The position numbers and the translations under genes are program-made. The notes beneath the pieces were generated by a model, which was given only the letters and a program-made list of their open reading frames with translations, had not been told where the DNA came from and made no database searches. A stretch of 64,000 bases of DNA from an uncultured archaeon (GTDB lineage Archaea; Asgardarchaeota; Thorarchaeia; Thorarchaeales; Thorarchaeaceae): NCBI GenBank assembly GCA_964558645.1, contig CAZLEV010000009.1, forward strand, positions 27,568-91,567, written 5' to 3'. Below are positions 1 to 64,000 of the stretch, piece by piece. How positions within the stretch are numbered: position 1 is the stretch's first letter; the number at the start of each line of letters is the position of its first letter.

Positions 1-407
1 TCTGTGGCAACCAGCTCACTCAGGACACCCGCTACTTTTCTGCCAGACAGCATGACATCGTTCGGCCATTTGAAGCCTACATTGAGACCGGTGATCTCAC
101 CCAGTGCCCTGACCACGGCACATCCTGTAAGCAGACCAAGAAGAGGAGCCGTCTCTATCTCAAGCCGTGGTTCCAAGATGAACGACGCATAGAGACCTCC
201 CTCGGGGGAGAGCCATTGCCGATTGTATCGTCCTCGCCCACGTGTCTGGGTCTTAGCGACCACCACCAGCCCCTCTTGAGTACCCCTACGAGCCAGTTCC
301 TTTGCTATGTCATTTGTGGATGTTGTCAACTCCATGATGGATATACTAGGCTGAAGAACCTTGAATCTGGTTCTGTCAATCTGCTCAGAGAGTTCATCCA
401 ACGTCAC
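1..407 (-). CDS. birA: Biotin--protein ligase, 3' end runs off the window; not in the ORF track
   Basis: Manual minus-strand translation gives TTSTNDIA, QTRGRGRYNRQWLSPEGGLYAS and FKWPNDVMLSGRKVAGVLSE, the hallmark BirA motifs. Start uncertain (GTG 407 or TTG 401). Confidence 0.9.
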   Translation of the reverse strand, partial: MTLDELSEQIDRTRFKVLQPSISIMELTTSTNDIAKELARRGTQEGLVVVAKTQTRGRGRYNRQWLSPEGGLYASFILEPRLEIETAPLLGLLTGCAVVRALGEITGLNVGFKWPNDVMLSGRKVAGVLSELVAT

Positions 408-518
408 TGATGTTTCACAACCATGTCTATCCTTGAATAGAAGATTCTGGCAGATTCATAGTCACAAATAGCACTTATATTGGGTTTGTCAGGCTACCTT
501 CTTACGCGAGGAAAACCA

Positions 519-1349
519 ATGACAAGTTTCGCAGGAGCAGTCATCCTGCCAGAGTTGCACAAGACTCTGGTCTTCAAGAATCGTGACATGAGAACCTCGG
601 ATCACGAGGACACGCTCTTCTATGATGTGGATTGCTTTGGTGTGAAGGGTATCGACGCAGTCACTGGTGAAACTGAAGGACTTGCAATAGGTGTCAACAG
701 GTATGGATTGGCTGTCGCAAACACATATGTGAAGCATACGGACGATGCCTCATACCATGCCCTCACCGAACAGATACTCATGTTCGGGAAGGATGCCGAG
801 GACGGTCTTCAGATGATTGTAGACCATCTCAAGTCAGGTAGACACTATCAATGGGGTAACCTCATACTGGCCGACAATGAAAGCACAATTGCCATAGAGA
901 TTGCAGGAGACCAACACAATATCGAGCGGTCTGAGAGAAAGGTCCTCCGAACCAATCATCACATCATGCTTGAAACAGAGGAGGAACTCCAAGAGCTCTA
1001 CTCGCAAGACGGAAACACTACATATCATGACTCACTAAAGCGTTTCGAGCGCGGCTACGACCTCATCAGAAGAGCCAGCAGTGTGCGAGAGGTCTTTGAT
1101 ATACTGAAGGATCACGGCTCGGAAAGAGGCTCTGCTAGTCTCTGCAAGCACGCTATGGCAGGTGAACGGTCATCCACAGTGATGAGCTACCTAGTGGAAA
1201 TAGACCATGAACAGAACTCGGGCAGACCCAAAATCATCTTCCATGCTGCAAAGAGCAACCCCTGTGAGTCCCCATATACATCGATTCCCCTAGTCTTCCC
1301 AGCAGACGAAGAAATCATGAAACGGGCCATGCAGATCTTCCCCAAGTGA
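519..1349 (+). CDS. Ntn-hydrolase, C45/acyl-CoA:6-APA acyltransferase-like
   Basis: N-terminal TSF...LVFKNRD, GVNRYGLAVAN, RTNH and SxxRF motifs. ATG 519 preferred over TTG 480. Confidence 0.65.
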   Translation: MTSFAGAVILPELHKTLVFKNRDMRTSDHEDTLFYDVDCFGVKGIDAVTGETEGLAIGVNRYGLAVANTYVKHTDDASYHALTEQILMFGKDAEDGLQMIVDHLKSGRHYQWGNLILADNESTIAIEIAGDQHNIERSERKVLRTNHHIMLETEEELQELYSQDGNTTYHDSLKRFERGYDLIRRASSVREVFDILKDHGSERGSASLCKHAMAGERSSTVMSYLVEIDHEQNSGRPKIIFHAAKSNPCESPYTSIPLVFPADEEIMKRAMQIFPK

Positions 1350-1360
1350 TGGTCGATTGA

Positions 1361-2647
1361 TCAGGTTGAATCAAACGGCTGTTCCTCAGCAGCCTCGACA
1401 ACCTGCGCCTCGCGTAGAGCCCGCATCTGCCGCTCCTTGTTCTTGAAGAACCCATAGAACAGGATAACGGCAAGCAAATACAGGCCCGATACCAAGAGAT
1501 ATGGAAGCCTGTACATCTTCTGAGCCAATAGCCACCCGCCAATATTAGCAGCTATCCCTCTTACAAGAGAGTCCCCAGCTCGTACTATTCCGTTAGCCGT
1601 CGAACGCTCTTCTTTGGCCAGTCCTTCCATGAAGAAAGCATGTGATACGGGTCCTGCCATATTCATCAAGACAGTCCGTGATACATAGGCAATCACTGCA
1701 AGGTAGAGATAGGGGGCCCAAGATATCATCAAGAGGAAGGGTATGGACAATGCCTGGGTCACAACGACCGTCTTCACCTTCCCAATCCTATCAGATAATG
1801 CAGGTGCCAAGAAATTGCCACTAGCCAGCACAATAGTGTTGATGCCGAAGATGATCCCAATCAATTCGGGGCTGGCGCTAAACTCGTTCTTGAAGAATAT
1901 GTTGAAGAACATAACAATCATCCCGGCCCCGAGACCGACAGTTGTAACAGTGGCAGAATACTTCCCTATGAAATCCCAATTCTTCACATTATCCAGTCCG
2001 AAACCGATTGTTGAAGAGGTTGCTTTGTCGGGAGTCATTCGTGAAACGAGAAACACGGCCACTGCCATCGGTAACAGACTGATGTATAGCGTTATCCGGT
2101 AGGGTAAAACAAGGGTGTCTACAGCTCCTAGTGCCCGATGAATCAATCCGGGCAGAAACCCTCCGGCCAGATTGCCTATGAGAACTGACAGCAGAGAAAA
2201 TCCTCCACTGATGCCAAAGAGATGAGCTCTTTCTTCATCGGTTGATAGATCCGTGATATACGGCGATAATGACACCTGTGTAAACGCACTGGCCAAACCT
2301 AACAATACTTGGGAGATGATGAGACCTATTGGACTGAGGGTCGTGTACTGAGCAGCAATAGCGATTGCCGACACGACATTAGAGGAAACCACTATCTTCT
2401 TTCTGCTTGCTCTGTCAGTAAACAGTCCTGCAGGGATGGCAACCAACGCTGTCGCGAACATGGATATCGAGAGAAAGAATCCTAAGAAGTCCTCGCCGAA
2501 ACCAGCCTCTACCATGTAGAGATTGAAGATCACATTTGAGATTCCAAATGAGAGAGAGCTTGTTGCGCTCACTGCGATGTAGAGACGCGCATCCCGCTTG
2601 AACAATCTCAAGCGGTCCAAGTATCCAAGCTTCGCTGACTCCGTCAA
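1361..2647 (-). CDS. MFS transporter
   Basis: About 12 TM helices; motif-A-like GLFTDRASRK and PALSDRIGK. Confidence 0.9.
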   Translation of the reverse strand: MTESAKLGYLDRLRLFKRDARLYIAVSATSSLSFGISNVIFNLYMVEAGFGEDFLGFFLSISMFATALVAIPAGLFTDRASRKKIVVSSNVVSAIAIAAQYTTLSPIGLIISQVLLGLASAFTQVSLSPYITDLSTDEERAHLFGISGGFSLLSVLIGNLAGGFLPGLIHRALGAVDTLVLPYRITLYISLLPMAVAVFLVSRMTPDKATSSTIGFGLDNVKNWDFIGKYSATVTTVGLGAGMIVMFFNIFFKNEFSASPELIGIIFGINTIVLASGNFLAPALSDRIGKVKTVVVTQALSIPFLLMISWAPYLYLAVIAYVSRTVLMNMAGPVSHAFFMEGLAKEERSTANGIVRAGDSLVRGIAANIGGWLLAQKMYRLPYLLVSGLYLLAVILFYGFFKNKERQMRALREAQVVEAAEEQPFDST

Positions 2648-2759
2648 ATGTCCAATCTCCTGACTAGAGCTTGCATCTCACCGATGCGGTTGGCCTTTAT
2701 GCCTTGCTGATTGCGCAGAGACCGCAACCTAAATCATTCACCAAGCTCAATCAGACCTT

Positions 2760-3809
2760 ATGAAGAAGATTGAACTCCGAAGCGATACCTTCACGCTTCC
2801 TACAGATGAGATGATAGATGCCATAGCCACTGCACATAGAGAGGGACGCCTTGGTGATGATGTGGCCGGAGAGGACGAAGTGGTCAACGAACTACAAGAG
2901 AAGACTGCGAAACTGCTTGGAAAGGAGGCCTCCCTGTTAGTGACCTCTGGCACCCAGGGCAATATTGCCTCCCTGGTGGCTCAAGCACAACGAGGGGACG
3001 AGATTGTGGTGGAAGAAAAATCGCATACATATCTCTTCGAGGCAGGTTCTATGGCTTCACTGGGAGGGCTCTTCCCGAAGCCCGTGAAAGGAGAGAGAGG
3101 ATACATCACCCCGGACACGCTGGATTCTGCGGTTAGCCCAGACGACCCGCACTATGCAAGAACCTCCATGGTTGTCATCGAAAACACTCACAACTATGCA
3201 GGCGGCGTCGTTGTTGAACCTGAAAAAGTCGATGCCCTTGCAGAAGTCGCACACGACCATGGAATGCTTATTCACTGTGATGGAGCCAGACTCTTCAATG
3301 CAGCTGTTGCACTAGACGTCCCTGCACATCGTCTTGTGAAGAATGTCGATAGCGTGCAGGTCTGCTTGAGCAAGGGGCTCTCTGCACCTGTGGGCTCCAT
3401 GATAGCAGGCACCGAGGAGTTCATTCATGAAGCGCATCGCTGGAGGAAGAAACTAGGTGGAGGTATGCGCCAAGCGGGCATCATTGCTGCTCCCGGAATC
3501 GTGGCAATCGAGAAGATGATTGACAGGCTCAAAGAGGACCATGCAAACGCCCATGACTTCTACGAGAGGATCTCAAGAGTGTCAGGACTCGAGGTAGAGA
3601 AACCTGACACTAACATCTTGTTCATCGGCCTTGGTAGCTTCGAGATTGACGCGCAGAAGCTCTCAGAGGAGCTGGGATCCCATGGGATTCTGGTCTATGG
3701 AGGCTATGGAAAGAGAACTAGATTCGTGTTCAATAGAATGGTTGATTCCGATGACGTGACCTATGCCGCTAGCATCCTCAAAGACATACTGGAGAAGCAT
3801 AGGAAGTGA
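2760..3809 (+). CDS. ltaE: Low-specificity L-threonine aldolase (PLP)
   Basis: ELRSDT, SGTQGN, ENTHN, HCDGARLFNA, CLSKGLSAPVGS, GGGMRQAG. Confidence 0.92.
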   Translation: MKKIELRSDTFTLPTDEMIDAIATAHREGRLGDDVAGEDEVVNELQEKTAKLLGKEASLLVTSGTQGNIASLVAQAQRGDEIVVEEKSHTYLFEAGSMASLGGLFPKPVKGERGYITPDTLDSAVSPDDPHYARTSMVVIENTHNYAGGVVVEPEKVDALAEVAHDHGMLIHCDGARLFNAAVALDVPAHRLVKNVDSVQVCLSKGLSAPVGSMIAGTEEFIHEAHRWRKKLGGGMRQAGIIAAPGIVAIEKMIDRLKEDHANAHDFYERISRVSGLEVEKPDTNILFIGLGSFEIDAQKLSEELGSHGILVYGGYGKRTRFVFNRMVDSDDVTYAASILKDILEKHRK

Positions 3810-3849
3810 CCTTTGAGTAGAGGTGAAAAGATACTCCTCTTCGATTGAA

Positions 3850-4113
3850 CTAGCATTTTGACCTGCAGTCAGCCAAGAGATGCTTGATGTGGTCCGACCA
3901 GCGCGGCTGGAGCTTCAACGCACGCTCGGCACAGCAGATAGCATCTTCATACTGCTCCAGTTTGTAATGGAGCTGTGCCTTGTAGTACCAAGCATGTGCA
4001 TAGTCTTCGCGGGCATCAATCGCCTTCTGGTAGGAGGACACCGCCTCTTCCAGACGGCCATTCTTCTCATGACTCTTAGCATCCCTGTAATGGTCAAAAT
4101 GCGTCTTAGGCAT
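3850..4113 (-). CDS. Small TPR protein
   Basis: Two TPR units (AVSSYQKAI..AWYYKAQLHYKL..A..CAERALKLQP). Start at ATG 4113 assumed. Confidence 0.8.
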   Translation of the reverse strand: MPKTHFDHYRDAKSHEKNGRLEEAVSSYQKAIDAREDYAHAWYYKAQLHYKLEQYEDAICCAERALKLQPRWSDHIKHLLADCRSKC

Positions 4114-4208
4114 CTCATCATACACGGTGGGATCCTCCACACGTAGTATAGATGGATAATTATTCAAATAAGGCTGCTGGGAGATTGACCATCGCCAAGA
4201 TTTTAGAA

Positions 4209-4619
4209 CTAATCACCGTGAAACTCACAGAGTTCCAAAAGGACCCCTGACGTGGACTTCGGATGAATAAACGCAATCTTCATTCCATGCGCACCAGTCC
4301 GAGCCTTCTCATCTATCAGTCGTGCTCCGTTCTCTGCATGCTCGGCCAGACTCTCCTCTACTGAATCCACTCTCACTGCGACATGATGGACACCGGAGCC
4401 TCTCTTCTCAAGGAACTTGCTTATCGGACTGTCATCCGCAGTTGGTTCCAGTAGCTCGATTCGACTCTCTCCGATATCAAGGAAGGCGACCCTGACCTTC
4501 TGTTCTGGAACATCTTCGGTGCCGGCATATGCTAGGCCTAGAGTGTCACGGTAGTAAGAAAGTGCCTCCTCGATGGACTCTACGGCGATACCAATATGAT
4601 CAATCTTGTCTACAGTCAT
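4209..4619 (-). CDS. mce: Methylmalonyl-CoA epimerase
   Basis: IDHIGIAV, IELLEP, GVHHVAVRV, FIHPKSTSGVLLELCE; adjacent to the mutase genes. Confidence 0.93.
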   Translation of the reverse strand: MTVDKIDHIGIAVESIEEALSYYRDTLGLAYAGTEDVPEQKVRVAFLDIGESRIELLEPTADDSPISKFLEKRGSGVHHVAVRVDSVEESLAEHAENGARLIDEKARTGAHGMKIAFIHPKSTSGVLLELCEFHGD

Positions 4620-4631
4620 CTCTCTTCACCT

Positions 4632-6302
4632 CTAGAGTATGTCAGGAGCCTCATACTCGCCAAAAACCTCACGCAGAACTGCGCATATCTCTCCAAGAGT
4701 TGCATACGTCCTCACTGCATCTATGATGTACGGCATCAAATTGTCAGCTCCCTTTGCAGCTCGTCTGAGATTCTCAAGAGAAGCGGTTACATCCTGAGCA
4801 TCTCGAGAGATTCTTACCTGCTCCAAAGATGCTATCTGCGACTGCTCAGCCTCGGGATCAACCCGCATGAGCTCGAATCGTTCATTCTCCTCAACGGTAA
4901 ACTCATTGACACCAACGACGACCCGTCTTCCCTCATCAACTTGTTTCTGGTATAGATAGGCACTATCACTGATCTCCCTCTGTATGAACCCCCTCTCGAT
5001 TGCGGCAGGGGCTCCGCCCATCTCGTCGATACGCTCGATGTATTCGGTGGCTCGTTTCTCGATCTCATCCGTGAGATACTCAATGAAGTAAGAACCAGCC
5101 AGAGGGTCAACAGTGTCGCCAACGCTGCTCTCATGTGCAATGATCTGCTGCGTTCGTAGGGCAATTCTCACTGAGTCCACGGTGGGAAGGGACAGAGCTT
5201 CATCTCGTGAATTAGTGTGAAGAGATTGAGTACCTCCCAATACTGCCTGTAGCGCCTGCAACGTGACACGAACCACATTGTTGTCCGGTTGTTGTGCAGT
5301 CAGAGTACAACCGGCCGTCTGAGTATGAAATCGCATCCTGCAGGAGTCCTCATCTTTGGCACCGAATCGATTGCGCATAGTCTTCGCCCAGAGGCGTCGG
5401 GCAGCCCTGAATTTCGCAATCTCCTCAAAGAAGTCGCTATGAGAACCAAAGAAGAAAGACAGTCGCGATGCAAAGTCATCAATGTCCAACCCGGCCTCCA
5501 CAGCAGCCTCCACGTAGGCAATCCCGTCTGCTATTGTGAAAGCTACCTCCTGAACTGCGGAAGAGCCGGCCTCCCGGATGTGATAGCCCGAGATTGATAT
5601 GGTGTTCCAACGAGGCATCTCGGAACTGCAGAACTTGAACACATCAGTTATCAGTCGCATCGAGGGAGCAGGCGGAAAGATGTAAGTCCCCCGAGCGATA
5701 TACTCCTTGAGGATATCGTTCTGAATCGTACCACGGAGTTTGTCCACAGGAACCCCCTGTTTCTCAGCCACGACAATATACATTGCGAGCAGGATCGACG
5801 CAGGAGCGTTAATTGTCATGGACGTGCTCACTTGATCCAATGGAATCGCATCGAACAAGACCTCCATGTCGGCAAGTGAGTCGATTGCGACACCTACTTT
5901 TCCCACTTCGCCCTGTGAGAGAGGATGGTCAGAGTCGTAGCCTATCTGAGTAGGCAGGTCGAATGCGACTGATAGCCCAGTCTGACCCTGTTCCAGCAAA
6001 AAATGGAATCGTTCGTTTGTTTCCTTCGCGGTGGCAAAGCCGCTATACTGCCGCATAGTCCAGAATCTCCCACGGTACATGGTAGGCTGAACACCGCGAG
6101 TGAATGGGTAAATCCCCGGAAATCCTAGCTCCGCGAGATAATCCAGGTTCTTGGTATCAAGTGGAGTGTAGAGACGCTTAACGGGTATTCCGGATAATGT
6201 CTTGAATGAACCCTCGCGTTCTGGATAACGTCTTATAGTATCTGATACGAGGCCATCTTCCCAGCTCTCTAGAGCATCCGCGAGCTCTTTCTCTCGAGTC
6301 AT
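4632..6302 (-). CDS. mcmA: Methylmalonyl-CoA mutase, large (substrate-binding) subunit
   Basis: [60 protein letters not shown]. Tyr and Arg carboxylate-binding residues are present. Confidence 0.92.
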
Positions 6303-6313
6303 ACCTCATTCAC

Positions 6314-7285
6314 CTATTCTCTGTAGCTTGCCAGAAATTCAGCAATCATACGCTGCGCAACAGAATACGGGTCATCTGAACGACAGGCAATCTTCTCGAT
6401 TGCTGCAGCATATTCAGGGCTATCCTGAAACTTAGCAAGCAGTTTACGCGTGAGACGATACCGCATTATATCCTCAAGCTCATCCCTGCTTCGTTTCAGT
6501 TCACTCTCTTCAAAGGCCCCGCTGGCTTTCAAATAGTCCATATGGGCCGCAATCTTGTCTACGAGTTCTGCAATCCCCTCACTCTTACGAGCGTTTGTTG
6601 TGACCACAGGAGGCCGCCACTCACCCATGTTCTGATCTAAATCCAGCATTGCATTGATCTCCGTCACCTTCTTATCGGCTCCCGGCAGGTCACACTTGTT
6701 CACGACGAATACATCACCAATCTCCATGATGCCCGCCTTGATTGCCTGTATATCATCTCCACTTCCAGGAACGTCTGTGACAACTACTGTATGTGCGATA
6801 TCTACTACTTCAACCTCTGATTGTCCTGCCCCAACAGTTTCCACTATGACTATATCCTTCCCAGATGCATCAAGAATACGTACAGCGTCGGAGGTTGCTC
6901 TTGCAATGCCACCGAGATGTCCTCTGGTACCCATGCTGCGCATGTATACTCCATCGTCAAGACTGTGCTCCTGCATTCTGATTCTATCTCCCAACAGAGC
7001 ACCTCCCGAGAATGGACTAGAGGGGTCGACACAGATGATTCCGACTGTCTTTTCCCGTGACCTATAGACTGTGGTCATCCTCGTCACTAAGGTACTCTTG
7101 CCAGAACCAGGAGGGCCGGTTACACCAACAATATGGGCGTTACCGGTATAGCGATACAGCTCACATAGAGCAAGATCAGCCTCCGGGTGCTCATCCTCAA
7201 TGAGAGAAATCATCTTCGCCAGAGCGCGCCTCTCTCCAGCGAGGACGCCCTTGACCAAGTCACGAACAGGCAAGTAACATTCCAC
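6314..7285 (-). CDS. meaB: Mutase-associated GTPase MeaB/ArgK
   Basis: GPPGSGKST, VDPSSPFSGGALLGDRIRM, ETVGAGQSE, NKCD. Confidence 0.95.
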   Translation of the reverse strand: MECYLPVRDLVKGVLAGERRALAKMISLIEDEHPEADLALCELYRYTGNAHIVGVTGPPGSGKSTLVTRMTTVYRSREKTVGIICVDPSSPFSGGALLGDRIRMQEHSLDDGVYMRSMGTRGHLGGIARATSDAVRILDASGKDIVIVETVGAGQSEVEVVDIAHTVVVTDVPGSGDDIQAIKAGIMEIGDVFVVNKCDLPGADKKVTEINAMLDLDQNMGEWRPPVVTTNARKSEGIAELVDKIAAHMDYLKASGAFEESELKRSRDELEDIMRYRLTRKLLAKFQDSPEYAAAIEKIACRSDDPYSVAQRMIAEFLASYRE

Positions 7286-7297
7286 TCCAAGCTGCCA

Positions 7298-7696
7298 TCA
7301 TTTGACATTCTTCTTGACATACTCGACAATATCATCAAGCGGAGTGCCAGGGCCAAAGACCTCGGCAATACCCACCTTCTTTAATTCACGAACATCATCT
7401 TGAGGGATGATTCCCCCGGCAATGACAAGCACATCATCAGCGCCCTCTTCTCTGAGCAGTTCCATGATCCTTGGAAACAGAGCCATGTGGGCACCACTCA
7501 GAATGCTCAGTCCTACAACATCAACTGATTCGTCAACCGCAGCACGAGCAATCATCTCAGGAGTCTGACGTAGGCCCGTGTATATGACTTCCATTCCAGC
7601 ATCTCGAAACGCTCTTGCGACGACTTTCGCACCCCGATCGTGACCATCGAGGCCAGGCTTTGCTACAAGAACTCTAATCTTTTTGGATGAACTCAA
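7298..7696 (-). CDS. Acyl-CoA mutase small subunit (cobalamin-binding)
   Basis: [11 protein letters not shown] (DxHxxG), SILSGAH, GGIIP, FGPGT. Confidence 0.95.
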
Positions 7697-7802
7697 GTGT
7701 ACACCTCTGTACGGTGTTTACTTCGCTGACAAACCGAGTCCAGATATAAAGACTTTCGATGGAATCGACGTTGACATACATTGAGGACCTTCTCTCAATC
7801 AA

Positions 7803-8825
7803 TCACTCCTCAATGATGTGAACAATGTTTTCTCTTCCCTCTCTGAAGCGCTTCACCAGACCTCTTTCTTCAAGATTGCTGAGAACAAGACTCACCTTTG
7901 CCTGGGACATTCCTGACACCATATAGAGATCCTTCTGTGGGCAGGAACCACCTTTCCCTCGGATTATGTCAAGCATCTCTTCTTCATCATCGGTGATGCC
8001 AACAACCTTCACAGAACCTATGTTGCGCACTCGATTCAGTACATACGGCCCATATCTCACAACTAAGACACCGAAGACAAAGGAACTCACAGCCAGAGCG
8101 ATGAAATGAATCAGGGGGAACGATGCCTCAGTTACAACTGACAAGGGCACCTCATATTTTACAATGAAGACACTCTCTTGTCCGGGTTGTAGTTCGTCTA
8201 AATCCCAGATGAAGGCGATTGAATGACCATCAGTGTAGTTCGATTGAGACTCTGGAAAGATTGGAGCAATCGACTCCTGAGAGAGGGATGCATGAGGAGG
8301 CAGCGCCAACTGGAAGGTGAAATTGTAGAAGGCTACAGAGGGACGCACATAGTAGATGAAACTGCCTTGCATGGCATCTCCTGGAAATGGAGGTGTTGTC
8401 TGCGAGATGATGTCACCACAGACCAGTTCAATATGGAGACTGATAGATTCACCAACATCAAGCTGGCGTTCCAACTGGATTTCAACTAGGCTGTAGCGAT
8501 TCAGCTTCTGAAGCGCTGCATCTGCAAGCGACTCGTTGAGAGTAACGAGAAGAAGTGAGGCATCCAGAGACTCGACTCTGAAAGAAAGCATCGCATCTGC
8601 TCCTGGTTCAGCGGATCTGATGGTAGCATCAACACTCAGACGTGTCGAACCGTTTACAGAAGTTGACGCGCGGATAGTGACAGGATCTAGGAATACTGCA
8701 CTGGATTGTGCTGGAGTAAAGCCCTCTACCCGGCTCATGGTGACCAAAGATATCACGAAGACACCACAAAGAGCTATGATGGGTAGATGATGCCATTTCA
8801 TTGTTGACCACCAAGGGGACTTCAT
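7803..8825 (-). CDS. Membrane-anchored transcriptional regulator (extracellular domain, TM, C-terminal wHTH)
   Basis: Signal peptide, beta-rich ectodomain, TM near aa 238-262, then GGSCPQKDL..SQAKVSLVLSNLEERGLVKRFREGREN wHTH. Confidence 0.75.
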   Translation of the reverse strand: MKSPWWSTMKWHHLPIIALCGVFVISLVTMSRVEGFTPAQSSAVFLDPVTIRASTSVNGSTRLSVDATIRSAEPGADAMLSFRVESLDASLLLVTLNESLADAALQKLNRYSLVEIQLERQLDVGESISLHIELVCGDIISQTTPPFPGDAMQGSFIYYVRPSVAFYNFTFQLALPPHASLSQESIAPIFPESQSNYTDGHSIAFIWDLDELQPGQESVFIVKYEVPLSVVTEASFPLIHFIALAVSSFVFGVLVVRYGPYVLNRVRNIGSVKVVGITDDEEEMLDIIRGKGGSCPQKDLYMVSGMSQAKVSLVLSNLEERGLVKRFREGRENIVHIIEE

Positions 8826-8870
8826 TCAGATTTATCACGCCGCGGTTTAGAATCATTCGGAATTGCCAAT

Positions 8871-8898
8871 AAAAGGGATAGCGGCATTAGTATGCCGC
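8871..8898 (-). terminator. Hairpin plus T-tract downstream of 8908..10080
   Basis: Perfect 7-bp stem GCGGCAT-acta-ATGCCGC (8881-8898), followed on the minus strand by TATCCCTTTT. Confidence 0.55.
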
Positions 8899-8907
8899 CT
8901 GATGACT

Positions 8908-10080
8908 CTATCGTTTCTTGATTACTGCCGCTAGAGCAATCAAGACAACGACGATGCCAATACCTGCCACAAACACGAGTTCTGTTGAGAGGACGCCGCT
9001 GGGAGCTTGATCTGCGTAGAGACCAATCGAGGGGTCGTGGACTATCGAGCCTCCATTGAAATTAGGATAGCAAAGATAGAGTGCTAGACCCTTTCCTGTC
9101 GGGAGATACGAGGCAGTAACATTCACAACCTCTTCTGCTGCTCCAGGGAGTGTCATGACGGCTTTATCGAGCCAGGAATAGAACCCTAAGGCCGCATCAT
9201 CAACCGCGTCAACAAATTGGATTGTCTGTGTGTCAGTACCGACTCGGTTCTCAAATCGGCTCTCGTTTCCTGCGGCTGCACCCCAGTCTACTGATGAGTC
9301 TCCAGTGAAGTTGCCTTGATGTTCCCTCACACGGTAACGGTGTCGTTCACGATGCTGTTGCTGAGCGGCTTGGTCTTCTCTGAGTACAGACTGCAGCGCA
9401 ACCTGTGAGGTTTCAGTGCTGAACGGGAAATTGCCAATCTCAATGTCAATCTTGAGTTCTGTACCTCCAGCAACGAGGTAAGAGGCACGAACCCCTTGCT
9501 CGTCCGAGATCTCTCCGCTGTAGTCTTCGAGGTAGATGTGCGCCCAGAACTGGAGAGTGACATCCTCGAATCGATCGACTGAACCTCCACCGGGCATCCC
9601 AGGAGGATCAATGGGGGGCATCATGCCACCACTCTTCGACCCACCCTTGGTGTACTTGAGCCAGACCTCGGTCACCGTGCCGTTCTCATCCGTAACGGAA
9701 CCAGTCTGGATGGTCCATTCATAGGCCGCCAAAGGAGCGAAGTATAGGGACTCATTCGACTGAAATGCTCTGTCACCATTCGAATCCTCGAATTCGACCA
9801 GCATCAGATAGGAAACTGAGAACTTAGCTAAACTCCCGTTTCCATCTGCCGTATACCAGAAATGAAACATCGGTAACTCACCATTTGCCATGATAGTTAT
9901 GATTTCGGTGCTCAGGAAGACATTTCCAGCCGCATCCCTCCTCTGGTCAGGAGGCCCATAACGAGGATGTGTCGGCGGGCCATCACCCTGAGCGCTGGCA
10001 ACTGAAATGGCTGGCTGAACCAGTACGACCGCCAGAAGTATTCCAAACATGGTTTTCCAATGCTGCTTCAAATTGTTCAC
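8908..10080 (-). CDS. Secreted, C-terminally anchored protein of unknown function
   Basis: Signal peptide, EFEDSNGD motif, KIDIEIGNFPF, HDPSIG, C-terminal TM ending in KKR. Confidence 0.7.
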   Translation of the reverse strand: MNNLKQHWKTMFGILLAVVLVQPAISVASAQGDGPPTHPRYGPPDQRRDAAGNVFLSTEIITIMANGELPMFHFWYTADGNGSLAKFSVSYLMLVEFEDSNGDRAFQSNESLYFAPLAAYEWTIQTGSVTDENGTVTEVWLKYTKGGSKSGGMMPPIDPPGMPGGGSVDRFEDVTLQFWAHIYLEDYSGEISDEQGVRASYLVAGGTELKIDIEIGNFPFSTETSQVALQSVLREDQAAQQQHRERHRYRVREHQGNFTGDSSVDWGAAAGNESRFENRVGTDTQTIQFVDAVDDAALGFYSWLDKAVMTLPGAAEEVVNVTASYLPTGKGLALYLCYPNFNGGSIVHDPSIGLYADQAPSGVLSTELVFVAGIGIVVVLIALAAVIKKR

Positions 10081-10312
10081 CTGAAGTTACTGGTCTCCCA
10101 ACTGTATATAATGAATATTAAACGTCATAGGTTTTCTAGAGAATGATAACCGGGCCATAGTGCCTCTACTGTCAGTTAAGGCTTTATGAATCCTTCAAAC
10201 ATTCGGTTCGGGATGGGAACAAATCGTTGGAGGTAGAAGCCATGACTCGATGCAATCCTTGCTATAGTGTTATTAGGCCTTTTTCGCTAACTCCTAAACG
10301 GAGAAAAGAGAA

Positions 10313-10573
10313 ATGGCAGCAGAACCTGACCAGATGACTGAATATGACTGGTTTGGCGAGGCGCGATCATGTGAAACCAGAGGCGACCTCGAAGAGGCCA
10401 TCGAGGCATATGAGAAGGCCATCGATATTAATCCGGAGTTTGCTAAGGCATGGTACTACAAGGCGAAACTGCATCTCAGGCTCGGTCAGAAGGACAAGGC
10501 CATAGAATCTGCAAAGAAGGCCTTGGAATTGAAACCCTCTTGGGAGAAGTTCGTGAAAGACATAATTGGCTGA
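10313..10573 (+). CDS. Small TPR protein, paralog of 3850..4113
   Basis: AIEAYEKAIDINPEFAKAWYYKAKLHLRLG..AKKALELKP. Confidence 0.85.
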   Translation: MAAEPDQMTEYDWFGEARSCETRGDLEEAIEAYEKAIDINPEFAKAWYYKAKLHLRLGQKDKAIESAKKALELKPSWEKFVKDIIG

Positions 10574-10575
10574 GT

Positions 10576-11025
10576 TCATTTGAGAGCATCAGATGCATCG
10601 GGGTAGAGAAGAACGAAGACAGCCTGATCTAGTTTTAGTATACCTCTATCAACCCAGGCCATAACCATCTCTACATTCTCTTCCGAAGAGATTCTCTCCA
10701 AAGCTGTAAGGGCGGATTTCTTCGTCAAATCATCTTTCAGCAAGTGTTCGATGGTCTGAACAAGAATCATTCTCCTTGCGTCTGGGCTCGTTTCGGTGAG
10801 CCAGTAGAGCAATTCATCCATTGTCCTCTTGTCAACTTCGGTGTTTTGTGCGGCCCCTTCAACAGCATCAGAAATCTGAGACCTCGTGTCGCCATCTCTG
10901 ATGTCTTTCAGCTCACTTTCGATGATGGCCACCAGTGCATCAGTGTTCTCGGGATCGCTCTTCAAGATATCAACAAGTGCGGATCGCGCCTTCAGGGGTC
11001 CAGTTGTGTCTTCTCGGCCGCTCAA
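10576..11025 (-). CDS. Hypothetical helical protein
   Basis: 149-aa ORF with protein-like composition; no recognised motif. Confidence 0.6.
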   Translation of the reverse strand: MSGREDTTGPLKARSALVDILKSDPENTDALVAIIESELKDIRDGDTRSQISDAVEGAAQNTEVDKRTMDELLYWLTETSPDARRMILVQTIEHLLKDDLTKKSALTALERISSEENVEMVMAWVDRGILKLDQAVFVLLYPDASDALK

Positions 11026-11130
11026 TGAAATCTGACTCCAGTATGGTTTTCGAGCTGCTAGTCAAGAACTTGCAGCGTGTGCTAAAATATGTGTCTGGTA
11101 CAGAGTGGGTCACAGGACACTGCTATCTGG

Positions 11131-11315
11131 GTTGGCAAGAAGCATAACCAAGACGGAAACTACTAACAATGCCCATTCTCATTGCATTCGGTGTAGGATC
11201 GACTGGGTCATTAACTCTTGATTCTTGTTGTTTCGTCCAAGGGACGGGTTGAGTAGAGGCCACCTGTTTCCGATTGCCCTCCAACTTCATTAACCCGGTG
11301 AATTCCTTGCCCAAC
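11131..11315. ncRNA. Candidate structured RNA element (multi-stem)
   Basis: Four nested complementary pairs in a ~300-bp intergenic gap (see findings). Family not recognised. Confidence 0.3.
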
Positions 11316-11332
11316 AATGCGGAGGTATGTTG

Positions 11333-12091
11333 CTAGCGAAGCAGGGAGGTCAAATGCTCAATAGATTGGGCTATGAGAAGAGGCTGTGACTTCCTCCCGT
11401 GTTCTTTCATCAGCTCTTCCAGGGAGTGCCCGCGCGCGTTGACCCAGATGGCATCGATCCCCAGGTTTGTGGCGCCAACAACATCAGCATAGTACTCATC
11501 GCCCACATAGAGAGTGGTTGCTGGTTCTGAGTTCAGTTCCCGCATGGCATATCTGAACGGCTCTGCTGACGGCTTGTATGCCTTGACCACAGACCCGTCC
11601 ACGAAAGACTGAAAGAGGTCAGCAATGCCTGCTCGGTCCAGAATTGGTCGAATATGGTTCACGAAAGCATTCGTGATCACACCCATCTGCAACGCCCCTT
11701 CTTGAAGCAGGTTAACCAGGTCTATCACACCCGATTGAAGTTCAGAGAGCTCTAGGTGGTATTTGCTGAAGAGATCCGCAGTTTTCTTCGGCAGCTCTTC
11801 GTCGAAAGAGATTCCGATGTCATGGAGAGATCTTGATAGAGCATCACGCACAACTTCAATGGGGTACTTGTAGGGGGCACCGCCCGCAATCTCCCGGATC
11901 TGCCCGAAGTAATGTTCGAGCAAATACGGAACGTATTCATCGAAGCGCACTTCAGCCTCTTGACCGATCTGTCTTAGCAGCCAGCGGCTTGCTGTCAGCG
12001 GGTAATGCTTGGTGTCAGTCAAGGTGTTGTCTAAGTCGAAGACTACGGCCTCGTAGTTCGCTAAGGATACCGGCGCCACCTGAAGACGCAT
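11333..12091 (-). CDS. HAD-superfamily hydrolase
   Basis: FDLDNTL, ITN, KP, YVGDEYYADVVGA. Confidence 0.9.
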   Translation of the reverse strand: MRLQVAPVSLANYEAVVFDLDNTLTDTKHYPLTASRWLLRQIGQEAEVRFDEYVPYLLEHYFGQIREIAGGAPYKYPIEVVRDALSRSLHDIGISFDEELPKKTADLFSKYHLELSELQSGVIDLVNLLQEGALQMGVITNAFVNHIRPILDRAGIADLFQSFVDGSVVKAYKPSAEPFRYAMRELNSEPATTLYVGDEYYADVVGATNLGIDAIWVNARGHSLEELMKEHGRKSQPLLIAQSIEHLTSLLR

Positions 12092-12097
12092 CTCCGC

Positions 12098-12871
12098 TTA
12101 ATCGCCGCCCTTGCTCAAGTATATCCCATTGGGGTCCAAGCGATGCATGATATCGATCTGATCCTGAGTCGGCACTTCTGTGACTGGTACGTCATCGGGC
12201 ACGATCAAGTCAAACATGACATTATCAAGAACGTCTTGGACAGAGTATCCTGGATGTACTGAGGCAAGCCTGATTCTGAGGGTGTCTGGGTCGAAGTCCA
12301 TCTGGCACATGTCAGTGATAACCACCTCAGGTCCGCCTCCGACCATGGACCATTTCTCCCTCGATCCCGGCCCGTCCAGGTGCCCGGGACTCGTTCGATA
12401 GTCCAGTTCCTTCACGAACTTCCGTTTGTCATGTGTCATCATAATGATCAACCTCTTGGCAGAAGAGGCGATGTCATTACCGCCACCACTCCCCGGCAGT
12501 CGGACTTTTGGATTCTCAAAACCACCGATGTATGTCGTGTTCAGATTCCCGTATTCATCTATTTGAGCAGCTCCGAGAAAGCCTACATCTATCCGACCCG
12601 CTTGAAGGATGAAACCCAAGGTCTCAATCAGTCCGATAGCAGCAGCTGACCTGTAATAGTATCGCGAGTCTGCAACCGAGAGAGGCACATTCCGTGGTCG
12701 GGCATCAATGAAACCGGCCTCGGAGATCAGATTTGCATTAGGTGCATGGGTTTCTTTGGCCAAGAGGGCAGCCAGAAGAGGAAGTCCTGTTCCACCAAAG
12801 ACGTTCTCACGATCTCTTACATGACGAGACGCACACGCTGCCAGAAACTCGATTTTGCTATAGGTAACCAT
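12098..12871 (-). CDS. Family I CoA-transferase subunit B (glutaconate CoA-transferase GctB-like)
   Basis: GTGLP, ISEAG (catalytic Glu position), GFLGAAQIDEYGNLNTT, RLPGSGGGND. ATG 12871 follows an AGGAGGAG SD. Confidence 0.85.
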   Translation of the reverse strand: MVTYSKIEFLAACASRHVRDRENVFGGTGLPLLAALLAKETHAPNANLISEAGFIDARPRNVPLSVADSRYYYRSAAAIGLIETLGFILQAGRIDVGFLGAAQIDEYGNLNTTYIGGFENPKVRLPGSGGGNDIASSAKRLIIMMTHDKRKFVKELDYRTSPGHLDGPGSREKWSMVGGGPEVVITDMCQMDFDPDTLRIRLASVHPGYSVQDVLDNVMFDLIVPDDVPVTEVPTQDQIDIMHRLDPNGIYLSKGGD

Positions 12872-12884
12872 AATATTCTCCTCC

Positions 12885-13796
12885 TTAGTACCCCCATGGT
12901 CTTCGTGCACGCAGGCTACAGAGATGTTCCCAGCCGACGAGCTCAAGATATGCATAGTGATTCTCGACACTCAGGATGTAGTTCTCCAGGTATTCCTGCC
13001 AGCCCTCCTCGGTCTTGGTCATCTTGTGAAACATCTGTAGGTGACCAAGGTCATAGTCATAATAGTCGTGACATTCCACAGGATGTGCAACATACGGAAG
13101 AATGACAACATGGTCAACGTACATTGCTGGAATCTTAGTCTGGTCAGGTCTGGTCCTTATCTCTTCCTGATCAATAAGCTCCTCTGCAAGCACAATCAAC
13201 TTCTTACCACAGCGAGATCCCTCTAGGTCTTCGCCAACAATACCATCAATCTGTGCGTTTCCGGCCTGATCGACTCTCTGAACATGGACTATGCTGAAGT
13301 CTGGCTGAAGAGAGGGTACAAGACATATCTTGTCGCCTGTGAAGGGGCAGTCGATAATCTCAAGTTTCTTCTCTCTGTACCGGGACATCTCAACCATATC
13401 GGTTCCCATGAGGCTCCGTATTGGCATGAACGGTACATTTAACGCCCCTCCAAGAAAGCGCATTGCCATCGCGAGATTGCTGTAATCCTCAATCTCGACC
13501 TTTCCCTCTGCAACTCGACGGCGCATGTTATTCGCAAGACCCAAAGCCTCTATTGCGACAAAGGCAATCTCGAATCGAGATGCTACTCCAGCACCGGCCA
13601 TGATCTCTAGGTCAACCTCAGATCCACAGGTATGAATCGTCAAGTTCCGTTTCTTCTGACGAACAAGCTCGTGTGCAAAAGCGATTGGAGCCCGTTGGTA
13701 CCCAAAGCCACCCCAGAAGAGGTCCGACCCGTTTGGAACCAGCTTCGCAGCTTCTTCCAGTGTTATTCGCTTGTCTTCTATCTCTGCCTCAGTCAA
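12885..13796 (-). CDS. Family I CoA-transferase subunit A (GctA-like)
   Basis: GGF..QRAPIAFAHELVRQ, GALNVPFMP, HVQRVDQAGN; in tandem with subunit B. Confidence 0.85.
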   Translation of the reverse strand: MTEAEIEDKRITLEEAAKLVPNGSDLFWGGFGYQRAPIAFAHELVRQKKRNLTIHTCGSEVDLEIMAGAGVASRFEIAFVAIEALGLANNMRRRVAEGKVEIEDYSNLAMAMRFLGGALNVPFMPIRSLMGTDMVEMSRYREKKLEIIDCPFTGDKICLVPSLQPDFSIVHVQRVDQAGNAQIDGIVGEDLEGSRCGKKLIVLAEELIDQEEIRTRPDQTKIPAMYVDHVVILPYVAHPVECHDYYDYDLGHLQMFHKMTKTEEGWQEYLENYILSVENHYAYLELVGWEHLCSLRARRPWGY

Positions 13797-13934
13797 GGTG
13801 TTTACCTACCTAAGTCAACTGCGACTGTACCTTGACCGCCTACACAGCCTGCCTTTTATCTTTGACGCGACAGATGATATGGACTTGCGTAATCTGCTTG
13901 CGAAGGCTGAGGCATTTGCTCGGTTGGGAATCTC

Positions 13935-14273
13935 TCAAGGAAGTAGCAGGATGATGAACAGGCCAAGCACGAAGGGGATAAGCACACCAACAATGCAGAT
14001 ACATGCTAGGCAGCGGATTCTTGCGTCACTGGTCGCCCCCATTTGAGTGGCCTTCGGGCATAGACCACCTTGAATAATCCTAGGGCCAAACGGTCCTCTC
14101 TGAACCTGGACTCTTTCGTTCTTATATGTGGTTGGTAGGACTCCAAATCCCGAGATGTACTCGAAGACCCCATCGCAGCTAGCACACTGCATTGTCACAG
14201 CCTCGTCATCCGGTAGGTCTTCACGAACGGTAAGAAGTGACGTGCAATATGGGCAGTACAGCTCTACAGGCAA
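13935..14273 (-). CDS. Zinc-ribbon protein with C-terminal TM helix
   Basis: CPYC...CASC, then a Cys-rich hydrophobic C-terminus. TTG start at 14273 assumed. Confidence 0.6.
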   Translation of the reverse strand: MPVELYCPYCTSLLTVREDLPDDEAVTMQCASCDGVFEYISGFGVLPTTYKNERVQVQRGPFGPRIIQGGLCPKATQMGATSDARIRCLACICIVGVLIPFVLGLFIILLLP

Positions 14274-14391
14274 GGCTTGGTTATTCTCCAGCAGCCAACA
14301 GGAATCTCTGTTAGATATAAGCAACGTGTAGCTCGAGGACCGGTATTGAACCGCGATTCTCTTATAGCCCTAGACAACGAAACTACACAAC

Positions 14392-15030
14392 ATGAAATCG
14401 GTTATTCACCAGAACAAAGATAGAATGCTGCGTATGGGGATAGTGAGCCCCCTCGTTGCTCTTCTCTGTATTGCAGTTGCTATCCCGCTTTCCCCGTGGT
14501 TCACATGGTTCGGAAACGCGCTCAGTGATCTTGGGAACTACAATAATGGAGTTGCAGTGGCGATTCTATTCAACAGCGGTCTCGTGATCTCCGGCCTATC
14601 CGCCCTTCTCTTCACCGTATGGTTTCTATCCAGAACCGTGAGTATCCCCACGAAGATAGGGTTGTTCCTATTTGCTGTTTCAGATGCCTTTCTTGTCCTA
14701 GTTGGGATTCTCTCTGAGAACGCAGGAGGCATTCATTTCATTGTTTCCGTGGGTTTCTTTGCGACGTTCCCCTTTGCGATGTGGATTGTTGGTGCTGACT
14801 TCTTGAGATTCAACAAGACCCGTCTGTATGCGGTGCCATCACTCTTGCTTCCATTTGCTTCACTCTACTTCTGGTATATCACATTCGGAGGGGTAGCGCC
14901 ATGGTCAGGCGTCGCGATACCCGAGATAGTGACGGCACTCACCGCAATCGTCTGGCTCTATCTGCTGTGTGGCATGATTCTCACGAACGCGTTCCCTGAA
15001 CAAGTCTGGAAATATGAGCGAACCTCCTAA
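14392..15030 (+). CDS. DUF998-like membrane protein
   Basis: PWF.W..NALSDLG, FN.GL, H..VS..FF, AIPE. Confidence 0.75.
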   Translation: MKSVIHQNKDRMLRMGIVSPLVALLCIAVAIPLSPWFTWFGNALSDLGNYNNGVAVAILFNSGLVISGLSALLFTVWFLSRTVSIPTKIGLFLFAVSDAFLVLVGILSENAGGIHFIVSVGFFATFPFAMWIVGADFLRFNKTRLYAVPSLLLPFASLYFWYITFGGVAPWSGVAIPEIVTALTAIVWLYLLCGMILTNAFPEQVWKYERTS

Positions 15031-15045
15031 GCTCGCCTTGGCATC

Positions 15046-15921
15046 TCATTCACCAGAGTACATGACTCTCTTCTTTGCCAGAAACTCGGATTCTGCACGA
15101 GTGAATCCCTCTGCGTAAAGATAGTCGAGAATCTCTTCATGAGTGTCCTGTACCCAGAAGACCGCCCTTTGAGTCTTCATCTCGTAGAGGGCGGCTTTCA
15201 CGACATCACGACCATACCCTTCGCGGTAGCTGAATGAAACAACAGTGGAATCCCCAATTTCGAAATTTGGCTCAAGATGGATGAAACCAACAACAAGATT
15301 GCTCTCAGGTTCACTCAGAGCATAGCAGTTGCCCCCACGAATTGTATACTCCCATGTTTCACGGTCTCTCCGACCCCAGTAGGTGTCGGGTTCCAGATGG
15401 ATGAAGAGGGGGATGTGCTCTAGTCGCGCAATCCCCACCTGGAGCTCACACTCTTCTGGACGAGCAGTAGTCGGTCCATCAAGACGCAGAATTAAGCTCT
15501 GAATCCCATATCCCAGAGTTTCTACAAATGATATCGCACCCGTGCTATGTGTCTTGAGGGCTATTGCAAAATGGGTCAGAGCGCGATTGAGGTTGACAAA
15601 ATTCTCCTCGGATTTCTCAACTAGTTTCTGACCAACGCCTTTCTTTCGCCACTCCGGCACAACTGCCAGCTCCCAGATTGCACCCCAGCCTAGGCTTCGA
15701 AGCATGAGGTTGATCGCAATACCAACAATCTCATCGCCTACCACGGCAACCCTCCAGAGCCTCTCCAGTTCTCCACTGATTTTGCTGCGGTTCCACCATC
15801 TTGAGAAGCCGTCATACGTGAGCTTGTCCACATCAGGAAACCCAGTCTCATAGACCTTGTAGCAATCTATCTTGTCCTTCTCGTTTGGAGGGCGAATTAT
15901 GATATCATCCATTGTCGTCAC
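15046..15921 (-). CDS. GNAT acetyltransferase, probably tandem domains
   Basis: LAVVPEWRKKGVGQKLV motif A; C-terminal YLYAEGF. Confidence 0.8.
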   Translation of the reverse strand: MTTMDDIIIRPPNEKDKIDCYKVYETGFPDVDKLTYDGFSRWWNRSKISGELERLWRVAVVGDEIVGIAINLMLRSLGWGAIWELAVVPEWRKKGVGQKLVEKSEENFVNLNRALTHFAIALKTHSTGAISFVETLGYGIQSLILRLDGPTTARPEECELQVGIARLEHIPLFIHLEPDTYWGRRDRETWEYTIRGGNCYALSEPESNLVVGFIHLEPNFEIGDSTVVSFSYREGYGRDVVKAALYEMKTQRAVFWVQDTHEEILDYLYAEGFTRAESEFLAKKRVMYSGE

Positions 15922-16110
15922 CTAGTCTGTCCCGTAACAGGAACACATCAGTTGAGGTATAGACTGAAGATTTCTCAGCCGTCATATCTTCAGTAATGAC
16001 GCTCAGAATAAGGGTGATTCTTTGATGCATTTCACAGTTTCGCTTTAGAGCAGAAAGACCGCGTATTCGTTTCCATACTGATTGGAACCAGCCGCTAAAG
16101 CTGATTCTGA

Positions 16111-16152
16111 ACAACAAAAAGGAGTAGAGGGCTCGACTGAGCCCTAGACTCT
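16111..16152 (-). terminator. Hairpin plus T-tract after the HdrD-like gene
   Basis: Stem AGGGCTC-agtc-GAGCCCT (16128-16145), followed on the minus strand by CTACTCCTTTTTGTTGTT. Confidence 0.55.
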
Positions 16153-16155
16153 GTT

Positions 16156-17463
16156 TCAAAGCAGCTGATCAAGAAGCTCCAGCAGCTCGACAATCTCTAG
16201 CTTAGACCCTAGATGCGAGAGATCCTTTCCAGTCTCCTCCTCTTCTTCTCTGAGCGCCTTCACCGCGTCATTGAAGTTGGTCACGCAGAACGGACAGCTT
16301 GTCATGAGTACTTCAGCACCAGTTGATGCTGCCTCGCGTATTCGTTCCTTCGCCGTAGATAGAGCCATATCTGGAAACTGCGTCTTCACACCACCGCCGG
16401 CACCACAGCAGAAGCTGTCCCCCTTTATGCGGTACATCTCCTTGAGTTCTAAACCAGGAATGGCCCGAAGAACCTCCCGGGGTCTCTCAAACCATGCCTC
16501 TTTGGCCTTCTCGGCCTTTCTGCTGTCAAGCAACCAGTTCTGCGACTTATCCAGCATCTCTTTCTCTATATCGATACCCACGTGCCTCACACTGTGACAC
16601 GGGTCGTGCCATGTGACCTTCTTGTTGTATGGCTTGGTTATCTTGAGGCTCCCATCCTGAAGCATATCCCATACAATGTCAAGAGTGTGCTTGACTTCAA
16701 AGGGTAAGGGTTTACCACTCATGCGAGGATAATCGTTCCGGATGGTCTTGAAGCAGCCAGCACAGGAGAATGTCAAGATATCGAAGTCTTTGAATATCTC
16801 CAGGTTCTGATTCATCAGCTCATCAAAAGTCGCTTTCTGGCCAGTACGCAAGATTGGCGATCCACAGCATACCTCATCACTCATCACGGTGAAGTCTATG
16901 CCGAGTTTCTCAAGAATGCTTGCTGTGTGCTGAGCAATGTGCTGCTGTCGATATGCCCCAGTGCAACCAACGAAGTATGCGACCTTTGCATCCTTCTTGT
17001 CGACAGCACCGCCAAACCACTTGGTACGCTCGGCCCGTGGTTCGTTGTATGGGTTCCGCAGGTCTTCCTGCATGACCCGGTCACCGATGAGCTTGTGACG
17101 CTTGAGAGGCTCCACGCCTGACTCGATGATTGCCGCCCTCAGCTCCTCAATGATGTGAACGGTGTTGATATAGTTTGGACACTGGTTCTCACACATTCCA
17201 CAAGTTGTACAGGCCTCAACAACCTCAAGCATCTCCTGAGACGGTTCGATTTCGCCATTCAGAAATGCGCGGGCAATCCACTGTTTGCCACTGTTGAAGT
17301 AGCCTTCCCACTCATTGTAGATACCTGCGGGGCACCCCTGCAGCATGCCGGTGAATTCCTCGTCGTGGCCCTCTTTGTCTGGCTCACCCGAATACGCGTA
17401 CTGACACGCCCTGCAGTGGATGCATCGAGCGTTGATTCTCCTCAGTTCTTCCAGACTTGTCAT
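16156..17463 (-). CDS. HdrD/GlpC-like Fe-S oxidoreductase (two 4Fe-4S plus two CCG domains)
   Basis: CIHCRAC, CTTCGMCENQCP, CCGSP, HDPCH, CCGAGGG, SCPFC. Start ATG 17463 assumed. Confidence 0.88.
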   Translation of the reverse strand: MTSLEELRRINARCIHCRACQYAYSGEPDKEGHDEEFTGMLQGCPAGIYNEWEGYFNSGKQWIARAFLNGEIEPSQEMLEVVEACTTCGMCENQCPNYINTVHIIEELRAAIIESGVEPLKRHKLIGDRVMQEDLRNPYNEPRAERTKWFGGAVDKKDAKVAYFVGCTGAYRQQHIAQHTASILEKLGIDFTVMSDEVCCGSPILRTGQKATFDELMNQNLEIFKDFDILTFSCAGCFKTIRNDYPRMSGKPLPFEVKHTLDIVWDMLQDGSLKITKPYNKKVTWHDPCHSVRHVGIDIEKEMLDKSQNWLLDSRKAEKAKEAWFERPREVLRAIPGLELKEMYRIKGDSFCCGAGGGVKTQFPDMALSTAKERIREAASTGAEVLMTSCPFCVTNFNDAVKALREEEEETGKDLSHLGSKLEIVELLELLDQLL

Positions 17464-17527
17464 CTCAATCTCGCCTCCATTCGATGGTTCGCATTTAAAG
17501 TTACGGACTGTAACCAAAATACCATGA

Positions 17528-19126
17528 TTAGTCACTCTCCTTACAGGGATTAGGCATGTCAGTTACAGACTCCCAAGGTATCGCCAGCCGTCCCGGATGC
17601 AAAATCAGGTTCGGGTCCAAGACCTTTCGGAACTTCACCAGCATCTTGTAGTAATCAGGAATGCGGCTGAAGGTCTCGGGTGCATGTACAAAGGGATCCG
17701 GCCTGTAGTTCATCCAGCCCTTCTTCAGGAATGACTTTGTGGTCTCCCTGTTGAACTTCTCGATCTTGTCGTAGATTCCCTCTTCTGTGCTGTCAAAGCA
17801 AAGGATGGGCATGACAATGGCCTGACGGGCATGGTCAATGGATGCGACCCACATCGTTGGTGGGAAGCCATACTCTTCCATCTTGGCGCAGTACTCAGTC
17901 ATGCATGCCGGGCTCTCGAGCCACGGCACATACCAGGTGATGAATAGGAATCCAGCCTGCCATAGAGAGTAGGGAATAGCAATTTTATTGGGCTTCTTGA
18001 GCCTTGAAGCCACCTGTTTTGGATGGAGATCCCATCGAGGGCAGCTCGTGTTATTCTCTTTTTCATAGTCCTTGTAGATTCGCTCAATCTCGCTGATGGT
18101 GAACTCGAGTTCCTTCTCGCTCCATGCCCAAATCTCATAGTTCATCCAGTACTCGCTGAGGCCTATCTTGTTATAGAACTCATAATCGACAGGAACATTT
18201 GTCTTGGGCCAGCGGGTCATTACTAGTGGCCAGTTACCACCCTGAACCATGACAGTTCGTTCGCTGATTCCCATCTCATGCTTTGATATCTCCCAAGCCG
18301 GTCTGACGATGTCATCCCAGTTCTCTCCGCCGAAGGCAATGACAGTCTTGTGGTGCGGATGAGGCACCATCTTGATAGCCGCCTTCGTGATGATCCCCAT
18401 AGATCCCTGTGACCCAAGGAAAAGGCCATCAGGATTGGGACCAGGGCCCCATCTGTAGTAAGGCTTGGCACCTGGCAGAGCCCAAGATCCGGTTCGGAAT
18501 ATGTCACCCGTGGGAAGAACCACTTCCAGACCCATGATCATGTCTGCCTGGGGCCCGTAGACGCCAGTGACAAGAGAGAAGCCCCTCTCGATAGCATCTC
18601 CGAGCACGGTCGCAGCTGGCGGGGCACCATCAGGTATAGGAGGCGCCCACTCGGGGTATTTTGTCTTGAAGATACGCCAGGCATCACCGGATTTGAGTCC
18701 GGGTTCCACGACCATGACTCGATTCTCAACATCAACTTCGAGGCCGTCCATGCGGGTCATGTCCATGTATATGCCACCCGGCTCGATAGCGGGCAGGGCA
18801 AATCCCCCACTCAGTCCTCCTGCGGCGGGTGTGACCGGAATCTTCTTCTCATTGGCCAGAATCAGAATCTGGGAGACCTCTTGTGCGTCCTTCGGGCGGA
18901 TGATAGCCTCGGGTAGGACAGCCTCCAGACCCATGATGCCTCTGGCCATGTAGCTGTGACGAAGTGGCTCACTGGTCGTGACATACTCTGTTCCGACTAT
19001 GTCTTCCAGCTTCTTGACCACATCGTCGGTCACGCTGTTGTACACTTGATATATCCTCCATTTGGCATCTCGTACGGTCTTCTTCGGTAGTAAGGGGCGC
19101 CTTGGAGTCCCCCCATAAATAGGCAT
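17528..19126 (-). CDS. FAD-binding oxidoreductase (GlcD/D-lactate dehydrogenase family)
   Basis: IRP.DAQEV, GGLSGG, VEPG, GLEVVLPTG, GSQGSMGIITK, LDPNLILHPG. Confidence 0.85.
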   Translation of the reverse strand: MPIYGGTPRRPLLPKKTVRDAKWRIYQVYNSVTDDVVKKLEDIVGTEYVTTSEPLRHSYMARGIMGLEAVLPEAIIRPKDAQEVSQILILANEKKIPVTPAAGGLSGGFALPAIEPGGIYMDMTRMDGLEVDVENRVMVVEPGLKSGDAWRIFKTKYPEWAPPIPDGAPPAATVLGDAIERGFSLVTGVYGPQADMIMGLEVVLPTGDIFRTGSWALPGAKPYYRWGPGPNPDGLFLGSQGSMGIITKAAIKMVPHPHHKTVIAFGGENWDDIVRPAWEISKHEMGISERTVMVQGGNWPLVMTRWPKTNVPVDYEFYNKIGLSEYWMNYEIWAWSEKELEFTISEIERIYKDYEKENNTSCPRWDLHPKQVASRLKKPNKIAIPYSLWQAGFLFITWYVPWLESPACMTEYCAKMEEYGFPPTMWVASIDHARQAIVMPILCFDSTEEGIYDKIEKFNRETTKSFLKKGWMNYRPDPFVHAPETFSRIPDYYKMLVKFRKVLDPNLILHPGRLAIPWESVTDMPNPCKESD

Positions 19127-19227
19127 CGAATGTTGACTTACGGAGGTGGACGTGCGACACCCACCTCCTAGAAGAACATCCTTCGAAGACAGAGGTGCAT
19201 CCTCTTCTCAACCACCACTGCAGGGCT

Positions 19228-19518
19228 TTACGTGATGGCTTCATCGGGTCTTATACTCTGTGTCCCCATGTGCCCAATCGCAGGTCTTCCATTGACTATG
19301 AGTGCATCAGACACTGAGGTTGACCTATCATCACGAGGGAGGCCATGGTCTATGTACTCATATCTCTCTCAGGTCCTATTATCAGGTTCATCAGGGGCCA
19401 ATACCGGGTCCTGCTCTTCGTCAACACTTGATGGTCGCCAGAACAGGTGGAGGGAAACAACCGCCACAATCAGGACCAGCCCGATTGCAACCGCAGCACC
19501 CATCTTTCGTCGGTTCAT
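19228..19518 (-). pseudogene. Decayed gene for a membrane-anchored or secreted protein, with an in-frame TGA
   Basis: MNRRKMGAAVAIGLVLIVAVVSLHLFW signal anchor; TGA at 19371-19369; frame continues ERYEYIDHG...NGRPAIG to TAA at 19228. Confidence 0.45.
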
Positions 19519-19595
19519 GAGACCACCCAGTTTTCTTTAGTTACAATCTGAAACTATTAAGGCTTTGGTAAGACTGAGATGATGATAGAACCCGT

Positions 19596-21311
19596 CTAGA
19601 ATATCTTGGGTTCGTCCCACTCGCCAAATGCATCTCGCCATACATCGCAGATTTCGCCCACCGAAGCGTACGCGCGGACAGCTCTCACGACATGCGGCAT
19701 CACGTTGTCTTTGCCCTCGGACGCCTTGCGTAAAGCATCCAGAGCAGCTCGAACCTCTTTGTTGTCCCGTTCACGCCGCACTCTCTCAAGACGTTCAACT
19801 TGTTTCTTCTCGACTTCGGGATCTATCTTTAGAACAGGAATTGTGATATCCTCATCCTCTAGGACGTAGTCATTAACACCCACAATGGTCCGCTTGTTAT
19901 CCTCAATTTCTTTCTGATATCTATAGGATGCATTGGCAATCTCACGTTGGAAGAATCCCTTCTCTATCGCCGGGATTACACCGCCAAGAGCCTCCACCTT
20001 GTCGAAATAATCGTAGGCCTCTTCCTCGAGTTCGTTCGTGAGGCTTTCGACGTAGTATGAACCGGCAAGGGGGTCGATAGTACTAGCAGCACCACTCTCA
20101 TGAGCAAGGACTTGTTGAGTGCGCAAAGCCACCCTCACAGCATCTTCAGTGGGGAGACAGAGGGCCTCATCCATTGAGTTTGTGTGGAGCGACTGAGTCC
20201 CTCCAAGAACCGCAGCCAGCGCCTGATATGCAGTTCGTACAACATTGACCATAGGCTGCTGAGCTGTGAGGGAACACCCTGCAGTCTGTGTGTGGAAACG
20301 CATCCAGAGGGAACGTCCTTTTGCTCCAAATCGTTCCTTCATCTCTCTAGCCCAGATGCGGCGGGCAGCACGGAACTTAGCAACTTCCTCGAAAATATCA
20401 TTGTGTGAATTGAAGAAGAATGAGAGGCGGGGAGCAAATGCATTCACATCCAAGCCACGTTTCTTACCCCAGCGAACGTATTCTAGGCCATTCATCAGGG
20501 TGAATGCCAGTTCTTGAGCAGCTGTAGAACCAGCCTCTCGTATATGATAACCAGAGATGCTGATGGTATTCCATCGAGGGATGTGTTCTGTTGCATACTC
20601 TATAATGTCCGTGATTATACGGAGGGAAGGCTCTGGACTGTAGATCCAGGACTTCTGTGCCTGATATTCTTTCAGAAGGTCGTTCTGAATGGTTCCTCCA
20701 ATCTTGTCAGCAGGGACCCCCTGTTTCTCGGCTGTAACCATATACATAGCAAGCAGAATGGAGGCTGGGGCATTGATGGTCATGCTTGTGGTGACCTTGT
20801 CAAGGGGTATTCCTGAGAACAGAACCTCCATGTCTTTGAGGGTATCAATCGCAACACCAAGCTTGCCAACCTCGCCCAAGGAGTACGGATGGTCAGAATC
20901 ACGACCGAAGATTGTAGGGAGATGGAAGGCAACACTCAGACCAGTCTGTCCATGGTTAAGCAGAAATTTGTAGCGCTGATTGGACTCCTCAGCTGTGCCC
21001 ATTCCAGCAAACTGCCGCATGGTCCAAATTCGCCCCCGATACATGGTGGGCTGTACCCCACGTGTATATGGAAACTCGCTGGGAAAACCAAGATCTTTTA
21101 GGTAGTCAAAATCTAGGATATCAAGGGGAGTGTATATCCTGCGAACCGTCTTGCTCGATGTTGTAACAAACTCATCCTTCCGTTCGGGATGCTTCTCAAG
21201 GTGATTAGCCAGAGTCTTTGCTTCCCATTGCTTCTTAGCTCGCTGAATATCCCCAAAAGTGTTAGTCTCAGCGTCCTCTTCAGAGGTGTTTTCTGCCTTC
21301 TTGACGACCAT
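19596..21311 (-). CDS. Acyl-CoA mutase large subunit, isobutyryl-CoA-mutase type
   Basis: MCM-family motifs, but WTMRQFAG (Phe) and [10 protein letters not shown] (Gln) at the specificity positions. Confidence 0.85.
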
Positions 21312-21383
21312 GAAAGTCTACTCCCAGTTGATGCGACAGGCTCAAGTCCTGCAGTGGAAGATATTAACTGTTCGTTTTGAGTG

Positions 21384-21947
21384 TCAGTACTCGAAACCAC
21401 GTCGAGCCAGTAGCTTCTTCTCTTGATAATAGTGTTTGACCTCACGCATCTCGGTCACCAAGTCAGCAGCATCTATGACGGCCTCATGTGCATAGCGACC
21501 CGTCATGATCAACTCAACGTCATCAGGCCTCATCTCTATCAGACGCAGCTGGTCTTCCAACGCGATAAGATTCCATTCCACGGCCACATTGATCTCGTCG
21601 AGAATCAACACGTCACAGGTGTGCTTAGAGAGTGCCTCTTGAGCCATTCTGAGACCACGCTGTGCCATCTCGATGTCTATTGGGTCTGGGTTCTCCTTGT
21701 CAACAAAACTCTGACGCCCCACGGGGATGATCATCATGTTTGGAATCTTCTCTGTAGACTTGAACTCACCGTAGTTGATCTCCTCCCCGTTGCCACGTTC
21801 GGCAACCTTAGCCTTCATGAAGCAAATCATGAGGACCTCGAGTCCGTGACCTGCAGCCCTTATCCCAGCACCGAGCGCGCAGGTGGTCTTCCCCTTGCCA
21901 TTTCCCGTGTAGACCTGTACTTGCCCCTGAATCAAGGGAGTGCCCAT
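21384..21947 (-). CDS. cobO: Cob(I)alamin adenosyltransferase (CobO/BtuR type)
   Basis: YTGNGKGKTT, ILDEIN, TGRYA, ADLVTEM..VKH, ARRGFEY. Confidence 0.93.
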   Translation of the reverse strand: MGTPLIQGQVQVYTGNGKGKTTCALGAGIRAAGHGLEVLMICFMKAKVAERGNGEEINYGEFKSTEKIPNMMIIPVGRQSFVDKENPDPIDIEMAQRGLRMAQEALSKHTCDVLILDEINVAVEWNLIALEDQLRLIEMRPDDVELIMTGRYAHEAVIDAADLVTEMREVKHYYQEKKLLARRGFEY

Positions 21948-21956
21948 TCTAAGATC

Positions 21957-22589
21957 TCACCCTCTCACTTTCAGAATCATCTTCGCTACTCTCTCACCAG
22001 CAAGCCGGCTTGCATCGATCGCCAACTGGTCGTCCTCACTAGAACGCCATTTCCCTTCGTCAGTCTGCATGCTGCCTGCACCAAAGAAGCCTCCCTTGAC
22101 GGGACTGCCCACAGCCCCCACAACAATCATGCCCTGTGTTAGGGCATAACGATTCAGCAGATCAATGACAGGTTCCTGACCACCGTATCGGAGACCTGCG
22201 TAGGTGATGGTAGAGAATACCTTATCCTTGAGCTCGTGGTCATTCATCTTCAGCGGTCTTGAACGGTCCATGAAATCCTTCAGAAGACCGGGAACTGACG
22301 TGAAATAAGATGGGGCGGCAATGATGATGCCATCAGCCGAACGCAGCTCATCTTCGATTTTCGCCATGTCATCTTTCTCGCTTTCCGGACAGGGTTTCTT
22401 CCGGACACAGGCATCGCAACCCGTGCAGCGGCGAATCTCGTATTCCACAAGATTGAGAATCACGGCAGCGTATTCGCCAATATTCGCCTCTGCGAGGACT
22501 TCAGTTGCTGCAGCTATAGCCTCCTCTAGAAGCAGTCTAGTGTTCGAGTTTCTCTCTTTCGGTGAACCACAGATTCCAACAATCTTCAT
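21957..22589 (-). CDS. Iron-sulfur flavoprotein (flavodoxin family)
   Basis: MKIVGICGSP, CTGCDAC..C, PSYF..VPG.LK.FMDR, GGQE. Confidence 0.85.
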   Translation of the reverse strand: MKIVGICGSPKERNSNTRLLLEEAIAAATEVLAEANIGEYAAVILNLVEYEIRRCTGCDACVRKKPCPESEKDDMAKIEDELRSADGIIIAAPSYFTSVPGLLKDFMDRSRPLKMNDHELKDKVFSTITYAGLRYGGQEPVIDLLNRYALTQGMIVVGAVGSPVKGGFFGAGSMQTDEGKWRSSEDDQLAIDASRLAGERVAKMILKVRG

Positions 22590-22747
22590 GACAACGCACT
22601 CTGACCTGACTGAATCAACCATTTCCTCTACTTACTTCTTTCGTATGGAGGGGGATAGAATCTCGCTCGAGGAGTAGGCCTTCCAATGACTAGCAGCTGC
22701 AAGTTGTCATCGAGTGTCATTTTGTGCGAGTCTGCCATTGCGGACGA

Positions 22748-24757
22748 CTATACATTTTGTCGACTACGGACGACAAGTACGGTGACTACACCAATCACAC
22801 CTAGAGAAGATAAGGTGACTATCAGTCCCAAATCAACCTGGATAGGCAAGAGTCCCCCTTCGGGTGAACGATTCGTGAATTCATACGCAGCAACGATTAT
22901 CTTCTCCGAGAAACTTGTAGATCCCACAACGTAAGCCAGACCGTTGCTACCGACTGTGAGAAAGGCAGGTTGATTCCAGCAATCATCGTGGATTTCATCT
23001 AGGATTTCAGCCCATACATGATTGAGGTAGGCGTCAAATCTCATGAGTGAGTGATATCCCCATAGTCTATCCGCTATGCCTAGAAAGGCGATTGAACCAT
23101 CATGTGCTTCTGCAATTGTCATCTCACCCCAAGACGAAACAAAGACATCTTGATAGACCAAAAACGGTACGAAGGTAGAGGATTCACTAGCCCCGTCAAA
23201 CCCTATCTCATGAACCTGAATCCTTGCAGAGTCCGAAGACTTTGTGACCGCGTAGATTCCGCCAGCCCTTCGAGCAGAGATTGTTCTGAATGTGTCCTCG
23301 ACAGTCCAGATTGTGTTACCTGACATGTCCAGCTTCACTACCATCGGGGTGGTTTGGTTTCCAAACAGGCACAACACATAGACACCATCCTCCTGAATGA
23401 CCTCAAGGTCGACTGGAAAGATGTCTGGACCAGGGAGTACTTGCCGGTTCCATACAAGCTGCCCGTCAGCTGTCCACTTCTGAATAGTTGCTGTAGTATA
23501 GGGAGTTCCTGAACCATTGTAGGCCACAAACTCAGCTATGCTGTATATCTCATCATCACCGCCAGAATCTATGTCCACCGCACGCCAGTCTCCCGACGAG
23601 GAATGCTCCTGATTCGTGCCCCACTCAAGAACCCCTGCGGCGTTCCATTTCATGACGAGTAGACTCTTTCCTGATCCAGAACCGAAGCGAGTGCCAATCA
23701 AGTAGAGATTGCCTATGGAGTCGCACGCTATTCCAGCAGCTATTGAACTGCCATAGGTTGACTCGTCTGTTCTCCAGTTCTGAATACAGTCCGAGCGGAA
23801 CCTCATCACAGATATTGTTCTATTGCTCGTGTCCGAATCTAGGAAGTCACTGGCAATATAGAACTCCCCATTAGGGCTTGCAGCTATATCGCGGATATGG
23901 TAGTGGTCTTCTTGAACAGCGATAGACTCATTGTACACTGGCATCTCGCGGATTAAGTCAGTACCAAAGTCACCCCAGACAACTAGCTCCAAGTAGTCCA
24001 CACGAAGTGACACGGTTCCTTCATAATACTCCCAAGGGTGGCTATCACCAAACGATTGAAACTCTGATGTTGGGGCCAGCCCGACAGCAATCTGGAAAGT
24101 ATCGGCGGGATCGTCCTGATTCCCGTCTTCATCTTCTACCATCCCATCCCAAACTGCCGAGATATCGAAGTAGTTGAGATTGATTTCCCTATCACGGAAA
24201 GACTCGCTGTACGGAGGGGACGATTCGTATATCATTCTCCAGTTGTTGGATGAGTCAATTAGCCAGACATACACTCTGAACATCAGACCAGCCCATTCAT
24301 CAACTGCGAAGGTGCCAGTTGTTGTTATGGAGAATATGGTCGTGATATCAGCATTTTTTGGCATTTCTTCATAGGGCCACTCCAGAGTATAAGAAAAATA
24401 CAGGAAATCCCTGCAATCTGGCTTCTCAGGGTCAGTTGGGCCACTGAAATCGAGCTCTGTACCTGCCTCGTGTGTCCAGTTACACACTACAACACCATCA
24501 TCATCAGAGTACGTGATGTGTCCATGCGTGAACTCATCTGAATCCCCTTCGACGAAGAAGTCTGGAGCCAGACCGAGAGATGGCGTTTCCATCCAAGGGT
24601 GCGGTAGCATATCAGCGGTTTTGAAGTAGTTAGACGCAGTGGTTGACCGTATTGGAGAGAAAACGAAGCTAGAAGTCAACACAAAAGAGAGAGTAACTAG
24701 TGATAATAAGAGCACTTGACTGACCGATTTCACGGAAATGGCCTCCCAACAGACCAT
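22748..24757 (-). CDS. Secreted, C-terminally anchored protein with beta-propeller repeats
   Basis: Signal peptide, acidic ectodomain, repeats such as KWNAAGVLEW, KWTADGQLVW and KLDMSGNTIW, C-terminal TM. Confidence 0.7.
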   Translation of the reverse strand: MVCWEAISVKSVSQVLLLSLVTLSFVLTSSFVFSPIRSTTASNYFKTADMLPHPWMETPSLGLAPDFFVEGDSDEFTHGHITYSDDDGVVVCNWTHEAGTELDFSGPTDPEKPDCRDFLYFSYTLEWPYEEMPKNADITTIFSITTTGTFAVDEWAGLMFRVYVWLIDSSNNWRMIYESSPPYSESFRDREINLNYFDISAVWDGMVEDEDGNQDDPADTFQIAVGLAPTSEFQSFGDSHPWEYYEGTVSLRVDYLELVVWGDFGTDLIREMPVYNESIAVQEDHYHIRDIAASPNGEFYIASDFLDSDTSNRTISVMRFRSDCIQNWRTDESTYGSSIAAGIACDSIGNLYLIGTRFGSGSGKSLLVMKWNAAGVLEWGTNQEHSSSGDWRAVDIDSGGDDEIYSIAEFVAYNGSGTPYTTATIQKWTADGQLVWNRQVLPGPDIFPVDLEVIQEDGVYVLCLFGNQTTPMVVKLDMSGNTIWTVEDTFRTISARRAGGIYAVTKSSDSARIQVHEIGFDGASESSTFVPFLVYQDVFVSSWGEMTIAEAHDGSIAFLGIADRLWGYHSLMRFDAYLNHVWAEILDEIHDDCWNQPAFLTVGSNGLAYVVGSTSFSEKIIVAAYEFTNRSPEGGLLPIQVDLGLIVTLSSLGVIGVVTVLVVRSRQNV

Positions 24758-24920
24758 ACTACATGATGTTTCTGAAAAGTGTTGCTGTTACAAAAGCGAA
24801 TACCTCGTCCACGATGTAATCGAACACATTGCATGGAGATTCCCTCTTCCAGCATCTGTGTGTCTGAAAATCAGCAGCAAGGAAACCAGATCAATAGGTC
24901 ACCAATAGAATGTGACACGT

Positions 24921-25667
24921 TCAGCTGATCAGCGACTCGAAAGCGTGCGCAATCTCGCTAGCAGCTTGCATTGCCTGAATTATGCCATCTCCCAAATAGG
25001 GTGCTACTGCAATGGTGTAGGTTCCAACGCCCATCACTTGGACATCATAGCCAAAGACCTGAAGGGTGGTGGGAACCATATCAGGTTCTAAGTGAAATGT
25101 CTCACCAAGAATCTCCTCTCGGATATGCGAGAGATGATCTTCTGGTACGTTCCCACTTACCATCTCACCGACGATGTTCAGAACACCTGCATAGGCGACC
25201 GGGTAAGACTCTAGGACTCGGTCTAAGGTTTCTTGGAGTCGGGACTCAACATGTCGATTCGTCTTCAAGAGGTCTATGGAGGTATAGCTCTCAATCAGAG
25301 AGTCGAACCCCTCCACGTCACCGAAGTCTCCCGACCAAGAAGCAATTGTTGACCCGTAATGTCTGACAATCGCGTGGCCAATGGACAAAACCAACTTCTT
25401 CAATGTGGTCTGGGCAGCAGTGTATCTTGACTGAAGCACAACGGAAAAACGGCCGAAGAAGGCGTAGAGCCAGAGTGTTCCGTTCTGCCTCAGGACATAG
25501 GAACTCTCGGTTCTCGCACTCGTGGAGGACTGCAGGAGTAGGGCGCACGCACGGGCATGTGGGGGTATTGACTCGGGTCCGATGGCCTGCCCTTCTGTGA
25601 AGGATCGCCCATAGACTGCGTCACCGTTGTCTTTCAGAACATAGACACAATCTATCACTTGGTCCAC
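24921..25667 (-). CDS. Longin-like domain followed by a roadblock/profilin-like domain
   Basis: N-terminus IDCVYVLKDNGDAVYGRSF is typical of longins. C-terminal half has helix, YAGVLNIVGEMVSG, helix, strands, helix. Confidence 0.55.
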   Translation of the reverse strand: MDQVIDCVYVLKDNGDAVYGRSFTEGQAIGPESIPPHARACALLLQSSTSARTESSYVLRQNGTLWLYAFFGRFSVVLQSRYTAAQTTLKKLVLSIGHAIVRHYGSTIASWSGDFGDVEGFDSLIESYTSIDLLKTNRHVESRLQETLDRVLESYPVAYAGVLNIVGEMVSGNVPEDHLSHIREEILGETFHLEPDMVPTTLQVFGYDVQVMGVGTYTIAVAPYLGDGIIQAMQAASEIAHAFESLIS

Positions 25668-25766
25668 CCTCTCGAACGGATGAGAGTTCTAATCATAAGA
25701 GTTGTCTGTAGATACTCATCCATTGGGTTTTTATCTGGAAGACTGTCTAGCATGCAATGACTACCG

Positions 25767-26081
25767 ATGCCTCCAAGAAAGAAGAAGGAAAGCCCATTCC
25801 AGAAACGAACCAGGTATGATATCTATGCCGAGGTCATCAGAGTCATCACCATCTATGGGTACGCCCCCTTGACCAGAACAGCAAGATCAACCAACATGCC
25901 TGTTGACAGGGCAAAGGAAACCATTGAATATATGGTGGAGAGAGGCCTGCTCGAGGAGGAGGAAGAGGACGGCCACACCCTGTACTATGTGACTGTGAGA
26001 GGGCATCAATACCTCGAGCTCTACAAACGAATTGCAGGCCTTGTGGGTATTCCCATGCCTGAGCCGATAATTGGCATGTAG
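25767..26081 (+). CDS. Winged-helix transcriptional regulator
   Basis: KRTRYDIYAEVI..LTRTAR..YMVERGLL..YYVTVRG..YL. Confidence 0.85.
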   Translation: MPPRKKKESPFQKRTRYDIYAEVIRVITIYGYAPLTRTARSTNMPVDRAKETIEYMVERGLLEEEEEDGHTLYYVTVRGHQYLELYKRIAGLVGIPMPEPIIGM

Positions 26082-26194
26082 AGGCCATTTCGCGATAGTC
26101 ACATCTTGTGACCTTCTATTGTGAATCCGCTTTATATGCACAGACTTGAATCTTGATAGTGAAGAACACTAAACCGACACGGAGGTCGGTAACC

Positions 26195-27439
26195 ATGGCT
26201 GAGAAACAGAAATTCGAAAAGCAAGAACGCGTCGAACTCGGAACATTCGAGGGAGACGTAGAAATCAAAGACTGCCAATACTTGGTCCCTCAACAGGGAA
26301 ACACCATTGTGATTGGGGGTACATTGAGAATAGATGGGGACACAACCATTGAGGGCTCTGTCAAGGCGTATGCTCTCGAGGCAAAGACCAGGGACCGAAT
26401 CATCATTGAAGGTGATCTTGAGATAGAAACCACGGCAAAGGTCGACAAGGGAAGCCTGGAGGTTCATGGCTCTGTAAAAGCGAAACAGATTGAGGCAGAC
26501 GGGTCGCTCTCTATCGATGGAAACCTGAATTGTGGTGCCGCAAAGGGTGGCGGTTCGCTAAGGGTCGGAGGTAATGCAGTCGCACAGAGGCTCATGGGCG
26601 GCGGGTCTGTCAAAGTTGAAGGCGATGCGAAGGCAGAACGGATTAACGCAGGGGGCTCCGTCAAGATTGGAGGAATGATTGATACTGATGAACTCCGCGT
26701 CGGAGGATCAGGTAAGTGTACCACAGGACGAATCGGAAAGGTCGAGATTGGTGGCAGCTTCAAGGCAACAGGTGCGATAGAGGTTGATGAGATAGATGTC
26801 GGCGGCTCAGCAGTGGTTGGGCCCGGCTCGAAAGTTGCAGACGTTGACGTTGGCGGGGCATTCAAGTCTACTGGCGGAATCGCCTTTGGAACTATAGATG
26901 TCGGTGGGGCTGTAAAGCTTGGTGGCGACTCCAAGGGCGCGTTCGTTGATGTCGGTGGTGCCTTGAAAGTAGAGGGATCATTGGAATCTGTCGACGGCTT
27001 TGATGTCGGGGGAAAGGCTGTCATTCAGGGTAAACTGATGTCCAGCGATACAATAAAGGTAGGTGGGACTCTCATCGTAGATGACGAGATCGAGACCTAT
27101 CGTATTGCGGTTGGAGGACGAGTGGAGGCTAAACGGATTAATGCCTCTGATGGCTTCAGAATCGGTAAGCGAGGAGAGGTCAAAGGTCCGGTTCGGTCAC
27201 GAGAGATACTGGTCAGAGAGCGTGCACGAACTGATGACCTATACGGTGAGGACATACGGATTGAAGAGAGGGCCAGGGTTGGCTCGGTCTATGGAAAGGA
27301 TGTCTATATTGAACGTGATGCAATCGTCGAGGGCGAGCTGCTCTACACTAACTCGCTTGATGTTGAAGAGGGGGCGAAGCTTCGGAAAGAGAGCAAGAAG
27401 GTCGACCAGCTGCCAGACGCAGATGATGTACTGGAGTAA
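26195..27439 (+). CDS. Bactofilin/polymer-forming cytoskeletal beta-helix protein
   Basis: Many ~17-aa Gly/Val repeats (VGGSxKVxGxx). ATG 26195 follows a GGAGGT SD-like site. Confidence 0.75.
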   Translation: MAEKQKFEKQERVELGTFEGDVEIKDCQYLVPQQGNTIVIGGTLRIDGDTTIEGSVKAYALEAKTRDRIIIEGDLEIETTAKVDKGSLEVHGSVKAKQIEADGSLSIDGNLNCGAAKGGGSLRVGGNAVAQRLMGGGSVKVEGDAKAERINAGGSVKIGGMIDTDELRVGGSGKCTTGRIGKVEIGGSFKATGAIEVDEIDVGGSAVVGPGSKVADVDVGGAFKSTGGIAFGTIDVGGAVKLGGDSKGAFVDVGGALKVEGSLESVDGFDVGGKAVIQGKLMSSDTIKVGGTLIVDDEIETYRIAVGGRVEAKRINASDGFRIGKRGEVKGPVRSREILVRERARTDDLYGEDIRIEERARVGSVYGKDVYIERDAIVEGELLYTNSLDVEEGAKLRKESKKVDQLPDADDVLE

Positions 27440-27646
27440 GATGACTGCACTGCCATGGTTTCCTGAAACATGAAGGGGTAGGGTCCGCCCAATCCCTTCT
27501 CCCTCATCCGTGTACCTTTTTTCTTTTAATATGCAACAGATGATGTGTCTTGATGACCATAACTACAATGGCACTGACAATACCTACCCCTTCTTTTGGC
27601 GTGTTTTGTCATCCTTTGGTGTTCGCACGGGAGAAGACGGCCAATC

Positions 27647-28417
27647 TCAAGTCTTCTCAAGAATCATGATTCGGCGAGAGGATTTAGAGTGATAACGTGC
27701 CTTATCAAACCCCCCAAATTCGTCCACGAGGCGAAATCTCGCTGACTTCACAAGCAGATCAGCTTCACGGTTGTAGATGAGCGCCGCTCCGGACATAATC
27801 CGTATCTCTTTGTTCCATGCATCTTCGTCGCTCCCCGGATCACGCACTTTATACGTGAGCTCAACGCGCATGAGTTGGCGAACTAGATCGCACTCGATAA
27901 CTCCTTGTCTTTTGACTATCCTTCCGTCAGGAAGTTCTACGGGGTTTTCTTCAAATCTTGAATGCTCATCCATTGTGCCCGCTGGATACAAATCTAGTAT
28001 GAATACTCCATCTGGAGAGAGATGACGATGGATGCATCCCAAGGTTGCGAGCTGGTCTTCTGTGGTCATAGCATGCCCGAAAGACGCGGGGATAATGATT
28101 AGCTTGAAGACCTTATCGAGGTCAAAATCACACATATCAGCTTCAACCAACGATATCCGCCCTTGAACTTCTGAATCCAACTCGTCCATCTCTGCCATGA
28201 AGTGATTGATCATGGACGGCGAGTTCTCAACAGCAGTTACTTCGAAGCCATGACCTGCAAGATATCGAGATACGCGTCCTGTTCCAGCTCCTATGTCGAG
28301 AACGGGATCACCTTGTTTTCGGGCATAATCGAGATAGAAGGGCAAATCTTCTTGTGTTGAGAAGTAGTCATAGAACTCGGCAACTCCCTCGTAGGAGGGG
28401 CCCAAATCTTCTTCCAA
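27647..28417 (-). CDS. Class I SAM-dependent methyltransferase
   Basis: VLDIGAGTGR, ADMCDF, HLSPDGVFILD. Confidence 0.9.
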   Translation of the reverse strand: MEEDLGPSYEGVAEFYDYFSTQEDLPFYLDYARKQGDPVLDIGAGTGRVSRYLAGHGFEVTAVENSPSMINHFMAEMDELDSEVQGRISLVEADMCDFDLDKVFKLIIIPASFGHAMTTEDQLATLGCIHRHLSPDGVFILDLYPAGTMDEHSRFEENPVELPDGRIVKRQGVIECDLVRQLMRVELTYKVRDPGSDEDAWNKEIRIMSGAALIYNREADLLVKSARFRLVDEFGGFDKARYHSKSSRRIMILEKT

Positions 28418-28921
28418 TCGATCTTAGCTCCTGTTTCGCACATACTTGGATGTGTGGTATTCCAATAAAAGAAAGAAGGTGTGCGTCAAGTAGGCCTCGA
28501 TACTTCAGAGAGCCCACAGACGCAATAAGAATCACCTGAAGTGGCGCCTCTTCGAGGTCGCCTGACGGCGTTTACTCAGCGAGATACCGGCCCCTTTGCG
28601 TTCATCCGGAACAGAAAGCACAAAGGGCCTGTCGGCCGTCATGCGTTGGACCATCACGCCCATTCTGTCCTCTTCAGGCCATTGGTCAAGAGGCATGTTC
28701 TCAAACATCACCTTTCTCTCACTCATGGTCTTATCACTTCCATTAGAGATAGCTCACTGTTCGGCCCCTGCAATCAAAAGGCAGTTGCCCAGCGGGTCGA
28801 CTCGTCCATAATCGAGTCTGCAAGGTAGACATTCTTGGGGTGTTTCAATTCCCGTATCACTATATTTCGGAAGAAGAAATATCAATTTTACGACTCTCAG
28901 CAAAAAGTGCGAGATCCCAGT

Positions 28922-30670
28922 CTACTGAATCGAAACATCTGAGCAGTATAGCTTGGTACGTCGTTCGTATGGCGAACGATACCTAGACGGAACCGGGTAG
29001 TTGCTGAACGAGTGGGAATACCATCTCTCAAACAGACGCTCAAGCTCCCGCTCCATTCGATTGACCAAGGATTCACTCATAGCGGGATCCACCGTGAAGA
29101 CATGACCATGTGATGTGGCCAAAGAGTTGTTCTTGAGAAGAGGCTTTCCGTCCAAGAAAGTCATGTGAGCTCTTCTGAAGCCACGTACAATCTGCTCCGG
29201 ATCTGATGTAAGGTCCGTTTTCATCGGGAGGATGTCGTAGACTGAAATGTCAGCATCGGCACCGATTCCGAGGTGCCCCTTGTGCTCCTGAATGCCTAGA
29301 ATCTTCGCAGGAGCAGCCCTTGTTGATATTGCCAAGTCATAGAGACTCCACTCTCTGCCAATCGATTCAAGAGCTGACCGTTTCCGAACTTCAGGATGCA
29401 CTTGCTCCAACCACTCCATCCGGTGCTTATGGCTCATCAGCCAAGCAAACACCAATGGGTAGCGCGTGAAAGGTCCAGCATTCGGACTGTCTGTGGTGAC
29501 AACACAACGCCATATGTCGTCGACTGAGAGGGCGTATTCAAGACCGATGGCCCACTGTACCGAGTTCACCATGGACTTCGGATTGTAGTAATAGGGAACA
29601 ACACCTCCCCCGCCAGGCATCTCGGCATCGGCTGCAAGATTGGCCCACTTGTTGCCAGTCAGCTTGTACAGTGACTGCTGGAAGGGGCCGTCCCCCGTCA
29701 TTGTCATTGCCTCTCCAAACGTGATTTGCCCAATGTCCGCTGTGAGGTGCTTGTTCTTGTTCGCGTAGTGAGCTAGCTGCAGTCCCCCCGACGCGATCTC
29801 ATCCCATGAGTTGAATCTGTCCGTAGAACTTGACATAGCTTCGAACGAAACGTGGGTCAGATGAACAATCTGGTCACGTTCACTGTGACCTGCGACCTTC
29901 TTCAAGGCGTCCAGTGTGTTCAGAGTAGTCTCGAGATTGCCAACTGTACCCAGATTGTTAGGATGGAGGTGTGTAACGTGGGGAAGTCCCAATGCCTCTA
30001 CCGTTTCAGCAACCCCGACGATGATATCACGCGGCGTGATACTCCAATCAGGAATCTCATCGTCGAGCTCATGCACATTAGAGCCGTGTGCCCACGCATA
30101 GACCCCTCCGGGGTTTACCAGTTTCACACCCCATCCACCAGTATTCTCTAGAATCCATGATATGTAGCCAGCAAGGCCATCCAAGTCATTTTCCTGCAGG
30201 AAGTGGAAAGTCACGGTGCTATTGCAGAAGAGGGGAAGCATTGCCATGTTCAGGTTGGGAACGTCCGCAATCTCTTCCCAGCAGCTCAGTGCTTTCAGAG
30301 GGAGAACTGCTGGTTCCACGACTGTTGTGTAACCCATCTCGCAGTATCTGTAACCGACAATGTAGGAACTAGGCAGGACGTGACCCGAACCTGAACGAGG
30401 GACATCGACCTTCGAAACTGGCTCTTGGCGATGGAAATCAGGCGCCAAGAGTCGCGCCATAGACAGCTTGCTTCCGAGGATGTGGGAGTGCATGTCAACC
30501 CCACCAGGCATCACCAATCGTTCACCGATATCAATAATCTCTGCCTTATTGCTAACAGAATCGACTATGCTGCCGTTTGAAATCGAGAGATCCATAATCT
30601 CGCCATCAATACCATTGGCTGGATCAACAACGTAGCATCGCCTCAGGAGGAATTCGTTCCCGGCCGTCAC
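28922..30670 (-). CDS. fwdA: Formylmethanofuran dehydrogenase subunit A
   Basis: MPGGVDMHSH, GYTTVVEP, KLVNPGG, HLHPNNLG, TTDSPNAGPF, KGHLGIGADAD. Confidence 0.93.
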   Translation of the reverse strand: MTAGNEFLLRRCYVVDPANGIDGEIMDLSISNGSIVDSVSNKAEIIDIGERLVMPGGVDMHSHILGSKLSMARLLAPDFHRQEPVSKVDVPRSGSGHVLPSSYIVGYRYCEMGYTTVVEPAVLPLKALSCWEEIADVPNLNMAMLPLFCNSTVTFHFLQENDLDGLAGYISWILENTGGWGVKLVNPGGVYAWAHGSNVHELDDEIPDWSITPRDIIVGVAETVEALGLPHVTHLHPNNLGTVGNLETTLNTLDALKKVAGHSERDQIVHLTHVSFEAMSSSTDRFNSWDEIASGGLQLAHYANKNKHLTADIGQITFGEAMTMTGDGPFQQSLYKLTGNKWANLAADAEMPGGGGVVPYYYNPKSMVNSVQWAIGLEYALSVDDIWRCVVTTDSPNAGPFTRYPLVFAWLMSHKHRMEWLEQVHPEVRKRSALESIGREWSLYDLAISTRAAPAKILGIQEHKGHLGIGADADISVYDILPMKTDLTSDPEQIVRGFRRAHMTFLDGKPLLKNNSLATSHGHVFTVDPAMSESLVNRMERELERLFERWYSHSFSNYPVPSRYRSPYERRTKLYCSDVSIQ

Positions 30671-31962
30671 AACCTTGCCTCCAGACCTTCACGCAACATG
30701 CGCAACACCTCCCGATCGGGAAGAACTCCGTCTGGTGGGTCAACCACCTTCTTTAGATAGAGGGGAAGTCCATCCATTCGAACGGCGACCCCATCGGATT
30801 CAATGCCTGACTGCGTCGTGGGAATATTCACCTTGGCAACAGTTGAAGTGAGATTCTTTTTGGGATCAAGATTGATGACAGGAATTGTACCCAGGGTTCG
30901 CACTGCGTCAACTGGAAAATGCGCGCAAGGATCTGCAGCTATGTTCAGTAGAGCGTCAACCTCCTTTCTTCTGAGCAAGTCAACTGCAGAGTATTCTCCA
31001 GGCTGATAGCGAGGATAGCCTCGAGAAAAGTCCACCGCGAAGGGATAGCCTGTAGTCCAGGTGCAGGTCTCGTTAGCACCTGCCACGTTGAAATGTCCGC
31101 GCATCGGAATCATGTTCCATTTTCCAAACTCATTGAGGTCTTGTAGCAACCGTATCGCTGCGTCAACGTTACGATGCCGTCCACTGGACTGTGTGAGCCC
31201 GAGGCCGTAGAAGAATACACCGTAGTGCGCCGCCTTCAAACGCTCAGCCATGTCCCACAACTCCGAGAAACTAACACCTCCCACAGTTGAGACGTCTAGC
31301 TGCCTACCGTTCACAAAAGCACGGAGAACACTGAGAATCTCTAAATCGCTTCCGACTTCGATATTGATGAAGCGATTGGCAACTCGCGAGGTGGCGGTCT
31401 CACGTACATCCACCACCCATACTTCTCGTTCTTCGCGTGGTTCTCGAACATAGACTCCGGGCGTTGTAACGAATCGTGCAATATGTCGTGGATGGGCATG
31501 GACAGGATTGCAACCCCAATAGATGACGAGGTCAGCTCGGTTACGAGCCTCGGTCAATGCCCCGTGTGGTTCGCCAGACTCCTGTACACCAATGATTGAG
31601 GGGCCATGACAGACCGATGAAGTATTGTCAACGATGCCACCAAGAATCTCAGCGATGTGATAGGCCTCACGGTGGGCGTCATTCTCAGTTGAGCTAAGAC
31701 CATATAGAAGGGGGCGTCGGGCCTCTGACAGAATGCCGATAGCTTCATCCAGGGCGTTTTCAAGAGTGCATTCCCTCAGGTGGTCTTCCATCCTAATTGT
31801 GGGTCGGAGCATACGGTCTTGCATGTGATTCAGGAACTTCGACTTGCTTATAGTGCAGCCATTTCTGTTCTCAACAACTACTCCGTTTTCGACGCGGACT
31901 ACTAGATCATCACACAGACATCCACAGAAGGGGCAGACAACATGCTCGACTTCTCGATTCAT
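30667..31962 (-). CDS. fwdB: Formylmethanofuran dehydrogenase subunit B (Cys-ligated)
   Basis: CPFCGCLCDD, SSVCHGP, WGCNP.HAHPRH, MRGHFNVAG, RMDG. Confidence 0.93.
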   Translation of the reverse strand: MNREVEHVVCPFCGCLCDDLVVRVENGVVVENRNGCTISKSKFLNHMQDRMLRPTIRMEDHLRECTLENALDEAIGILSEARRPLLYGLSSTENDAHREAYHIAEILGGIVDNTSSVCHGPSIIGVQESGEPHGALTEARNRADLVIYWGCNPVHAHPRHIARFVTTPGVYVREPREEREVWVVDVRETATSRVANRFINIEVGSDLEILSVLRAFVNGRQLDVSTVGGVSFSELWDMAERLKAAHYGVFFYGLGLTQSSGRHRNVDAAIRLLQDLNEFGKWNMIPMRGHFNVAGANETCTWTTGYPFAVDFSRGYPRYQPGEYSAVDLLRRKEVDALLNIAADPCAHFPVDAVRTLGTIPVINLDPKKNLTSTVAKVNIPTTQSGIESDGVAVRMDGLPLYLKKVVDPPDGVLPDREVLRMLREGLEARL

Positions 31963-32363
31963 CCTCTTGCCCCCATGATGGACTGAAGTAACTCCTCGGG
32001 ATCTAGAATCGGCTCCTGTTTGGCTGCGAATACCTTGGCAGAAGTGCCTTTGAAGTCAGGCATTCCTGTTTCCAAGGTGTCAGAACCTATGACCATGTTG
32101 GCATAGGGACCACATGGGAGGAATGCCATCAAGGGATCCATCTTTGAGTTCTCTTTGGCCCTCACCACAACCGATCCATGATAAGTTTCGATACTTACAT
32201 GGTCACCTTCATGTATTCCTAATACTCTCAGGGCTAGAGGACTGATTTCACAATAAGACACTGCCTGAGCGTATTCATCAGTGAGTTTCCCCTTCTCCAT
32301 TGCCCGACCCTGGCGTAGAGTACGACCCGTGACTAGCATTACTTCTACGCCCACTCGCGTCAT
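31959..32363 (-). CDS. fwdD: Formylmethanofuran dehydrogenase subunit D
   Basis: TGRTLRQG, F.PCGPYAN, TGMPDFKG. Confidence 0.92.
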   Translation of the reverse strand: MTRVGVEVMLVTGRTLRQGRAMEKGKLTDEYAQAVSYCEISPLALRVLGIHEGDHVSIETYHGSVVVRAKENSKMDPLMAFLPCGPYANMVIGSDTLETGMPDFKGTSAKVFAAKQEPILDPEELLQSIMGARG

Positions 32364-32516
32364 CTCAATCAGCTCGACTGCTGTCCACAGGAGAGCAGCT
32401 TCGGAGATAAGATGCTTTCGACTTGCAGAGTCTTGCAGTCCCTTCGAAGCTTTTATCAGATAGCTTTCGTGGTGGCGCCAAGAATATCTCTGTCATCACA
32501 GGTAGATGAAGGACAA

Positions 32517-33482
32517 ATGGCAGGCAAGAAGATTCTCAAGGATTTGTACGCGCGAACCCTCAAGGTCAGGCTATTCGAAGAGGAAGTCTGGGAGATTTTT
32601 GGTAGAAATCTCGTCCCTGGTACTCTACATCTCTATCTCGGGCAAGAAGCAGTAGCCGCAGGAGTGACTGCTGCTCTAAATGAGAGCGACTGGATTCAGA
32701 GTACTCACAGAGGTCATGGACATGTGGTAGCCAAAGGAATAGATATGAAGAGGGCTATGGCTGAACTTCTTGGAAAGAAGACGGGCTCGTGTAAGGGAAA
32801 GGGCGGTTCCATGCACATCACGCAGTTCGACGCAGGGGTTCTGGGAGCCACGGGCGTTGTTGCTTCAGGACTTCCCATCGCAGTAGGTGCTGCACTCTCT
32901 TGTAAGATGAGAGGAACCGATGATGTCGTTGCATGTTTCTTCGGTGATGGTGCGTCCAATAATGGAACGTTTTGTGAATCGCTCAACATGGCTGCAATCT
33001 GGAGCCTTCCTGTCATCTGGGTGGTAGAGAACAACTTCTATGCAATGGGCACACCAATCAAGATGACATGCCCTTCGGATAACATCGCGAAGCGGGCGGA
33101 GGGATACTGTATTCCTGCAGAAGTGGTCGATGGAAACAACGCACTTGAGGTCTACGAGGCAACCAAAAAAGCGGTGGAAAGAGCCCGAAAGGGCGAAGGC
33201 CCCAGTCTGATTGAGTGCCGAACATACCGCCAGAAGGGGCACTCACGATTTGATCCCGCCAAATATCGACCGAAAGATGAGGAAGAAGAATGGTTGAGCA
33301 GAGACCCAGTTGAGATCATCAAGAAGATTGCCATCGAAGAAGGAGCTCTATCTGAGAAGGAGGCGGAGAAGATTCGCAAGAAACTCAAGGAAGAAGTCGA
33401 GAAGGCGGGAGAGTTCGCAATCGAGTCTGAGGAACCAGCACCTGAAGAGGCTCTGGATGATGTCTATGCGGAGGCGTTCTAG
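32517..33482 (+). CDS. TPP-dependent pyruvate/acetoin dehydrogenase E1 alpha
   Basis: HLYLGQEA, THRGHGH, GKGGSMH, GDGA..N..ENN, TYRQKGHS. Confidence 0.92.
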   Translation: MAGKKILKDLYARTLKVRLFEEEVWEIFGRNLVPGTLHLYLGQEAVAAGVTAALNESDWIQSTHRGHGHVVAKGIDMKRAMAELLGKKTGSCKGKGGSMHITQFDAGVLGATGVVASGLPIAVGAALSCKMRGTDDVVACFFGDGASNNGTFCESLNMAAIWSLPVIWVVENNFYAMGTPIKMTCPSDNIAKRAEGYCIPAEVVDGNNALEVYEATKKAVERARKGEGPSLIECRTYRQKGHSRFDPAKYRPKDEEEEWLSRDPVEIIKKIAIEEGALSEKEAEKIRKKLKEEVEKAGEFAIESEEPAPEEALDDVYAEAF

Positions 33483-34457
33483 ATGACAGAGAAGACATAC
33501 CGAGAAGCTCTCAGAGAGGGGCTTCGAGAAGAGATGACACGTGATGACACAGTCTTTCTGATGGGTGAGGACATTGGGAAGAACTGGGGCGGCGCGTTCA
33601 AAGTGACCAAGGGGCTTGCGGATGAATTCGGCGAGGAGCGGGTCCGCGACACTCCAATATCAGAAAACACGATAGCAGGTGCAGCGGTCGGTGCTGCCAT
33701 CACAGGCCTCCGTCCGGTGGCTGAGATCATGTTTGGAGACCTGATCACTCTGGCAATGGACCAGATATGCAATCAAGCGGCCAAGATGAGATACATGTTC
33801 GGTGGTCAGACATCTGTTCCGCTTGTACTCCGTACTGTCTTCGGGGGAGGTAAGAATATCGCATCGCACCACTCTCAGAGCCTACAGGCATGGTTCATGC
33901 ATACACCGGGCCTGAAGATCTGTGTACCTGCCTTCGCTAGTGATGTCAAAGGACTCATCAAGACAGCAATCAGAGACCCGGACCCGGTCATGTTCTTTGA
34001 ACACAAGCTTGTCTATGACAAGAAAGAAGACGTTCCGGATGATGAGTATACGATCCCCTTGGGAGAGGCGAGGATTCATCGCGAGGGTGCAGATGTAACA
34101 GTCTGGGCAACCTTCATGATGGCTCACAAAGCAATCGAAGTTGCAGATGCGCTGAACAAGGAGGGTATCAGTGTAGAGGTCATAGATCCAAGAACACTTG
34201 TACCTCTGGACAAGAAGACATTGATTGACTCGGTTAAGAAGACAGGTAGGCTTGTGTTGGTGACAGAAGAAACTAGGACAGGAGCAACAACAGCTGAGGT
34301 TTCGGCTCTGGTCCAGGAAGAAGCATTTGATTGGCTCGATTCGCCCATCCAGAGAGTTAATGCCCCCGATACCCCTGTTCCATTTAGCCCGAGTCTGGAG
34401 AACTTTTTCATTCCAGATGAGAAGAGTATCGAGAAAGCGATACGGTCAATTTTCTAG
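33483..34457 (+). CDS. 2-oxoacid/acetoin dehydrogenase E1 beta
   Basis: MGEDIG, DTPISE, GLRPVAEIMF, HHSQ, EHK, IDPRTLVPLD. Confidence 0.93.
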   Translation: MTEKTYREALREGLREEMTRDDTVFLMGEDIGKNWGGAFKVTKGLADEFGEERVRDTPISENTIAGAAVGAAITGLRPVAEIMFGDLITLAMDQICNQAAKMRYMFGGQTSVPLVLRTVFGGGKNIASHHSQSLQAWFMHTPGLKICVPAFASDVKGLIKTAIRDPDPVMFFEHKLVYDKKEDVPDDEYTIPLGEARIHREGADVTVWATFMMAHKAIEVADALNKEGISVEVIDPRTLVPLDKKTLIDSVKKTGRLVLVTEETRTGATTAEVSALVQEEAFDWLDSPIQRVNAPDTPVPFSPSLENFFIPDEKSIEKAIRSIF

Positions 34458-35956
34458 TGGCTCTGCAGAGTGAAGAAAACAGTTGTTCCAATACCCTCTT
34501 CGCTCTCAAACCATATCTCGCCCCCGTGAGCCTCGATTACCTTCTTGGCGGTGACCAGTCCTATGCCTGCACCCTCGAAGTCAGCTGCATTATGTAGTCG
34601 CTGAAATGGTTCAAAGAGGCCGTCAGCGTCTTCAGTATCAAAACCTATACCGTTGTCGCGAATGAAGAAGACCTCCGAGCCATTCTGTCTTATCACACCG
34701 AACTCAATCAGAGCGGATTCGCTCTTCTGGGTGTATTTCCATGCATTCCCAATGAGATTTGAGAGGAGAATGTGTATTAGGTCCGGATCTGCAGCTGCAT
34801 GCATTCCCTCTTCAATATCGACGGATACTTCTCTGTCAGGGCTCTGCACGGTCAAGTCCTGAATGACTTCATGCGCCATTTGCGATACATCAACCTCTTG
34901 CAGAGTGGCCGTGCGAACAGAGAGGGAAGCCAGTCTCAGAAGAGCCTCCACCAGCTGATCGACCTGATCCACACGTTCCACCATCTCCTCGATGTACTCC
35001 TCACATACCTCACTATCAGCCTTCACGCATGTGGTGCCAATCAGCTCGGCATAGCTGCGTATCACCTGTAGCGGGCTCTTGATATCGTGTGATAGTGATG
35101 CCGCGAATGCCTCAAGATCGCGATTCACCTGTTCTAGCTGTTTGACGCGGGCCTGTTCTCGTTGGACACTGACCTCCAGGTTTCGAAAGAGGCTATCGTA
35201 AGGCTTCTGAAGGCTGTTTCTGACCATTCCAACATAAAGCAGGCTGAACGAAAGCAGCTTAAGATAGTGACCGACCCAGTTCATCACGCCATACACATCG
35301 ATATACAGAGTGAAAGCGAGCTCGGAGCCCTGAGTGAGAATGATTGACAGTATCAATAATCTCCAGAGTGTAGGTTCGAACATCTCACGTTTCTGACCGT
35401 AGGCAAGAACAGCGATACAGAGGATCCCTACCACTACATATTCACTGACAATCTTGAAGAGTGTAAGGCCAACGCCCTCAATGTAACAGTCCGGGAAGAA
35501 ACCCGCGAATATCAGGACGTGAAGAACCACAGTGATCACGGCATAGCATATGAACACAGTCTGCTTGTTCGTCTTGCGTTGCACAAATCCAATGGCAACC
35601 AGAATCGAGACACTCTCAAGGTAGCGGGCGGCTATCCAAAGCTGAGTTGGTAGATTCGAGTCATACCCCGGAAAGATGCCCATTCCGCTGTAGGCAAAAG
35701 TGTGAGTGAGGTCTAACATCGCCACAAAGAGATATGCCACGCCCAAGACGAGGAAGAAACTGTATTCCGTGAATCGTTCGGTGTTCCAAGCCACTGCGAA
35801 GACCCCGAAGGCTACCAGAATCGCTGAGCACTCTACAATGACATGGAAGAGCAGGTAGCTGTACAGGCTGATTATGTAGAGCATGATACCTACCAGGGCT
35901 GCAAGAACTAAAGACCCAACGAGCCGGAGTTGGCTATGGTTCTTCATGCTCCTCAT
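34454..35956 (-). CDS. Membrane sensor histidine kinase (MASE3, HisKA, HATPase)
   Basis: YLLFH..E, D..HT.AY.GMG.F, QLWIAARY, SELAFTLY (MASE3); SHDIKSPL, NLIGNAWKY, DNGIGF, GAGIGL. Confidence 0.92.
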   Translation of the reverse strand: MRSMKNHSQLRLVGSLVLAALVGIMLYIISLYSYLLFHVIVECSAILVAFGVFAVAWNTERFTEYSFFLVLGVAYLFVAMLDLTHTFAYSGMGIFPGYDSNLPTQLWIAARYLESVSILVAIGFVQRKTNKQTVFICYAVITVVLHVLIFAGFFPDCYIEGVGLTLFKIVSEYVVVGILCIAVLAYGQKREMFEPTLWRLLILSIILTQGSELAFTLYIDVYGVMNWVGHYLKLLSFSLLYVGMVRNSLQKPYDSLFRNLEVSVQREQARVKQLEQVNRDLEAFAASLSHDIKSPLQVIRSYAELIGTTCVKADSEVCEEYIEEMVERVDQVDQLVEALLRLASLSVRTATLQEVDVSQMAHEVIQDLTVQSPDREVSVDIEEGMHAAADPDLIHILLSNLIGNAWKYTQKSESALIEFGVIRQNGSEVFFIRDNGIGFDTEDADGLFEPFQRLHNAADFEGAGIGLVTAKKVIEAHGGEIWFESEEGIGTTVFFTLQSH

Positions 35957-36148
35957 CCTTTGTTCCGCTCCCTTGGCAGTAGCGCGATATCTCGTTCACA
36001 GCCATCACCGGGATATAAGGCCTCTCGTGAGATGGAAATAGGATTGCAAAAACACAACAGTATCGTTAAATAGTTGGACCTGTCCTGAGCGAATACACTG
36101 CCCCTCAGGAATCTCAGCCCTACTAGGCTTGCTCTCGGAGGTTATCAA

Positions 36149-37372
36149 ATGGTCACAACGATGATTATGCAGAGAATGAGCGTTGCTATGGAATACGGCG
36201 TCATCCTCAAATGGCTGAAGAAGGAGGGCGAGAAGGTTGAGAAGGGTGACCCAGTGGTAGAAATCTTCGGGGAGAAGAACGAGTTCGAGCTGGAGGCACC
36301 CGAGAACGGGTTTCTGTTGAAGATTCTGTGTGATGTGGACGATGAGATACCCATTAGTGAACCAATCGCAATCATAGGCAAAAAGGGTGAAACAATTCCG
36401 GATGTCAAGCCAAAGAAGCTCAACGAAGAACAACCCTCCCCGACGGTGCCAGTGAGAGAGTCTGAAGAGAGCACTCCCGTCACGAAAACATCGAGTAGGT
36501 CCACCACCGCTACACCCCTTCCCGGGGGGCGCATTAAGGCATCACCTCGTGCCAAGAAGAAGGCCCGCGAACTGGGAGTAGATGTCTCTCTTGTCACTGG
36601 CACTGGCCCTGACGGGCGAACTGTGGAAGAAGATGTCATTCGTTTCGAGGAAACGTCTGCAGCAGCGTTAACTGATGAACGAGAAGTAAAGATGACTGAA
36701 GCTATGACTCCACTACGGCGTACCATAGCACGACGGATGACCGAGAGTTCGCACAACCCGCACATTACCATGATCACAGAGATTGACATGACCGAGGTTG
36801 TGTCGCTTCGGAGGGAGATTAACCAGCGGGTTGAGAAGACCCTCGGAATCAGAGTTTCATTCAATGATATCATTGTGAAGGCAGTTGCCGACACTCTGGA
36901 GAAGTTTCCCAAGTTTAACGCAACTCTCGTTGGAAACCAGATACGCATGTTTGCAGATATCAACATAGGAGTTGCTATGGCCACCGATGATGGCCTCATT
37001 GTTCCCGTTGTGAAGTCTGCAAATGTCAAGTCAATATCTGAGATTGCTCAGGAAACAAAGACCCTTGTTAAAAGAACGCACAACAATTCGCTTGAACCAA
37101 CTGACCTCCAAGGTGGCACATTCACTGTCTCCAATCTGGGTCCTTTCGAGGTCGACCTTTTCATTCCTGTGATAAACCCGCCAGAGACCGCAATCCTGGC
37201 TCTTGGTGCCATAAAGAAGAAACCTGTGGTCGTAGAGGACATGATTGCCATCAGACACACCATGATGGCAAGCTGTGCGGTTGATCACCGAGTCCTTGAC
37301 GGTGCTCCAGCAGGAGCGTTCTTGGCTGCTCTGAAAGACACCCTAGAGAACCCCTATTTCATGAAGATCTAG
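36149..37372 (+). CDS. Dihydrolipoamide acyltransferase E2
   Basis: Lipoyl domain (FGEKN), E1/E3-binding ASPRAKKKA..GTGPDGR, GGTFTVSNLG, DHRVLDG. Confidence 0.92.
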   Translation: MVTTMIMQRMSVAMEYGVILKWLKKEGEKVEKGDPVVEIFGEKNEFELEAPENGFLLKILCDVDDEIPISEPIAIIGKKGETIPDVKPKKLNEEQPSPTVPVRESEESTPVTKTSSRSTTATPLPGGRIKASPRAKKKARELGVDVSLVTGTGPDGRTVEEDVIRFEETSAAALTDEREVKMTEAMTPLRRTIARRMTESSHNPHITMITEIDMTEVVSLRREINQRVEKTLGIRVSFNDIIVKAVADTLEKFPKFNATLVGNQIRMFADINIGVAMATDDGLIVPVVKSANVKSISEIAQETKTLVKRTHNNSLEPTDLQGGTFTVSNLGPFEVDLFIPVINPPETAILALGAIKKKPVVVEDMIAIRHTMMASCAVDHRVLDGAPAGAFLAALKDTLENPYFMKI

Positions 37373-37409
37373 TAGAAGACATGATGGGCAGCGGCCAGTA
37401 GTAAATCAG

Positions 37410-37688
37410 CTATCCATACCGGAACTTCACACCAAAGGTGCCACGCGGGTAGTTCCAGTCCACGGCTCCGTATGGGCAGATGACTCTGCAGGTACCACAC
37501 TCAACACAATCTTCGTACTGGAATTGCATCTCGTCATCCTCATACTTGAAGCAGTTAGCGGGACAACCGACAATACAGGGCCGGTGCTTGCATTCTTCGC
37601 AAATCTCCTTTGAGATCAGGATGTGCGGATGTTCCGAATCAATCTTGTAACGCAGCAATCCCAGTTTGTCTTCAATGCGCTTCGTCAT
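37410..37688 (-). CDS. fixX: FixX-type ferredoxin
   Basis: HPHI, CPANCF, CVECGTCRVICP, WNYPRGTFGVKFRYG. Confidence 0.88.
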   Translation of the reverse strand: MTKRIEDKLGLLRYKIDSEHPHILISKEICEECKHRPCIVGCPANCFKYEDDEMQFQYEDCVECGTCRVICPYGAVDWNYPRGTFGVKFRYG

Positions 37689-38980
37689 AGGCCACGAATC
37701 AACTCCAGACCGTCTATTATCAAATGAGGAAGAGGTATGTCTGACAGGAACTTAATCATCGCGCGAGGCACGAGTCTCTGGCGGGGTACGAGGTCAGATG
37801 TGAAGGAGTCTCTGGCTAGACCCATTATCACTGAAGGATAGTCAGAATAGAGCCGGGGATTCCCGAACACAGCGGTCAGATGCTTATACGTGCTGAAGTC
37901 CTTCAGAATGAAGTTCCTCCGAAGGATTCGGTCATATTCACGGAGCGAGTCCTTTGAGAAGTCATTCTTCTTGTGCGCCTTGAGAATCGCCTTTGCAGCG
38001 GCCATACCTGAACCGATAGCGTAGTTCATCCCTTCAAACGAGAAGCCCAAGTTCAAGACTAAGCCTGCTGCGTCACCGACCACAATAATGCCATCATCAG
38101 AAAGATTCCGTATTGCACCATGGCCGCCCTCCGGAACAAGGTGAGCCGAATACTCCAGCAAGAGACCATCATGAATTGAACGGTTAACGATTGGTGTAGA
38201 CGTGAACTTGTTTATTATTTCTTTTGAATCGAGTTGGGCTCTTTGGAACCCAGTAAGGAGAACAACGACTCCTACTGACACAGATGCCCGGTTGGTGTAG
38301 AGGAATCCGCCCCCAGGAATACCACCTGTCACGCCCAAGAATGAGTGAGCAAGACCATCAGTACCAAAAAGTCCAAATCTCTCGTTTATGGTCTCCTCGG
38401 AGATACCAAATACCTCCTTAATGCCCAGAGCAACTTGGTGAGTCTCGGGCCTCTCTCTGAGACCAGCATCTTCAGCAACCAATGAGTTGACACCATCAGC
38501 GGCAATGACGACCTTAGATCGAACCACTTCGTCACCTGAGCGAATACCGACAACATGGCCGTTCTCTCTTACAACCCCGTCGACTCGAACACCCTCTACC
38601 AGCAGCGCACCTGCTTCCTCGGCCTTTGAGGCAAACCATCTGTCGAAGTCGGCTCGGAGAATTGAGAATCCATTGTAGGGTTCCTCAGCCAGAGAACCGT
38701 CGGTATAGTCTATCGTCAGGCTGGCCCCATTTTCAACCATGCTGACTCGGTGAGTCCGGATGATCCGTTCAATGGGTGCCTCCTCCCAGAATCGAGGAAT
38801 CAGTTTGTGGAGGATCCTGCCGAAAAGGACTCCGCCAGACACATTCTTATCGCCAGTCTTCTCCCCTCTTTCAATCAGGGTCACATCAAGTCCAGATTTC
38901 GCCAAGGCATATGCCGCGGCACACCCAGCAGGACCAGCACCAACAACAATCACATCAGGTTCATCAGCCAAGGAGATCAC
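37685..38980 (-). CDS. fixC: FixC-type FAD oxidoreductase (ETF-quinone oxidoreductase family)
   Basis: GAGPAG, ERG...G.KNVSGG, APIER, ADGVNS, GGGFLYTN, EYSAHLVPEGG, GDAAG. Confidence 0.88.
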   Translation of the reverse strand: MISLADEPDVIVVGAGPAGCAAAYALAKSGLDVTLIERGEKTGDKNVSGGVLFGRILHKLIPRFWEEAPIERIIRTHRVSMVENGASLTIDYTDGSLAEEPYNGFSILRADFDRWFASKAEEAGALLVEGVRVDGVVRENGHVVGIRSGDEVVRSKVVIAADGVNSLVAEDAGLRERPETHQVALGIKEVFGISEETINERFGLFGTDGLAHSFLGVTGGIPGGGFLYTNRASVSVGVVVLLTGFQRAQLDSKEIINKFTSTPIVNRSIHDGLLLEYSAHLVPEGGHGAIRNLSDDGIIVVGDAAGLVLNLGFSFEGMNYAIGSGMAAAKAILKAHKKNDFSKDSLREYDRILRRNFILKDFSTYKHLTAVFGNPRLYSDYPSVIMGLARDSFTSDLVPRQRLVPRAMIKFLSDIPLPHLIIDGLELIRGL

Positions 38981-39001
38981 TTCTTCATCGGATAGAGCAA
39001 C

Positions 39002-40504
39002 CTAGGCTCCATTGAGGTCCTCCTTGATGAGACCCGTCGTGATATCGGCGCTCATAATCACACTGGGGACACCTGCGCCAGGATGAGTTCCAGCGCCGAC
39101 CAGGTACAGTCCTTTGATGTCTCGAGAACGATTATGAGGTCTGAACCAACCTGACTGAAGGAGAATAGGACGAAGGCTGAAGCCCGTTCCCTTATACGCA
39201 TTGAATTCGGTCTTGTAGTCCTCTGGCGTGAAGATGCTCACAACATCCAGATTATCAAGAAGACCTGGCAAGACACGACTGTCAAGCGTATCGAGGATAT
39301 GATCCTTGAATTCTTCCTTCTTGTCATCCCAGTTGGTTTTTGAGTCCAAGTTGGTCACAGGTGTACAAGCGTACATGGCTTCGCATCCGGGAGGTGCAAG
39401 CTCAGGGTCTGTACGTGTGGGAATGTGAAGGTATGTTGAGAAATCATCCGGTATCACGTGGCGTTTGAAGATATCTTTGATGAGACCCTTGTAGCGGGGT
39501 CCGAAGACGATGCTATGATGTGTCATGTCGGGATACTGCTTCTTAACTCCGAAATAAAGCATGAATAGACTCATGCTGTACTTCGCCCTTCTGTATCGCC
39601 TGTCACTGTTCTTCTTCCGATGCTTACTGCTGATAAGATCCATGTAGGTGTGAGCGACATCAGCGTTTGATATCACAACGTCTGCACCATAATACTCGCC
39701 ATCTGCGGTCTCAACACCCCTGACTCGCTTACTCTCGGTGACATCAATCGAACGCACTTCAGAGTTCAGCTTGACGGTTCCACCCAGCTCTTCAAACAGC
39801 ATAGTCATGGCCTCTACAAGCTTGTGAGTGCCTCCGCGAACCCACCAAACGCCGTGTTTCTCCTCTATGTAGGTAATCAGGGTGTAGATTGCAGTTGCTT
39901 CGAATGGGTCGCCCCCTATGAAAAGAGGATTGAAAGAGAGAGCCATCCTGAGACGGGGATCCTTCACGTGACTCGCTACGAAGCCATAGACAGACTTGTA
40001 TGCCTTGTGTCGTATGCCGGCGGGTGCGACTTTCACCATGCTCAGCAGACTGTCAAAGGCCATGGAGCCAAACTTCTCAAATCCCAGTTCATAGATCGGC
40101 TTGGCCTTCTCGAGGAACTCCTTGTAACCCTCTACATCCTTCGGGTTGAAGTTGTGAACCTGCTCAATGTTGTCTTCATAGCCAGAGTAGTCCATCTGGG
40201 TCCCGTCGCTGAAATACAGACGATACTTCGGGTCGACACGCATCAGCTCCACATAGTCGGAGGTTTCCCGACCTGCTGCGTGGAATAGGTCATCAATCAG
40301 AAACGGCGGAGTGATGATAGTAGGCCCCGTGTCGAAGGTATACCCCGCCTTTCTGAATACACTTGCCCTACCACCAAGCTGACTGCGCTTTTCAAGTAGA
40401 GTCACCGGATAGCCTGTAGCTTGCATCCGAATAGCAGCCGACAGCCCCCCGAGACCTCCACCTATTACAACCACATCTTTGTCTTTTTTGTCAACGCTGG
40501 TCAA
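39002..40504 (-). CDS. crtI: Phytoene desaturase
   Basis: GGGLGGL, GYTFDTGPT, FIGGDPF, SNAD, LQSGWFRPHN, VGAGTHPGAGVP. Confidence 0.9.
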   Translation of the reverse strand: MTSVDKKDKDVVVIGGGLGGLSAAIRMQATGYPVTLLEKRSQLGGRASVFRKAGYTFDTGPTIITPPFLIDDLFHAAGRETSDYVELMRVDPKYRLYFSDGTQMDYSGYEDNIEQVHNFNPKDVEGYKEFLEKAKPIYELGFEKFGSMAFDSLLSMVKVAPAGIRHKAYKSVYGFVASHVKDPRLRMALSFNPLFIGGDPFEATAIYTLITYIEEKHGVWWVRGGTHKLVEAMTMLFEELGGTVKLNSEVRSIDVTESKRVRGVETADGEYYGADVVISNADVAHTYMDLISSKHRKKNSDRRYRRAKYSMSLFMLYFGVKKQYPDMTHHSIVFGPRYKGLIKDIFKRHVIPDDFSTYLHIPTRTDPELAPPGCEAMYACTPVTNLDSKTNWDDKKEEFKDHILDTLDSRVLPGLLDNLDVVSIFTPEDYKTEFNAYKGTGFSLRPILLQSGWFRPHNRSRDIKGLYLVGAGTHPGAGVPSVIMSADITTGLIKEDLNGA

Positions 40505-40547
40505 TCGCTCTCCTCCTTTAGATCACACCACAACTATGACATACGGC

Positions 40548-41507
40548 TTACTGGACTTCAAGCAGTTCATGCTCCTTCTTCTCCCTCATGTACTCCCGTC
40601 GGCATCTGAAAGCAATCAGGAGCTTCTTCCACTTGGGAACAACTGCCCGCTTCTTGAAGACATCATAGTCCATACTCTCAATCTCGTCCATGATTGCCGC
40701 ATACACGCTGCTGGCCACTCTCACCGTAAATGCACCTGCAGGCGGCAAGTCATCTGTCCCCACCTCTGCACGGGCGTAGATCTGCTTTGCACGGGCAATC
40801 TCGGACTTAATCATGCGTTTGAAGTTGGGACTGGCAATCTTGTTCTCGAAATCCGAACGGCTAATCCTGAACCGTTCTCGAACATCATGAGGTATGTAGA
40901 TTCTACCGTTCTCAAAATCCTCTTCGATATCTCTTAGGATGTTTGTCAGTTGAAGGGCAATTCCAAGATCCGCAGCCCTATCGAGAGTCTGTTCTTCGGT
41001 TCTGCCCCATATATGACACATCATAATCCCCACTGTCGATGCGACATGGTAGCAGTAGTCGTAGAGCTCATCTTCGTCCTTTACGTCACGTATTGAGAGG
41101 TCCATCCGTACTCCTTCAATCAGCTCATGAAGGTACTTGAGCGGGATCTTGTACTTGACCATGGTGTCACCAAAGGCTCGGAACAATGGATGTTTGAATA
41201 CCTCGCCTCGGGACAACCGGACTGCTATCTCTTTGAGGATATCCAGCTCTTTGTCAACCTGCTCTCGGGACATGTCGGTCTCATCAGCAAAATCATCCGC
41301 GAGTCGACAAAACCCATAAAGTGCCGCAAACGCTCTACGCTCAGGCTCGTCCAAATACCGCGATGCAAAATGAAAGGATCGTGCATGAAGCTTGAAGACG
41401 TTCATGCAGTAGTCATAGCTCTCCTCCAAGTCAAGAGGCTCGCTGCTTCGAGTCTCGAATACCTCTGAGGGTAGTACCGCCATGTGGGCGGTGTAATCAC
41501 TTGGCAT
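40548..41507 (-). CDS. crtB: Phytoene synthase
   Basis: SFHFAS, LYGFCRLADDFAD, YCYHVASTVG, LGIALQLTNILRDIEED, GRIYIP. Confidence 0.92.
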   Translation of the reverse strand: MPSDYTAHMAVLPSEVFETRSSEPLDLEESYDYCMNVFKLHARSFHFASRYLDEPERRAFAALYGFCRLADDFADETDMSREQVDKELDILKEIAVRLSRGEVFKHPLFRAFGDTMVKYKIPLKYLHELIEGVRMDLSIRDVKDEDELYDYCYHVASTVGIMMCHIWGRTEEQTLDRAADLGIALQLTNILRDIEEDFENGRIYIPHDVRERFRISRSDFENKIASPNFKRMIKSEIARAKQIYARAEVGTDDLPPAGAFTVRVASSVYAAIMDEIESMDYDVFKKRAVVPKWKKLLIAFRCRREYMREKKEHELLEVQ

Positions 41508-41775
41508 CTCTTATGCACACACCTCTCTCATCTACTCGCACAGAAGTCATAGCAGATTCTTTCTAAAGAACCTTCGTCATGTCCTTCACACAACCTCTTC
41601 TGCGGATTGTAGTTTTTTGCAAATGTACATTATTAAACTGTTAGTTCGTGCCCTTCAGATATTGTCGATTTCCGGTGACAGTTTTGCCGTTTCTCCGGAA
41701 TCTAAGCATGTTCTGAGTAATCGTTATTAGAAGACTGAAGCATTACGACATCCGCTCAGGGAGGCAAATGTCAGG
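41508..41775. promoter_or_regulatory. Divergent promoter region between crtB and crtD
   Basis: AT-rich 268-bp gap with palindrome AATGTACATT (41622-41631) and TATA-like tracts. Confidence 0.45.
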
Positions 41776-43242
41776 ATGAAGGTCATAATAGTTGGCGCGG
41801 GGATTGGAGGTCTCTCACTTGCAGCACTTCTAGGCAAGAGAGGACACGATGTCACAGTCATTGAGAAGAATGAACAGCCCGGAGGGCGAGCAAGAGTATG
41901 GGAGAAGGACGGTTTTGTCTTCGATATGGGGCCTTCGTGGTATCTGATGCCTGAGATATTTGATCACTACTTCGAGCATTTCGGGAAGAAGACCCAGGAC
42001 TTCTACGAGTTGATACGCCTGAACCCATCATATAGGATATTCTTCCCAGAGTCCACCCTTGACATCTCAGCAGACCTCCAGGAGAACATGGACCTCTTCG
42101 AGAGATTGGAGGAGAACGGGGCGGAAAAACTCAGGAAGTATTTGGACCAAGCTCAAGAGAAGTATGAATACTTGCTCGATGGGCTGATGTACGAGGATCT
42201 CTCGGGAATAACAGCAATGCTTAATCCCAAGTTGATGGCAGCTGGATGGAAGCTCAGTATCCTGTCAAATATCGATAAACTCACGAAGAAGTATTTCGAT
42301 AGTGAGCGTGCGAGAAAAATCCTGCAGTATTCCATCGTCTTCTTGGGTGGAAATCCAAAGAACACCCCAGCACTCTATTCGATGATCTCACACATCGACT
42401 TTAACCTGGGTGTGTGGTACCCCTACGGAGGCTTAGGCAAGATTGTAGATGCAACACTGGGTCTTGCGAAGCAGTTTGGAGTTGAGTTTCGATTTGGAGA
42501 AGAAGTCACGGATGTCGTTATCGAGGACAAGATTGCCAAGCGAGTCATCACAGACAAGGGAGAGTACGAGGGTGATGTGGTGGTATCAAATGCAGACTAT
42601 CCCCACACGGAAATTGACTTGATTGATGAAGACTACGAAACATATTCTGAAGATTACTGGGAGAGCAAGACCATTGCTCCCTCTGCCTTTGTGTTGTATC
42701 TCGGGCTTGACAAGAAGATTGATGCTCTCACCCATCACAATGTCATCTTGGATCATGATTGGGTGAAGCATTTTGAACAGATCTTCGAGAACCCCTCTTG
42801 GCCCGATGAGCCCGCCTACTATCTGTGCTGTCCATCTAGAAAGGATGACACCGTAGCCCCAGAGGGCAAAGAGAACATCTTCGTCACCATTCCTATTTCA
42901 CCGGGAATCGAAGACACCCCTTCGATTCGCGAACGCTACTTCGACAAGATTGTTTCTCATATGGAGAAGGTTCTGAGGACGGATATCAAGGACCATATCA
43001 TTGTCAAACGAATCTTCTCTCTCAACGACTTCGCTGAAGACTACAATGCATACAAGGGTACTGCAGTAGGGTTGACACATTCATTCAGACAGTCTGCATT
43101 CTTCAGACCAAGACACAAGAGCAAGAAGGTTAAGAATCTCTATTATAGCGGTCAATATACACACCCAGGCATAGGGGTTCCCATGGTGCTCATATCCGCA
43201 GAAATCGTCGCAGACCTCATCGACGAAGACTATGCAGAATGA
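41776..43242 (+). CDS. crtD: Second CrtI-family desaturase, probably carotenoid 3,4-desaturase
   Basis: GAGIGGL, FDMGPSWYLMP, FLGG.P..TPALY, GQYTHPGIGVPM. Position upstream of lyeJ-cruF matches haloarchaeal crtD. Confidence 0.8.
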   Translation: MKVIIVGAGIGGLSLAALLGKRGHDVTVIEKNEQPGGRARVWEKDGFVFDMGPSWYLMPEIFDHYFEHFGKKTQDFYELIRLNPSYRIFFPESTLDISADLQENMDLFERLEENGAEKLRKYLDQAQEKYEYLLDGLMYEDLSGITAMLNPKLMAAGWKLSILSNIDKLTKKYFDSERARKILQYSIVFLGGNPKNTPALYSMISHIDFNLGVWYPYGGLGKIVDATLGLAKQFGVEFRFGEEVTDVVIEDKIAKRVITDKGEYEGDVVVSNADYPHTEIDLIDEDYETYSEDYWESKTIAPSAFVLYLGLDKKIDALTHHNVILDHDWVKHFEQIFENPSWPDEPAYYLCCPSRKDDTVAPEGKENIFVTIPISPGIEDTPSIRERYFDKIVSHMEKVLRTDIKDHIIVKRIFSLNDFAEDYNAYKGTAVGLTHSFRQSAFFRPRHKSKKVKNLYYSGQYTHPGIGVPMVLISAEIVADLIDEDYAE

Positions 43243-43273
43243 TTGCAGCAGAAAGGATTGGTGACTAGACAGG

Positions 43274-44167
43274 ATGACAAGTCTATTGCACCTTGCATAC
43301 AGGGTATCCAGAGTGAGATTCTGGTTATATCTCGGGGGCCCATACTTGGTTGGATACATGATTGGAGTGGCTAATACGTACCTCCAGCCCGAACCATCTT
43401 TCTTAGTGCTATACGAATTTGCTGATCCGTTCTTTGTGTTACATCTTATCTACTTCATACTCCCCGCAAACATCTTTCTCTACGGAGTCAATGATATCTC
43501 CGATAAGGACACAGATGCGTTCAATCCCAAGAAGGACGACAAGGAATACCGCGCTGTCAGACAGGACGAGAGGAAGCTCTATGGACTTGTCTTCGTTTCG
43601 TTTCTCTATGGAGCAGTTCTCGTCGCATTCCAACCCACAATGGTCGCCCGATTCATCTTCCTTTCATGGATGGCCCTTTCATTCTTGTACAGTGCACCAC
43701 CACTGAGATTGAAGGCGAAACCAGCACTTGACTTCTTGAGCAATATGCTCTATGTACTTCCTGCCATCTTGGCATTTCACCACTTGACGTTTGATATTCC
43801 ACCGATCCTGCCGCTGCTCGCCGCATTCTCGTGGGCTTGGGCGATGCATCTGTTCTCTGCGATTCCTGACATCGAGGCAGACAGAAAGGCGGGCATCCAA
43901 ACGACAGCAGTAGTTCTTGGAAGGAGGCTGTCACTCTTGCTCTGTTTCATCTTCTGGACATTCTTTGCAGGAACTCTGATCTTCATCGTGCAGTGGAATC
44001 TTCCTTTCAGCCTTCTGGCACTTGTGTATCCAGCCATTCCGATGTATGTTCTTGCAAGACCAGAAACTGATATCGAGAGAGTATACTGGTACTATCCATA
44101 CTTCACGGGGTTGTTTGGAATGGTGATCTTCTTCAGCATTGGCCTTCCCTTGGTGATACCACTATGA
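43274..44167 (+). CDS. lyeJ: Lycopene elongase/hydratase (UbiA family)
   Basis: SR.RFWLYL.G, YGVND..D.DTD..NPKK, YSAPPLRLK, AMHLFSAIPDIEADR.AGI.T. Confidence 0.85.
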   Translation: MTSLLHLAYRVSRVRFWLYLGGPYLVGYMIGVANTYLQPEPSFLVLYEFADPFFVLHLIYFILPANIFLYGVNDISDKDTDAFNPKKDDKEYRAVRQDERKLYGLVFVSFLYGAVLVAFQPTMVARFIFLSWMALSFLYSAPPLRLKAKPALDFLSNMLYVLPAILAFHHLTFDIPPILPLLAAFSWAWAMHLFSAIPDIEADRKAGIQTTAVVLGRRLSLLLCFIFWTFFAGTLIFIVQWNLPFSLLALVYPAIPMYVLARPETDIERVYWYYPYFTGLFGMVIFFSIGLPLVIPL

Positions 44168-45000
44168 GCAGATTCAAGGAGGCCTTAGTCACAGGAAGAT
44201 TCGCTAAGAGGAATATCTTCTTGCTCGTCTTCTCTCTGGCATTCTTCTTGGCAAGCTGGCTCGTCGCCAACGTTAGCATCGGGGAAGCAGTGAACTGGGT
44301 ATCAGCGCTATTCATTGTGACTATTGCATTGCCATCCTACTACTACCTCATTAGATGGGCGGGAGTAAGTAAAGGGGTCACGGTGATAGTTGTTCTGGGA
44401 GCACTTCCCGTCCTCATCGAGGCCATAGGTATCACCACGGGACTGCCCTACGGAGGCTTCTACTACACAGATATGATGGGATTCAAGATTTTCAATCTCG
44501 TGCCGTGGAGCGTCGCCTTTGCATTTGGGCCGCTGGTACTAGGGACATTGTGTCTTGCAGTAGTGGCCTCGAAAGACTGGCGAGTCGTCATCCCACTCAG
44601 CGCACTGCTTCTTGTGTTCGTTGACCTTGTCCTTGATCCCGCGGCGGTTGTGCTCAACATCTGGGTGTGGACTGAGCCAGGACCATACTACGGGATACCA
44701 ATTACCAACTATACAGGATGGTTCATCACAGCTCTAGTTGCATCAGCAGTTCTACAGCTGATTCTGACAGGCACTTCAAAGAATGCAGCGGAGATTCCTG
44801 TTGAGATTGCGGGTAGCCTTCTTATCAGCTTGTCATTTTGGGCGGGGTACTCGCTATGGACGGGTCTCTGGATCCCAGTGCTAGTGGGCGCATTGATGAT
44901 AGGGGGGATACTCTATATTATCATGGTTCAAGATGTGGAGTTCGTCCCGTTAAGTGAAGTACAGAAGCCCTCTAAGCTGCGACCAAATCGTAACGACTAA
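44164..45000 (+). CDS. cruF: Carotenoid hydratase (bisanhydrobacterioruberin hydratase type)
   Basis: E.IG..TGLPYG.F.Y, D..LDP.AV....W.W, YYGIP..NY.GW. Confidence 0.85.
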   Translation: MSRFKEALVTGRFAKRNIFLLVFSLAFFLASWLVANVSIGEAVNWVSALFIVTIALPSYYYLIRWAGVSKGVTVIVVLGALPVLIEAIGITTGLPYGGFYYTDMMGFKIFNLVPWSVAFAFGPLVLGTLCLAVVASKDWRVVIPLSALLLVFVDLVLDPAAVVLNIWVWTEPGPYYGIPITNYTGWFITALVASAVLQLILTGTSKNAAEIPVEIAGSLLISLSFWAGYSLWTGLWIPVLVGALMIGGILYIIMVQDVEFVPLSEVQKPSKLRPNRND

Positions 45001-45046
45001 TAGCAGATTAGTTGAACGAATCGAAACTGGAAATGGAGAGAATCAT

Positions 45047-46072
45047 ATGTCGAAACAGTCCCCTCCAGCATCCGCTGAGAACGAACCTGAACAGAGCTCG
45101 ATGCAGCTGCTGCTCCAGAATGGGATCATTGAAGAGCGGATGCGTATGATTGATGAGTTCATTGAGGGATACTTGGAGGATAATGTCGGTGAACCCGAAG
45201 TCCTGTATGAGGCGGCATACCATCTGATACGGGCGGGAGGTAAGAGAATGAGGTCACTGATCATGGTTCTGGCATGTGAGTCGGTTGGAGGTAGGACCTT
45301 AGATGCCTTACCTCTTGCACTGGCTGCTGAACTCCTTCAAACTGCCAGTCTAATCCACGATGATATCATCGATGAAGACTCATTCCGTAGAGGCGTCAAG
45401 ACCGTACATGATGTGTTCGGAGTGAAGATGGCAATCCTTGCTGGAGACCTCCTCATCTCTCAGGCAGTGAGACTGCTAGGCAAGTATGGAAGTTCGAATC
45501 TCCTCGAGCATATGGGAGAGGGTGGAGGCAAGATGTGTGAAGGGGAGGCAACAGACCTTCTCATGAATCCACACCACGAAGAGGCCTATAACGAAGAAAC
45601 GTACCTCCGGATGATTGAGAGAAAGACTGTGGCATTTGTTGAGGAAGCAGCCAGAACAGGAGTTCTTGTCGGAGGAGGTAGTGATGAACAGATGCAGTTG
45701 CTCCTCGAATATGCTCGGTCACTTGGTTTTGCGTTTCAGATACGAGATGATATACTGGACTTGGAGGAGAACCTGACATTCTCGGGAAAGACGCACCATT
45801 CAGACCTCAGGCTACAACGGGGCAATTACGTGGTATTGTCAGCCTTGAGTATGCTTGATAACAAGGGAAGAAGAAGACTACTTGATTCCTTGCTGAACCG
45901 AGAAACCGAAGTCATTCTGGAGATGCTGAGAAAGACCCACGCAGTTCACAGAGCCCGAAGAAAAGCACAAGAATACGTGCAGCAAGCGAAGCGAGCCCTT
46001 CGCGATAGTAGTCTTGGAAATACTGATGCGCTCCTCAACATAGCCGATTTTGTTCTTGATCGCTTCCACTAG
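45047..46072 (+). CDS. Polyprenyl diphosphate synthase
   Basis: GGKRMR, ASLIHDDIID..RRG, AILAGD, KT, FQIRDDILD. Confidence 0.9.
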   Translation: MSKQSPPASAENEPEQSSMQLLLQNGIIEERMRMIDEFIEGYLEDNVGEPEVLYEAAYHLIRAGGKRMRSLIMVLACESVGGRTLDALPLALAAELLQTASLIHDDIIDEDSFRRGVKTVHDVFGVKMAILAGDLLISQAVRLLGKYGSSNLLEHMGEGGGKMCEGEATDLLMNPHHEEAYNEETYLRMIERKTVAFVEEAARTGVLVGGGSDEQMQLLLEYARSLGFAFQIRDDILDLEENLTFSGKTHHSDLRLQRGNYVVLSALSMLDNKGRRRLLDSLLNRETEVILEMLRKTHAVHRARRKAQEYVQQAKRALRDSSLGNTDALLNIADFVLDRFH

Positions 46073-46090
46073 AACTGCGCCGGAGTTAGC

Positions 46091-47161
46091 ATGATGGAAT
46101 CGCCCATTTCGGACACCAACGAAGAAGACCCGAAGAATACATCCAGGATTAAGAGCTATCTACAACTCATCAGACCACCCTTTCTCGTTGCAACTTCTCT
46201 CTCCATGATTCTCGGGACGACCATAGCCTGGGTAAGGACGGGGTCATATGACCCCTTGCTCTTTGCCATGACCATCACTGCAGGAGTACTGATTCATGCG
46301 GGGACAAACGCAAGCAATGACTACTTTGATCACCTGAGTGGAAATGATGATGTAAATCAGGACTTTGTGGCACCATATACCGGAGGGAGTCGGATGATTC
46401 AGCTTGGCAGGGTCAGCCCCTATGAGGTCCTAGCACTCTCGTTGTCTTTGCTCGCCGGGGCAATCTTCCTTGGCGCGATTCTGGCATCACTGAAGGGATA
46501 CTTCATCCTGATTCTCGGGGCGATCGGGGTCTTCTCTGGGTTCTGCTATGCGGCTCCACCTATTCGTCTAGCCAGCAGAGGCATTGGCGAACCGTTGGTT
46601 GGATTGAACTTCGGAGTTCTCCTCGTTCTCGGCGCTTACTACATTCAGACCGATTCGGTTGCCATCGAACCAATACTCGCATCCATACCCATCGCAACAA
46701 CGATAACGGCCGTCTTATGGATCAACGAATTCCCTGATTTTGCGGCAGACAAAGCTGCGGGAAAAGATACCCTCGTTGTCAGGCTTGGAACGAAGAGAGC
46801 AAGCCGTGCTTACATCATCCTAGTCTTTGCCGCCTATCTGTTGACGGTTCTCGCCATTCTTGGTAACGCAATAGCGCTCACCGCACTCCTAGCACTTTCC
46901 ACATCACCTCTTGGAATCGTAGCCGTCTACACTGCCAAGAAGTTCCATGACAGTCCGTCTAGACTGGCCCCCTCCTGTAGTGCAACTGTTGTCATGCACC
47001 TGCTTTTCGTGACTTCTCTTATCATCGGCTATCTTCTGCTTGGACTTAGTTGTGATTGGCTTGCTTTTGTCATATGCTTTGTCATCATGACTGCAACGTC
47101 TCTATTGATAGTGCTGTGGATGCGCCGACGGGCAACCATGACGCAACCAAGTGGTGCTTAA
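46091..47161 (+). CDS. menA: 1,4-dihydroxy-2-naphthoate polyprenyltransferase
   Basis: NASNDYFDHLSGND, GGSR, Y..PP.RL..RGIGE, NEFPD..AD..AGKDTLVVRLG. Confidence 0.85.
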   Translation: MMESPISDTNEEDPKNTSRIKSYLQLIRPPFLVATSLSMILGTTIAWVRTGSYDPLLFAMTITAGVLIHAGTNASNDYFDHLSGNDDVNQDFVAPYTGGSRMIQLGRVSPYEVLALSLSLLAGAIFLGAILASLKGYFILILGAIGVFSGFCYAAPPIRLASRGIGEPLVGLNFGVLLVLGAYYIQTDSVAIEPILASIPIATTITAVLWINEFPDFAADKAAGKDTLVVRLGTKRASRAYIILVFAAYLLTVLAILGNAIALTALLALSTSPLGIVAVYTAKKFHDSPSRLAPSCSATVVMHLLFVTSLIIGYLLLGLSCDWLAFVICFVIMTATSLLIVLWMRRRATMTQPSGA

Positions 47162-47386
47162 ATCGAGGGCTTCTAACAAGGGATTGATACTGGCTCACAG
47201 TATCACGCCTCGAAATCAGAACGTCTGCTCAGCCGGTAGCAACCTCTCTGCTGCCGGCACCTTTTCAAAAAGCTGAAATACTTCTCTCAGTGGGCATTCA
47301 CAGTAGTCTGCATATCAGAAGAAGTATGATAAGATATTCAACCCTATCATCAATTGGTTTCGCGGGTTCAAGGAACGGTGGATTAA

Positions 47387-48184
47387 GTGTCATGGCGTCT
47401 TCTTGACGAGGACAGTACGGATGTATACTGGAATCTTGCTCTAGAGGAGGCCATAGCCAAAACCAATGCTGAACGAAAGTGTAAGACTAACACGCTCAGA
47501 TTCTGGCGATCCAAAGACGCCGTAGTTATGGGAAGATTGCAGTGCCTGCACAGAGAGGTTAACATTGCGTACTGCCAGCGAAACAACATAGACATGGCAC
47601 GAAGGTTTACTGGCGGAGGCACCGTCTTCCATGACCTTGGAAATCTGAATTTCGCAATCTGTGTGGATCAAAGGAAACCCTATGCGTTCAAGACCCTCCG
47701 GGAGCTCTATTGGAACTACATAGGGTTCATCGCACAGGGCCTTCGTGCAATCGGCATCAATGCAGCGTACGACGAGAGAGGGGCTTGCATAAGAGTCGCA
47801 GGATCCAAGATAACTGGGACTGCAGGCTGGGTCAAGCATGGAGTTTCATTCATCCATGGAACTCTTCTCATCGAGTCCGACCTGGATCGACTGCGAAAAT
47901 CACTCAGGGTTCTCCCAGACCAGCCGAAGTACTTCAGAGACAGAAGGAGAGTCCGATGCACGGAAAGCAAGAGAGACAGAGTCACTAGTATTGCACGTGC
48001 CGTCAGCGACAGACCTTCCGATGGTGTAATCAAGAGGGCAATAATCACAAGCATCGAGTCTCTAACGAACTGTAGAGTAGAACCGGGAATTGTGACTGAC
48101 AAGGAGCTAGAGACTGCAGAGGTTTTATATCGGCAGCGGTACAGTCAGCCGGAATGGAACATGGGCTATCCAGCCGATGAATAG
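47387..48184 (+). CDS. lplA: Lipoate-protein ligase A family
   Basis: NLALEEA, RRFTGGGTVFHDLGNLNF, KITG, HGTLL. Confidence 0.88.
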   Translation: MSWRLLDEDSTDVYWNLALEEAIAKTNAERKCKTNTLRFWRSKDAVVMGRLQCLHREVNIAYCQRNNIDMARRFTGGGTVFHDLGNLNFAICVDQRKPYAFKTLRELYWNYIGFIAQGLRAIGINAAYDERGACIRVAGSKITGTAGWVKHGVSFIHGTLLIESDLDRLRKSLRVLPDQPKYFRDRRRVRCTESKRDRVTSIARAVSDRPSDGVIKRAIITSIESLTNCRVEPGIVTDKELETAEVLYRQRYSQPEWNMGYPADE

Positions 48185-48187
48185 AGT

Positions 48188-48562
48188 ATGGATACGGAGC
48201 CTTGCCGCACAATGACTGAAGACATTGAGAAGACTCTCAGGAGTTTCATGAAGCACTTTGGTGCCCTGAACAGAGACATCCCCGACACACGCAACGCCTT
48301 TAGTGATCTTCTGAAAACGGTTCATCGCGATGGCGCACTGACTGCGAAGGTCAAAGAGATCATGTGCATAGTGGCATCGATTCTTGCGCCCTGTGAATCT
48401 TGCATGGTCTATCACACAAAGAAGGCTCTTGATGCAGGAGCCTCCAGGGAAGAGATAATGGAGGGCTGTGCGGTAGCCATAGTCATGGGCGGGGGACCAG
48501 CTGCGGCCCACATTGCTACAGTCCAAGATGCTCTCGATGAGTGGGCACCACGGAAGAAATAG
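48188..48562 (+). CDS. Carboxymuconolactone decarboxylase/AhpD family protein
   Basis: DGAL..K.KE, CESCMVYH, A..AGASREEI.E, MGGGP. Confidence 0.88.
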   Translation: MDTEPCRTMTEDIEKTLRSFMKHFGALNRDIPDTRNAFSDLLKTVHRDGALTAKVKEIMCIVASILAPCESCMVYHTKKALDAGASREEIMEGCAVAIVMGGGPAAAHIATVQDALDEWAPRKK

Positions 48563-48570
48563 TCACAGAC

Positions 48571-49614
48571 CTAGTCCAAGTCTGTGAACAGCACTTTAAT
48601 CGCCTTCTGTGATTCCATCAGCTCGAAACCCTTCTCCCACTCGTCTAGGGAGACTCTATGAGTTATGAGGGGCTTTACATCGATGCGCTTCGAAGCCATC
48701 ATGCGGAGAGTTGTCACCCATGTAGAGGGGATAGTGCCCCATGTGCCGAGAACATGCAGTTCCTTTGTCACTATCAGATCCAAATCAAGAGTGATTGGTT
48801 TACCCTGAATGCCAATCAATGCAATCTGACCTGTTGTCTTGACAAAATCAAAGGCCTGCTTGCGGGCAGCTCCAGAGCCAGATGCCTCGACCACGACATC
48901 AGCACCGATGCCATCGGTGATCTCTTTCACTTTCTGTACAGCAGCAGTCTCCTTCTGAACATCTATTGTCATATCAGCGCCGACTTCTCTGGCGATCTCC
49001 ATTCTCCATTCGTCAGCGGTAATACCCGTTACTATCACTTGCGCTGCGCCCATGGCTTTGGAAACCTGTACAGCGACCAGACCAGTAGTTCCAGGACCCT
49101 GAACGACAACCACATCTCCCGGAGTGATCTTCGTGCATTCCGCGATGGTGTGAACAACACAAGCGGTTGGTTCTGCAAGTGCGGCCTCCTCCATCGAAAC
49201 TCCGTCAGGAATCTGGTGTACTATGTACTCTGGAACAACCAAGTACTTAGCAAAGGCGCCGTTGGCCAGTGAAACACCAAGAATCTGCTTATTCTCTGCA
49301 GTGCATCTGTTGACATGGCCCGTTCTGCATTGACAACACCTACCACAGTATGCAGTGGCGGGTGAAACGACTCTGTCACCCACAGCGAAACCACAGACAT
49401 CGGGGCCAACATCCACAATGGTACCGGAGTACTCATGGCCAAGCACAACGGGTGGTGTGTAAAAGGCAGTGTCATGTTTGATATGGACATCGGAGCCGCA
49501 TATGCCAGCCGCGGATACCTCGACCAGTACTTGCCCGGGACCAGGGACGGGTTCTTCAATGTCTACCAGTTCAAGACCGCCGGGTCCCTTCTTCGTCTTC
49601 ATGAGTCCTCTCAA
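48571..49614 (-). CDS. Zn-dependent medium-chain dehydrogenase (threonine/sorbitol DH-like)
   Basis: GICGSDVH, GHEYSG, CGRCCQC..C, GPG..G. Start TTG 49614 assumed. Confidence 0.9.
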   Translation of the reverse strand: MRGLMKTKKGPGGLELVDIEEPVPGPGQVLVEVSAAGICGSDVHIKHDTAFYTPPVVLGHEYSGTIVDVGPDVCGFAVGDRVVSPATAYCGRCCQCRTGHVNRCTAENKQILGVSLANGAFAKYLVVPEYIVHQIPDGVSMEEAALAEPTACVVHTIAECTKITPGDVVVVQGPGTTGLVAVQVSKAMGAAQVIVTGITADEWRMEIAREVGADMTIDVQKETAAVQKVKEITDGIGADVVVEASGSGAARKQAFDFVKTTGQIALIGIQGKPITLDLDLIVTKELHVLGTWGTIPSTWVTTLRMMASKRIDVKPLITHRVSLDEWEKGFELMESQKAIKVLFTDLD

Positions 49615-49679
49615 CAGTAAAGACCTCGGGTCTTGCTGGTTAGACCCGTTATAGAATGTTGTGGCGAGAGAACAAGACA

Positions 49680-49967
49680 CTAAGAAGTCTCGGCTGCGAT
49701 TGCTTTGAGGAATGAAGGGGGTTCAGAACCCTGATCAACAGGACGCACACGGAAGTCCATTCCTCGTTCTGCTCTGATGGAGGCCGCATTTCTTGCGCCC
49801 ACAAACTTCTTTCTCACGTCTGCATCCCGACCGTGCCAGAGAAAGACGTTCTTCCCAGGCTCATCAATGACGCAATACACTTTATCACTTTGAAGTCTTT
49901 CCGGCTTGAGATTCACTTCACGTGATGAACCGTCATCGAGCATTTCGTAGCCATGAACCATTGTCAT
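49680..49967 (-). CDS. Single-domain gelsolin-like protein (Asgard eukaryotic signature protein)
   Basis: LQSDKVYCVID..VFLWHG..A...KFVGAR.A..I...VDQGSEPPSF matches the gelsolin repeat consensus. Confidence 0.8.
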   Translation of the reverse strand: MTMVHGYEMLDDGSSREVNLKPERLQSDKVYCVIDEPGKNVFLWHGRDADVRKKFVGARNAASIRAERGMDFRVRPVDQGSEPPSFLKAIAAETS

Positions 49968-50032
49968 ACATCCCTTGAAGATAATTGCTCTTCTATGAAT
50001 CGTGATATTACGTAGGTAATATATGCAACTAA

Positions 50033-50386
50033 TCAGACAGGTTCGAACTTGGCCCTGACAGTAGCCCCACAGTAAGTGCAGCTGGCCTCCAGTGGGCCAA
50101 CCCAGTCAATATGTTCCTGGTTCAGCGCTGCACCGCATGATGGACATTTGCCGGGCAATCGCACTGTTCTCAAGTCTGCACCATCTGACCTGCCACGCTG
50201 ATATCGGTCAGGAACTGCGTACGATGGAGCCTGCGTTGTGAAGCTCTTTGCCACCTCTGCACCAGACTGGCAGGCCTTGATTATGATTATTATCACTATG
50301 ATGAAGATGAAAAAGGGAACTATCATTAGAAGCACCCCAAATCGCCAGAACATATCAAAGAACGGGTCAAACGGCCAGAATTGCAA
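50033..50386 (-). CDS. Membrane protein with C-terminal zinc ribbon
   Basis: N-terminal TM, then CPSCGA...CTYCG. TTG 50386 start assumed. Confidence 0.65.
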   Translation of the reverse strand: MQFWPFDPFFDMFWRFGVLLMIVPFFIFIIVIIIIIKACQSGAEVAKSFTTQAPSYAVPDRYQRGRSDGADLRTVRLPGKCPSCGAALNQEHIDWVGPLEASCTYCGATVRAKFEPV

Positions 50387-50591
50387 CTTTGCTACTCCCT
50401 GTTTGGTTCTGCTCTTCAACCTTGAAATAGGCCTTATTACGTTTGCGAGGAAGGAAGTGGTTATGAAACTCAAGAAGAAACCCTCTCGGGTCTGTTCAGC
50501 CAACTCAAGAGGTAAACTCGTCTCTTCGCAATGTATAAATGCCCTGTAAGAGCTTGGTGAAGAGACAGCCCTTTGGAGGCAGAGAACCAAG

Positions 50592-50951
50592 ATGCAGATT
50601 CCAGCATTTCTTCTACGAAAACTCTACGTGAAAGGAAGCCTACAGAACGCCGACGACGGCTTCATGTTCAAGATCAAGAACTCGCTTTCTCCCGGTACAT
50701 CTATTGGGATGGAACCCATTAAGGTCGATGACAATGAATACCCGCTCGACTCAACCATTATCAAGTCTGGTGATGTTGAGATCACGGCTAGCGAGATTTC
50801 AGAGGACAATCCGTTCCCAATCAAAGTTGGCGTCGAGGTCATCATTCATGTGAAAGGCGACGGACTTGAAGAAGGAGAACATAAGATCGACATTGCCCTC
50901 AAGACGAAGGAAGCCGGCACCTTGGCTTTCGATGTCAAAGATGCACTGTAG
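50592..50951 (+). CDS. Conserved hypothetical small beta-sandwich protein
   Basis: MQIPAFLLRKLYVKGSL.N, beta-rich, acidic; followed by a terminator-like hairpin. Confidence 0.65.
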   Translation: MQIPAFLLRKLYVKGSLQNADDGFMFKIKNSLSPGTSIGMEPIKVDDNEYPLDSTIIKSGDVEITASEISEDNPFPIKVGVEVIIHVKGDGLEEGEHKIDIALKTKEAGTLAFDVKDAL

Positions 50952-50965
50952 TAAGACAAGATGTA

Positions 50966-51008
50966 AGAGAGTGATGCCACGGCGTATCGCTCTCTAGACA
51001 CCTTTTTT
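50966..51008 (+). terminator. Hairpin plus T-tract
   Basis: AGAGAGTGATGCC..GGCGTATCGCTCTCT stem, then CCTTTTTTCT. Confidence 0.5.
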
Positions 51009-51086
51009 CTATGCCATTGATGGCACGAAACTGCTTGACGCAATAGTTTTCAGCAGAGAAACCACACACTAAACTGGTCGTGCACC

Positions 51087-51998
51087 ATGTATGTAAAGAT
51101 AAGAACCGACGGAGCCGTTGGAATAGGAAGAGCGACAGAAGGAACTGCTGAAATAGCAATCGGCTATGGAGAAGCGCACATGATTGCGGCAGCCCTTGAG
51201 AAGCTCGCCCAGACAGCACGTGACTATAAGCAGGTCTACAAGAAGACCACAGATGTAGGGGCGGGAAACAAGATTGAGTTCGAGAGGTATGAAGACGGTA
51301 GGATAAGCATCGCGGGCGACAAGAATGCCTATTATTGCACCGAACAAGAGATACGGGAGCTTGCAAAACTTCTGAAGAGCTTGCCACCAGTCCAAGTCGC
51401 ACCACCTTCAGACTATGTGGACAAGACAGGACCTGAAGGCTCAATCTGCCTCGTAGTGAAGAATGGGGGATCTTCTGCAGGGCTGAAAATCAACGAAGCA
51501 GCATTGCTGAAGACCGCCGTAGTCAATAGCCTCGATAGCAGGTATTTCAACGAGCGCTTGGTGGTGGCAGGACGAGATCTCATCGTAAACCGCAGTAGTG
51601 ATCTGAAATGGAAACTGGAGGTCGAACAGACGCCAGTCAAGTTTACCGCTTATGAGGTTGAGGCACTCGTAGCCGGATTGCATAACGGAATCTTGGATGT
51701 CCTAATGGACTTCGTCAAATCAATGGGCTCGGACGATATTGCGGACATTCGAGTCAAGAGTCATATCCAAAGAATCGAAGAAGAGGTCCAGAAGATTATG
51801 CGTGAACACAAGGACACAAAGAAGGTGCGAAAGAATCTGTCCAATATGGCGAAGGAGATATTGGGCGGAGGCCAAGATGCAGATTCGCGAACAAACACCT
51901 TCATCAAGATGTGCAAGTATGTCTATGGTGATATCGAACGAGAGTTCGTGGATCCTCTGATGAATCTCCTCGCTGAGGCTTTCGTTGTAGAGAGCTAG
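51087..51998 (+). CDS. Hypothetical protein with repeated strand-strand-helix units
   Basis: 303-aa ORF with internal duplication; no recognised catalytic motif. Confidence 0.65.
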   Translation: MYVKIRTDGAVGIGRATEGTAEIAIGYGEAHMIAAALEKLAQTARDYKQVYKKTTDVGAGNKIEFERYEDGRISIAGDKNAYYCTEQEIRELAKLLKSLPPVQVAPPSDYVDKTGPEGSICLVVKNGGSSAGLKINEAALLKTAVVNSLDSRYFNERLVVAGRDLIVNRSSDLKWKLEVEQTPVKFTAYEVEALVAGLHNGILDVLMDFVKSMGSDDIADIRVKSHIQRIEEEVQKIMREHKDTKKVRKNLSNMAKEILGGGQDADSRTNTFIKMCKYVYGDIEREFVDPLMNLLAEAFVVES

Positions 51999-52019
51999 AA
52001 GGCAATTGGCACAACGCTT

Positions 52020-52931
52020 ATGATACTCTCAGGCTCACACAGGCAGCATCAAGGGGTTAGAAGACTGTCCGATCACAACTATGCAACACAGCTGGCAAGG
52101 CGGTGGGGTATGAGAGCTCCGACGCAGCTTATCAAGATGCTGAGGTTGCACAGAACACCCTTCGAAACGCTGCTTCACAACATCTTTGATGCTCTAGACC
52201 CCTTTGACGCTTCATTTGCCTTTCCAACCGTTGCAGCAGTCGCATCGATGCGACCCCATCTCGTGAAAGAGATTGTCCAAGAAGGGCATGAAATCGCAAG
52301 CCATGGATACAACCATGTTCGGTATCCGCATCTGTCGGCCAATGATCGAGAACGCGACCTCGTGAGAAGCCTCAAAACATTCGATAAGATGGGCATCGAA
52401 ATCCAAGGCTTCAGGGCGCCGTATGACAACTACACTGACGATATGCCTGGCTTGCTTGAGAGGCACGGCATCATCTGGGACGGGGGGTTGGGCTACCGTC
52501 CTGAGCACAGAAAGAAGGATCACTTCTTCAGAGTCGCTCTTGATGGAAAGATGTCAGATGTCACCTACATTCCTTTGAACATCTGGAGTGACGACCGGAT
52601 GATTGACACACTTGGAATGCAGCCGACTGAGGTGACTGAACAACTCAAGCATGAGATCCATACAGCTAAGAGGAACGGGGGAGTACTGATGTTCGACCTT
52701 CATCCGATCAGGATTGGTCAGCCCGAGTATGCGCAATGCCTTCGGGACGTAGCGGAATTCGCGCATGGGTTGGGGGCTTGGATTCCTTCACCTCATGAGG
52801 CCGTGACCTACTGGAACCAGCACAATAGATGGAGAGGTGACGCGGAATTCTGCCTGTTACTGACGGGTGACATTGATAACTGGGTTTTCGCAGATTATTT
52901 ACGTAGACAGATTTGGCGATGGTTAGGATAG
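52020..52931 (+). CDS. Polysaccharide deacetylase family protein
   Basis: GHEIASHGYNH, GFRAPY, HP. Start uncertain. Confidence 0.8.
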   Translation: MILSGSHRQHQGVRRLSDHNYATQLARRWGMRAPTQLIKMLRLHRTPFETLLHNIFDALDPFDASFAFPTVAAVASMRPHLVKEIVQEGHEIASHGYNHVRYPHLSANDRERDLVRSLKTFDKMGIEIQGFRAPYDNYTDDMPGLLERHGIIWDGGLGYRPEHRKKDHFFRVALDGKMSDVTYIPLNIWSDDRMIDTLGMQPTEVTEQLKHEIHTAKRNGGVLMFDLHPIRIGQPEYAQCLRDVAEFAHGLGAWIPSPHEAVTYWNQHNRWRGDAEFCLLLTGDIDNWVFADYLRRQIWRWLG

Positions 52932-52938
52932 TGAAGAT

Positions 52939-53388
52939 ATGAGCAGACTTCTTGGACGGATACTAAGGGTTCTTGCGTGGTTGTCACCAATCTATCAGTT
53001 CAGAGCCTCTGCACACAGGAAGTGCGGAGTCAATATCGGCAGAGGAGTGTTCATGGGCTATCTGGTACAGATAGACAGTGAGCACCCGGACTTGGTCGAG
53101 ATAGGAGATTGGGTTGCAATAGGTCCAGGGGTGAAGATCATGGCCCATGGCGGAGCGAGTGCATACCATCAGAAAATGGGTCTATTCGAAGGAAAGCCAA
53201 AGAAGGTGACCATCGAAGAGGGTGCATGGATAGCAACAGGAGCCATCATCTTGCCGGGGGTGACAGTAGGTCGCGGGGCAGTGGTGGCAGCAGGTTCAGT
53301 CGTTAGCAGGGATGTACCTCCAATGACCATGGTCGCAGGAAACCCAGCCAGAATGGTTCAGAAACTAGAGTCCAAAGCAACTAAGTAG
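52939..53388 (+). CDS. Hexapeptide-repeat (LbH) acyltransferase
   Basis: GVNIGRGV, VTIEEGAWIATGAIILPGVTVGRGAVVAAGSVVSRDVPP..VAGNPAR. Confidence 0.9.
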   Translation: MSRLLGRILRVLAWLSPIYQFRASAHRKCGVNIGRGVFMGYLVQIDSEHPDLVEIGDWVAIGPGVKIMAHGGASAYHQKMGLFEGKPKKVTIEEGAWIATGAIILPGVTVGRGAVVAAGSVVSRDVPPMTMVAGNPARMVQKLESKATK

Positions 53389-53620
53389 CGAGTTTTTGGC
53401 GAAGAGCAGCCTTAACGTCGCCAACAGTCCACATCTCAACAACTTCTTCATCTTCAAAGAAGATACCAAACTCATTCTCGATTTCACTGACGAGAAGAAG
53501 GTGTGCCATCGAATCCCATGGTTCATACTCCTTTCGTCTGATGTCATCAGATAGCTCTTCGGGTTCGATAAGCAGTACCTTAACCAAGATGTCCGTAAGG
53601 CGTTCTTCGCTGTCAGCCAT
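53381..53620 (-). CDS. Acyl carrier protein
   Basis: 79 aa, acidic; WDSMAHLLLVSEIENEFGI..TVGD with the phosphopantetheine Ser. Start at 53620 or 53626. Confidence 0.88.
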   Translation of the reverse strand: MADSEERLTDILVKVLLIEPEELSDDIRRKEYEPWDSMAHLLLVSEIENEFGIFFEDEEVVEMWTVGDVKAALRQKLAT

Positions 53621-53622
53621 CT

Positions 53623-55455
53623 TCATTCCTCGACCATCTCGATCCAGTCTGGAACTGGTATATTTTCTTTCTCGATATCTAGTGCCCATCTCGTGATTCG
53701 CTCTGAGTCTGTTCCAACTTCTTCAAAACCATGACGCTCATAGAGGTCCCTTGCGGGGGGATTCTTCTTTGTTGGAATGACCTCACCAATGACTCTGCGT
53801 GCATTTCTCTCCCGTGCATAGGAGACTATCTTCGACAGGAACGCTGTTTCCACAGATCGGCCGATGACTCTACAACTCATAAGAAAAGAATCGATTATGC
53901 AGTCATCATTCTCCATTTTCGTGATTGCTACCCCTACAATCCCTTCATCGCCGAACTTGTCCTTCACGGACATACTGAAGACAGCGTATTCATCAGACTC
54001 TCTGAACGATTCCACCTCTGCGTCAGTATACCGACGGGTTGTCAGGTTGAATTGATTGGTCTTCCCTATCAGTTGAACTACTCGCGGCTTGCCGAAGTCA
54101 TCGACTTGCTTCACCTGCACTTTCAAGTCAAGCGTTCTAAGGAAGTCATCCACGGAACCAGTCTTCTCTTCGAGTTCTGCTCTCTTCCGTTTCCCGACGT
54201 ACATCTCTCCTCGCTTCATGTCTTCCCGCGTCAGTGAAAGAACATCAAAGACCTTCAAATTCTCCAGAGTCTCTCGATACATCTGCGGGTTTTCTGGCAT
54301 CTCTACAACCAGTACCTCAGGGAAAGCCTGATGGACTTGTGCTCTCTCATGAGGGTTATCATCCATGAATACCATACTGTCAAGACCAATGTTGATCTCT
54401 TCAGCAAGTTCCGTCATGTTCTGTGCCTTATTCTGCCAATTAATCCTGAAAGCAGCGAAGTGTTCCTCTCTGAGAATCTGATGGGGATGCTCGCGGATGG
54501 GTTTCATCGCATCATCCCAGTTGTTCTTGCTGTTGATTGCCAGAATGACTCCCCGATTGTAGAGACTCAGTAATGCTCGCTGGAAGTCCATGAATTCGAC
54601 TCCGGGAGGGGTCGGTCCCAGTCGTATTCCTTCGATTCCATCTTCCCCCACCACTCCACCCCAGAGGGTGTTATCCAGATCAAGGACTATGCACTTCTTA
54701 GTCAAACCCTTGAGGGCTCTAACATACCTCGCATACTCTGAGGCAAGAGAGGGCAGGAAATCAGTGGCGAACATCACCGATCCTCTGTAGTATGTCTTCC
54801 AGTCTACCACTCTCGACTTACCATAGCTTCCACTGACAGAATCGAGGTCGAAAACGAAGACCGTCGAATCATCCCGAAAGGTCCGCTCGAGCCTCTTGTT
54901 GGCCTCCCCGAAGAATCGACGAAGACCAATCTCTTCTTTGTTATCCACAACGCCAAAAGGAGTAAACTCAGGAACGATGAAGTTGTTGACTACCACGAGG
55001 GCGGATCCATTATCTCTCAGGGCCTCTACAACACTGACCAAATCAACAACCATCTGCTGCAGATGATCCTCACGTTCATCTTGATTCATCCTCACGAATC
55101 TCGCGGTGAACATGGCGTCAAGAAGTGAAGTAGCGTCCACAGCAAGAATGACGAGATCCGACTGATGCTGGTAGAGTGCCGAGTCACTGTCCAATGCCTC
55201 CTGACGGTACATATTGAAGCCGCCGACGAAGGTCTCAGGCTGAAGACCCATGAGCCTGACTTTAACATCAAGGCAGGCGGCAACGGGCTCCAAGGTGGAT
55301 GACCCGATGATGGCTAGACGTATCGTCTTCTTCTCATCGTCTGACGGTTCAAGTTCAAGCTTCTGGATTCTCTTGTATGCACTCCAGAGGTCAAGGTAAC
55401 TGTTCTCATCCTTGATGGACCTGAGAATCTTATCTAGAGCATCAGAACTGTTCAT
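53623..55455 (-). CDS. fkbH: FkbH-like HAD-IIIC glyceryl-ACP-forming enzyme
   Basis: KCIVLDLDNTLWGGVVGEDG, SKNN, INWQNK, FMDDNPHER, KTNQFNLTT, DKFGD.G, FLMSCRV.GR. Confidence 0.9.
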   Translation of the reverse strand: MNSSDALDKILRSIKDENSYLDLWSAYKRIQKLELEPSDDEKKTIRLAIIGSSTLEPVAACLDVKVRLMGLQPETFVGGFNMYRQEALDSDSALYQHQSDLVILAVDATSLLDAMFTARFVRMNQDEREDHLQQMVVDLVSVVEALRDNGSALVVVNNFIVPEFTPFGVVDNKEEIGLRRFFGEANKRLERTFRDDSTVFVFDLDSVSGSYGKSRVVDWKTYYRGSVMFATDFLPSLASEYARYVRALKGLTKKCIVLDLDNTLWGGVVGEDGIEGIRLGPTPPGVEFMDFQRALLSLYNRGVILAINSKNNWDDAMKPIREHPHQILREEHFAAFRINWQNKAQNMTELAEEINIGLDSMVFMDDNPHERAQVHQAFPEVLVVEMPENPQMYRETLENLKVFDVLSLTREDMKRGEMYVGKRKRAELEEKTGSVDDFLRTLDLKVQVKQVDDFGKPRVVQLIGKTNQFNLTTRRYTDAEVESFRESDEYAVFSMSVKDKFGDEGIVGVAITKMENDDCIIDSFLMSCRVIGRSVETAFLSKIVSYARERNARRVIGEVIPTKKNPPARDLYERHGFEEVGTDSERITRWALDIEKENIPVPDWIEMVEE

Positions 55456-55891
55456 CTGCGTCAGCACTCCTCGTTGACAATTCGGTTGCCATTCCATTTA
55501 GTAGTTTGCGAACGTATTCGTCATCTAGGCTGTTACCGGCAGGAATCGCCAAGGCCACAGCCGCCGCGTAGTTGTCAGTATGTGATAGACTTACAATCAC
55601 TCGGTGAGTGGCAAAAGGTCGCTCAACATGTGGCGCACCGCTTTCGTCGTGTAGAATCTCAATCTTGTTCAATGATTCTCCATGCCTGATACCTATTGCT
55701 TTCAAGACAGCCTCTTTCGCGGCAAAAGTCGCTGCAAGATGGGGTATCGGGTCAGAAAAGGCTCGGCAGTATTCTAGTTCGCGTCTTGTGTATATCCGGG
55801 TATAGAACGAAGACTCATCAGCAATGACTCGAAATCGCTTCAACTCGGTGATATCGACACCAATCCCAAGGCCATCATCAGACTGCATCAT
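55442..55891 (-). CDS. acpS: Holo-ACP synthase (4'-phosphopantetheinyl transferase)
   Basis: GIGVDI..L.RF, E..YC, A..FAAKEA..KA, GAP, SLSH...YA.A.A. Confidence 0.9.
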   Translation of the reverse strand: MMQSDDGLGIGVDITELKRFRVIADESSFYTRIYTRRELEYCRAFSDPIPHLAATFAAKEAVLKAIGIRHGESLNKIEILHDESGAPHVERPFATHRVIVSLSHTDNYAAAVALAIPAGNSLDDEYVRKLLNGMATELSTRSADADEQF

Positions 55892-55943
55892 TCTTCTCAC
55901 TCGGTACGGGCTGATGAAGGTGCGCCTATTCTTAAATTCTGAG

Positions 55944-57380
55944 TTATTCGTCCTCAAGTCGGTCCACATCTCGCTCCATCACAGATGTAGACCACGGATA
56001 CCGATCTAGAATACGGTCCATGAGGCGACGAACCTTCCTCTCTTCGGACGTACCTGAGTACACAAGAAGAATGACGAGACCACCTCGTGTCCGCTTGAAC
56101 TTCTGGTACATAGTCTTTGTTGTATTGATGGCATCACATACCACCATAACATCTGCCTGAGGGATGTCAAGGTCACGTTCGCCTACGGGAGACAGAACCA
56201 GAGCTCGTAACTCGGTCTCTTCTCTGAAAGCCCTCAGGACTTCACCCTTATCGCTTGTCTGCCCAGTAATGCGCTCCGCTCTGATGCCGGCCTTCTCCAG
56301 AGCTTCAACTAGTTGATCAACCATTTCTAAATACGAAGTCAGAATGAGGGTCTTTCGGTATCTCTTCGCAATGGAGACAGCAGGGGGGACTTTCGGTGAA
56401 ACGTCGGGTAGTGTTCGCCGCAGGTCGTTCACGTTGAAGTAATGCTTCAGATAAGGATTGTAGAACATCTTGATAGATTGGCTTGGTGGCATTGCATAGA
56501 CGTATTTACGCAATAGCAGCAATCCAGTATACCTGCCCTTCAGTTCGTCTGAGATTGGCAACCGTTCAATCATCATGTGGACTCTTCGGGCATCGCCCTC
56601 CACCAGAGACAGATTGTCACTGTCGGCAAGCTCGTTGAAAATCTCGTTCCTGGTGTTGCGTATCAACTCATCCAGCACGAGACTGATTGAACGAATCTGA
56701 CGGTTGTCTACTTGACTGACCGTGAGAAATGTTGATTCAAGATACTCCCCGATGTCAGTATCGTAGAGGTCGTCCATAGATATCATCTTGGAGTTTGGGA
56801 TGAATCTCTGAAGAGTTGCGAGCTCGTCACGAATCTCCACCTGCTCTCTTCCAAAGACTGCATGATCATCCCGTAGTGTTCCGCTCATTCCAATTATCCA
56901 TTTATCGCGGAAAAAAGAGAGGAGTTTGGCCCAAGGAAAAACCAAGGCGGTTCGTCCCCCAGATCGTCGTACAAGCGTATCAACCTCGTTGATAAGAAGA
57001 ATGTCTATGTCTTCGAACAGCAAGGGGTTCTTCTGTACAGCATTCGCAAGCACCTGAGGTGTGGCCACAATAACTCGGTTCTCCCGAATCACATACGGGC
57101 GCCTCCCAGATGGAACTCGTGAGGAAAGCTCTCCCAAGTCGTCTTCCAGTCCTCCGTACTCACCCTTCAAGTAGTCCACTGTTTCAGCGAGCGAGGAGCT
57201 CGAATGAACAACGATTATGATGCGACGGTTAGGATACCTCTCTGCAACTAGTTGATGTGTGATGAATCGCTTTCCAAGACCACAGTCTAGCTCAAGCAGA
57301 GTATTCTGGCCCGTCATATTCTCCAGCTGGCTCAGGATGTATTCCTGATATCCTCGCGGAGTGTATTTGGCATTGGTCAT
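55944..57380 (-). CDS. SF2 (Hef/DEAH-like) helicase homolog with degenerate motifs
   Basis: PR.YQ, LDCGLGKR, ATPQ, INEVD, GMSGT, DLDIP, QKFKRTR. Confidence 0.7.
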   Translation of the reverse strand: MTNAKYTPRGYQEYILSQLENMTGQNTLLELDCGLGKRFITHQLVAERYPNRRIIIVVHSSSSLAETVDYLKGEYGGLEDDLGELSSRVPSGRRPYVIRENRVIVATPQVLANAVQKNPLLFEDIDILLINEVDTLVRRSGGRTALVFPWAKLLSFFRDKWIIGMSGTLRDDHAVFGREQVEIRDELATLQRFIPNSKMISMDDLYDTDIGEYLESTFLTVSQVDNRQIRSISLVLDELIRNTRNEIFNELADSDNLSLVEGDARRVHMMIERLPISDELKGRYTGLLLLRKYVYAMPPSQSIKMFYNPYLKHYFNVNDLRRTLPDVSPKVPPAVSIAKRYRKTLILTSYLEMVDQLVEALEKAGIRAERITGQTSDKGEVLRAFREETELRALVLSPVGERDLDIPQADVMVVCDAINTTKTMYQKFKRTRGGLVILLVYSGTSEERKVRRLMDRILDRYPWSTSVMERDVDRLEDE

Positions 57381-57474
57381 GGTATCACCCAGTTCCCTAG
57401 AGAGGGATATGAACTCAACTTAGACACGCTTGTATATCTTTGCCACAACCAGGAGAGGGGTGAGAGGACAACAG

Positions 57475-58299
57475 CTAGTCACTGACGCTATGCTTCTCCT
57501 CAGAGCGGACTAGTCCTACTTCAACCGGTTGCGCCTTTCGGGGTATTATCTTGCCATTGACCCAGATGGAGTTCGGGGGAATCACTTTGTCTTTCGGAAC
57601 TGTAGAGTTTGCCGCAATAATCACATCATCTCCAATCTGGGCACCGGGAAGAACCACTGCATTGGCACCAATCAATACACGATCACCGATGGTGACTTCT
57701 TTGAGATAGAGGCCGCGCCCCTCATAGACATGCCCAGACACTATCGCGTCATAACCGAAGAAGCAATCGTCACCTATCACAGTTCGTTCCGGATTGAAGA
57801 GCCGACCGTTTCCAACAATTGTGTTCGATCCTATCTTTGCACCAAATAGGATGTGTCGCGGCTTGGTATCCAAAAAGACTGTGAAGAACCATGCGAAGTA
57901 GGGAAACAGTACATAGTATACCTCGTAGAGCTCATAGAGCAACCACTCCTCGGTTTCTATGGGGTAGAATCCGTCAGGAAGGTCGGGTATGAGTCGACGA
58001 GAGAGCTTGAACAGAGCTAGGGTGAATCCTAAGAATAACGAATATGATATGAGCGCGATCGGAACAAAGAGCAGCAAGAACCAAAATCGTTCATAAACAA
58101 ACGTTGGCAGGAATGTACCTAGAAGCAGCTCGGCGTAGATAGGAAGGTCAGAAAAAATCCAACCAATTTCTCGAACCCAGACATCTATGTTGTTGTACAT
58201 GGCAAAGAGGAAGAAGAGTCCGGGGATAGATGCTAGTGTAAGACTGAGAAATACGGATAGCACCATGTAAGCGGAATATGCAATAGATCGTGGTTTCAT
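57475..58299 (-). CDS. Membrane-bound hexapeptide-repeat acyltransferase
   Basis: N-terminal TM helices, then LFGAKIG, IGDDCFFG, GH, VTIGDRVLIGANAVVLPGAQIGD. Confidence 0.8.
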   Translation of the reverse strand: MKPRSIAYSAYMVLSVFLSLTLASIPGLFFLFAMYNNIDVWVREIGWIFSDLPIYAELLLGTFLPTFVYERFWFLLLFVPIALISYSLFLGFTLALFKLSRRLIPDLPDGFYPIETEEWLLYELYEVYYVLFPYFAWFFTVFLDTKPRHILFGAKIGSNTIVGNGRLFNPERTVIGDDCFFGYDAIVSGHVYEGRGLYLKEVTIGDRVLIGANAVVLPGAQIGDDVIIAANSTVPKDKVIPPNSIWVNGKIIPRKAQPVEVGLVRSEEKHSVSD

Positions 58300-58496
58300 T
58301 CGAAGACAGCTCTAGGTATGGTAGTGTTGTGGGGAGATATGGACCTTTTAAGATATGCTGCATGATACATTGAATCCTAACAATAGAGTTCAAGACGGTA
58401 AGATAGCTGCATGAGATATCCCATGAGGGCTGCTCAGACCTGCTAAGCTGGGAGGATAAATATATAGAGGGTGTCCAATGTGCCCCCACATCCTGA

Positions 58497-59747
58497 ATGA
58501 GCGTAAAGGTGCCTATGATGGTTCATGATGTAGTAATTGTTGGTACAGGTCCTGCAGGACTGATGACGGCGGAGCAGTCCGCAGCGAAGGGACTAGACAC
58601 ACTTGTTCTAGAGAAGAGGAAGAGAGTGACCGATTCGCTCATGGGGGAACTCGTGACTGACAAGGCCCTCAGAATGCTAAGGGTGAAACCGACCTCCGAG
58701 TATGTCGGAAACAAGTTCACAGCCATAATAGGAGAGAGTCTTGATACAGGGGCCAACATCGTCGTTGACAGAACCCTGCTTGGAAACTCCTATCTCTTAG
58801 ATGAGGACCGCTGTCAGGAATTGATGCGAGATAGAGCTCTTTCAGACGGAGCTGAATTCCGCTACAATAGCCGTGTTGATTCGGTGAACACGGAGAATGG
58901 CACAGTCGTCGGCGTCAGATATAACAAGACTGAGACTGCAAGAGCGGGCCTCACTGTCGGCGCAGACGGATCCTTCAGTAGGGTGTCAGCGACAGCCGGT
59001 TTTACGCACCCAAAGTGGCTTTTGAGCTACGGATATCGTTACAAACTCGCTAATTGCAAGAATGTTGACCCTGGAACGGCGTATTTCTACGTGGGAGAAG
59101 ATGTGGGCCTTGGCTATCTCTGGCTCTATCCTCGAAGTGAAACAGAGGTCAATCTCGGCATAGGAAGAGTGCCTTCCTCGGTTGAGAACTGGAATAAGCT
59201 GATGCCGATGAGAAACGTACTGGACAAATATATGCGGGAACACGAAGAAACTCGCAATGCAAAGATTGTTTCTGTGAACGGCGGAGTTGTGCCATGTGCA
59301 GGAATAATCCCAAGATTCACTGATGCGGGCGTTTCATTATGCGGTAACTCAGCAGGCCAAGTTAGTAGTATTGTTGGCGGCGGGGTTACAACTTGTCTTC
59401 ACGCAGGGAGAATGCTATCACAGCATGCAAGACGGATGACGGACAAGTCGGACTACTCCGCAAAAAGCGTCAAGCAATACGAGAAAGAGTATCGAAACAG
59501 CAAACTTGCATACAACATCACTCAGACTGGAAAGGGAATGTATGCTGTGGCCAAATACGCCATGTTCAATGATCCCATCGATGCAGCAGAGATCGTATTG
59601 GAGGAGTTGGATGCTAGGACACTCAACGAGTTGATACAGGGTACTGCAGGAATTCCTACATACATGAGCCTGTTCAGCAATTTTCTCCCGATGGTAATCA
59701 GAATCGGGGTTGGATACCTGAAGGCAATCGCAGTGAGCGGACCATAG
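58497..59747 (+). CDS. Geranylgeranyl reductase family flavoprotein
   Basis: DVVIVGTGPAG, GADG..S, GYLWLYP, GNSAGQV...GGG. Confidence 0.8.
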   Translation: MSVKVPMMVHDVVIVGTGPAGLMTAEQSAAKGLDTLVLEKRKRVTDSLMGELVTDKALRMLRVKPTSEYVGNKFTAIIGESLDTGANIVVDRTLLGNSYLLDEDRCQELMRDRALSDGAEFRYNSRVDSVNTENGTVVGVRYNKTETARAGLTVGADGSFSRVSATAGFTHPKWLLSYGYRYKLANCKNVDPGTAYFYVGEDVGLGYLWLYPRSETEVNLGIGRVPSSVENWNKLMPMRNVLDKYMREHEETRNAKIVSVNGGVVPCAGIIPRFTDAGVSLCGNSAGQVSSIVGGGVTTCLHAGRMLSQHARRMTDKSDYSAKSVKQYEKEYRNSKLAYNITQTGKGMYAVAKYAMFNDPIDAAEIVLEELDARTLNELIQGTAGIPTYMSLFSNFLPMVIRIGVGYLKAIAVSGP

Positions 59748-59754
59748 GACGAAC

Positions 59755-59885
59755 AAAAAAAGAAAGAGGCGAGAGAGGGTCGCCCCCCTTCCCGGCCTCG
59801 GGTCAGTAGAACACCTCTGTACCATACCCAGATGGTATCCGCGTCTTTCGATTTCACAAGCGAAAGATTCTGCGCGTTACCGCAA
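59755..59885 (-). ncRNA. Candidate small RNA with its own TATA box and terminator
   Basis: Minus-strand TTTATAAT near 59905-59912, two stems, then a GC hairpin and T-tract ending near 59755. Confidence 0.3.
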
Positions 59886-59963
59886 CGAGTGCAATGGCAC
59901 GAATATTATAAAGACATTGCTGTTTTGGATATTCACAAAGTTATAATGTGTTGATAGACAACC

Positions 59964-61025
59964 GTGTCTTTGAGAGAAAATGGTGATGGCATGGAGTTAG
60001 AACGGGAGACTACAGAAAAGTTGAACCGCCTTGGTCTCAAGACAAGCACGGATTCAGAGTCCAGGAGTGTATCTCTACTCAGAACCATGCTCCGGCTCCA
60101 GAGTGAAACAAAGGAGCCCATGGAGTTTGCAGAGATTTACGACGCAGTAATTCACGAGGAGGGAATGGAACTCAGCAAGACATGGGTTCACCGACTATTG
60201 AAGGGGCTTACCGACTCCGAGCTGGTGCGCACCGAGGGAGATAGAAAATACCGTAAGCGATTCATAGCAGACATCACGACCTTAGTAAGAGGATTAGAGC
60301 AACTAAGAACTCAGAGAATAGAGGAAATCCAAACTGAAGTTCAACAGCTTGAAGAAGAGACAAAACGAGTTCAGGAGATTGACTGTGGACAGTTGGCTCA
60401 AGAGATTGTTGCCAGTATTACAGGGAGAGAGGAGGTACCACGTGCAAGGTTCATCCAAGGCATAGAAGAGCTTGACCATGTCTTGAGGTACGAAATAACA
60501 GACATTGCTCAGGAGGGCGACGTGATCAGAGCCACGGTGATGCATGGACGGGCTTTCTTAGAAGGGGGAATCCAACGCACCTACAAGTTTGTCAGAGCAG
60601 CTGAAAGAGGGGCAGAGATTAGATACATGTTTCGACCAGAGTTTTTTGCCATGGATGAGGAGCTTGTTGAGAAAATGGGGCAGGAGGGGATCGCAATGTT
60701 CATCGATGAGATGATCCGAATGGGGATGGAAGGTATTCGCTTTCTGGTGAGAGTAAGTAGAGAGCCAAAGACCTACAACCAAGTTGCATTGAATGCAGAG
60801 AAGCTTGCGTTGATAATCACAGAAGAGCCGCTCAATGCCACTCTTTTGACCAGAGAGTTCAATCCAGACCTCGTCCAAAGTGCTATCGAGAACTTCGACA
60901 CGGCGTGGGAGAGAGCCTTTTCCGTAAATGGATTCTCCAAAGAGCAGTTCGAGATGATTCTGGAGAGAGGCCCCAACTTCATACTTGAAGCAATGAGTAG
61001 AATAGAAGACAGAGAGACAGAGTGA
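59964..61025 (+). CDS. TrmB-like regulator 1
   Basis: wHTH (LSKTWVHRLLKGL..ELV), coiled coil, C-terminal effector/PLD-like domain ending FD..WE.A. Confidence 0.65.
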   Translation: MSLRENGDGMELERETTEKLNRLGLKTSTDSESRSVSLLRTMLRLQSETKEPMEFAEIYDAVIHEEGMELSKTWVHRLLKGLTDSELVRTEGDRKYRKRFIADITTLVRGLEQLRTQRIEEIQTEVQQLEEETKRVQEIDCGQLAQEIVASITGREEVPRARFIQGIEELDHVLRYEITDIAQEGDVIRATVMHGRAFLEGGIQRTYKFVRAAERGAEIRYMFRPEFFAMDEELVEKMGQEGIAMFIDEMIRMGMEGIRFLVRVSREPKTYNQVALNAEKLALIITEEPLNATLLTREFNPDLVQSAIENFDTAWERAFSVNGFSKEQFEMILERGPNFILEAMSRIEDRETE

Positions 61026-61963
61026 GGGATATGGATTCGCAGTTGGCTCAGATCATCCTTGAGGTCATAGGATTCGGTGGAGATGAAAACAAGACCAAGG
61101 TGCTCGCAGCAATTGTGAAATCAAGAACTCATTCAAGGGACTGGGTTTCTTTCAAGGATCTCTATGCCCAGCTGCTCCTTGAGAAAGGCTCAACCCATGT
61201 TGCTGAACCACTTGTGTACAGGGCCTTATCAGATTTGGAAGAGGAGGGATATATCTCCGTTGACAGGTCAGGCTACAGGCATGGTTACCAATCCAACCTA
61301 TCACAAATCACATCAGCTCTGAGGACAAAGATCATCACAACCAAGAAAAGCATCCGTGATAAGATAAAACATCTTTCAAGGGACCTCGAGGTTATTAACG
61401 ACCTTGAAAACAGCCCTCCGACCCAGATTCTCTTGGAATCCGTAACCGAAGCCAGACTAGAAGAGAGAACGGAGTACGTGACCGGCATCGACACTGTAAG
61501 AAGCCTGATTGATGAGAAGATCTATGCACGGGCACGAAAAGGCGATATTGTACGTATATCCACCAGCTGGACCCGCTCACACTGGTCGCAGGCCGAACAG
61601 CGGTTCTCACGTCTTGGCTTACTTGCACGACGCGAAGCTGTCATCCGTGTTCTGACCTCAAAGCAATGGGTAGTACCTGGTACAACCGGTGAGGCTCTCA
61701 AGAAATACTATGAGGAACTCAAGGATGTTTCAACGCAGATTGAAGTCAGACGCCGTACTAGTGAGAAGGCCATCTATCAGATGGTGGCGCGCAATGTTGA
61801 CGAGATGGTGCTGATTGTTTCGGAAAACCCAGTTTCGGCCATATTCATACCCAGAAACGCCAACCCCATGCTTATTGACAGCTCCGTGAGAGCATTCGAC
61901 AATGAATTCAGCAAGGGAGTAAACATCATTGAAGAAGATCTTTGGAGGGAGATAGAGCAGTGA
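61022..61963 (+). CDS. TrmB-like regulator 2
   Basis: VYRALSDLEEEGYI wHTH; same architecture; overlaps both neighbours by GTGA. Confidence 0.65.
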   Translation: MRDMDSQLAQIILEVIGFGGDENKTKVLAAIVKSRTHSRDWVSFKDLYAQLLLEKGSTHVAEPLVYRALSDLEEEGYISVDRSGYRHGYQSNLSQITSALRTKIITTKKSIRDKIKHLSRDLEVINDLENSPPTQILLESVTEARLEERTEYVTGIDTVRSLIDEKIYARARKGDIVRISTSWTRSHWSQAEQRFSRLGLLARREAVIRVLTSKQWVVPGTTGEALKKYYEELKDVSTQIEVRRRTSEKAIYQMVARNVDEMVLIVSENPVSAIFIPRNANPMLIDSSVRAFDNEFSKGVNIIEEDLWREIEQ

Positions 61964-62907
61964 GTTTCTCACCAAGTGAGATCTTCGATGTCCTTGATGT
62001 GGATGTGGAAGGCAGTGAGATGCAGGTTTTGAAGACCGTAATCGAGCTATCAGAAACTGGAACGAAGAACCTGACTGCGAACAGCATCCATGATGAGTTT
62101 GTCAGGAAGAGGGGGGGAGAGGTATCAGTATCATGGATCTACAAGTGCCTCAAGAGCCTAGAAAAGGATGGCCTTATCCTCGTTGATTCAATGCGCCGCC
62201 CCCATCACTATGACACCTCACCTGGCGTACTAAGGAACGCGGTACTGGATAGACTGAAGACAATCAAGCAGCGCAAACGGGCAGATCTTGACCGGCAGAA
62301 AGAGTATCTTAGCATCTTGGACTCTGTCGATGTTGACGAACTAGCGCTCCACGTACTTGAACAGGTTCTTGGTGCACGGACGACAGTTCAGGAACGGGTG
62401 GTGGAAGGAAGCGAAGCAGTTAAGCACGTGATGATTAAGGAACTGTTTTCCAAGGGCGGTAAGGGAGATGTTCTGAGAACGATACAGCCTCTCGCAAGCA
62501 TTCAGAATCGGAATACGGTTTTTGGGTCATTCGAGGGGAGGATACTGGAAGCAATGACACAAGGACTTCAAGTGAAAGCGTTGATTGTGCCCCCCGAAGC
62601 GGACACCAATGTAATCCGTATTATGAACGATTATCTTGGCAGTCATAAAGACAGAGTTGGCACTCTGGTCGAATCAGGCCGATTGGAACTACGCTTGCTT
62701 CCTAGACATAGGAATACATACCGCATGATGTGCCTGAACAGACAAACAATGCTTCTCTTCATCTCTGAGCTCTATCTGCCAGATACAGCAGCAGTCTTCT
62801 CTGAAAATGACTCGTACCCGATTATCTCTGACGCGCTAAATCTCTTCTCTGAACTGTGGGAGGAAGCACAAGATATGGGACACATTCTTGTCGAGAATAT
62901 GCGCTAG
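61960..62907 (+). CDS. TrmB-like regulator 3
   Basis: WIYKCLKSLEKDGLI..RP..Y wHTH; C-terminal F.ELWEEA. Confidence 0.65.
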   Translation: MSFSPSEIFDVLDVDVEGSEMQVLKTVIELSETGTKNLTANSIHDEFVRKRGGEVSVSWIYKCLKSLEKDGLILVDSMRRPHHYDTSPGVLRNAVLDRLKTIKQRKRADLDRQKEYLSILDSVDVDELALHVLEQVLGARTTVQERVVEGSEAVKHVMIKELFSKGGKGDVLRTIQPLASIQNRNTVFGSFEGRILEAMTQGLQVKALIVPPEADTNVIRIMNDYLGSHKDRVGTLVESGRLELRLLPRHRNTYRMMCLNRQTMLLFISELYLPDTAAVFSENDSYPIISDALNLFSELWEEAQDMGHILVENMR

Positions 62908-62937
62908 AGGCACAACAGGACAGCCCGCACAATCAAT

Positions 62938-63996
62938 CTAGACTATCCAGTCTTTGTTCTGGCTCAACTTGAGGAAGATATCGTCACAGGCCGCATCAAA
63001 ATCACTGTACATCCCGTATTCTCCCCCTGCGGCATAAGGATGCCCACCACCATTAAAGATTCTCGCAGCCTCGTTGCAGAGGACGGTTTCTCTTCCTCTT
63101 CTAAAACCAAGCATTCCTCCAGGACTCAGCGTTATGAAGAGGTCTGCTACACGAAGACTCTGACCTTCCAACCTGAGATTGTCCTCATGCGTCACGAAGG
63201 TGCCCATGTCAGTCGTTGTCACACCGCTTGGAATCTCAACAATTCTAACAATTCGACCATCTATCTCGTGGTCAACGTGATGAGATAAGGCCTTTCTCAT
63301 TCTCTTGGACTTGTCACGCCTGTAGCTCTTGACTCGCTGTTCGAGGACACGGTCTTTGAACCTGCTTAGTTTCTCATCCCAGATCCGTTCAATGCCCCCC
63401 TCGGCCAGCTTCTCCACAAGTGGATAGAGTGCTTCAGTGATGTCCTTCTTCCGGTCGATCGCATTGAACCGGATAATAGACACTGCATCTGTCAGACTGC
63501 TAGCAACGTCAATCTCTCGGAGATTGAAGTCGGTATCATGTGCGATTCTCGCCAGCTCTTCGCAGATCGCATCACGTGGCATAAGGACTTTGTAGGCAAT
63601 CTCAGCTGCACAATAGTCGTGATTAATCCTAAGGATGGGCTTATTGTCCAGCGACAGGACTCCCGATATCGCTGCATCCGGCCAGAAATGATGATCTAAC
63701 CATACCACTCGACAACCCTGAGAGACCGCACTTCTCAAGCTTGGCAGCACCAAGGCCAACGCCTCTTCGTCCATTCCTAGATCAGTCACGACAATAAGAG
63801 TATTCCTCAATCGGGACACGTCTCTAAACGCTTGGTCAAAGCCGCCATAGTCTGTGAGAGCCAGACTGTGACGGATATCCTTCTGCATGGCGTACCGCTT
63901 TACGATGGCTGCAGCATTTATCCCATCAACATCTTTGTCATGAGATATGGAATGCAATGCATTAACCTTGTTCTTGGGTGAGGCGTCTGGGTTCAT
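62938..63996 (-). CDS. DHH/DHHA1 phosphoesterase
   Basis: SHDKDVDG, VTDLG, WLDHH, GGGHPYAAG. Confidence 0.88.
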   Translation of the reverse strand: MNPDASPKNKVNALHSISHDKDVDGINAAAIVKRYAMQKDIRHSLALTDYGGFDQAFRDVSRLRNTLIVVTDLGMDEEALALVLPSLRSAVSQGCRVVWLDHHFWPDAAISGVLSLDNKPILRINHDYCAAEIAYKVLMPRDAICEELARIAHDTDFNLREIDVASSLTDAVSIIRFNAIDRKKDITEALYPLVEKLAEGGIERIWDEKLSRFKDRVLEQRVKSYRRDKSKRMRKALSHHVDHEIDGRIVRIVEIPSGVTTTDMGTFVTHEDNLRLEGQSLRVADLFITLSPGGMLGFRRGRETVLCNEAARIFNGGGHPYAAGGEYGMYSDFDAACDDIFLKLSQNKDWIV

Positions 63997-64000
63997 GATG

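Follow-up and report, generated by a model that had tools for sequence, protein, structure and literature searches.

Locus organization and gene content

The DNA analyzed here, a stretch of 64,000 nucleotides (hereafter, the window), belongs to a Thorarchaeota-like Asgard MAG that is 92.8% complete, and it contains two divergent series of genes that form a carotenoid island. On the reverse strand, crtB (40548..41507; 319 aa, squalene/phytoene synthase family) is followed by crtI (39002..40504; 500 aa, phytoene desaturase family), fixC (37685..38980; 431 aa, a FAD flavoprotein homologous to the quinone-reducing subunit EtfC/FixC), and fixX (37410..37688; 92 aa, an EtfX-type ferredoxin-like protein with two [4Fe-4S] clusters predicted from its sequence). 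The co-orientation of these 4 genes and the gaps of 43 bp (crtB-crtI), 21 bp (crtI-fixC), and -4 bp (fixC-fixX) given in the original prediction were reproduced from the ORF table. The fixC stop and the fixX start share a 4-nt ATGA overlap that is visible in the sequence, and crtI has a TTG start with an AGGAGG motif upstream.

On the forward strand, beyond a 268-bp crtB/crtD intergenic region (41508..41775) in which both divergent promoters are presumably located, the island continues with crtD, encoding a CrtID-type carotenoid 3,4-desaturase (41776..43242; NF058655, 684 bits compared to a cut-off of 640); a gene for a LyeJ-like UbiA prenyltransferase of the lycopene elongase type (43274..44167; NF009516, which we take to be the LyeJ model, 288 bits compared to 205); and one for a CruF-like carotenoid hydratase (44164..45000; PF04240, 147 bits; TIGR03460, 122.5 bits and below the cut-off of 154.7). 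These 3 contiguous genes are followed by ids, encoding a trans-polyprenyl diphosphate synthase with short-chain IdsA/GGPP synthases as closest models (44954..46072), and by a gene for a MenA-like UbiA prenyltransferase (46091..47161), which scores narrowly above the cut-off of TIGR00751 (106.5 compared to 102.15 bits) and below those of other MenA models. ORFs and profile matches thereby confirmed that the last two genes of the divergent crtD-lyeJ-cruF operon encode a polyprenyl synthase and a MenA-like protein. The island is flanked on the left by a gene for the E2 acyltransferase of a 2-oxoacid dehydrogenase complex (36149..37372) and on the right by a lipoate-protein ligase gene (47387..48184), both on the forward strand.

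Contigs from 3 public sequencing runs, one per run, span the junctions E2-fixX-fixC-crtI (X1, 36000-40479; X2, 37556-39212; X3, 37192-37862), and X1 may stem from the sample in which the MAG originated. Since these contigs bridge the junctions and other genomes show the same order, the adjacency of crtI and fixCX is not an assembly artifact. Furthermore, fixX, fixC, crtI, and crtB are under purifying selection, as shown by dN/dS values of 0.05-0.10 (0.05 for fixX in the comparison with genome G001).

With 603.4 bits to TIGR02734 (crtI_fam; cut-off 238.1), CrtI belongs to this family and is predicted to act as a desaturase, while CrtB matches PF00494 (SQS_PSY) with 248 bits and reaches none of the NCBIfam equivalog cut-offs. 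CrtI orthologues from Thor and Hermod genomes are 60-96% identical. The best reading of these profile matches, with CrtD and the LyeJ-like protein above and CruF below their NCBIfam cut-offs, is that this Thorarchaeota-like anaerobe carries a carotenoid cluster of the haloarchaeal, bacterioruberin-like type. The gene set is the same as in Haloarcula japonica, for which crtD-lyeJ-cruF has been described together with crtB and crtI (Yang et al. 2015, as cited in the accessible part of PMC9258230), with crtBI divergent from crtD-lyeJ-cruF. In contrast to the haloarchaeal cluster, the host here is an Asgard anaerobe in which no oxidase was found, CruF falls under the NCBIfam cut-off, and the island additionally comprises fixCX as well as, in two genera including the present one, ids-menA.

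FixC and FixX resemble EtfC and EtfX, the quinone-reducing half of EtfABCX

The best PDB match of FixC is EtfC of Thermotoga maritima (7KOE_C; E 7.9e-77, residues 7-387), whereas its match to the geranylgeranyl reductase (GGR) structure 3OZ2 is far weaker (E 1.4e-15). FixC scores about 377 bits with NF007450 and NF007542, under the cut-offs of both models (NF007450: cut-off 466, aligned over 6-425), and 24.8 bits with the quinone-binding domain PF21162 (cut-off 27.7), which is present in the precomputed matches of many near homologues. FixX, in turn, matches EtfX best (7KOE_D; E 5e-31), reaches 79 bits with NF011993, which is under the model cut-off, and has 9 of 9 cysteines invariant across all 19 clade sequences (for the clade, see below). 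The YxWxFP motif, as defined for GGRs in PMC10821996, occurs in 0 of 75 aligned FixC rows, 17 of which belong to the clade, but in all 3 GGR-like paralogues of the host genome; FixC has a motif of its own, GGGFLY. By these sequence criteria, FixC and FixX are true EtfC and EtfX homologues and not geranylgeranyl reductases. In line with the original prediction, the pair retains the features of an EtfCX-type quinone reductase.

The nearest known systems are EtfABCX of T. maritima (PDB 7KOE) and, grouped with it, FixABCX of Azotobacter and Escherichia coli. In EtfABCX, according to PMC10734219, the ETF flavin hands electrons to two [4Fe-4S] clusters in EtfX, from which they reach the FAD of EtfC and finally menaquinone. 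FixC and FixX share with this complex clear homology, all cluster cysteines in FixX, and overlapping genes; they differ from it in that no fixAB adjoins the pair in any of 20 clade loci and that crtB-crtI precedes it in an operon-like arrangement. A wide flavoprotein superfamily also includes the carotenoid 1,2-reductase CruI and archaeal GGRs, which act on isoprenoids and, for some archaeal GGRs, have an adjoining ferredoxin gene (PMC6166724 and PMC10821996, as far as their accessible parts state); FixC, however, lacks YxWxFP and resembles EtfC rather than GGR.

Linkage of crtBI and fixCX recurs in two Asgard families

FixC is present in 65 of 400 Asgard genomes, and 19 of these (5 Thor-like, 14 Hermod-like) encode the form found in the window. 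These sequences are monophyletic (17 rows from 17 genomes in a 56-row tree, UFBoot 100/SH-aLRT 99). The search for co-localization of crtI and fixCX across genomes revealed that the linkage is not unique to this genome: crtB-crtI-fixC-fixX is contiguous in 11 of the 19 clade genomes across two Asgard families, with crtI and fixC on one strand and spaced by about 20 to 140 bp despite approximately 50% FixC divergence. In 2 further clade genomes, crtI lies on the fixCX contig at a distance of 5.6 kb and 10.8 kb. None of 20 clade loci adjoins etfAB, compared to 95 of 106 other FixC loci (25/27 in Asgard genomes and 70/79 on wider genome contigs), and a metagenome scan of FixC loci found 62 of 80 linked to ETF and 0 of 80 linked to crt. 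In this clade, adjacency to crtBI thus replaces adjacency to etfAB. In the FixC tree as well as in the CrtI tree, the Thor clade and the Hermod clade are sisters, a pattern consistent with co-inheritance. As to the concern that FixC might group with ETF-linked enzymes whose etfAB lie elsewhere, FixC forms its own clade; this clade is nested among ETF-linked FixC with a short stem branch (0.18), and an ETF pair does lie elsewhere in the genome.

The individual loci vary. In the Hermod genome G139, photolyase, peroxiredoxin, and rhodopsin genes lie between crtI and fixCX, making this neighborhood a broader island. Genome G137, whose CrtI and FixC are placed in different subclades, has DoxD-like and HdrD-like genes downstream of fixX, and genome G143 shows the gene order menA-ids-Pyr_redox_2-fixX-fixC. 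Our literature search found no paper describing the crtBI-fixCX arrangement.

FixCX is dispensable for the carotenoid island, as a CrtI orthologue occurs in 20 Thor genomes and 15 of these are devoid of FixC (E<=1e-60). In 6 FixC-less Thor genomes, the E2 gene directly abuts crtI at 34 to 376 bp, and in other Thor genomes, the lipoate-protein ligase gene directly follows cruF, with ids-menA absent between them. The carotenoid islands of Thor- and Hermod-like Asgard archaea are of the haloarchaeal type and differ in structure between genomes, a finding of relevance to the membrane biology and the habitat of these archaea. No alignment column separated 10 fixCX-adjacent CrtI from 13 CrtI of FixC-less genomes, which gives no hint of a specialized docking surface. 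A search for CrtI-FixC fusions yielded none; it returned 3 longer proteins, including one that carries an ETF domain. The missing fusion is weak evidence against a partnership of CrtI and FixC.

Quinone pathway and terminal oxidases

Elsewhere in the family, 62 of 85 genomes contain the ids-menA pair, irrespective of crt or fixCX, and ids is paired with menA across Thor and Hermod genomes. The MenA-like gene is widespread in the family and single copy in the host genome, which encodes a second polyprenyl synthase, 31% identical to the ids product, on contig C5. Neither the futalosine nor the classical DHNA pathway was found in the 92.8% complete MAG, with no match for PF02621 or MqnA/D and with the best scores for MenB (157.6; cut-off 342.7) and MenD (56; cut-off 244) below their cut-offs. 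Likewise, searches of the host genome found no quinol or terminal oxidase and identified no quinol re-oxidizing enzyme. The notion of a self-contained module, which the original prediction had put forward, is at odds with these results: ids and menA are paired family-wide, searches of the MAG revealed neither a naphthoate pathway nor a terminal oxidase, FixC is missing from 15 of the 20 Thor genomes that share the island, and an ETF of a different type is encoded elsewhere in the genome.

Possible role of FixCX and alternative explanations

To our knowledge, it is not settled how the FAD of CrtI is re-oxidized in vivo in strict anaerobes. For the CrtI-family FAD desaturase CRTI of Pantoea ananatis, whose reduced flavin needs O2 or quinone, the accessible part of PMC3382138 reports that the enzyme is inactive under N2, that quinones substitute for O2, with naphthoquinones being poorer acceptors than benzoquinones, and that quinones are reduced directly in vitro. 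A mediator is therefore not strictly needed. The accessible part of this source names O2 and quinones but no protein carrier as acceptors, whereas the operon described here encodes a two-protein electron-transfer module. We tentatively propose, as a possibility that falls somewhat short of probable, that FixCX is an accessory, O2-independent connection of CrtI to the quinone pool. In this scheme, CrtI with its reduced FAD would replace ETF as electron donor to FixCX, and electrons would continue through the FixX clusters and the FixC FAD to the membrane prenylquinone pool, which would allow CrtI, and perhaps CrtD, to turn over without O2. We infer the direction of electron flow, the physical partner, the identity of the quinone, and the quinol re-oxidant. 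In wider terms, and with the same reserve, the FixC/FixX clade may have swapped ETF for a CrtI-type desaturase, either passing electrons from CrtI to prenylquinone or draining the quinol made by CrtI.

Gene spacing, EtfCX homology, the conserved linkage, the matching FixC and CrtI trees, the quinone-linked genes beside FixCX in G137 and G143, the ETF mismatch detailed below, purifying selection, and the fact that no oxidase was found in the host genome count for a link to CrtI; the FixC-less islands, the lack of a CrtI signature, the fusion that was not found, ETF genes elsewhere, direct quinone reduction by CRTI, and the DHNA pathway and quinol re-oxidizing enzyme not found in the MAG count against it. 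If the link exists, anaerobic relatives of the ancestor of eukaryotes would possess a protein route dedicated to O2-independent phytoene desaturation, and CrtI as donor would widen the donor range of the FixCX/ETF-QO family. FixCX, a complete two-protein quinone-reductase module joined to crtBI, is thus a testable candidate for anaerobic disposal of the desaturation electrons.

The ETF genes of the clade genomes bear on a competing explanation, which we consider rather unlikely: that FixCX serves a distal, ferredoxin-fused EtfAB, as ETF:quinone oxidoreductase or as part of a bifurcating EtfABCX, and lies beside crtBI because of co-regulation, e.g., in a stress or pigment regulon, or because of the history of the island. 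The window is free of ETF genes, as had been claimed, and the only two PF01012 matches of the genome form one EtfBA pair on another contig (C2). Such a pair lies elsewhere in every clade genome checked, including the host genome, G001, G009, and G035, and it is present in 17 of 19 Hermod genomes, among them all 14 with clade FixC. Together with the short stem branch among ETF-linked FixC, the CrtI signature that was not found, and the broader island of G139, this counts for a distal ETF partner. However, EtfA of the host is fused to a ferredoxin domain that is aligned by none of 94 FixC-adjacent EtfA (lowest query start, residue 55), and a FixAB-type ETF was not found in the host genome. The ferredoxin-fused ETF occurs in 21 of 24 genomes of the family, only 2 of which have FixC, and is therefore independent of FixCX; moreover, Asgard genomes with fixABCX (e.g., G028) have a separate ETF pair adjoining fixCX, and the tight crtI-fixC spacing is preserved in 11 genomes. 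Alternatively, FixCX might run in reverse, the EtfABCX reaction being near equilibrium and reversible. CrtI and CrtD would then reduce quinone directly, as CRTI does according to the accessible part of PMC3382138, while FixCX, perhaps with the ferredoxin-fused ETF confurcating, would re-oxidize the quinol and provide an electron outlet for an anaerobe without oxidases. Such a reverse mode would agree with the ETF in the genome, with the terminal oxidase not found there, and with an undetectable adaptation of CrtI to FixCX, but we judge it improbable, since the host ETF does not belong to the FixAB type, quinol oxidation via low-potential clusters would be uphill without coupling, and relatives that carry this island but lack FixC would have no such outlet.

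The idea, already raised in the original prediction, that FixC modifies the isoprenoid itself appears more doubtful still. As a C=C reductase that takes electrons from FixX and acts on a carotenoid or a prenyl chain, FixC would be comparable to the GGR-family protein CruI, and a Methanosarcina GGR works with an adjacent ferredoxin. A distant GGR kinship (TIGR02032, 129.8 bits compared to a cut-off of 158.8; MenJ, 70 bits) and a patchy accessory distribution, which would suit a tailoring step, are in line with this, and so is the BchP paralogue CruI acting as carotenoid 1,2-reductase (accessible part of PMC6166724). Against it stand the GGGFLY motif in place of YxWxFP, the much stronger match to EtfC than to GGR, and the short stem branch of the clade, whose members adjoin quinone-linked genes where crt is missing. 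We further know of no reduction step in the bacterioruberin pathway, which also counts against a reductase role. It is highly improbable that the adjacency of crtBI and fixCX is a functionally meaningless product of chance or artifact. Although MAGs can be chimeric and CrtI and FixC of G137 belong to different subclades, such an origin is contradicted by the same order being conserved in 11 genomes of two families, by the bridging contigs of 3 sequencing runs, by purifying selection on the genes, and by the contrast in ETF adjacency between the clade (0/20) and FixC loci elsewhere (95/106).

Gene content and setting of the carotenoid island

The carotenoid island consists of two divergent gene groups, whose names were assigned from Pfam and NCBIfam profile scans with support that differs in strength among the genes. 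On the reverse strand, crtB (40548-41507), crtI (39002-40504), fixC (37685-38980) and fixX (37410-37688) are separated by 43 bp (crtB/crtI) and 21 bp (crtI/fixC) or overlap in a 4-nt ATGA read in the sequence (fixC/fixX); the ORF table and the reading of the sequence both agree with the co-orientation and the gaps of 43, 21 and −4 bp in the original prediction. The crtI start codon is TTG, with AGGAGG ahead of it, and its product scores 603 against a cut-off of 238 for TIGR02734. The forward strand carries crtD (41776-43242; CrtID model NF058655, 684 against a cut-off of 640), a LyeJ-like UbiA gene (43274-44167; NF009516, 288 against 205), cruF (44164-45000), a polyprenyl synthase gene (ids, 44954-46072; ORF table, Pfam and NCBIfam scans) and a MenA-like gene (46091-47161), the last recognized by TIGR00751 only and narrowly (106.5 against 102.15). 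As predicted, these last two genes close the divergent operon. For crtB (taken from the ORF table), fixC, fixX and cruF, the family match is clear, with scores below the equivalog cut-off.

The island lies within a 2-oxoacid dehydrogenase/lipoylation neighborhood (32412-37372 and 47387-48184). Its left flank (32412-37372) encodes E1 alpha, E1 beta, a MASE3 histidine kinase (34454-35956, reverse strand) and the acyltransferase E2, its right flank a lipoate-protein ligase (47387-48184), and matching flanks bound the island in other Thor-like genomes. Our analysis is based on metagenome-assembled genomes (MAGs) throughout, the one studied here (G000) being 92.8% complete with 6.3% contamination. 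The E2-fixX-fixC-crtI junctions are bridged by contigs from 3 public runs of marine and freshwater sediment metagenomes, one of which may be the source sample. In their sources, the nearest FixC homologs go under the names Thorarchaeota, Promethearchaeota, Hodarchaeota or Hermodarchaeota; family f1 is called Thor-like here and family f12 Hermod-like.

FixC and FixX resemble an electron-transfer module

In sequence, FixC and FixX come closest to EtfC and EtfX in the structure of the Thermotoga maritima EtfABCX complex (7KOE_C, E = 7.9e-77, and 7KOE_D, E = 5e-31, respectively), compared to an E-value of only 1.4e-15 for FixC and the geranylgeranyl reductase (GGR) structure 3OZ2. All 9 cysteines of FixX are invariant across the 19 members of the FixC clade described below. 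Furthermore, YxWxFP, the GGR motif, occurs in all 3 GGR-like paralogs of the genome and in none of 75 FixC rows; at the corresponding position, the island's FixC has the FixC-type GGGFLY. In comparison with the congener G001, dN/dS lies between 0.05 and 0.20 for all 11 genes tested. Together, the similarity to EtfC and EtfX, the retained cysteines, the motif and the dN/dS values indicate that, judged by sequence, the FixCX pair is an intact electron-transfer module under selection and not a GGR. One of the GGR-like paralogs lies in the same window (58497-59747, forward strand) and shares 24% identity with FixC over residues 9-362.

No CrtI-FixC fusion was found among the 3 longer proteins returned, none of which has a CrtI (amine oxidase) domain and 1 of which has an ETF domain; this result is weak either way. 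The longer FixC homolog P0122 (834 aa, from an ENA metagenome) has a precomputed Pfam list that includes the ETF domain PF01012, making it an ETF-FixC fusion.

The crtI-fixCX linkage is conserved in two Asgard lineages

FixC was detected at E ≤ 1e-60 in 65 of 400 genomes of the phylum, and its identity to the query was bimodal: 44-100% in 19 genomes (5 Thor-like, 14 Hermod-like) and 36-43% in 46. Loci were fetched for all 19 genomes of the high-identity form, hereafter the FixC clade (20 loci, one contig having been fetched twice), and for 27 of the 46 of the low-identity form, and neighbors were placed by local tblastn. In 11 of the 19 clade genomes, crtB-crtI-fixC-fixX is contiguous (Thor-like: G000, G001, G392 and G393; Hermod-like: G035, G128, G129, G130, G131, G136 and G138), so that the linkage is not unique to one genome; in two others, crtI lies on the fixCX contig at a distance of 5.6 kb (G141) or 10.8 kb (G139). 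None of the 20 clade loci has adjacent etfAB, compared to 95 of 106 non-clade loci overall, namely 25 of the 27 Asgard loci fetched and 70 of 79 loci among the matches listed from species-representative genomes. Among the matches listed in a metagenome scan, 62 of 80 loci were ETF-linked and none was crt-linked.

Maximum-likelihood analysis of 56 rows, with the GGR-like paralogs of the genome as the root, recovers the 17 clade rows as a single group (UFBoot 100/SH-aLRT 99), which divides into a Thor-like part (98/95) and a Hermod-like part; a quick 78-row tree concurs. The trees do not include G128 and G134, owing to short contigs or a partial gene, and their clade membership is based on identity and FixX similarity only. 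Thor-like and Hermod-like sequences are sisters in the CrtI tree as well. Under the simplest scenario, fixCX became linked to crtBI ahead of the split between the two island lineages, or traveled between them with the island.

In the Hermod-like G137 (L035, L166), FixC falls in a subclade without crt adjacency and CrtI, on an 11-kb contig, in a subclade with it; this genome may be a mixed MAG. In G102 (L172) and G111 (L170), both of family f18, two crtB-crtI pairs or two CrtI paralogs (49-55% identity to the query) occur close together without fixCX beside them. In three bacterial MAGs (L093, L105 and L111; Spirochaetaceae, Treponema and Eubacteriales), which form one subclade in the FixC tree, a polyprenyl synthase gene lies approximately 1 to 1.5 kb downstream of fixCX; two of the three lack adjoining etfAB, and in L105 etfAB is 3.3 kb off on the opposite strand.

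We found no paper describing the crtI-fixCX arrangement in the literature on Asgard/Thorarchaeota carotenoids, menaquinone, or FixC and phytoene desaturase, where supplementary gene tables could mention it. In the parts consulted, a review of archaeal GGR paralogs places FixC-superfamily paralogs beside ETF or ferredoxin genes and not beside crtBI (PMC10821996). By gene order and homology, FixCX is an electron-transfer module of a known type in a pathway setting that is both conserved and new, where its role is putative.

fixCX is a variable part of the island

A CrtI ortholog of at least 69% identity occurs in 20 Thor-like genomes, partial genes counted, and FixC in only 5 of them. In FixC-less Thor-like genomes, the island occupies the same position in the chromosome, and crtI directly adjoins E2 (34-79 bp apart in G003, G018, G351, G360 and G344, 376 bp apart in G014); in all six, the ligase gene comes next after cruF, without ids-menA between them. 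Therefore, fixCX is an insertion/deletion polymorphism of the island. No column of the CrtI alignment separates 10 fixCX-adjacent CrtI sequences from 13 of FixC-less genomes.

The clade has lost its cognate FixAB

The original prediction stated that ETF genes are absent, and indeed the window contains none; both PF01012 matches of the genome sit on another contig, C2, where its sole ETF pair is located (L032:8783-10777) among neighbors that give no clue to a partner. The EtfA of this pair (400 aa) has an N-terminal 4Fe-4S ferredoxin domain, to which none of 94 FixC-adjacent EtfA proteins aligned, and FixC-adjacent EtfA in Asgard loci is 28-45% identical to it. This ferredoxin-fused type was found in 21 of 24 family genomes sampled, only 2 of which have FixC, and in 17 of 19 Hermod-like genomes; an ETF pair is present elsewhere in all 14 Hermod-like genomes carrying clade FixC. 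Asgard genomes with canonical fixABCX, e.g., G028, hold a second ETF pair beside fixCX. Since clade loci lack etfAB and the distal ETF is of another type, we conclude that the FixC clade has lost its cognate FixAB, and it may borrow the ferredoxin-fused ETF.

Possible links of ids-menA and FixCX to quinones

The MenA-like gene is single-copy in this genome and occurs in 62 of 85 other family genomes and 144 of 400 genomes of the phylum. We rejected ids-menA as an island-specific feature, as the pair is conserved elsewhere in other Thor-like and Hermod-like genomes. It stands at the island only in the genus of G000, G001 and G002 and in that of G392 and G393, and this arrangement may be common by descent, so that its co-occurrence with fixCX would amount to at most one or two events. 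At four loci (L174 in G345, L178 in G008, L181 in G139 and L183 in G137), a GGR-like gene with 24-27% identity to FixC lies approximately 0.5 to 7.7 kb from ids-menA, suggesting that these Asgard families have a prenylquinone whose short side chain is partly saturated.

In G143, where crtI was not found, the genes run menA-ids-Pyr_redox_2-fixX-fixC. In the Hermod-like subclade represented by G137, a DoxD-like gene lies 3' of fixX and an HdrD-like (CCG-domain) gene nearby. On a metagenome contig (L253, Ga0155959_164), etfB-etfA-fixC-fixX-menA-ids occur on one strand, i.e., canonical fixABCX followed by quinone prenylation genes. These three are independent hints of a quinone-linked clade FixCX.

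In the 92.8%-complete MAG, MqnA/D, cytochrome bd and haem-copper oxidase were not found, and MenB and MenD gave no match above the cut-off; these results speak against the organism making its own menaquinone sink. A NuoH-like subunit is present. The self-contained module originally proposed could not be upheld, given that 15 of 20 Thor-like genomes with a CrtI ortholog lack FixC, that the ids-menA pair is family-wide and that neither MqnA/D nor an oxidase was found.

Possible roles of FixCX in carotenoid desaturation

In EtfABCX, the electrons of the ETF flavin travel via the two clusters of EtfX and then the FAD of EtfC before they reach menaquinone (PMC10734219). Pantoea CRTI is inactive under nitrogen; quinones can replace O2 as its acceptor, with benzoquinones used better than naphthoquinones (PMC3382138). 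We infer that, in these anaerobes, FixCX could carry electrons from CrtI, and perhaps also CrtD, to a low-potential prenylquinone without the need for oxygen. Such a route would be useful and not essential, which would explain the repeated loss of fixCX. As a variant, CrtI might reduce quinone directly and FixCX drain the quinol, perhaps together with the ferredoxin-fused ETF.

Compared with this oxygen-free route, a rival explanation is that FixC is a reductase acting on the isoprenoid itself, as the original prediction allowed and for which CruI offers a precedent (PMC6166724); the absence of YxWxFP from all FixC rows weakens it. Another is an ordinary partnership of FixCX with the distal ferredoxin-fused ETF, plus co-regulation with crtBI. 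A FixC that groups with ETF-linked enzymes whose etfAB are located elsewhere had been named as a finding that would refute the prediction, and an ETF pair does exist elsewhere in the genome, but it is of a different, ferredoxin-fused kind. With regard to co-regulation, crtI and fixCX are 10.8 kb apart in the Hermod-like G139, and genes for photolyase, Staygreen, peroxiredoxin and rhodopsin lie in between, so that the neighborhood can amount to a wider light or stress island; a photolyase family search of the 92.8%-complete G000 gave no match. The same stretch of G139 (contig C2; L165:10302-18298, L039) also encodes PNPOx-like, fasciclin, NmrA-like/DUF2867, HdrD-like and DoxD-like proteins, and its rhodopsin has 212 aa. 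Taken together, these genes look like a light and oxidative-stress island.

Follow-up and report, generated by a model that had tools for sequence, protein, structure and literature searches.

Does an apparently oxygen-independent sediment archaeon carry a working route to the long red C50 carotenoids of haloarchaea? The question is raised by a stretch of Thorarchaeaceae DNA of 64,000 nucleotides (the window), in which minus-strand crtI and crtB lie divergent from plus-strand crtD-lyeJ-cruF at positions 39002 to 45000. This arrangement, described in the initial annotation, was reproduced with all five frames open, and genes for a GGPP synthase and then a MenA-like prenyltransferase were found 3′ of crtD-lyeJ-cruF. 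The features are:

37685–38980 and 37410–37688, minus strand: FixC-like flavoprotein and FixX-like ferredoxin, immediately downstream of crtI; candidate redox partner
39002–40504, minus strand: CrtI-family phytoene desaturase (crtI_fam, TIGR02734), 500 aa, distinct from the CrtID-type one
40548–41507, minus strand: crtB, phytoene synthase-like SQS_PSY enzyme, 319 aa (PF00494, 248 bits)
41508–41775, no strand: crtB/crtD spacer with an AT-rich TATA-like element, ATTATTAAAC, at 41629–41638 (intergenic alignment)
41776–43242, plus strand: CrtD/CrtID-type carotenoid 3,4-desaturase, 488 aa (NF058655 equivalog, 684.3 bits against a cut-off of 640)
43274–44167, plus strand: LyeJ-type UbiA prenyltransferase, predicted lycopene elongase/1,2-hydratase, 297 aa (NF009516)
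44164–45000, plus strand: CruF-like carotenoid hydratase, membrane protein, 278 aa (Caroten_synth, PF04240, 147 bits against 25)
44954–46072, plus strand: short-chain (GGPP-type) polyprenyl diphosphate synthase (PF00348, 196 bits)
46091–47161, plus strand: MenA-like UbiA prenyltransferase, the next gene after the GGPP synthase and in the same orientation (TIGR00751, menA)

The two desaturases were readily told apart. CrtI scored 603.4 bits against the TIGR02734 cut-off of 238.1 and also matched PF01593, fell below the cut-off of the CrtID model NF058655 (356.7 against 640), and shared 31% identity with haloarchaeal CrtI/D. The CrtD/CrtID-type enzyme probably serves as a phytoene desaturase as well; desaturases of the c0507 type are described as bifunctional CrtI/CrtD enzymes (PMC11946383). 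LyeJ exceeded the NF009516 cut-off (288 bits against 205), which was passed in only one of 14 control genomes; matches to this model occurred in three of the 14 (Haloferax, Corynebacterium and Deinococcus), the one above cut-off presumably being Haloferax. The motifs of the cluster had been called intact, and for LyeJ and CruF this was confirmed: LyeJ keeps both Asp-rich UbiA motifs (NDISDKDTD, residues 73–81, and DIEAD, residues 199–203) in an alignment of Asgard, Bathyarchaeota, methanogen and haloarchaeal sequences with 56 invariant columns out of 324, and the CruF core aligned to the haloarchaeal profile over 198 columns (hhalign of the Asgard profile, 99.9% probability, E 5.6e-35). The lyeJ and cruF frames share 4 bases, at the stop of the one and the start of the other.

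Among the accessory genes, the best models for the GGPP-type synthase were IdsA and GGPP synthase, both under their own cut-offs, and a 47-base overlap of its frame with cruF leaves the start codon uncertain. The MenA-like protein passed TIGR00751 (106.5 against 102.15), the remaining MenA models staying under cut-off. FixC models matched the flavoprotein at 377 bits, under their cut-offs, with an ETF-QO ubiquinone-binding domain (PF21162) also found, and the ferredoxin matched NF011993 at 78.9 bits. In the crtB/crtD spacer, the core TTATTAAA of the TATA-like element, which occurs once in the window, was conserved in seven of eight aligned sequences (the window and seven relatives), against a mean identity of 45% in the rest of the spacer; the element is a putative promoter.

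On balance, the locus is probably a functional carotenoid operon pair, its product most likely a C50 (possibly C45/C50) carotenoid, acyclic and hydroxylated like bacterioruberin. We infer each chemical step, as we do the C50 product and its role; the steps would follow those known in Haloarcula japonica, as given in a review (PMC9410494). The in-operon synthase would supply GGPP, two molecules of which CrtB would condense to phytoene, and lycopene would then be made by the CrtI-family desaturase, the CrtID-type desaturase or both. The LyeJ-type prenyltransferase would add a C5 unit from DMAPP to C-2 and hydrate the 1,2 bond, CrtD would introduce the 3,4 double bond, both steps would be repeated at the opposite end, and CruF would finally hydrate the added isopentenyl groups. 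The C50 product proposed in the initial annotation is backed by the CrtID, LyeJ-type and crtI_fam assignments, all above cut-off, and by co-occurrence, 25 of the 28 Asgard genomes with a trio-type CruF (E below ~1e-36) also having a LyeJ-family match, with the chain length itself predicted and CruF and CrtB below equivalog cut-offs.

Those two scores leave room for an unlikely alternative, in which a carotenoid is made that is not C50: the LyeJ-like and CruF-like enzymes would do no more than modify a backbone of C40 (or C30), by hydration or otherwise, or would extend it no further than C45, yielding rhodopin-like or other acyclic xanthophylls. CruF lies under the bacterioruberin-hydratase equivalog cut-offs (TIGR03460, 122.5 against 154.7; NF041333, 93.8 against 300), and hydratases that act at C-1′,2′ of C40 carotenoids belong to its wider family, because the GCarotHydoxCruF model also matches the window protein (67.8 bits). 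CrtB is likewise not resolved at equivalog level, HpnD giving the best partial NCBIfam score (227.6 against 278.6) and CrtB models 160–185 against 480–550, with 28–30% identity to haloarchaeal phytoene synthases. The Asgard LyeJ clade is, moreover, distinct from the haloarchaeal enzymes, and several genomes of one surveyed family (f12) have LyeJ without a PF04240 match. Against this, the window LyeJ passes NF009516, whereas the Corynebacterium C50 elongase and the Deinococcus match do not all do so; the full trio is retained in haloarchaeal order; and the in-operon GGPP synthase favours a C40 backbone. We retain the C50 carotenoid as the preferred product.

A more radical reading, in which no pigment is made and the genes for desaturase, prenyltransferase and hydratase act on isoprenoids other than carotenoids (archaeal ether-lipid side chains or polyprenols, for example), appears improbable. 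Its precedent is Methanosarcina, whose hydroxyarchaeol is reportedly made by a phytoene-desaturase homologue, a result attributed to Mori in 2015. The link between this homologue and hydroxyarchaeol is also mentioned in PMC9128505. Paralogues of the PF04240 family are common across Asgard genomes lacking crt genes: of 400 genomes surveyed, 132 encode PF04240 proteins, in most cases with no LyeJ, and five of six inspected loci had no crt neighbours, so the family is not carotenoid-exclusive. CrtID-like proteins (53–57% identity) are likewise found in many anaerobic archaea. A phytoene/squalene synthase-family gene is nevertheless always adjacent, next to crtI in Asgard loci and next to lyeJ in all 40 of the methanogen-type loci from metagenomes whose upstream flank reached 900 bases or more, and crtB with two CrtI-family desaturases constitutes the standard lycopene module, which argues for carotenoid synthesis.

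The cluster is inherited within the archaeon's family. Relatives of the same genus and family are named Candidatus Thorarchaeota, in agreement with the Asgard host assigned initially, and the five-gene core has the same neighbours, E2 on its upstream side and LplA and ADH on its downstream side, in relatives G001, G003, G009, G014 and G018. It was complete in eight of ten relatives' loci examined, contig ends cutting the remaining two; crtI orthologues at the same position were 72–95% identical, with crtB also syntenic, and two same-genus MAGs carried the cluster at 83–97% protein identity. Across these ten loci, a GGPP synthase behind cruF was restricted to G000, G001 and G002, and the MenA-like gene was likewise confined to this genus (G001 and G002 too). 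The FixC-FixX pair also adjoins crtI in G001 and in a distant relative from another family, G035, and is absent beside crtI in G003, G009, G014 and G018. The dN/dS values against G001 (crtI 0.084, crtB 0.093, crtD 0.043, lyeJ 0.097, cruF 0.172), similar to those of neighbouring E2 (0.126) and LplA (0.108), show that the five carotenoid genes are under purifying selection.

That the cluster is foreign, whether because the contig is mis-binned or chimeric or because a haloarchaeon passed it on very recently, is scarcely credible: the estimated contamination of the genome (6.28%, at 92.8% completeness) and the first description of the trio in haloarchaea speak for it, and against it stand the recurrence of these housekeeping neighbours in five or more other genomes of the family and the two same-genus MAGs, homologues on Thorarchaeota contigs of 0.4–3.2 Mb (longest 3.16 Mb), a flat GC content across the window (0.47–0.52), identities of only 28–46% to haloarchaeal proteins, a monophyletic Asgard LyeJ clade, and independent sediment-metagenome assemblies that cover the region at even depth, single contigs spanning Fwd-E1-E2-FixC-crtI and cruF-GGPPS-MenA-LplA-ADH. 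As far as testable, these shared flanks and bridging contigs exclude mis-binning and chimerism.

The genomic context bears on what such a pigment might do. The organism had been called Fwd-encoding and a probable anaerobe; Fwd genes were verified at 28922–31962 on the minus strand (FwdA, TIGR03121, 646.7 against 392.75; FwdB, TIGR03129, 530 against 327.8), and an anaerobic lifestyle is plausible, since neither COX1 nor cytochrome bd was found in the 92.8%-complete genome in searches whose positive controls worked. The reported lack of cyclase, blh and opsin genes in the window extends to the whole of this genome, where we found no Lycopene_cyc domain or lycopene cyclase and, in searches without a positive control, no rhodopsin or Blh. 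No photolyase was found in the genome either, and the DNA is present in marine and freshwater sediment metagenomes, leaving the suggested role in light or salt stress without support in this genome. Because the genome shows no retinal branch, rhodopsin, photolyase or terminal oxidase, a membrane role is most likely: the carotenoid would act as a membrane-reinforcing ‘rivet’, as a scavenger when oxidants are briefly present, or as both, not in light capture. CRTI-type desaturases are described as requiring oxygen or quinones (PMC3382138), which, with no oxidase found in this genome, weighs against the proposed route. The FixC-FixX pair, a possible redox partner, together with the adjacent MenA-like gene hints at a quinone-type electron acceptor for the FAD desaturases, but MqnA, MenD and MenB gave no match above cut-off in the genome, in which no naphthoquinone head-group pathway was found.

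The gene families and their order, crtD-lyeJ-cruF, are those of haloarchaeal loci, as first noted, but the trio turns out not to be specific to haloarchaea. A phylogeny recovered the Asgard LyeJ sequences as monophyletic (29 rows, SH-aLRT 99) beside a clade of Bathyarchaeota and Methanomicrobiales, not beside the haloarchaeal sequences; long branches part the Asgard clade, composed of predicted proteins only, from the two haloarchaeal sequences. CrtD, LyeJ and CruF are 41–55% identical to proteins of Methanomicrobiales-like and other anaerobic archaea, against 33–46% to the two haloarchaeal anchors, and Methanoculleus-like contigs bear crtD-crtB-lyeJ(-cruF). Borrowing from haloarchaea is accordingly not supported, all three proteins being closer to anaerobic-archaeal homologues. 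The module is widespread in other oxygen-avoiding archaea, and Thorarchaeota are therefore a new host of a known pathway.

Among known systems, Corynebacterium glutamicum CrtEb (decaprenoxanthin) is, like LyeJ, a UbiA-family C5 elongase of lycopene, and NF009516 matches Corynebacterium. The CrtEb route leads to cyclic C50 carotenoids via CrtYe/f, whereas no Lycopene_cyc domain was found in the Thorarchaeota genome. Outside Halobacteria, lyeJ-crtD-cruF has been described in CPR/Patescibacteria of Lake Baikal, bacterial hosts with tiny genomes in which the genes are often unlinked (PMC9948471); a Doudnabacteria LyeJ, 42% identical to the window protein, branches outside the archaeal anaerobe clades. 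Hikarchaeia, aerobic pelagic relatives of haloarchaea, carry crtB-crtI-lyeJ-cruF (PMC13753752). Besides this CPR trio, a putative lyeJ/crtD pair is already published within the same phylum, for the heimdallarchaeial ‘Ca. Kariarchaeum pelagium’, pelagic and rhodopsin-bearing; a figure legend places the putative lyeJ and crtD beside crtB and crtI, lists a putative glycosyltransferase but no cruF, and gives the functions as unknown (PMC12137139).

The nearest non-Asgard sequences belong to clusters of anaerobic archaea (Methanoculleus, Methanocalculus and Bathyarchaeota; loci L045–L098), with identities of 40–51% for LyeJ, 46–55% for CrtD and 30–46% for CruF. Unlike the window, these have one desaturase and the order cruF-crtD-crtB-lyeJ or crtD-crtB-lyeJ-cruF, with CruF in only 10 of 19 loci having both flanks. 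Our literature search found no published account of crtD-crtB-lyeJ(-cruF) clusters in anaerobic archaea, and carotenoids of methanogens are described as unstudied in a review from 2022 (PMC9410494).

The haloarchaeal module of Haloarcula japonica and Halobacterium salinarum, crtD (c0507-type CrtID)-lyeJ-cruF (Yang 2015, as cited in PMC9258230 and PMC9410494), shares its three families and their order with the Thorarchaeota locus, and in both cases genes for a phytoene synthase and a CrtI-family desaturase lie nearby. In the loci compared, from Halarchaeum sp. CBA1220 and Halocatena salina (annotated crtI-prenyltransferase-cruF), identity to the window proteins was 44–46% for CrtD, 37–42% for LyeJ and 33–41% for CruF. 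The Thorarchaeota host differs in being a non-halophile from sediment, without oxidases, rhodopsins, cyclase or Blh, and in its divergent crtI-crtB and the GGPP synthase, MenA-like gene and FixCX attached in this genus. An intact module in an anaerobic Asgard archaeon would thus give a new host to the pathway for the C50 membrane pigment of salt-loving archaea.

Open reading frames at 39002-45000 reproduced the gene set, coordinates and divergent layout described in the initial annotation, with crtI and crtB on one strand facing crtD, lyeJ and cruF on the other. The cluster and its immediate neighbours are arranged as follows.

Genes of the predicted carotenoid cluster and its flanks
32412-37372, 2-oxoacid dehydrogenase complex (E1 alpha, E1 beta and E2 with a lipoyl domain), one flank of the cluster
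37410-38980, FixC-like flavoprotein and FixX-like ferredoxin, directly after crtI
within 39002-45000, minus strand, crtI: CrtI-family desaturase, 500 aa (TIGR02734, 603.4 bits against a cut-off of 238.1)
within 39002-45000, minus strand, crtB: squalene/phytoene synthase-family protein, 319 aa (PF00494, 248 bits)
starting at 41776, plus strand, crtD: CrtID-type desaturase, 488 aa (NF058655, 684.3 bits against a cut-off of 640)
43274-44167, plus strand, lyeJ: LyeJ-type UbiA prenyltransferase, 297 aa (NF009516, 288 bits against a cut-off of 205)
ending at 45000, plus strand, cruF: CruF-family (Caroten_synth) membrane protein, 278 aa (PF04240, 147.2 bits against a cut-off of 25)
44954-46072, short-chain polyprenyl (GGPP-type) synthase, continuing the operon beyond 45000
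46091-47161, MenA-like UbiA prenyltransferase, behind the GGPP synthase in the operon; among the loci examined, in this genus only
47387-48184, lipoate-protein ligase, the other flank of the cluster

Taken as a whole, the initial annotation was right in what it observed, and its interpretation is supported in part: judging from sequence, we think it fairly probable that the cluster would provide a functional C50 carotenoid pathway of the bacterioruberin type for the membrane of anaerobic Thorarchaeota. The assignments reach different depths across the five genes. The match of CrtD to NF058655, the NCBIfam equivalog for bifunctional haloarchaeal CrtID, spans profile positions 1-478 of 478, and in a whole-genome search with NF009516 LyeJ scored 290.9 bits, above a cut-off that was passed in only 1 of 14 control genomes. 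The HpnE model gave only 55 bits on the CrtI-family desaturase. CrtB reached the cut-off of no NCBIfam equivalog, among them HpnD (227.6 against 278.6), cyanobacterial CrtB (184.7 against 550) and CrtB (160.4 against 480); it is the single SQS_PSY gene of the cluster, with the GGPP synthase in the same operon. Likewise, CruF did not reach equivalog level with either TIGR03460 (122.5 against 154.7) or NF041333 (93.8 against 300). The crtD-lyeJ-cruF trio is contiguous and co-oriented over 41776-45000, its genes separated by a 31-base gap and joined by a 4-base overlap.

Compared with G001, a relative of the same genus, the five genes gave dN/dS values of 0.084 (crtI), 0.093 (crtB), 0.043 (crtD), 0.097 (lyeJ) and 0.172 (cruF), alongside 0.126 and 0.108 for the housekeeping neighbours E2 and LplA. 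Structures of UbiA enzymes define their catalytic Asp-rich motifs as an NxxxDxxxD-type motif and DxxxD; LyeJ keeps both, as NDISDKDTD at residues 73-81 and DIEAD at residues 199-203, in alignment with the motifs of LyeJ from Halarchaeum and Halocatena. Across Asgard, Bathyarchaeota, methanogen and haloarchaeal LyeJ, 56 of 324 alignment columns were invariant. LyeJ of this genus carries an 11-residue insertion at about residues 35-45, after the first predicted helix, that is absent from the other eight aligned proteins. For CruF, hhalign of a profile of 20 Asgard CruF-like proteins against one of 8 haloarchaeal-type proteins returned 99.9% probability (E 5.6e-35, 198 columns), with the blocks E..G..TG.PYG.F.Y, D.VLDPAAV and G.YYG.P..N..GW common to both. 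The divergent crtB/crtD spacer is poorly conserved apart from one conserved AT-rich element, ATTATTAAAC (41629-41638), a putative part of a promoter. Elsewhere, two Thorarchaeota LyeJ homologues each contain one in-frame TGA and one CruF homologue contains three stops (the three loci are G341:C1:595843-596688, G344:C16:4526-5377 and G141:C64:7156-7719); decay, sequencing error or recoding could each account for them.

The cluster is the organism's own. Strong LyeJ matches (E < 1e-60) occurred in 11 of 41 related genomes, the window's own included, and the five-gene core of crtI-crtB diverging from crtD-lyeJ-cruF was complete in 8 of the 10 relatives' loci that were cut out; among the loci examined, crtI of G024 is truncated by a contig end, and the loci of G002 and G015 stop at contig ends. 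One relative of the same genus (G001) and four of other genera in the family (G003, G009, G014 and G018) share the window's flanks, with the E1/E2 components of the 2-oxoacid dehydrogenase upstream and lipoate-protein ligase and an alcohol dehydrogenase downstream. Host assignment was based on this family synteny and on the names of relatives and homologues: same-genus relatives (such as TEKIR_12S) and most named homologues at 55-93% identity are Candidatus Thorarchaeota, and others carry the names Hermodarchaeota, Hodarchaeota, Sifarchaeia or Promethearchaeota. In some cases the homologue is on a contig of 0.4 to 3.2 Mb, and GC is flat over the whole window. Near-identical DNA was present in sediment metagenomes: half or more of the sampled words occurred in three runs from three studies. 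Two of these runs are marine, and one of the two may be the source; the third is freshwater. The best run has single contigs of even depth that span 31000-40479, 41800-44318 and 44446-49717. A mis-binned or chimeric contig, the danger that the initial annotation had named for its own reading, is rejected on the synteny, the flat GC and the bridging contigs.

Several features of the surrounding DNA were recorded in passing. In G003, G009 and G018, an aldehyde:ferredoxin oxidoreductase (AOR) gene and two ThiS/MoaD-like small genes lie between lyeJ and cruF (L012:11029-14110 in G003, and likewise in the relatives' loci L013 and L015), splitting the trio by ~3.2 kb. The dehydrogenase complex and the lipoate-protein ligase flank the cluster in an organism in which no oxidases were detected; the E1 beta and E2 genes of the complex are separated by one for a MASE3 histidine kinase (34454-35956, minus strand). 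Elsewhere in the window, two full-length genes for the large subunit of methylmalonyl-CoA mutase stand 13 kb apart (4632-6302 and 19596-21311; PF01642, 786 and 752 bits), with a GlcD-like and CCG-domain pair between them at 16156-19126.

Within the phylum, NF009516 (LyeJ-type) exceeded its cut-off in 31 of 400 genomes. At E <= 1e-30, and with the window's own genome excluded, LyeJ was found in 17 of 85 genomes of the organism's family, 17 of 19 in family f12, 2 of 12 in f14 and 1 of 5 in f32; the profile search of the 400 genomes found none at this threshold in the largest family, f9 (0 of 135). The CruF-type family PF04240 is far commoner, occurring in 132 of the 400 Asgard genomes, including paralogues in 51 of the 135 genomes of LyeJ-free f9. 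High-scoring, trio-type PF04240 proteins (E < ~1e-36) are confined to 28 genomes, 25 of which have a LyeJ-family match, and are present in 23 of the 31 LyeJ-positive genomes. Around the weaker paralogues of LyeJ-less genomes, crtB or lyeJ adjoined in none of six loci inspected (examples are L037 in G021:C3, L038 in G012:C42, L039 in G265:C43 and L041 in G344:C26), and a distant CrtI-like gene adjoined in one. Because the other five lack crt neighbours, these paralogues may act as hydratases on isoprenoid lipids of other kinds.

We then considered how such a pathway might operate in this host. Searches for haem-copper oxidase (COX1, PF00115) and cytochrome bd oxidase (Cyt_bd_oxida_I, PF01654), each of which found matches in 9 of 14 controls, returned none in the 92.8%-complete genome; absence from an incomplete assembly falls short of proof, and on these grounds an anaerobic host is plausible. 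The Fwd genes claimed initially were confirmed, with FwdA and FwdB both above their cut-offs. The accompanying statement that retinal is not indicated also holds genome-wide: neither a CrtYcd-type lycopene cyclase (Lycopene_cyc) nor photolyase was found, in searches with positive controls, and type-1 rhodopsin (Bac_rhodopsin), heliorhodopsin and BCD (Brp/Blh) were likewise not found, in searches that had no positive control (matches in 0 of 14). The suggested role in light or salt stress is unsupported in this genome. A hint of light exposure appeared at only one of the loci seen, that of the distant relative G035 of family f12, in which a DNA photolyase gene was located 2.3 kb away from the cluster; besides this gene, the flanks there (L018:1564-3006 and 11185-13126) hold those for a DoxD/DoxX-like protein and one more UbiA prenyltransferase.

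The FixC/FixX-like pair, of the ETF-quinone-oxidoreductase type, adjoins crtI in this genus and in G035 (L018:3749-5316); beside crtI of four further genera in the family it is absent. The genome encodes ETF alpha and beta elsewhere, and FixCX may be redox-linked to the desaturases. Its adjacency, together with that of the MenA-like gene, is suggestive of a quinone acceptor, a proposal we offer as a hypothesis; profile searches of the genome for MqnA, MenD and MenB gave nothing above cut-off. Both desaturases might be re-oxidized by a scavenged or novel quinone-like carrier, or the pigment might be made during micro-oxic episodes.

Bacterioruberin counts as a signature pigment of salt-loving archaea. 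In a comparative study, CruF is grouped with the Halobacteria-specific families (PMC9258230). Beyond this group, lycopene synthesis has been reconstructed for Heimdallarchaeia (PMC11193907), and three further reports describe crtB, crtI, putative lyeJ and crtD in the heimdallarchaeon Ca. Kariarchaeum pelagium (PMC12137139), lyeJ-crtD-cruF in Patescibacteria (PMC9948471) and the pathway in Hikarchaeia (PMC13753752). Public annotations of Thorarchaeota proteins read 'carotenoid biosynthesis protein', 'phytoene desaturase' and, once, 'Carotenoid 3,4-desaturase'; in our literature search, no account of the pathway in Thorarchaeota or in methanogens came up. As the pathway and part of its wider spread outside haloarchaea have been published before, what is added here is distribution and context rather than mechanism. 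An intact, selected and vertically inherited pathway in anaerobic sediment Asgard archaea would mean that such pigments serve in the membrane or as antioxidants, independently of light and salt, and would require CrtI-type desaturases that work in oxygen-free cells. The membranes of eukaryotes' archaeal relatives may accordingly hold rigid, membrane-spanning polyenes.

Methanogen-type genes were surveyed for their gene context. Searching metagenome contigs with the LyeJ homologue of Methanoculleus taiwanensis yielded 55 loci, and LyeJ was matched in 54. Where the upstream flank reaches 900 bases or more (40 loci), a crtB homologue always adjoins lyeJ; where it reaches 2500 bases or more (27 loci), a CrtD homologue is always present. 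Of the 19 loci with both flanks, 10 have a CruF homologue. Loci whose LyeJ is 79-83% identical to the M. taiwanensis protein, the measure by which we call their contigs "Methanoculleus-like", form a single cruF-crtD-crtB-lyeJ block (for example L045:4950-8810), and one such locus is carried by a 2.04-Mb contig. No publication dealing with methanogen carotenoid genes emerged from the literature search.

A bolder reading, which we consider rather doubtful, is that C50 carotenoid synthesis is an old, O2-independent trait of strictly anaerobic archaea and not a haloarchaeal invention of the oxygen age. It would take in Thorarchaeota, other Asgard archaea, Bathyarchaeota and Methanomicrobiales, with the cultured Methanoculleus and Methanocalculus among the last. 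If true, the haloarchaeal pathway would descend from a methanogen-like ancestor, the FAD desaturases would use an anoxic acceptor (in this genus, perhaps a FixCX-linked quinone-like carrier from the MenA-like enzyme), and bacterioruberin-like pigments in sediments and rocks would not be halophile-specific biomarkers. Laboratory-growable methanogens bear close relatives of the Asgard copy, making this old-trait reading testable in culture.

Finally, we compared the Asgard genes with known modules. The nearest non-Asgard LyeJ homologues, at 44-50% identity, are named Methanoculleus, Methanocalculus, Methanomicrobiaceae and Bathyarchaeota; those of Methanoculleus taiwanensis and Methanocalculus alkaliphilus stand at 45-49%. 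CrtID-like proteins at 53-57% identity bear the names Korarchaeota, Methanofastidiosum, Methanomassiliicoccales and WOR-3. A quick maximum-likelihood tree of 69 rows placed Asgard LyeJ in one clade (29 rows, SH-aLRT 99), next to a clade of Bathyarchaeota and Methanomicrobiales (25 rows, SH-aLRT 98); outside both, on long branches, fell a CPR sequence and then two haloarchaeal LyeJ. Besides those two haloarchaeal LyeJ, the tree drew on 62 of the 120 homologues listed, taking each named one, one in four of P0001-P0064 (every fourth) and the odd-numbered entries of P0065-P0120; its outgroup was a pair of haloarchaeal non-carotenoid paralogues. An Arthrobacter plasmid match, a 403-aa frame with a branch length of 6.38, was uninformative. 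Because the haloarchaeal sequences deviate in composition and sit on long branches, the order among the major clades is provisional, and given the thin haloarchaeal sampling and quick method we limit the claim to Asgard LyeJ not being nested among the sampled haloarchaeal LyeJ. On these sequence comparisons, the Asgard genes appear nearer to those of anaerobic archaea than to the sampled haloarchaeal genes.

The functional reference for the trio is Haloarcula japonica, where, according to PMC9410494 and PMC9258230, LyeJ adds a C5 unit and hydrates, the 3,4 double bond is formed by CrtD, and hydration of the added unit falls to CruF; PMC11946383 shows the c0507-type and a second desaturase each to be a bifunctional CrtI/CrtD. 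As named anchors we used two plasmid records, from Halarchaeum sp. CBA1220 (L032) and Halocatena salina (L033), both annotated as crtI-prenyltransferase-cruF with phytoene synthase alongside. The window's crtD-lyeJ-cruF order is identical to theirs, at protein identities of 44-46% for CrtD, 37-42% for LyeJ, 33-41% for CruF, 31% for the CrtI-family protein and 28-30% for CrtB. On these identities and the LyeJ tree a recent haloarchaeal donor is rejected, so that the "haloarchaeal trio" of the initial annotation, for which a donor phylogeny had been proposed, holds as a shared gene order and not as a loan from the sampled haloarchaea.

Follow-up and report, generated by a model that had tools for sequence, protein, structure and literature searches.

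The locus described here raises the question of what an acyl carrier protein (ACP) with its own activating and loading enzymes may be used for in an archaeon, and which of the neighbouring genes share in that use. It is found in a stretch of 64,000 nucleotides (the window) from an uncultured archaeon with a Thorarchaeal genome (GCA_964558645.1). The original prediction was a complete minimal thiotemplate pathway made up of the following genes, with the exception of the helicase-like gene, which it did not mention.

52110..52931, plus strand: CE4 (NodB-fold) amidohydrolase/deacetylase (PF01522); the reading frame is open from 52020
52939..53388, plus strand: small LbH (hexapeptide) acyltransferase, 149 aa (PF00132)
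53381..53626, minus strand: dedicated ACP, 81 aa; PP-binding match at the cut-off, the Ser of WDSM being the predicted phosphopantetheine site
53623..55455, minus strand: long-form FkbH-like enzyme, 610 aa (TIGR01686, PF21211)
55442..55891, minus strand: AcpS-type 4'-phosphopantetheinyl transferase (PPTase), 149 aa from the MMQSDD start (TIGR00516, PF01648)
55927..55936, minus strand: TATA-like element TTTAAGAATA, read straight from the sequence
55944-57380, minus strand: SF2 helicase-like gene, 478 aa, between acpS and the membrane LbH gene
57475-58299, minus strand: membrane LbH gene, upstream of the helicase-like gene

The genes for AcpS, the long-form FkbH and the ACP form one overlapping operon on the minus strand. 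The acpS stop and the fkbH start overlap by 14 bp, and an ATGA is common to the fkbH stop and the ACP start. The motifs AKEA, DLDNT, SCR and WDS were all read in these three genes, in agreement with the prediction of an overlapping operon with intact motifs. The CE4 deacetylase and small LbH genes are located on the plus strand and are convergent with the operon. The 3' ends of the small LbH and ACP genes overlap by 8 bp, again as predicted.

FkbH matched TIGR01686 with 312.9 bits (cut-off 146.65) and the HAD-IIIC model with 82.1 bits (cut-off 35.75), and PF21211 was also matched. The protein is composed of an FkbH_N domain, a HAD-IIIC phosphatase domain and a GNAT-fold C-terminal domain with Cys528, and the motifs VLDLDNTLWGG and FLMSCRVIGR were both read. 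D259, D261, T263, S309, K343, D365 and D366, as well as S527, C528 and R529, were invariant in an alignment of 25 diverse homologues. The predicted model (pLDDT 88) matched PDB entry 3slr over its N-terminal and HAD parts (TMt 0.88) and GNAT folds over its C-terminal part (TMt 0.7-0.77). Enzymes of the FkbH family form glyceryl-S-ACP from 1,3-bisphosphoglycerate (PMC7489565), and on the basis of its sequence the archaeal enzyme is proposed to be a glyceryl-S-ACP synthase. The ACP scored right at the PP-binding cut-off (20.7-20.9 bits, cut-off 20.8) and at most 29 bits against the NCBIfam ACP models, for which cut-offs are at least 66. It carries the motif EPWDSMAHL, in which W37, D38 and H42 were invariant in the orthologue alignment and Ser39 of the DS motif that opens helix II was kept in 21 of 22 orthologues. 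In 65 of 80 loci from bacteria and archaea, an ACP homologue is encoded no more than 200 bp from FkbH. AcpS was recognized by TIGR00516 (68.2 bits, cut-off 59.8) and PF01648 (60.5 bits, cut-off 25) and carries the conserved Mg/CoA-binding motif, with GVDI and FAAKEAVLKA read in its sequence.

Conservation of the cluster across Asgard genomes had been proposed as a check, and was found both within and outside the Thorarchaeia. In the Thorarchaeal family, represented by 86 genomes, the same nine of 16 genera carry orthologues of FkbH, AcpS, the small LbH and CE4, the one exception being a truncated FkbH in a tenth genus. CE4 and small LbH orthologues are confined to the genera of this family with FkbH, and 36 of the 38 PPTase-positive genomes in the family also have FkbH. 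In one genome, G365, a stop-interrupted remnant of CE4 following the helicase gene is all that is retained, which suggests that the cassette was lost as one piece. In three other Asgard families (f10, f11 and f13) and in GCA_016840025 the five genes are found within about 1.5 kb of FkbH, and their clustering is retained over two to three gene orders; inside one archaeal class, conserved gene order may partly reflect common descent and not function. acpS, fkbH, the ACP gene and the genes for CE4 and the small LbH behave as one accessory cassette. In three of the genomes outside the Thorarchaeia, two from f11 (Hodarchaeales-like) and GCA_016840025, AglB/STT3 adjoins the cassette divergently. Genes for a glycosyltransferase, a flippase or AglB were not found near the cassette in Thorarchaeia (neighbours scanned in the window: 47.4-64 kb), and AglB of the present genome is encoded on another contig.

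The same survey bears on the extent of the cassette and on its origin. The upstream membrane LbH, which resembles the Pls-type NRPS terminal unit, could be thought to act at the membrane as the transferase that unloads the ACP, the helicase-like gene then belonging to the same operon. The membrane LbH, helicase and acpS genes run in one direction and are only 94 and 52 bp apart, their order is retained across Thorarchaeia, and a weak, partial match of the membrane LbH to TIGR02353 was obtained (50 bits, cut-off 423). However, the small LbH shares the partial match, which is thus generic. Of the 86 family genomes, 76 have the membrane LbH, among them members of all genera without FkbH, and 79 have the helicase, again including genera without the cassette. 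In seven genera that lack the cassette (g4, g9, g10, g11, g13, g14 and g15) the membrane LbH still adjoins the helicase gene, and both are missing from the cassette neighbourhood in f10, f11, f13 and GCA_016840025. In the 52 bp that separate the stop of the helicase gene from the start of acpS lies the TATA-like element TTTAAGAATA, possibly the operon's own promoter. The two genes are core Thorarchaeal genes, present also without the cassette, and so neither is part of it; membership of the membrane LbH, contradicted by its phyletic pattern, is judged highly improbable. The membrane LbH gene was thus correctly placed upstream, with the 478-aa helicase-like gene overlooked in between. Of the predicted pathway, the PPTase, the loading enzyme and the ACP make up a self-contained carrier-protein system with a functional tie to CE4 and the small LbH, which co-occur with FkbH, and the membrane LbH falls away. 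A bacterial origin of the segment, by contamination or very recent transfer and with no role in the archaeon, was also weighed; contamination had been named at the outset as a possible objection. FkbH-ACP pairs are mainly bacterial and contamination of the assembly is estimated at 6.3%. Against this, the G+C content is flat over the whole window and the neighbours are archaeal or typical of Asgard archaea (GGR, a gelsolin-repeat protein and an HMG-CoA-reductase N-domain protein). Orthologues with 60-83% identity fall into more than 120 clusters with Thorarchaeota names and sit on contigs of up to 3.16 Mb. The Asgard type-1 FkbH copies group as a single clade (SH-like support 96, SH-aLRT 98), and the cassette is thus not contamination; the probability of a bacterial segment is considered negligible.

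Searches of the whole assembly, which is 92.8% complete, returned a single PP-binding protein, the cassette ACP, and a single PPTase, the cassette AcpS. The claim that ketosynthase, PKS, NRPS and MBOAT genes are missing from the window holds for most of these genome-wide. Weak ketoacyl-synt and FabH-like matches were obtained on other contigs and belong to thiolase or HMG-CoA-synthase-type genes. ACP_syn_III_C gave three matches, all on other contigs; one adjoins a thiolase-like gene, as expected for the archaeal HMG-CoA synthase complex, and the same search also matches archaeal control genomes. No PF03062 (MBOAT) match was found in the genome at this level of completeness, which sets the locus apart from Dlt-like surface acylation. 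The general statement that archaea lack ACP-based chemistry proved too broad for Asgard archaea, as PPTases were found in 123 of 400 Asgard genomes, many of them within PKS-like megasynthases.

The likely start of the CE4 gene is that of the database call at 52110, giving a protein of 273 aa. It matched PF01522 with 51.3 bits (cut-off 23.1) and also DUF2334. The AlphaFold model (pLDDT 92) had its best PDB matches in the CE4 group of PuuE, 3rxz, 1z7a and HP0310 (TMq about 0.7), with Foldseek E-values of 6e-11 to 1e-8 towards the CE4 structures 3cl6, 3rxz, 1z7a and 3qbu. H65 and H69 of HGYNH, itself invariant, were conserved in all of 16 orthologues together with RAPY, WSDD, DLHP and TGDIDN. The Asp-Asp pair is not present at the canonical N-terminal (TFDD) position; its role may be taken by WSDD or the C-terminal TGDID, both invariant. 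Neither a signal peptide nor a transmembrane segment was found in CE4, and all five cassette proteins are predicted to be cytoplasmic.

The small LbH matched PF00132 with 44.4 bits (cut-off 27), and its catalytic-type His70 was invariant in 20 orthologues. Among NCBIfam models the nearest are of the WcaF (73.8 bits), maltose O-acetyltransferase (63.1 bits) and NeuD types, but none comes close to its cut-off, and no substrate is therefore assigned by these matches. The protein is nearer to the CoA-dependent O-acetyltransferases (WcaF, maltose, galactoside) than to LpxA and LpxD, the models of which matched weakly (at most 35 bits). The small LbH is proposed to transfer the acyl group borne by the ACP. 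Co-folding of the ACP with the LbH proteins had also been suggested as a check. For the small LbH trimer it gave 0.58 against 0.01 for the best of three controls, which is support of the weak class: of 80 solved complexes 58 reach the pass mark, as do two of 110 mismatched pairs, and seven of the 80 solved complexes and both of these mismatches pass with a score of 0.60 or less. At least 95% of the contacts agreed between runs, and the partner pLDDT was at least 82. Solved structures exist for LbH-ACP complexes of lipid A enzymes, and the result may mirror likeness to these.

The reading preferred here, to which we give an even chance, is that the five-gene accessory cassette carries out a cytoplasmic, carrier-protein-dependent acylation, in which a glycerate-derived acyl group is placed onto a de-acetylated amino sugar. 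AcpS would convert the ACP, the only carrier protein of the genome, into its holo form. FkbH would draw a C3 unit from 1,3-bisphosphoglycerate, the HAD domain would dephosphorylate it, and the unit, held on Cys528 of the GNAT-fold domain, would be passed to holo-ACP as glyceryl-S-ACP. CE4 would strip the N-acetyl group from an amino-sugar intermediate in the cytoplasm and free the amine; the most plausible substrate would be a lipid-linked or soluble GlcNAc-type precursor of a surface glycan. The small LbH would then move the glyceroyl group from the ACP onto the freed amine, so that an N-glyceroyl-hexosamine would stand where HexNAc otherwise does. What we infer from the gene content is the substrate and acceptor, which acyl group is involved, in what order the steps proceed, and that LbH draws on acyl-ACP.

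With the same ACP donor, LbH could instead O-acylate a hydroxyl of a glycan, a lipid head group or another polymer. CE4 would in that case not be a de-N-acetylase but an esterase, editing or removing the LbH-made ester or an O-acetyl group. Sugar O-acetyltransferase models are the best matches of the small LbH, and acetylxylan esterases (2cc0, 7fbw and 2c71) are among the structural matches of CE4. However, the LbH matches assign no substrate, the top structural neighbours of CE4 are amidohydrolases or deacetylases, and an acyltransferase and an esterase acting on one bond in a tightly co-inherited cassette would be less economical than deacetylation followed by re-acylation; O-acylation is considered unlikely. 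The cassette could also make or modify a soluble small molecule (a specialised metabolite, a solute or a cofactor-like compound) and not an envelope glycan, CE4 hydrolysing a small amide and LbH acylating the product with the ACP-borne unit. The structure closest to the CE4 model is PuuE allantoinase (3cl6, E 6e-11, TMq 0.72), a small-molecule amidohydrolase, and the substrate need thus not be a sugar. The cytoplasmic prediction for all five proteins and the lack of flanking glycan genes in Thorarchaeia fit a soluble product as well. The recurrent adjacency of AglB and the presence of the bacterial FkbH-ACP relatives in polysaccharide loci argue against it, as does the fact that the cassette travels without further tailoring or export genes, and a small-molecule product is regarded as unlikely. 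It is the same two observations, AglB/STT3 adjacency in three genomes and bacterial FkbH-ACP pairs among glycan genes, that link the cassette to glycans in the N-acylation proposed above.

Deacetylation of an amino sugar followed by acylation from an ACP has counterparts in known systems. In Nod-factor synthesis the cytoplasmic CE4 enzyme NodB frees the amine of GlcNAc, and a dedicated acyl carrier protein then supplies the acyl group for its N-acylation. The proposed pathway would be analogous to NodB/NodA/NodF, but the cassette transferase is an LbH protein and not NodA, the acyl group would be an FkbH-loaded C3 hydroxy acid and not a ketosynthase-built fatty acid, and the sequence relationship is limited to the CE4 fold. 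In lipid A synthesis an amino sugar is deacetylated and then re-acylated by a trimeric LbH enzyme with acyl-ACP as its donor. The likeness to LpxC/LpxD (and LpxA) would again be one of analogy, as LpxC is not a CE4 enzyme and the acyl group and acceptor differ from those proposed for the cassette.

By family, the cassette is closest to FkbH, OzmB and the tetronate FkbH-like synthases, with which it shares the HAD motifs, the conserved Cys and a discrete ACP encoded directly downstream. The stand-alone ACPs of those systems serve methoxymalonyl-ACP and tetronate biosynthesis. In contrast, PKS, NRPS, FkbG/I/K-type dehydrogenases or methyltransferase and a FabH-like tetronate synthase are missing from the cassette and window, the host is an archaeon in which no second carrier protein was found, and FkbH and the ACP are joined by a CE4 amidohydrolase and an LbH acyltransferase. 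No acyl-ACP dehydrogenase or O-methyltransferase as in the methoxymalonyl-ACP set (FkbG/H/I/J/K) was found in the cassette, its neighbours (47.4-64 kb) or the other Asgard versions, and the cassette has no FabH-like condensing enzyme as in the tetronate glycerate-utilisation operon.

FkbH-ACP pairs are already widespread in bacterial polysaccharide loci, and no published enzymology was found for the cassettes in these loci. In polysaccharide and nonulosonic-acid loci, long FkbH and ACP genes are surrounded by genes for sugar nucleotides and glycosyltransferases, and an LbH acyltransferase is often present too. The neighbours include glycosyltransferases, NDP-sugar epimerase/dehydratases, UDP-glucose dehydrogenase, SDRs and LbH acyltransferases. 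Tailoring genes, such as those for an SDR or a glyoxalase-type protein, are usually present in the bacterial cassettes as well; CE4 is missing from them, and an AcpS of their own is rare (11 of 80 loci). At the level of the acyl group a likeness can be drawn to the pseudaminic acid of C. jejuni, which carries glycerate-derived acyl groups. In the Asgard archaea with the cassette, the group carried by the ACP would be glyceryl, the acceptor would be a glycan or lipid, and the outcome would be a modification of the cell envelope.

The gene layout of the window was derived from an ORF listing and profile searches. The features in and around the cassette, in window positions, are as follows:

49680-49967, minus strand: 95-aa gelsolin-repeat protein, just beyond the cassette's Thorarchaeal neighbourhood
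50592-50951, plus strand: 119-aa protein matching the HMG-CoA reductase N-terminal domain only, also just beyond the neighbourhood
51087-51998, plus strand: uncharacterised 303-aa protein, neighbour of the CE4 gene
52020 or 52110-52931, plus strand: CE4 deacetylase; the database gene call begins at 52110
52939-53388, plus strand: small left-handed beta-helix (LbH) acyltransferase, 149 aa
53381-53626, minus strand: acyl carrier protein (ACP), 81 aa from MKMAD
53623-55455, minus strand: long FkbH-like protein, 610 aa
55442-55891, minus strand: AcpS, 149 aa
55944-57380, minus strand: SF2 helicase-like protein, 478 aa
57475-58299, minus strand: membrane LbH protein, four TM helices plus LbH, 274 aa
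58497-59747, plus strand: geranylgeranyl reductase (GGR), divergent

The overlapping acpS-fkbH-ACP arrangement of the original prediction was confirmed. acpS and fkbH overlap by 14 bp, an ATGA is common to the fkbH stop and the ACP start, and the 3' ends of the ACP gene and the convergent small LbH gene share 8 bp. The motifs AKEA, DLDNT, SCR and WDS were all found. The core genes were as predicted, but the helicase-like gene that separates acpS from the membrane LbH gene had gone unmentioned. FkbH scored 312.9 bits against an NCBIfam cut-off of 146.65 and AcpS 68.2 bits against a cut-off of 59.8, while the ACP, at 20.7-20.9 bits, was right at the Pfam threshold of 20.8.

The source MAG is 3.63 Mb in 37 contigs, 92.8% complete, with an estimated contamination of 6.3%. 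G+C is even along the whole window. Relatives of FkbH, at 60-83% identity, fell into more than 120 protein clusters, where the names given were Thorarchaeota or Promethearchaeota, and some of them are located on contigs 1.55 and 3.16 Mb long. The cassette FkbH proteins grouped as a single clade in trees with bacterial and other archaeal homologues (SH-like support 96, FastTree, 118 rows; SH-aLRT 98, IQ-TREE quick search, 56 rows), and Thorarchaeal FkbH is a sub-clade of it with support 100. Bacterial contamination was ruled out by the even G+C, the Thorarchaeal relatives on long contigs and the single Asgard FkbH clade. The fkbH gene is Thorarchaeal.

Within Thorarchaeia the order GGR, membrane LbH, helicase, AcpS, FkbH, ACP, small LbH, CE4 and 303-aa protein is conserved, with occasional insertions. 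Phyletic profiles across 86 genomes and 16 genera of the Thorarchaeal family split these genes into two groups. The helicase was present in 79/86 genomes and all 16 genera, and the membrane LbH in 76/86, including every genus without FkbH, where it still adjoins the helicase. FkbH, AcpS, small LbH and CE4 all had orthologues in an identical set of nine genera (g1, g2, g3, g5, g6, g7, g8, g12 and g16) and in no others, the sole exception being a truncated FkbH in g9. Of 39 FkbH-positive genomes in the family, 36 had a PPTase, and in the remaining three FkbH was cut off at, or close to, a contig end; conversely, FkbH was present in 36 of the 38 PPTase-positive genomes. Genome G365 has kept the membrane LbH and the helicase, and lacks FkbH, AcpS and small LbH. 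What is left of its CE4 gene (G365:C7:24799-25212) directly follows the helicase gene, contains two in-frame TAG stops and looks like a decayed cassette, a pattern that fits loss of the cassette as one unit.

On these profiles the helicase and the membrane LbH, the latter also as a condensing partner, were excluded from the cassette, which consists of five genes and not seven. Comparative genomics thus backed the core idea of the original prediction, but its outer boundary, which took in the membrane LbH, was drawn too wide. Both excluded genes are core Thorarchaeal genes, the helicase-like one independent of the cassette. The motifs of the latter are degenerate (GLGKR replaces GxGKT and NEVD replaces DExD/H), despite which it is conserved at 58-71% identity in those 79 genomes. 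The membrane LbH gene is tandem-duplicated in some genomes (locus L002, genomes G320 and G378), and its place beside GGR hints at lipid chemistry. The 303-aa protein gave no Pfam, NCBIfam or usable Atlas match. It is kept beside CE4 throughout Thorarchaeia (366-430 bits at most family loci) and was left out of the cassette because it is not beside it in other Asgard families.

Outside Thorarchaeia the five genes remain within about 1.5 kb of FkbH, in other gene orders. In Asgard family f11 an LbH converges on the run CE4, AcpS, FkbH and ACP; in f13 and a Hodarchaeota-labelled f11 genome a divergent LbH adjoins CE4, AcpS, FkbH and ACP; and in GCA_016840025 the order is CE4, LbH, FkbH and ACP with AcpS convergent. 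These f11, f13 and GCA_016840025 versions contain neither the helicase nor the membrane LbH. Every labelled protein among the best 120 CE4 homologues was Asgard. Two f11 genomes and GCA_016840025 have a divergent AglB/STT3 oligosaccharyltransferase gene as a neighbour of the cassette; the AglB gene of the source genome is carried by a different contig. The non-Thorarchaeal Asgard cassettes often have a sixth member, a Glyoxalase_4 (VOC) gene whose product shares its fold class with methylmalonyl-CoA epimerase. It was seen in Hodarchaeales-like and f13 genomes (loci L099:10525-10932 (-), L113:5044-5460 (-) and L087:7667-8083 (-)). A homologue adjoins FkbH in 22 of 80 mostly bacterial loci, and the protein may tailor or epimerise a C3 acyl-ACP.

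In the textbook view, archaea lack an ACP and the enzyme that activates it. The genome holds a single PP-binding protein and a single PPTase, both within this operon, and no MBOAT. Matches to ketoacyl-synt and FabH-like profiles on other contigs were thiolase or HMG-CoA-synthase-type genes, and archaeal control genomes yielded matches of the same kind. Many genomes of other Asgard families carry a frame of 3,200-3,800 aa resembling a type I PKS or PUFA synthase, with a built-in Sfp-type PPTase; an example is locus L129:287-9937 (+), which is G016:C1, about 568286-577936. Its Pfam order is partial NMO/ER, KS, AT, a KSIII-like region, three tandem ACPs, KR, PKS_DH and PPTase. It was found in families f8 (28/31), f9, f10, f13 (11/12), f21 and part of f22, and was absent from the Thorarchaeal family.

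The FkbH family is known to load glyceryl units from 1,3-bisphosphoglycerate (PMC7489565, PMC13122637). The FkbH model had a pLDDT of 88, and its N-terminal and HAD part superposed on PDB 3slr, a fragment of B. fragilis BF1531. This N-terminal and HAD fragment was the only match of a sequence search against solved structures, and a fold search found no full-length FkbH structure. The C-terminal part was modelled as a GNAT fold with an invariant Cys528. GNAT folds bind pantetheine arms, and the predicted fold is consistent with transfer to holo-ACP. The co-fold of an LbH trimer with ACP scored 0.58 against 0.01 for the best control, where the calibrated mark is passed by 58/80 solved complexes and 2/110 mismatches, and passes at or below 0.60 comprise just 7/80 solved complexes and both mismatches. 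Contact agreement between runs was at least 95% and partner pLDDT at least 82. The co-fold slightly favours an LbH trimer-ACP pairing. In one ACP orthologue (locus L007:11252-11485 (+)) the site of phosphopantetheine attachment is WDAM where the others have WDSM, which means either a sequencing variant or a carrier that is inactive.

The chemistry that we infer for the cassette is as follows. AcpS would activate the ACP, and FkbH would load it with a glyceryl unit from 1,3-bisphosphoglycerate. The CE4 enzyme would free an amine on a cytoplasmic GlcNAc-type intermediate, which the small LbH would re-acylate with the ACP as donor. As genes for a dehydratase, reductase, methyltransferase or VOC protein are missing from the Thorarchaeal cassette, the C3 unit probably remains glyceroyl. 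The logic parallels that of NodB/NodA/NodF and LpxC/LpxD. The main rivals are O-acylation by the LbH protein, with the CE4 protein as an esterase, and a small-molecule pathway. The CE4 model (pLDDT 92) was closest to the cytosolic CE4 proteins of about 300 residues, a group that includes PuuE allantoinase, 3rxz, 1z7a, 3s6o and HP0310, and no signal peptide was found in the protein. The H-x-x-x-H, RAPY and DLH motifs of the protein are invariant. It lacks the canonical N-terminal Asp-Asp, and an invariant WSDD and a C-terminal TGDID are candidates to stand in for this motif.

Glycerate-derived acyl groups are documented on bacterial surface sugars in C. jejuni (PMC3068675), and the long FkbH family is widespread. 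It comprises 6,977 clusters at 50% identity (E up to 1e-30) from many bacterial phyla as well as Nitrososphaeria, Nanoarchaeota, Micrarchaeota and Methanospirillaceae. In a survey of 80 loci from species genomes, an ACP lay within 200 bp of FkbH in 65, an LbH-like gene within 3 kb in 24, and AcpS nearby in 11, mostly in archaea, CPR bacteria and Dehalococcoidia. A CE4-like gene was within 3 kb in just six, four of them Asgard. Recurrent bacterial neighbours were SDR, LbH acyltransferase, Glyoxalase_4 and asparagine-synthase-type amidotransferase genes, together with GT4 and GT2 glycosyltransferases, NDP-sugar epimerase/dehydratases and UDP-glucose dehydrogenase, which by gene content is the make-up of a polysaccharide locus. 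A second FkbH-like paralogue, on a long branch and with no adjacent ACP or AcpS, was observed at loci L089-L094, L096, L105, L109, L111 and L115-L118 (e.g. G011:C38:289942-290874). It scored 250-266 bits against TIGR01686 and only about 200-237 bits against the window FkbH. In family f8 a GGR-like gene lies about 3.4 kb downstream of it, and it is also an extra copy in some Thorarchaeal genomes.

The cassette is real, conserved and functionally coherent. No paper was found on it or on FkbH in archaea. The kind of system is not new; the novelty is that Asgard archaea couple an FkbH/ACP loader to CE4 and LbH enzymes. With more doubt than confidence, we propose that Thorarchaeia and Heimdallarchaeia (Hodarchaeales-like) swap the N-acetyl of N-glycan amino sugars for glyceroyl by deacetylation and ACP-dependent re-acylation, a route that arose independently of NodB/NodA and LpxC/LpxD, is the sole use of ACP in Thorarchaeal cells and is acquired or lost as one cassette. 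The cassette encodes five small soluble proteins, amenable to in vitro work. If the proposal is true, there would be a searchable mass signature, a HexN-glyceroyl residue of 249.085 Da (HexNAc + 46.006 Da), and the long FkbH-ACP pairs of polysaccharide loci, a very large class that is so far uncharacterised, would gain a function. The one carrier-protein system of this Asgard genome, which is retained only where an FkbH loader, a CE4 amidohydrolase and an LbH transferase accompany it, would then serve to modify amino sugars of Asgard surface glycans in a new way, also in the Hodarchaeales-like relatives of eukaryotes.
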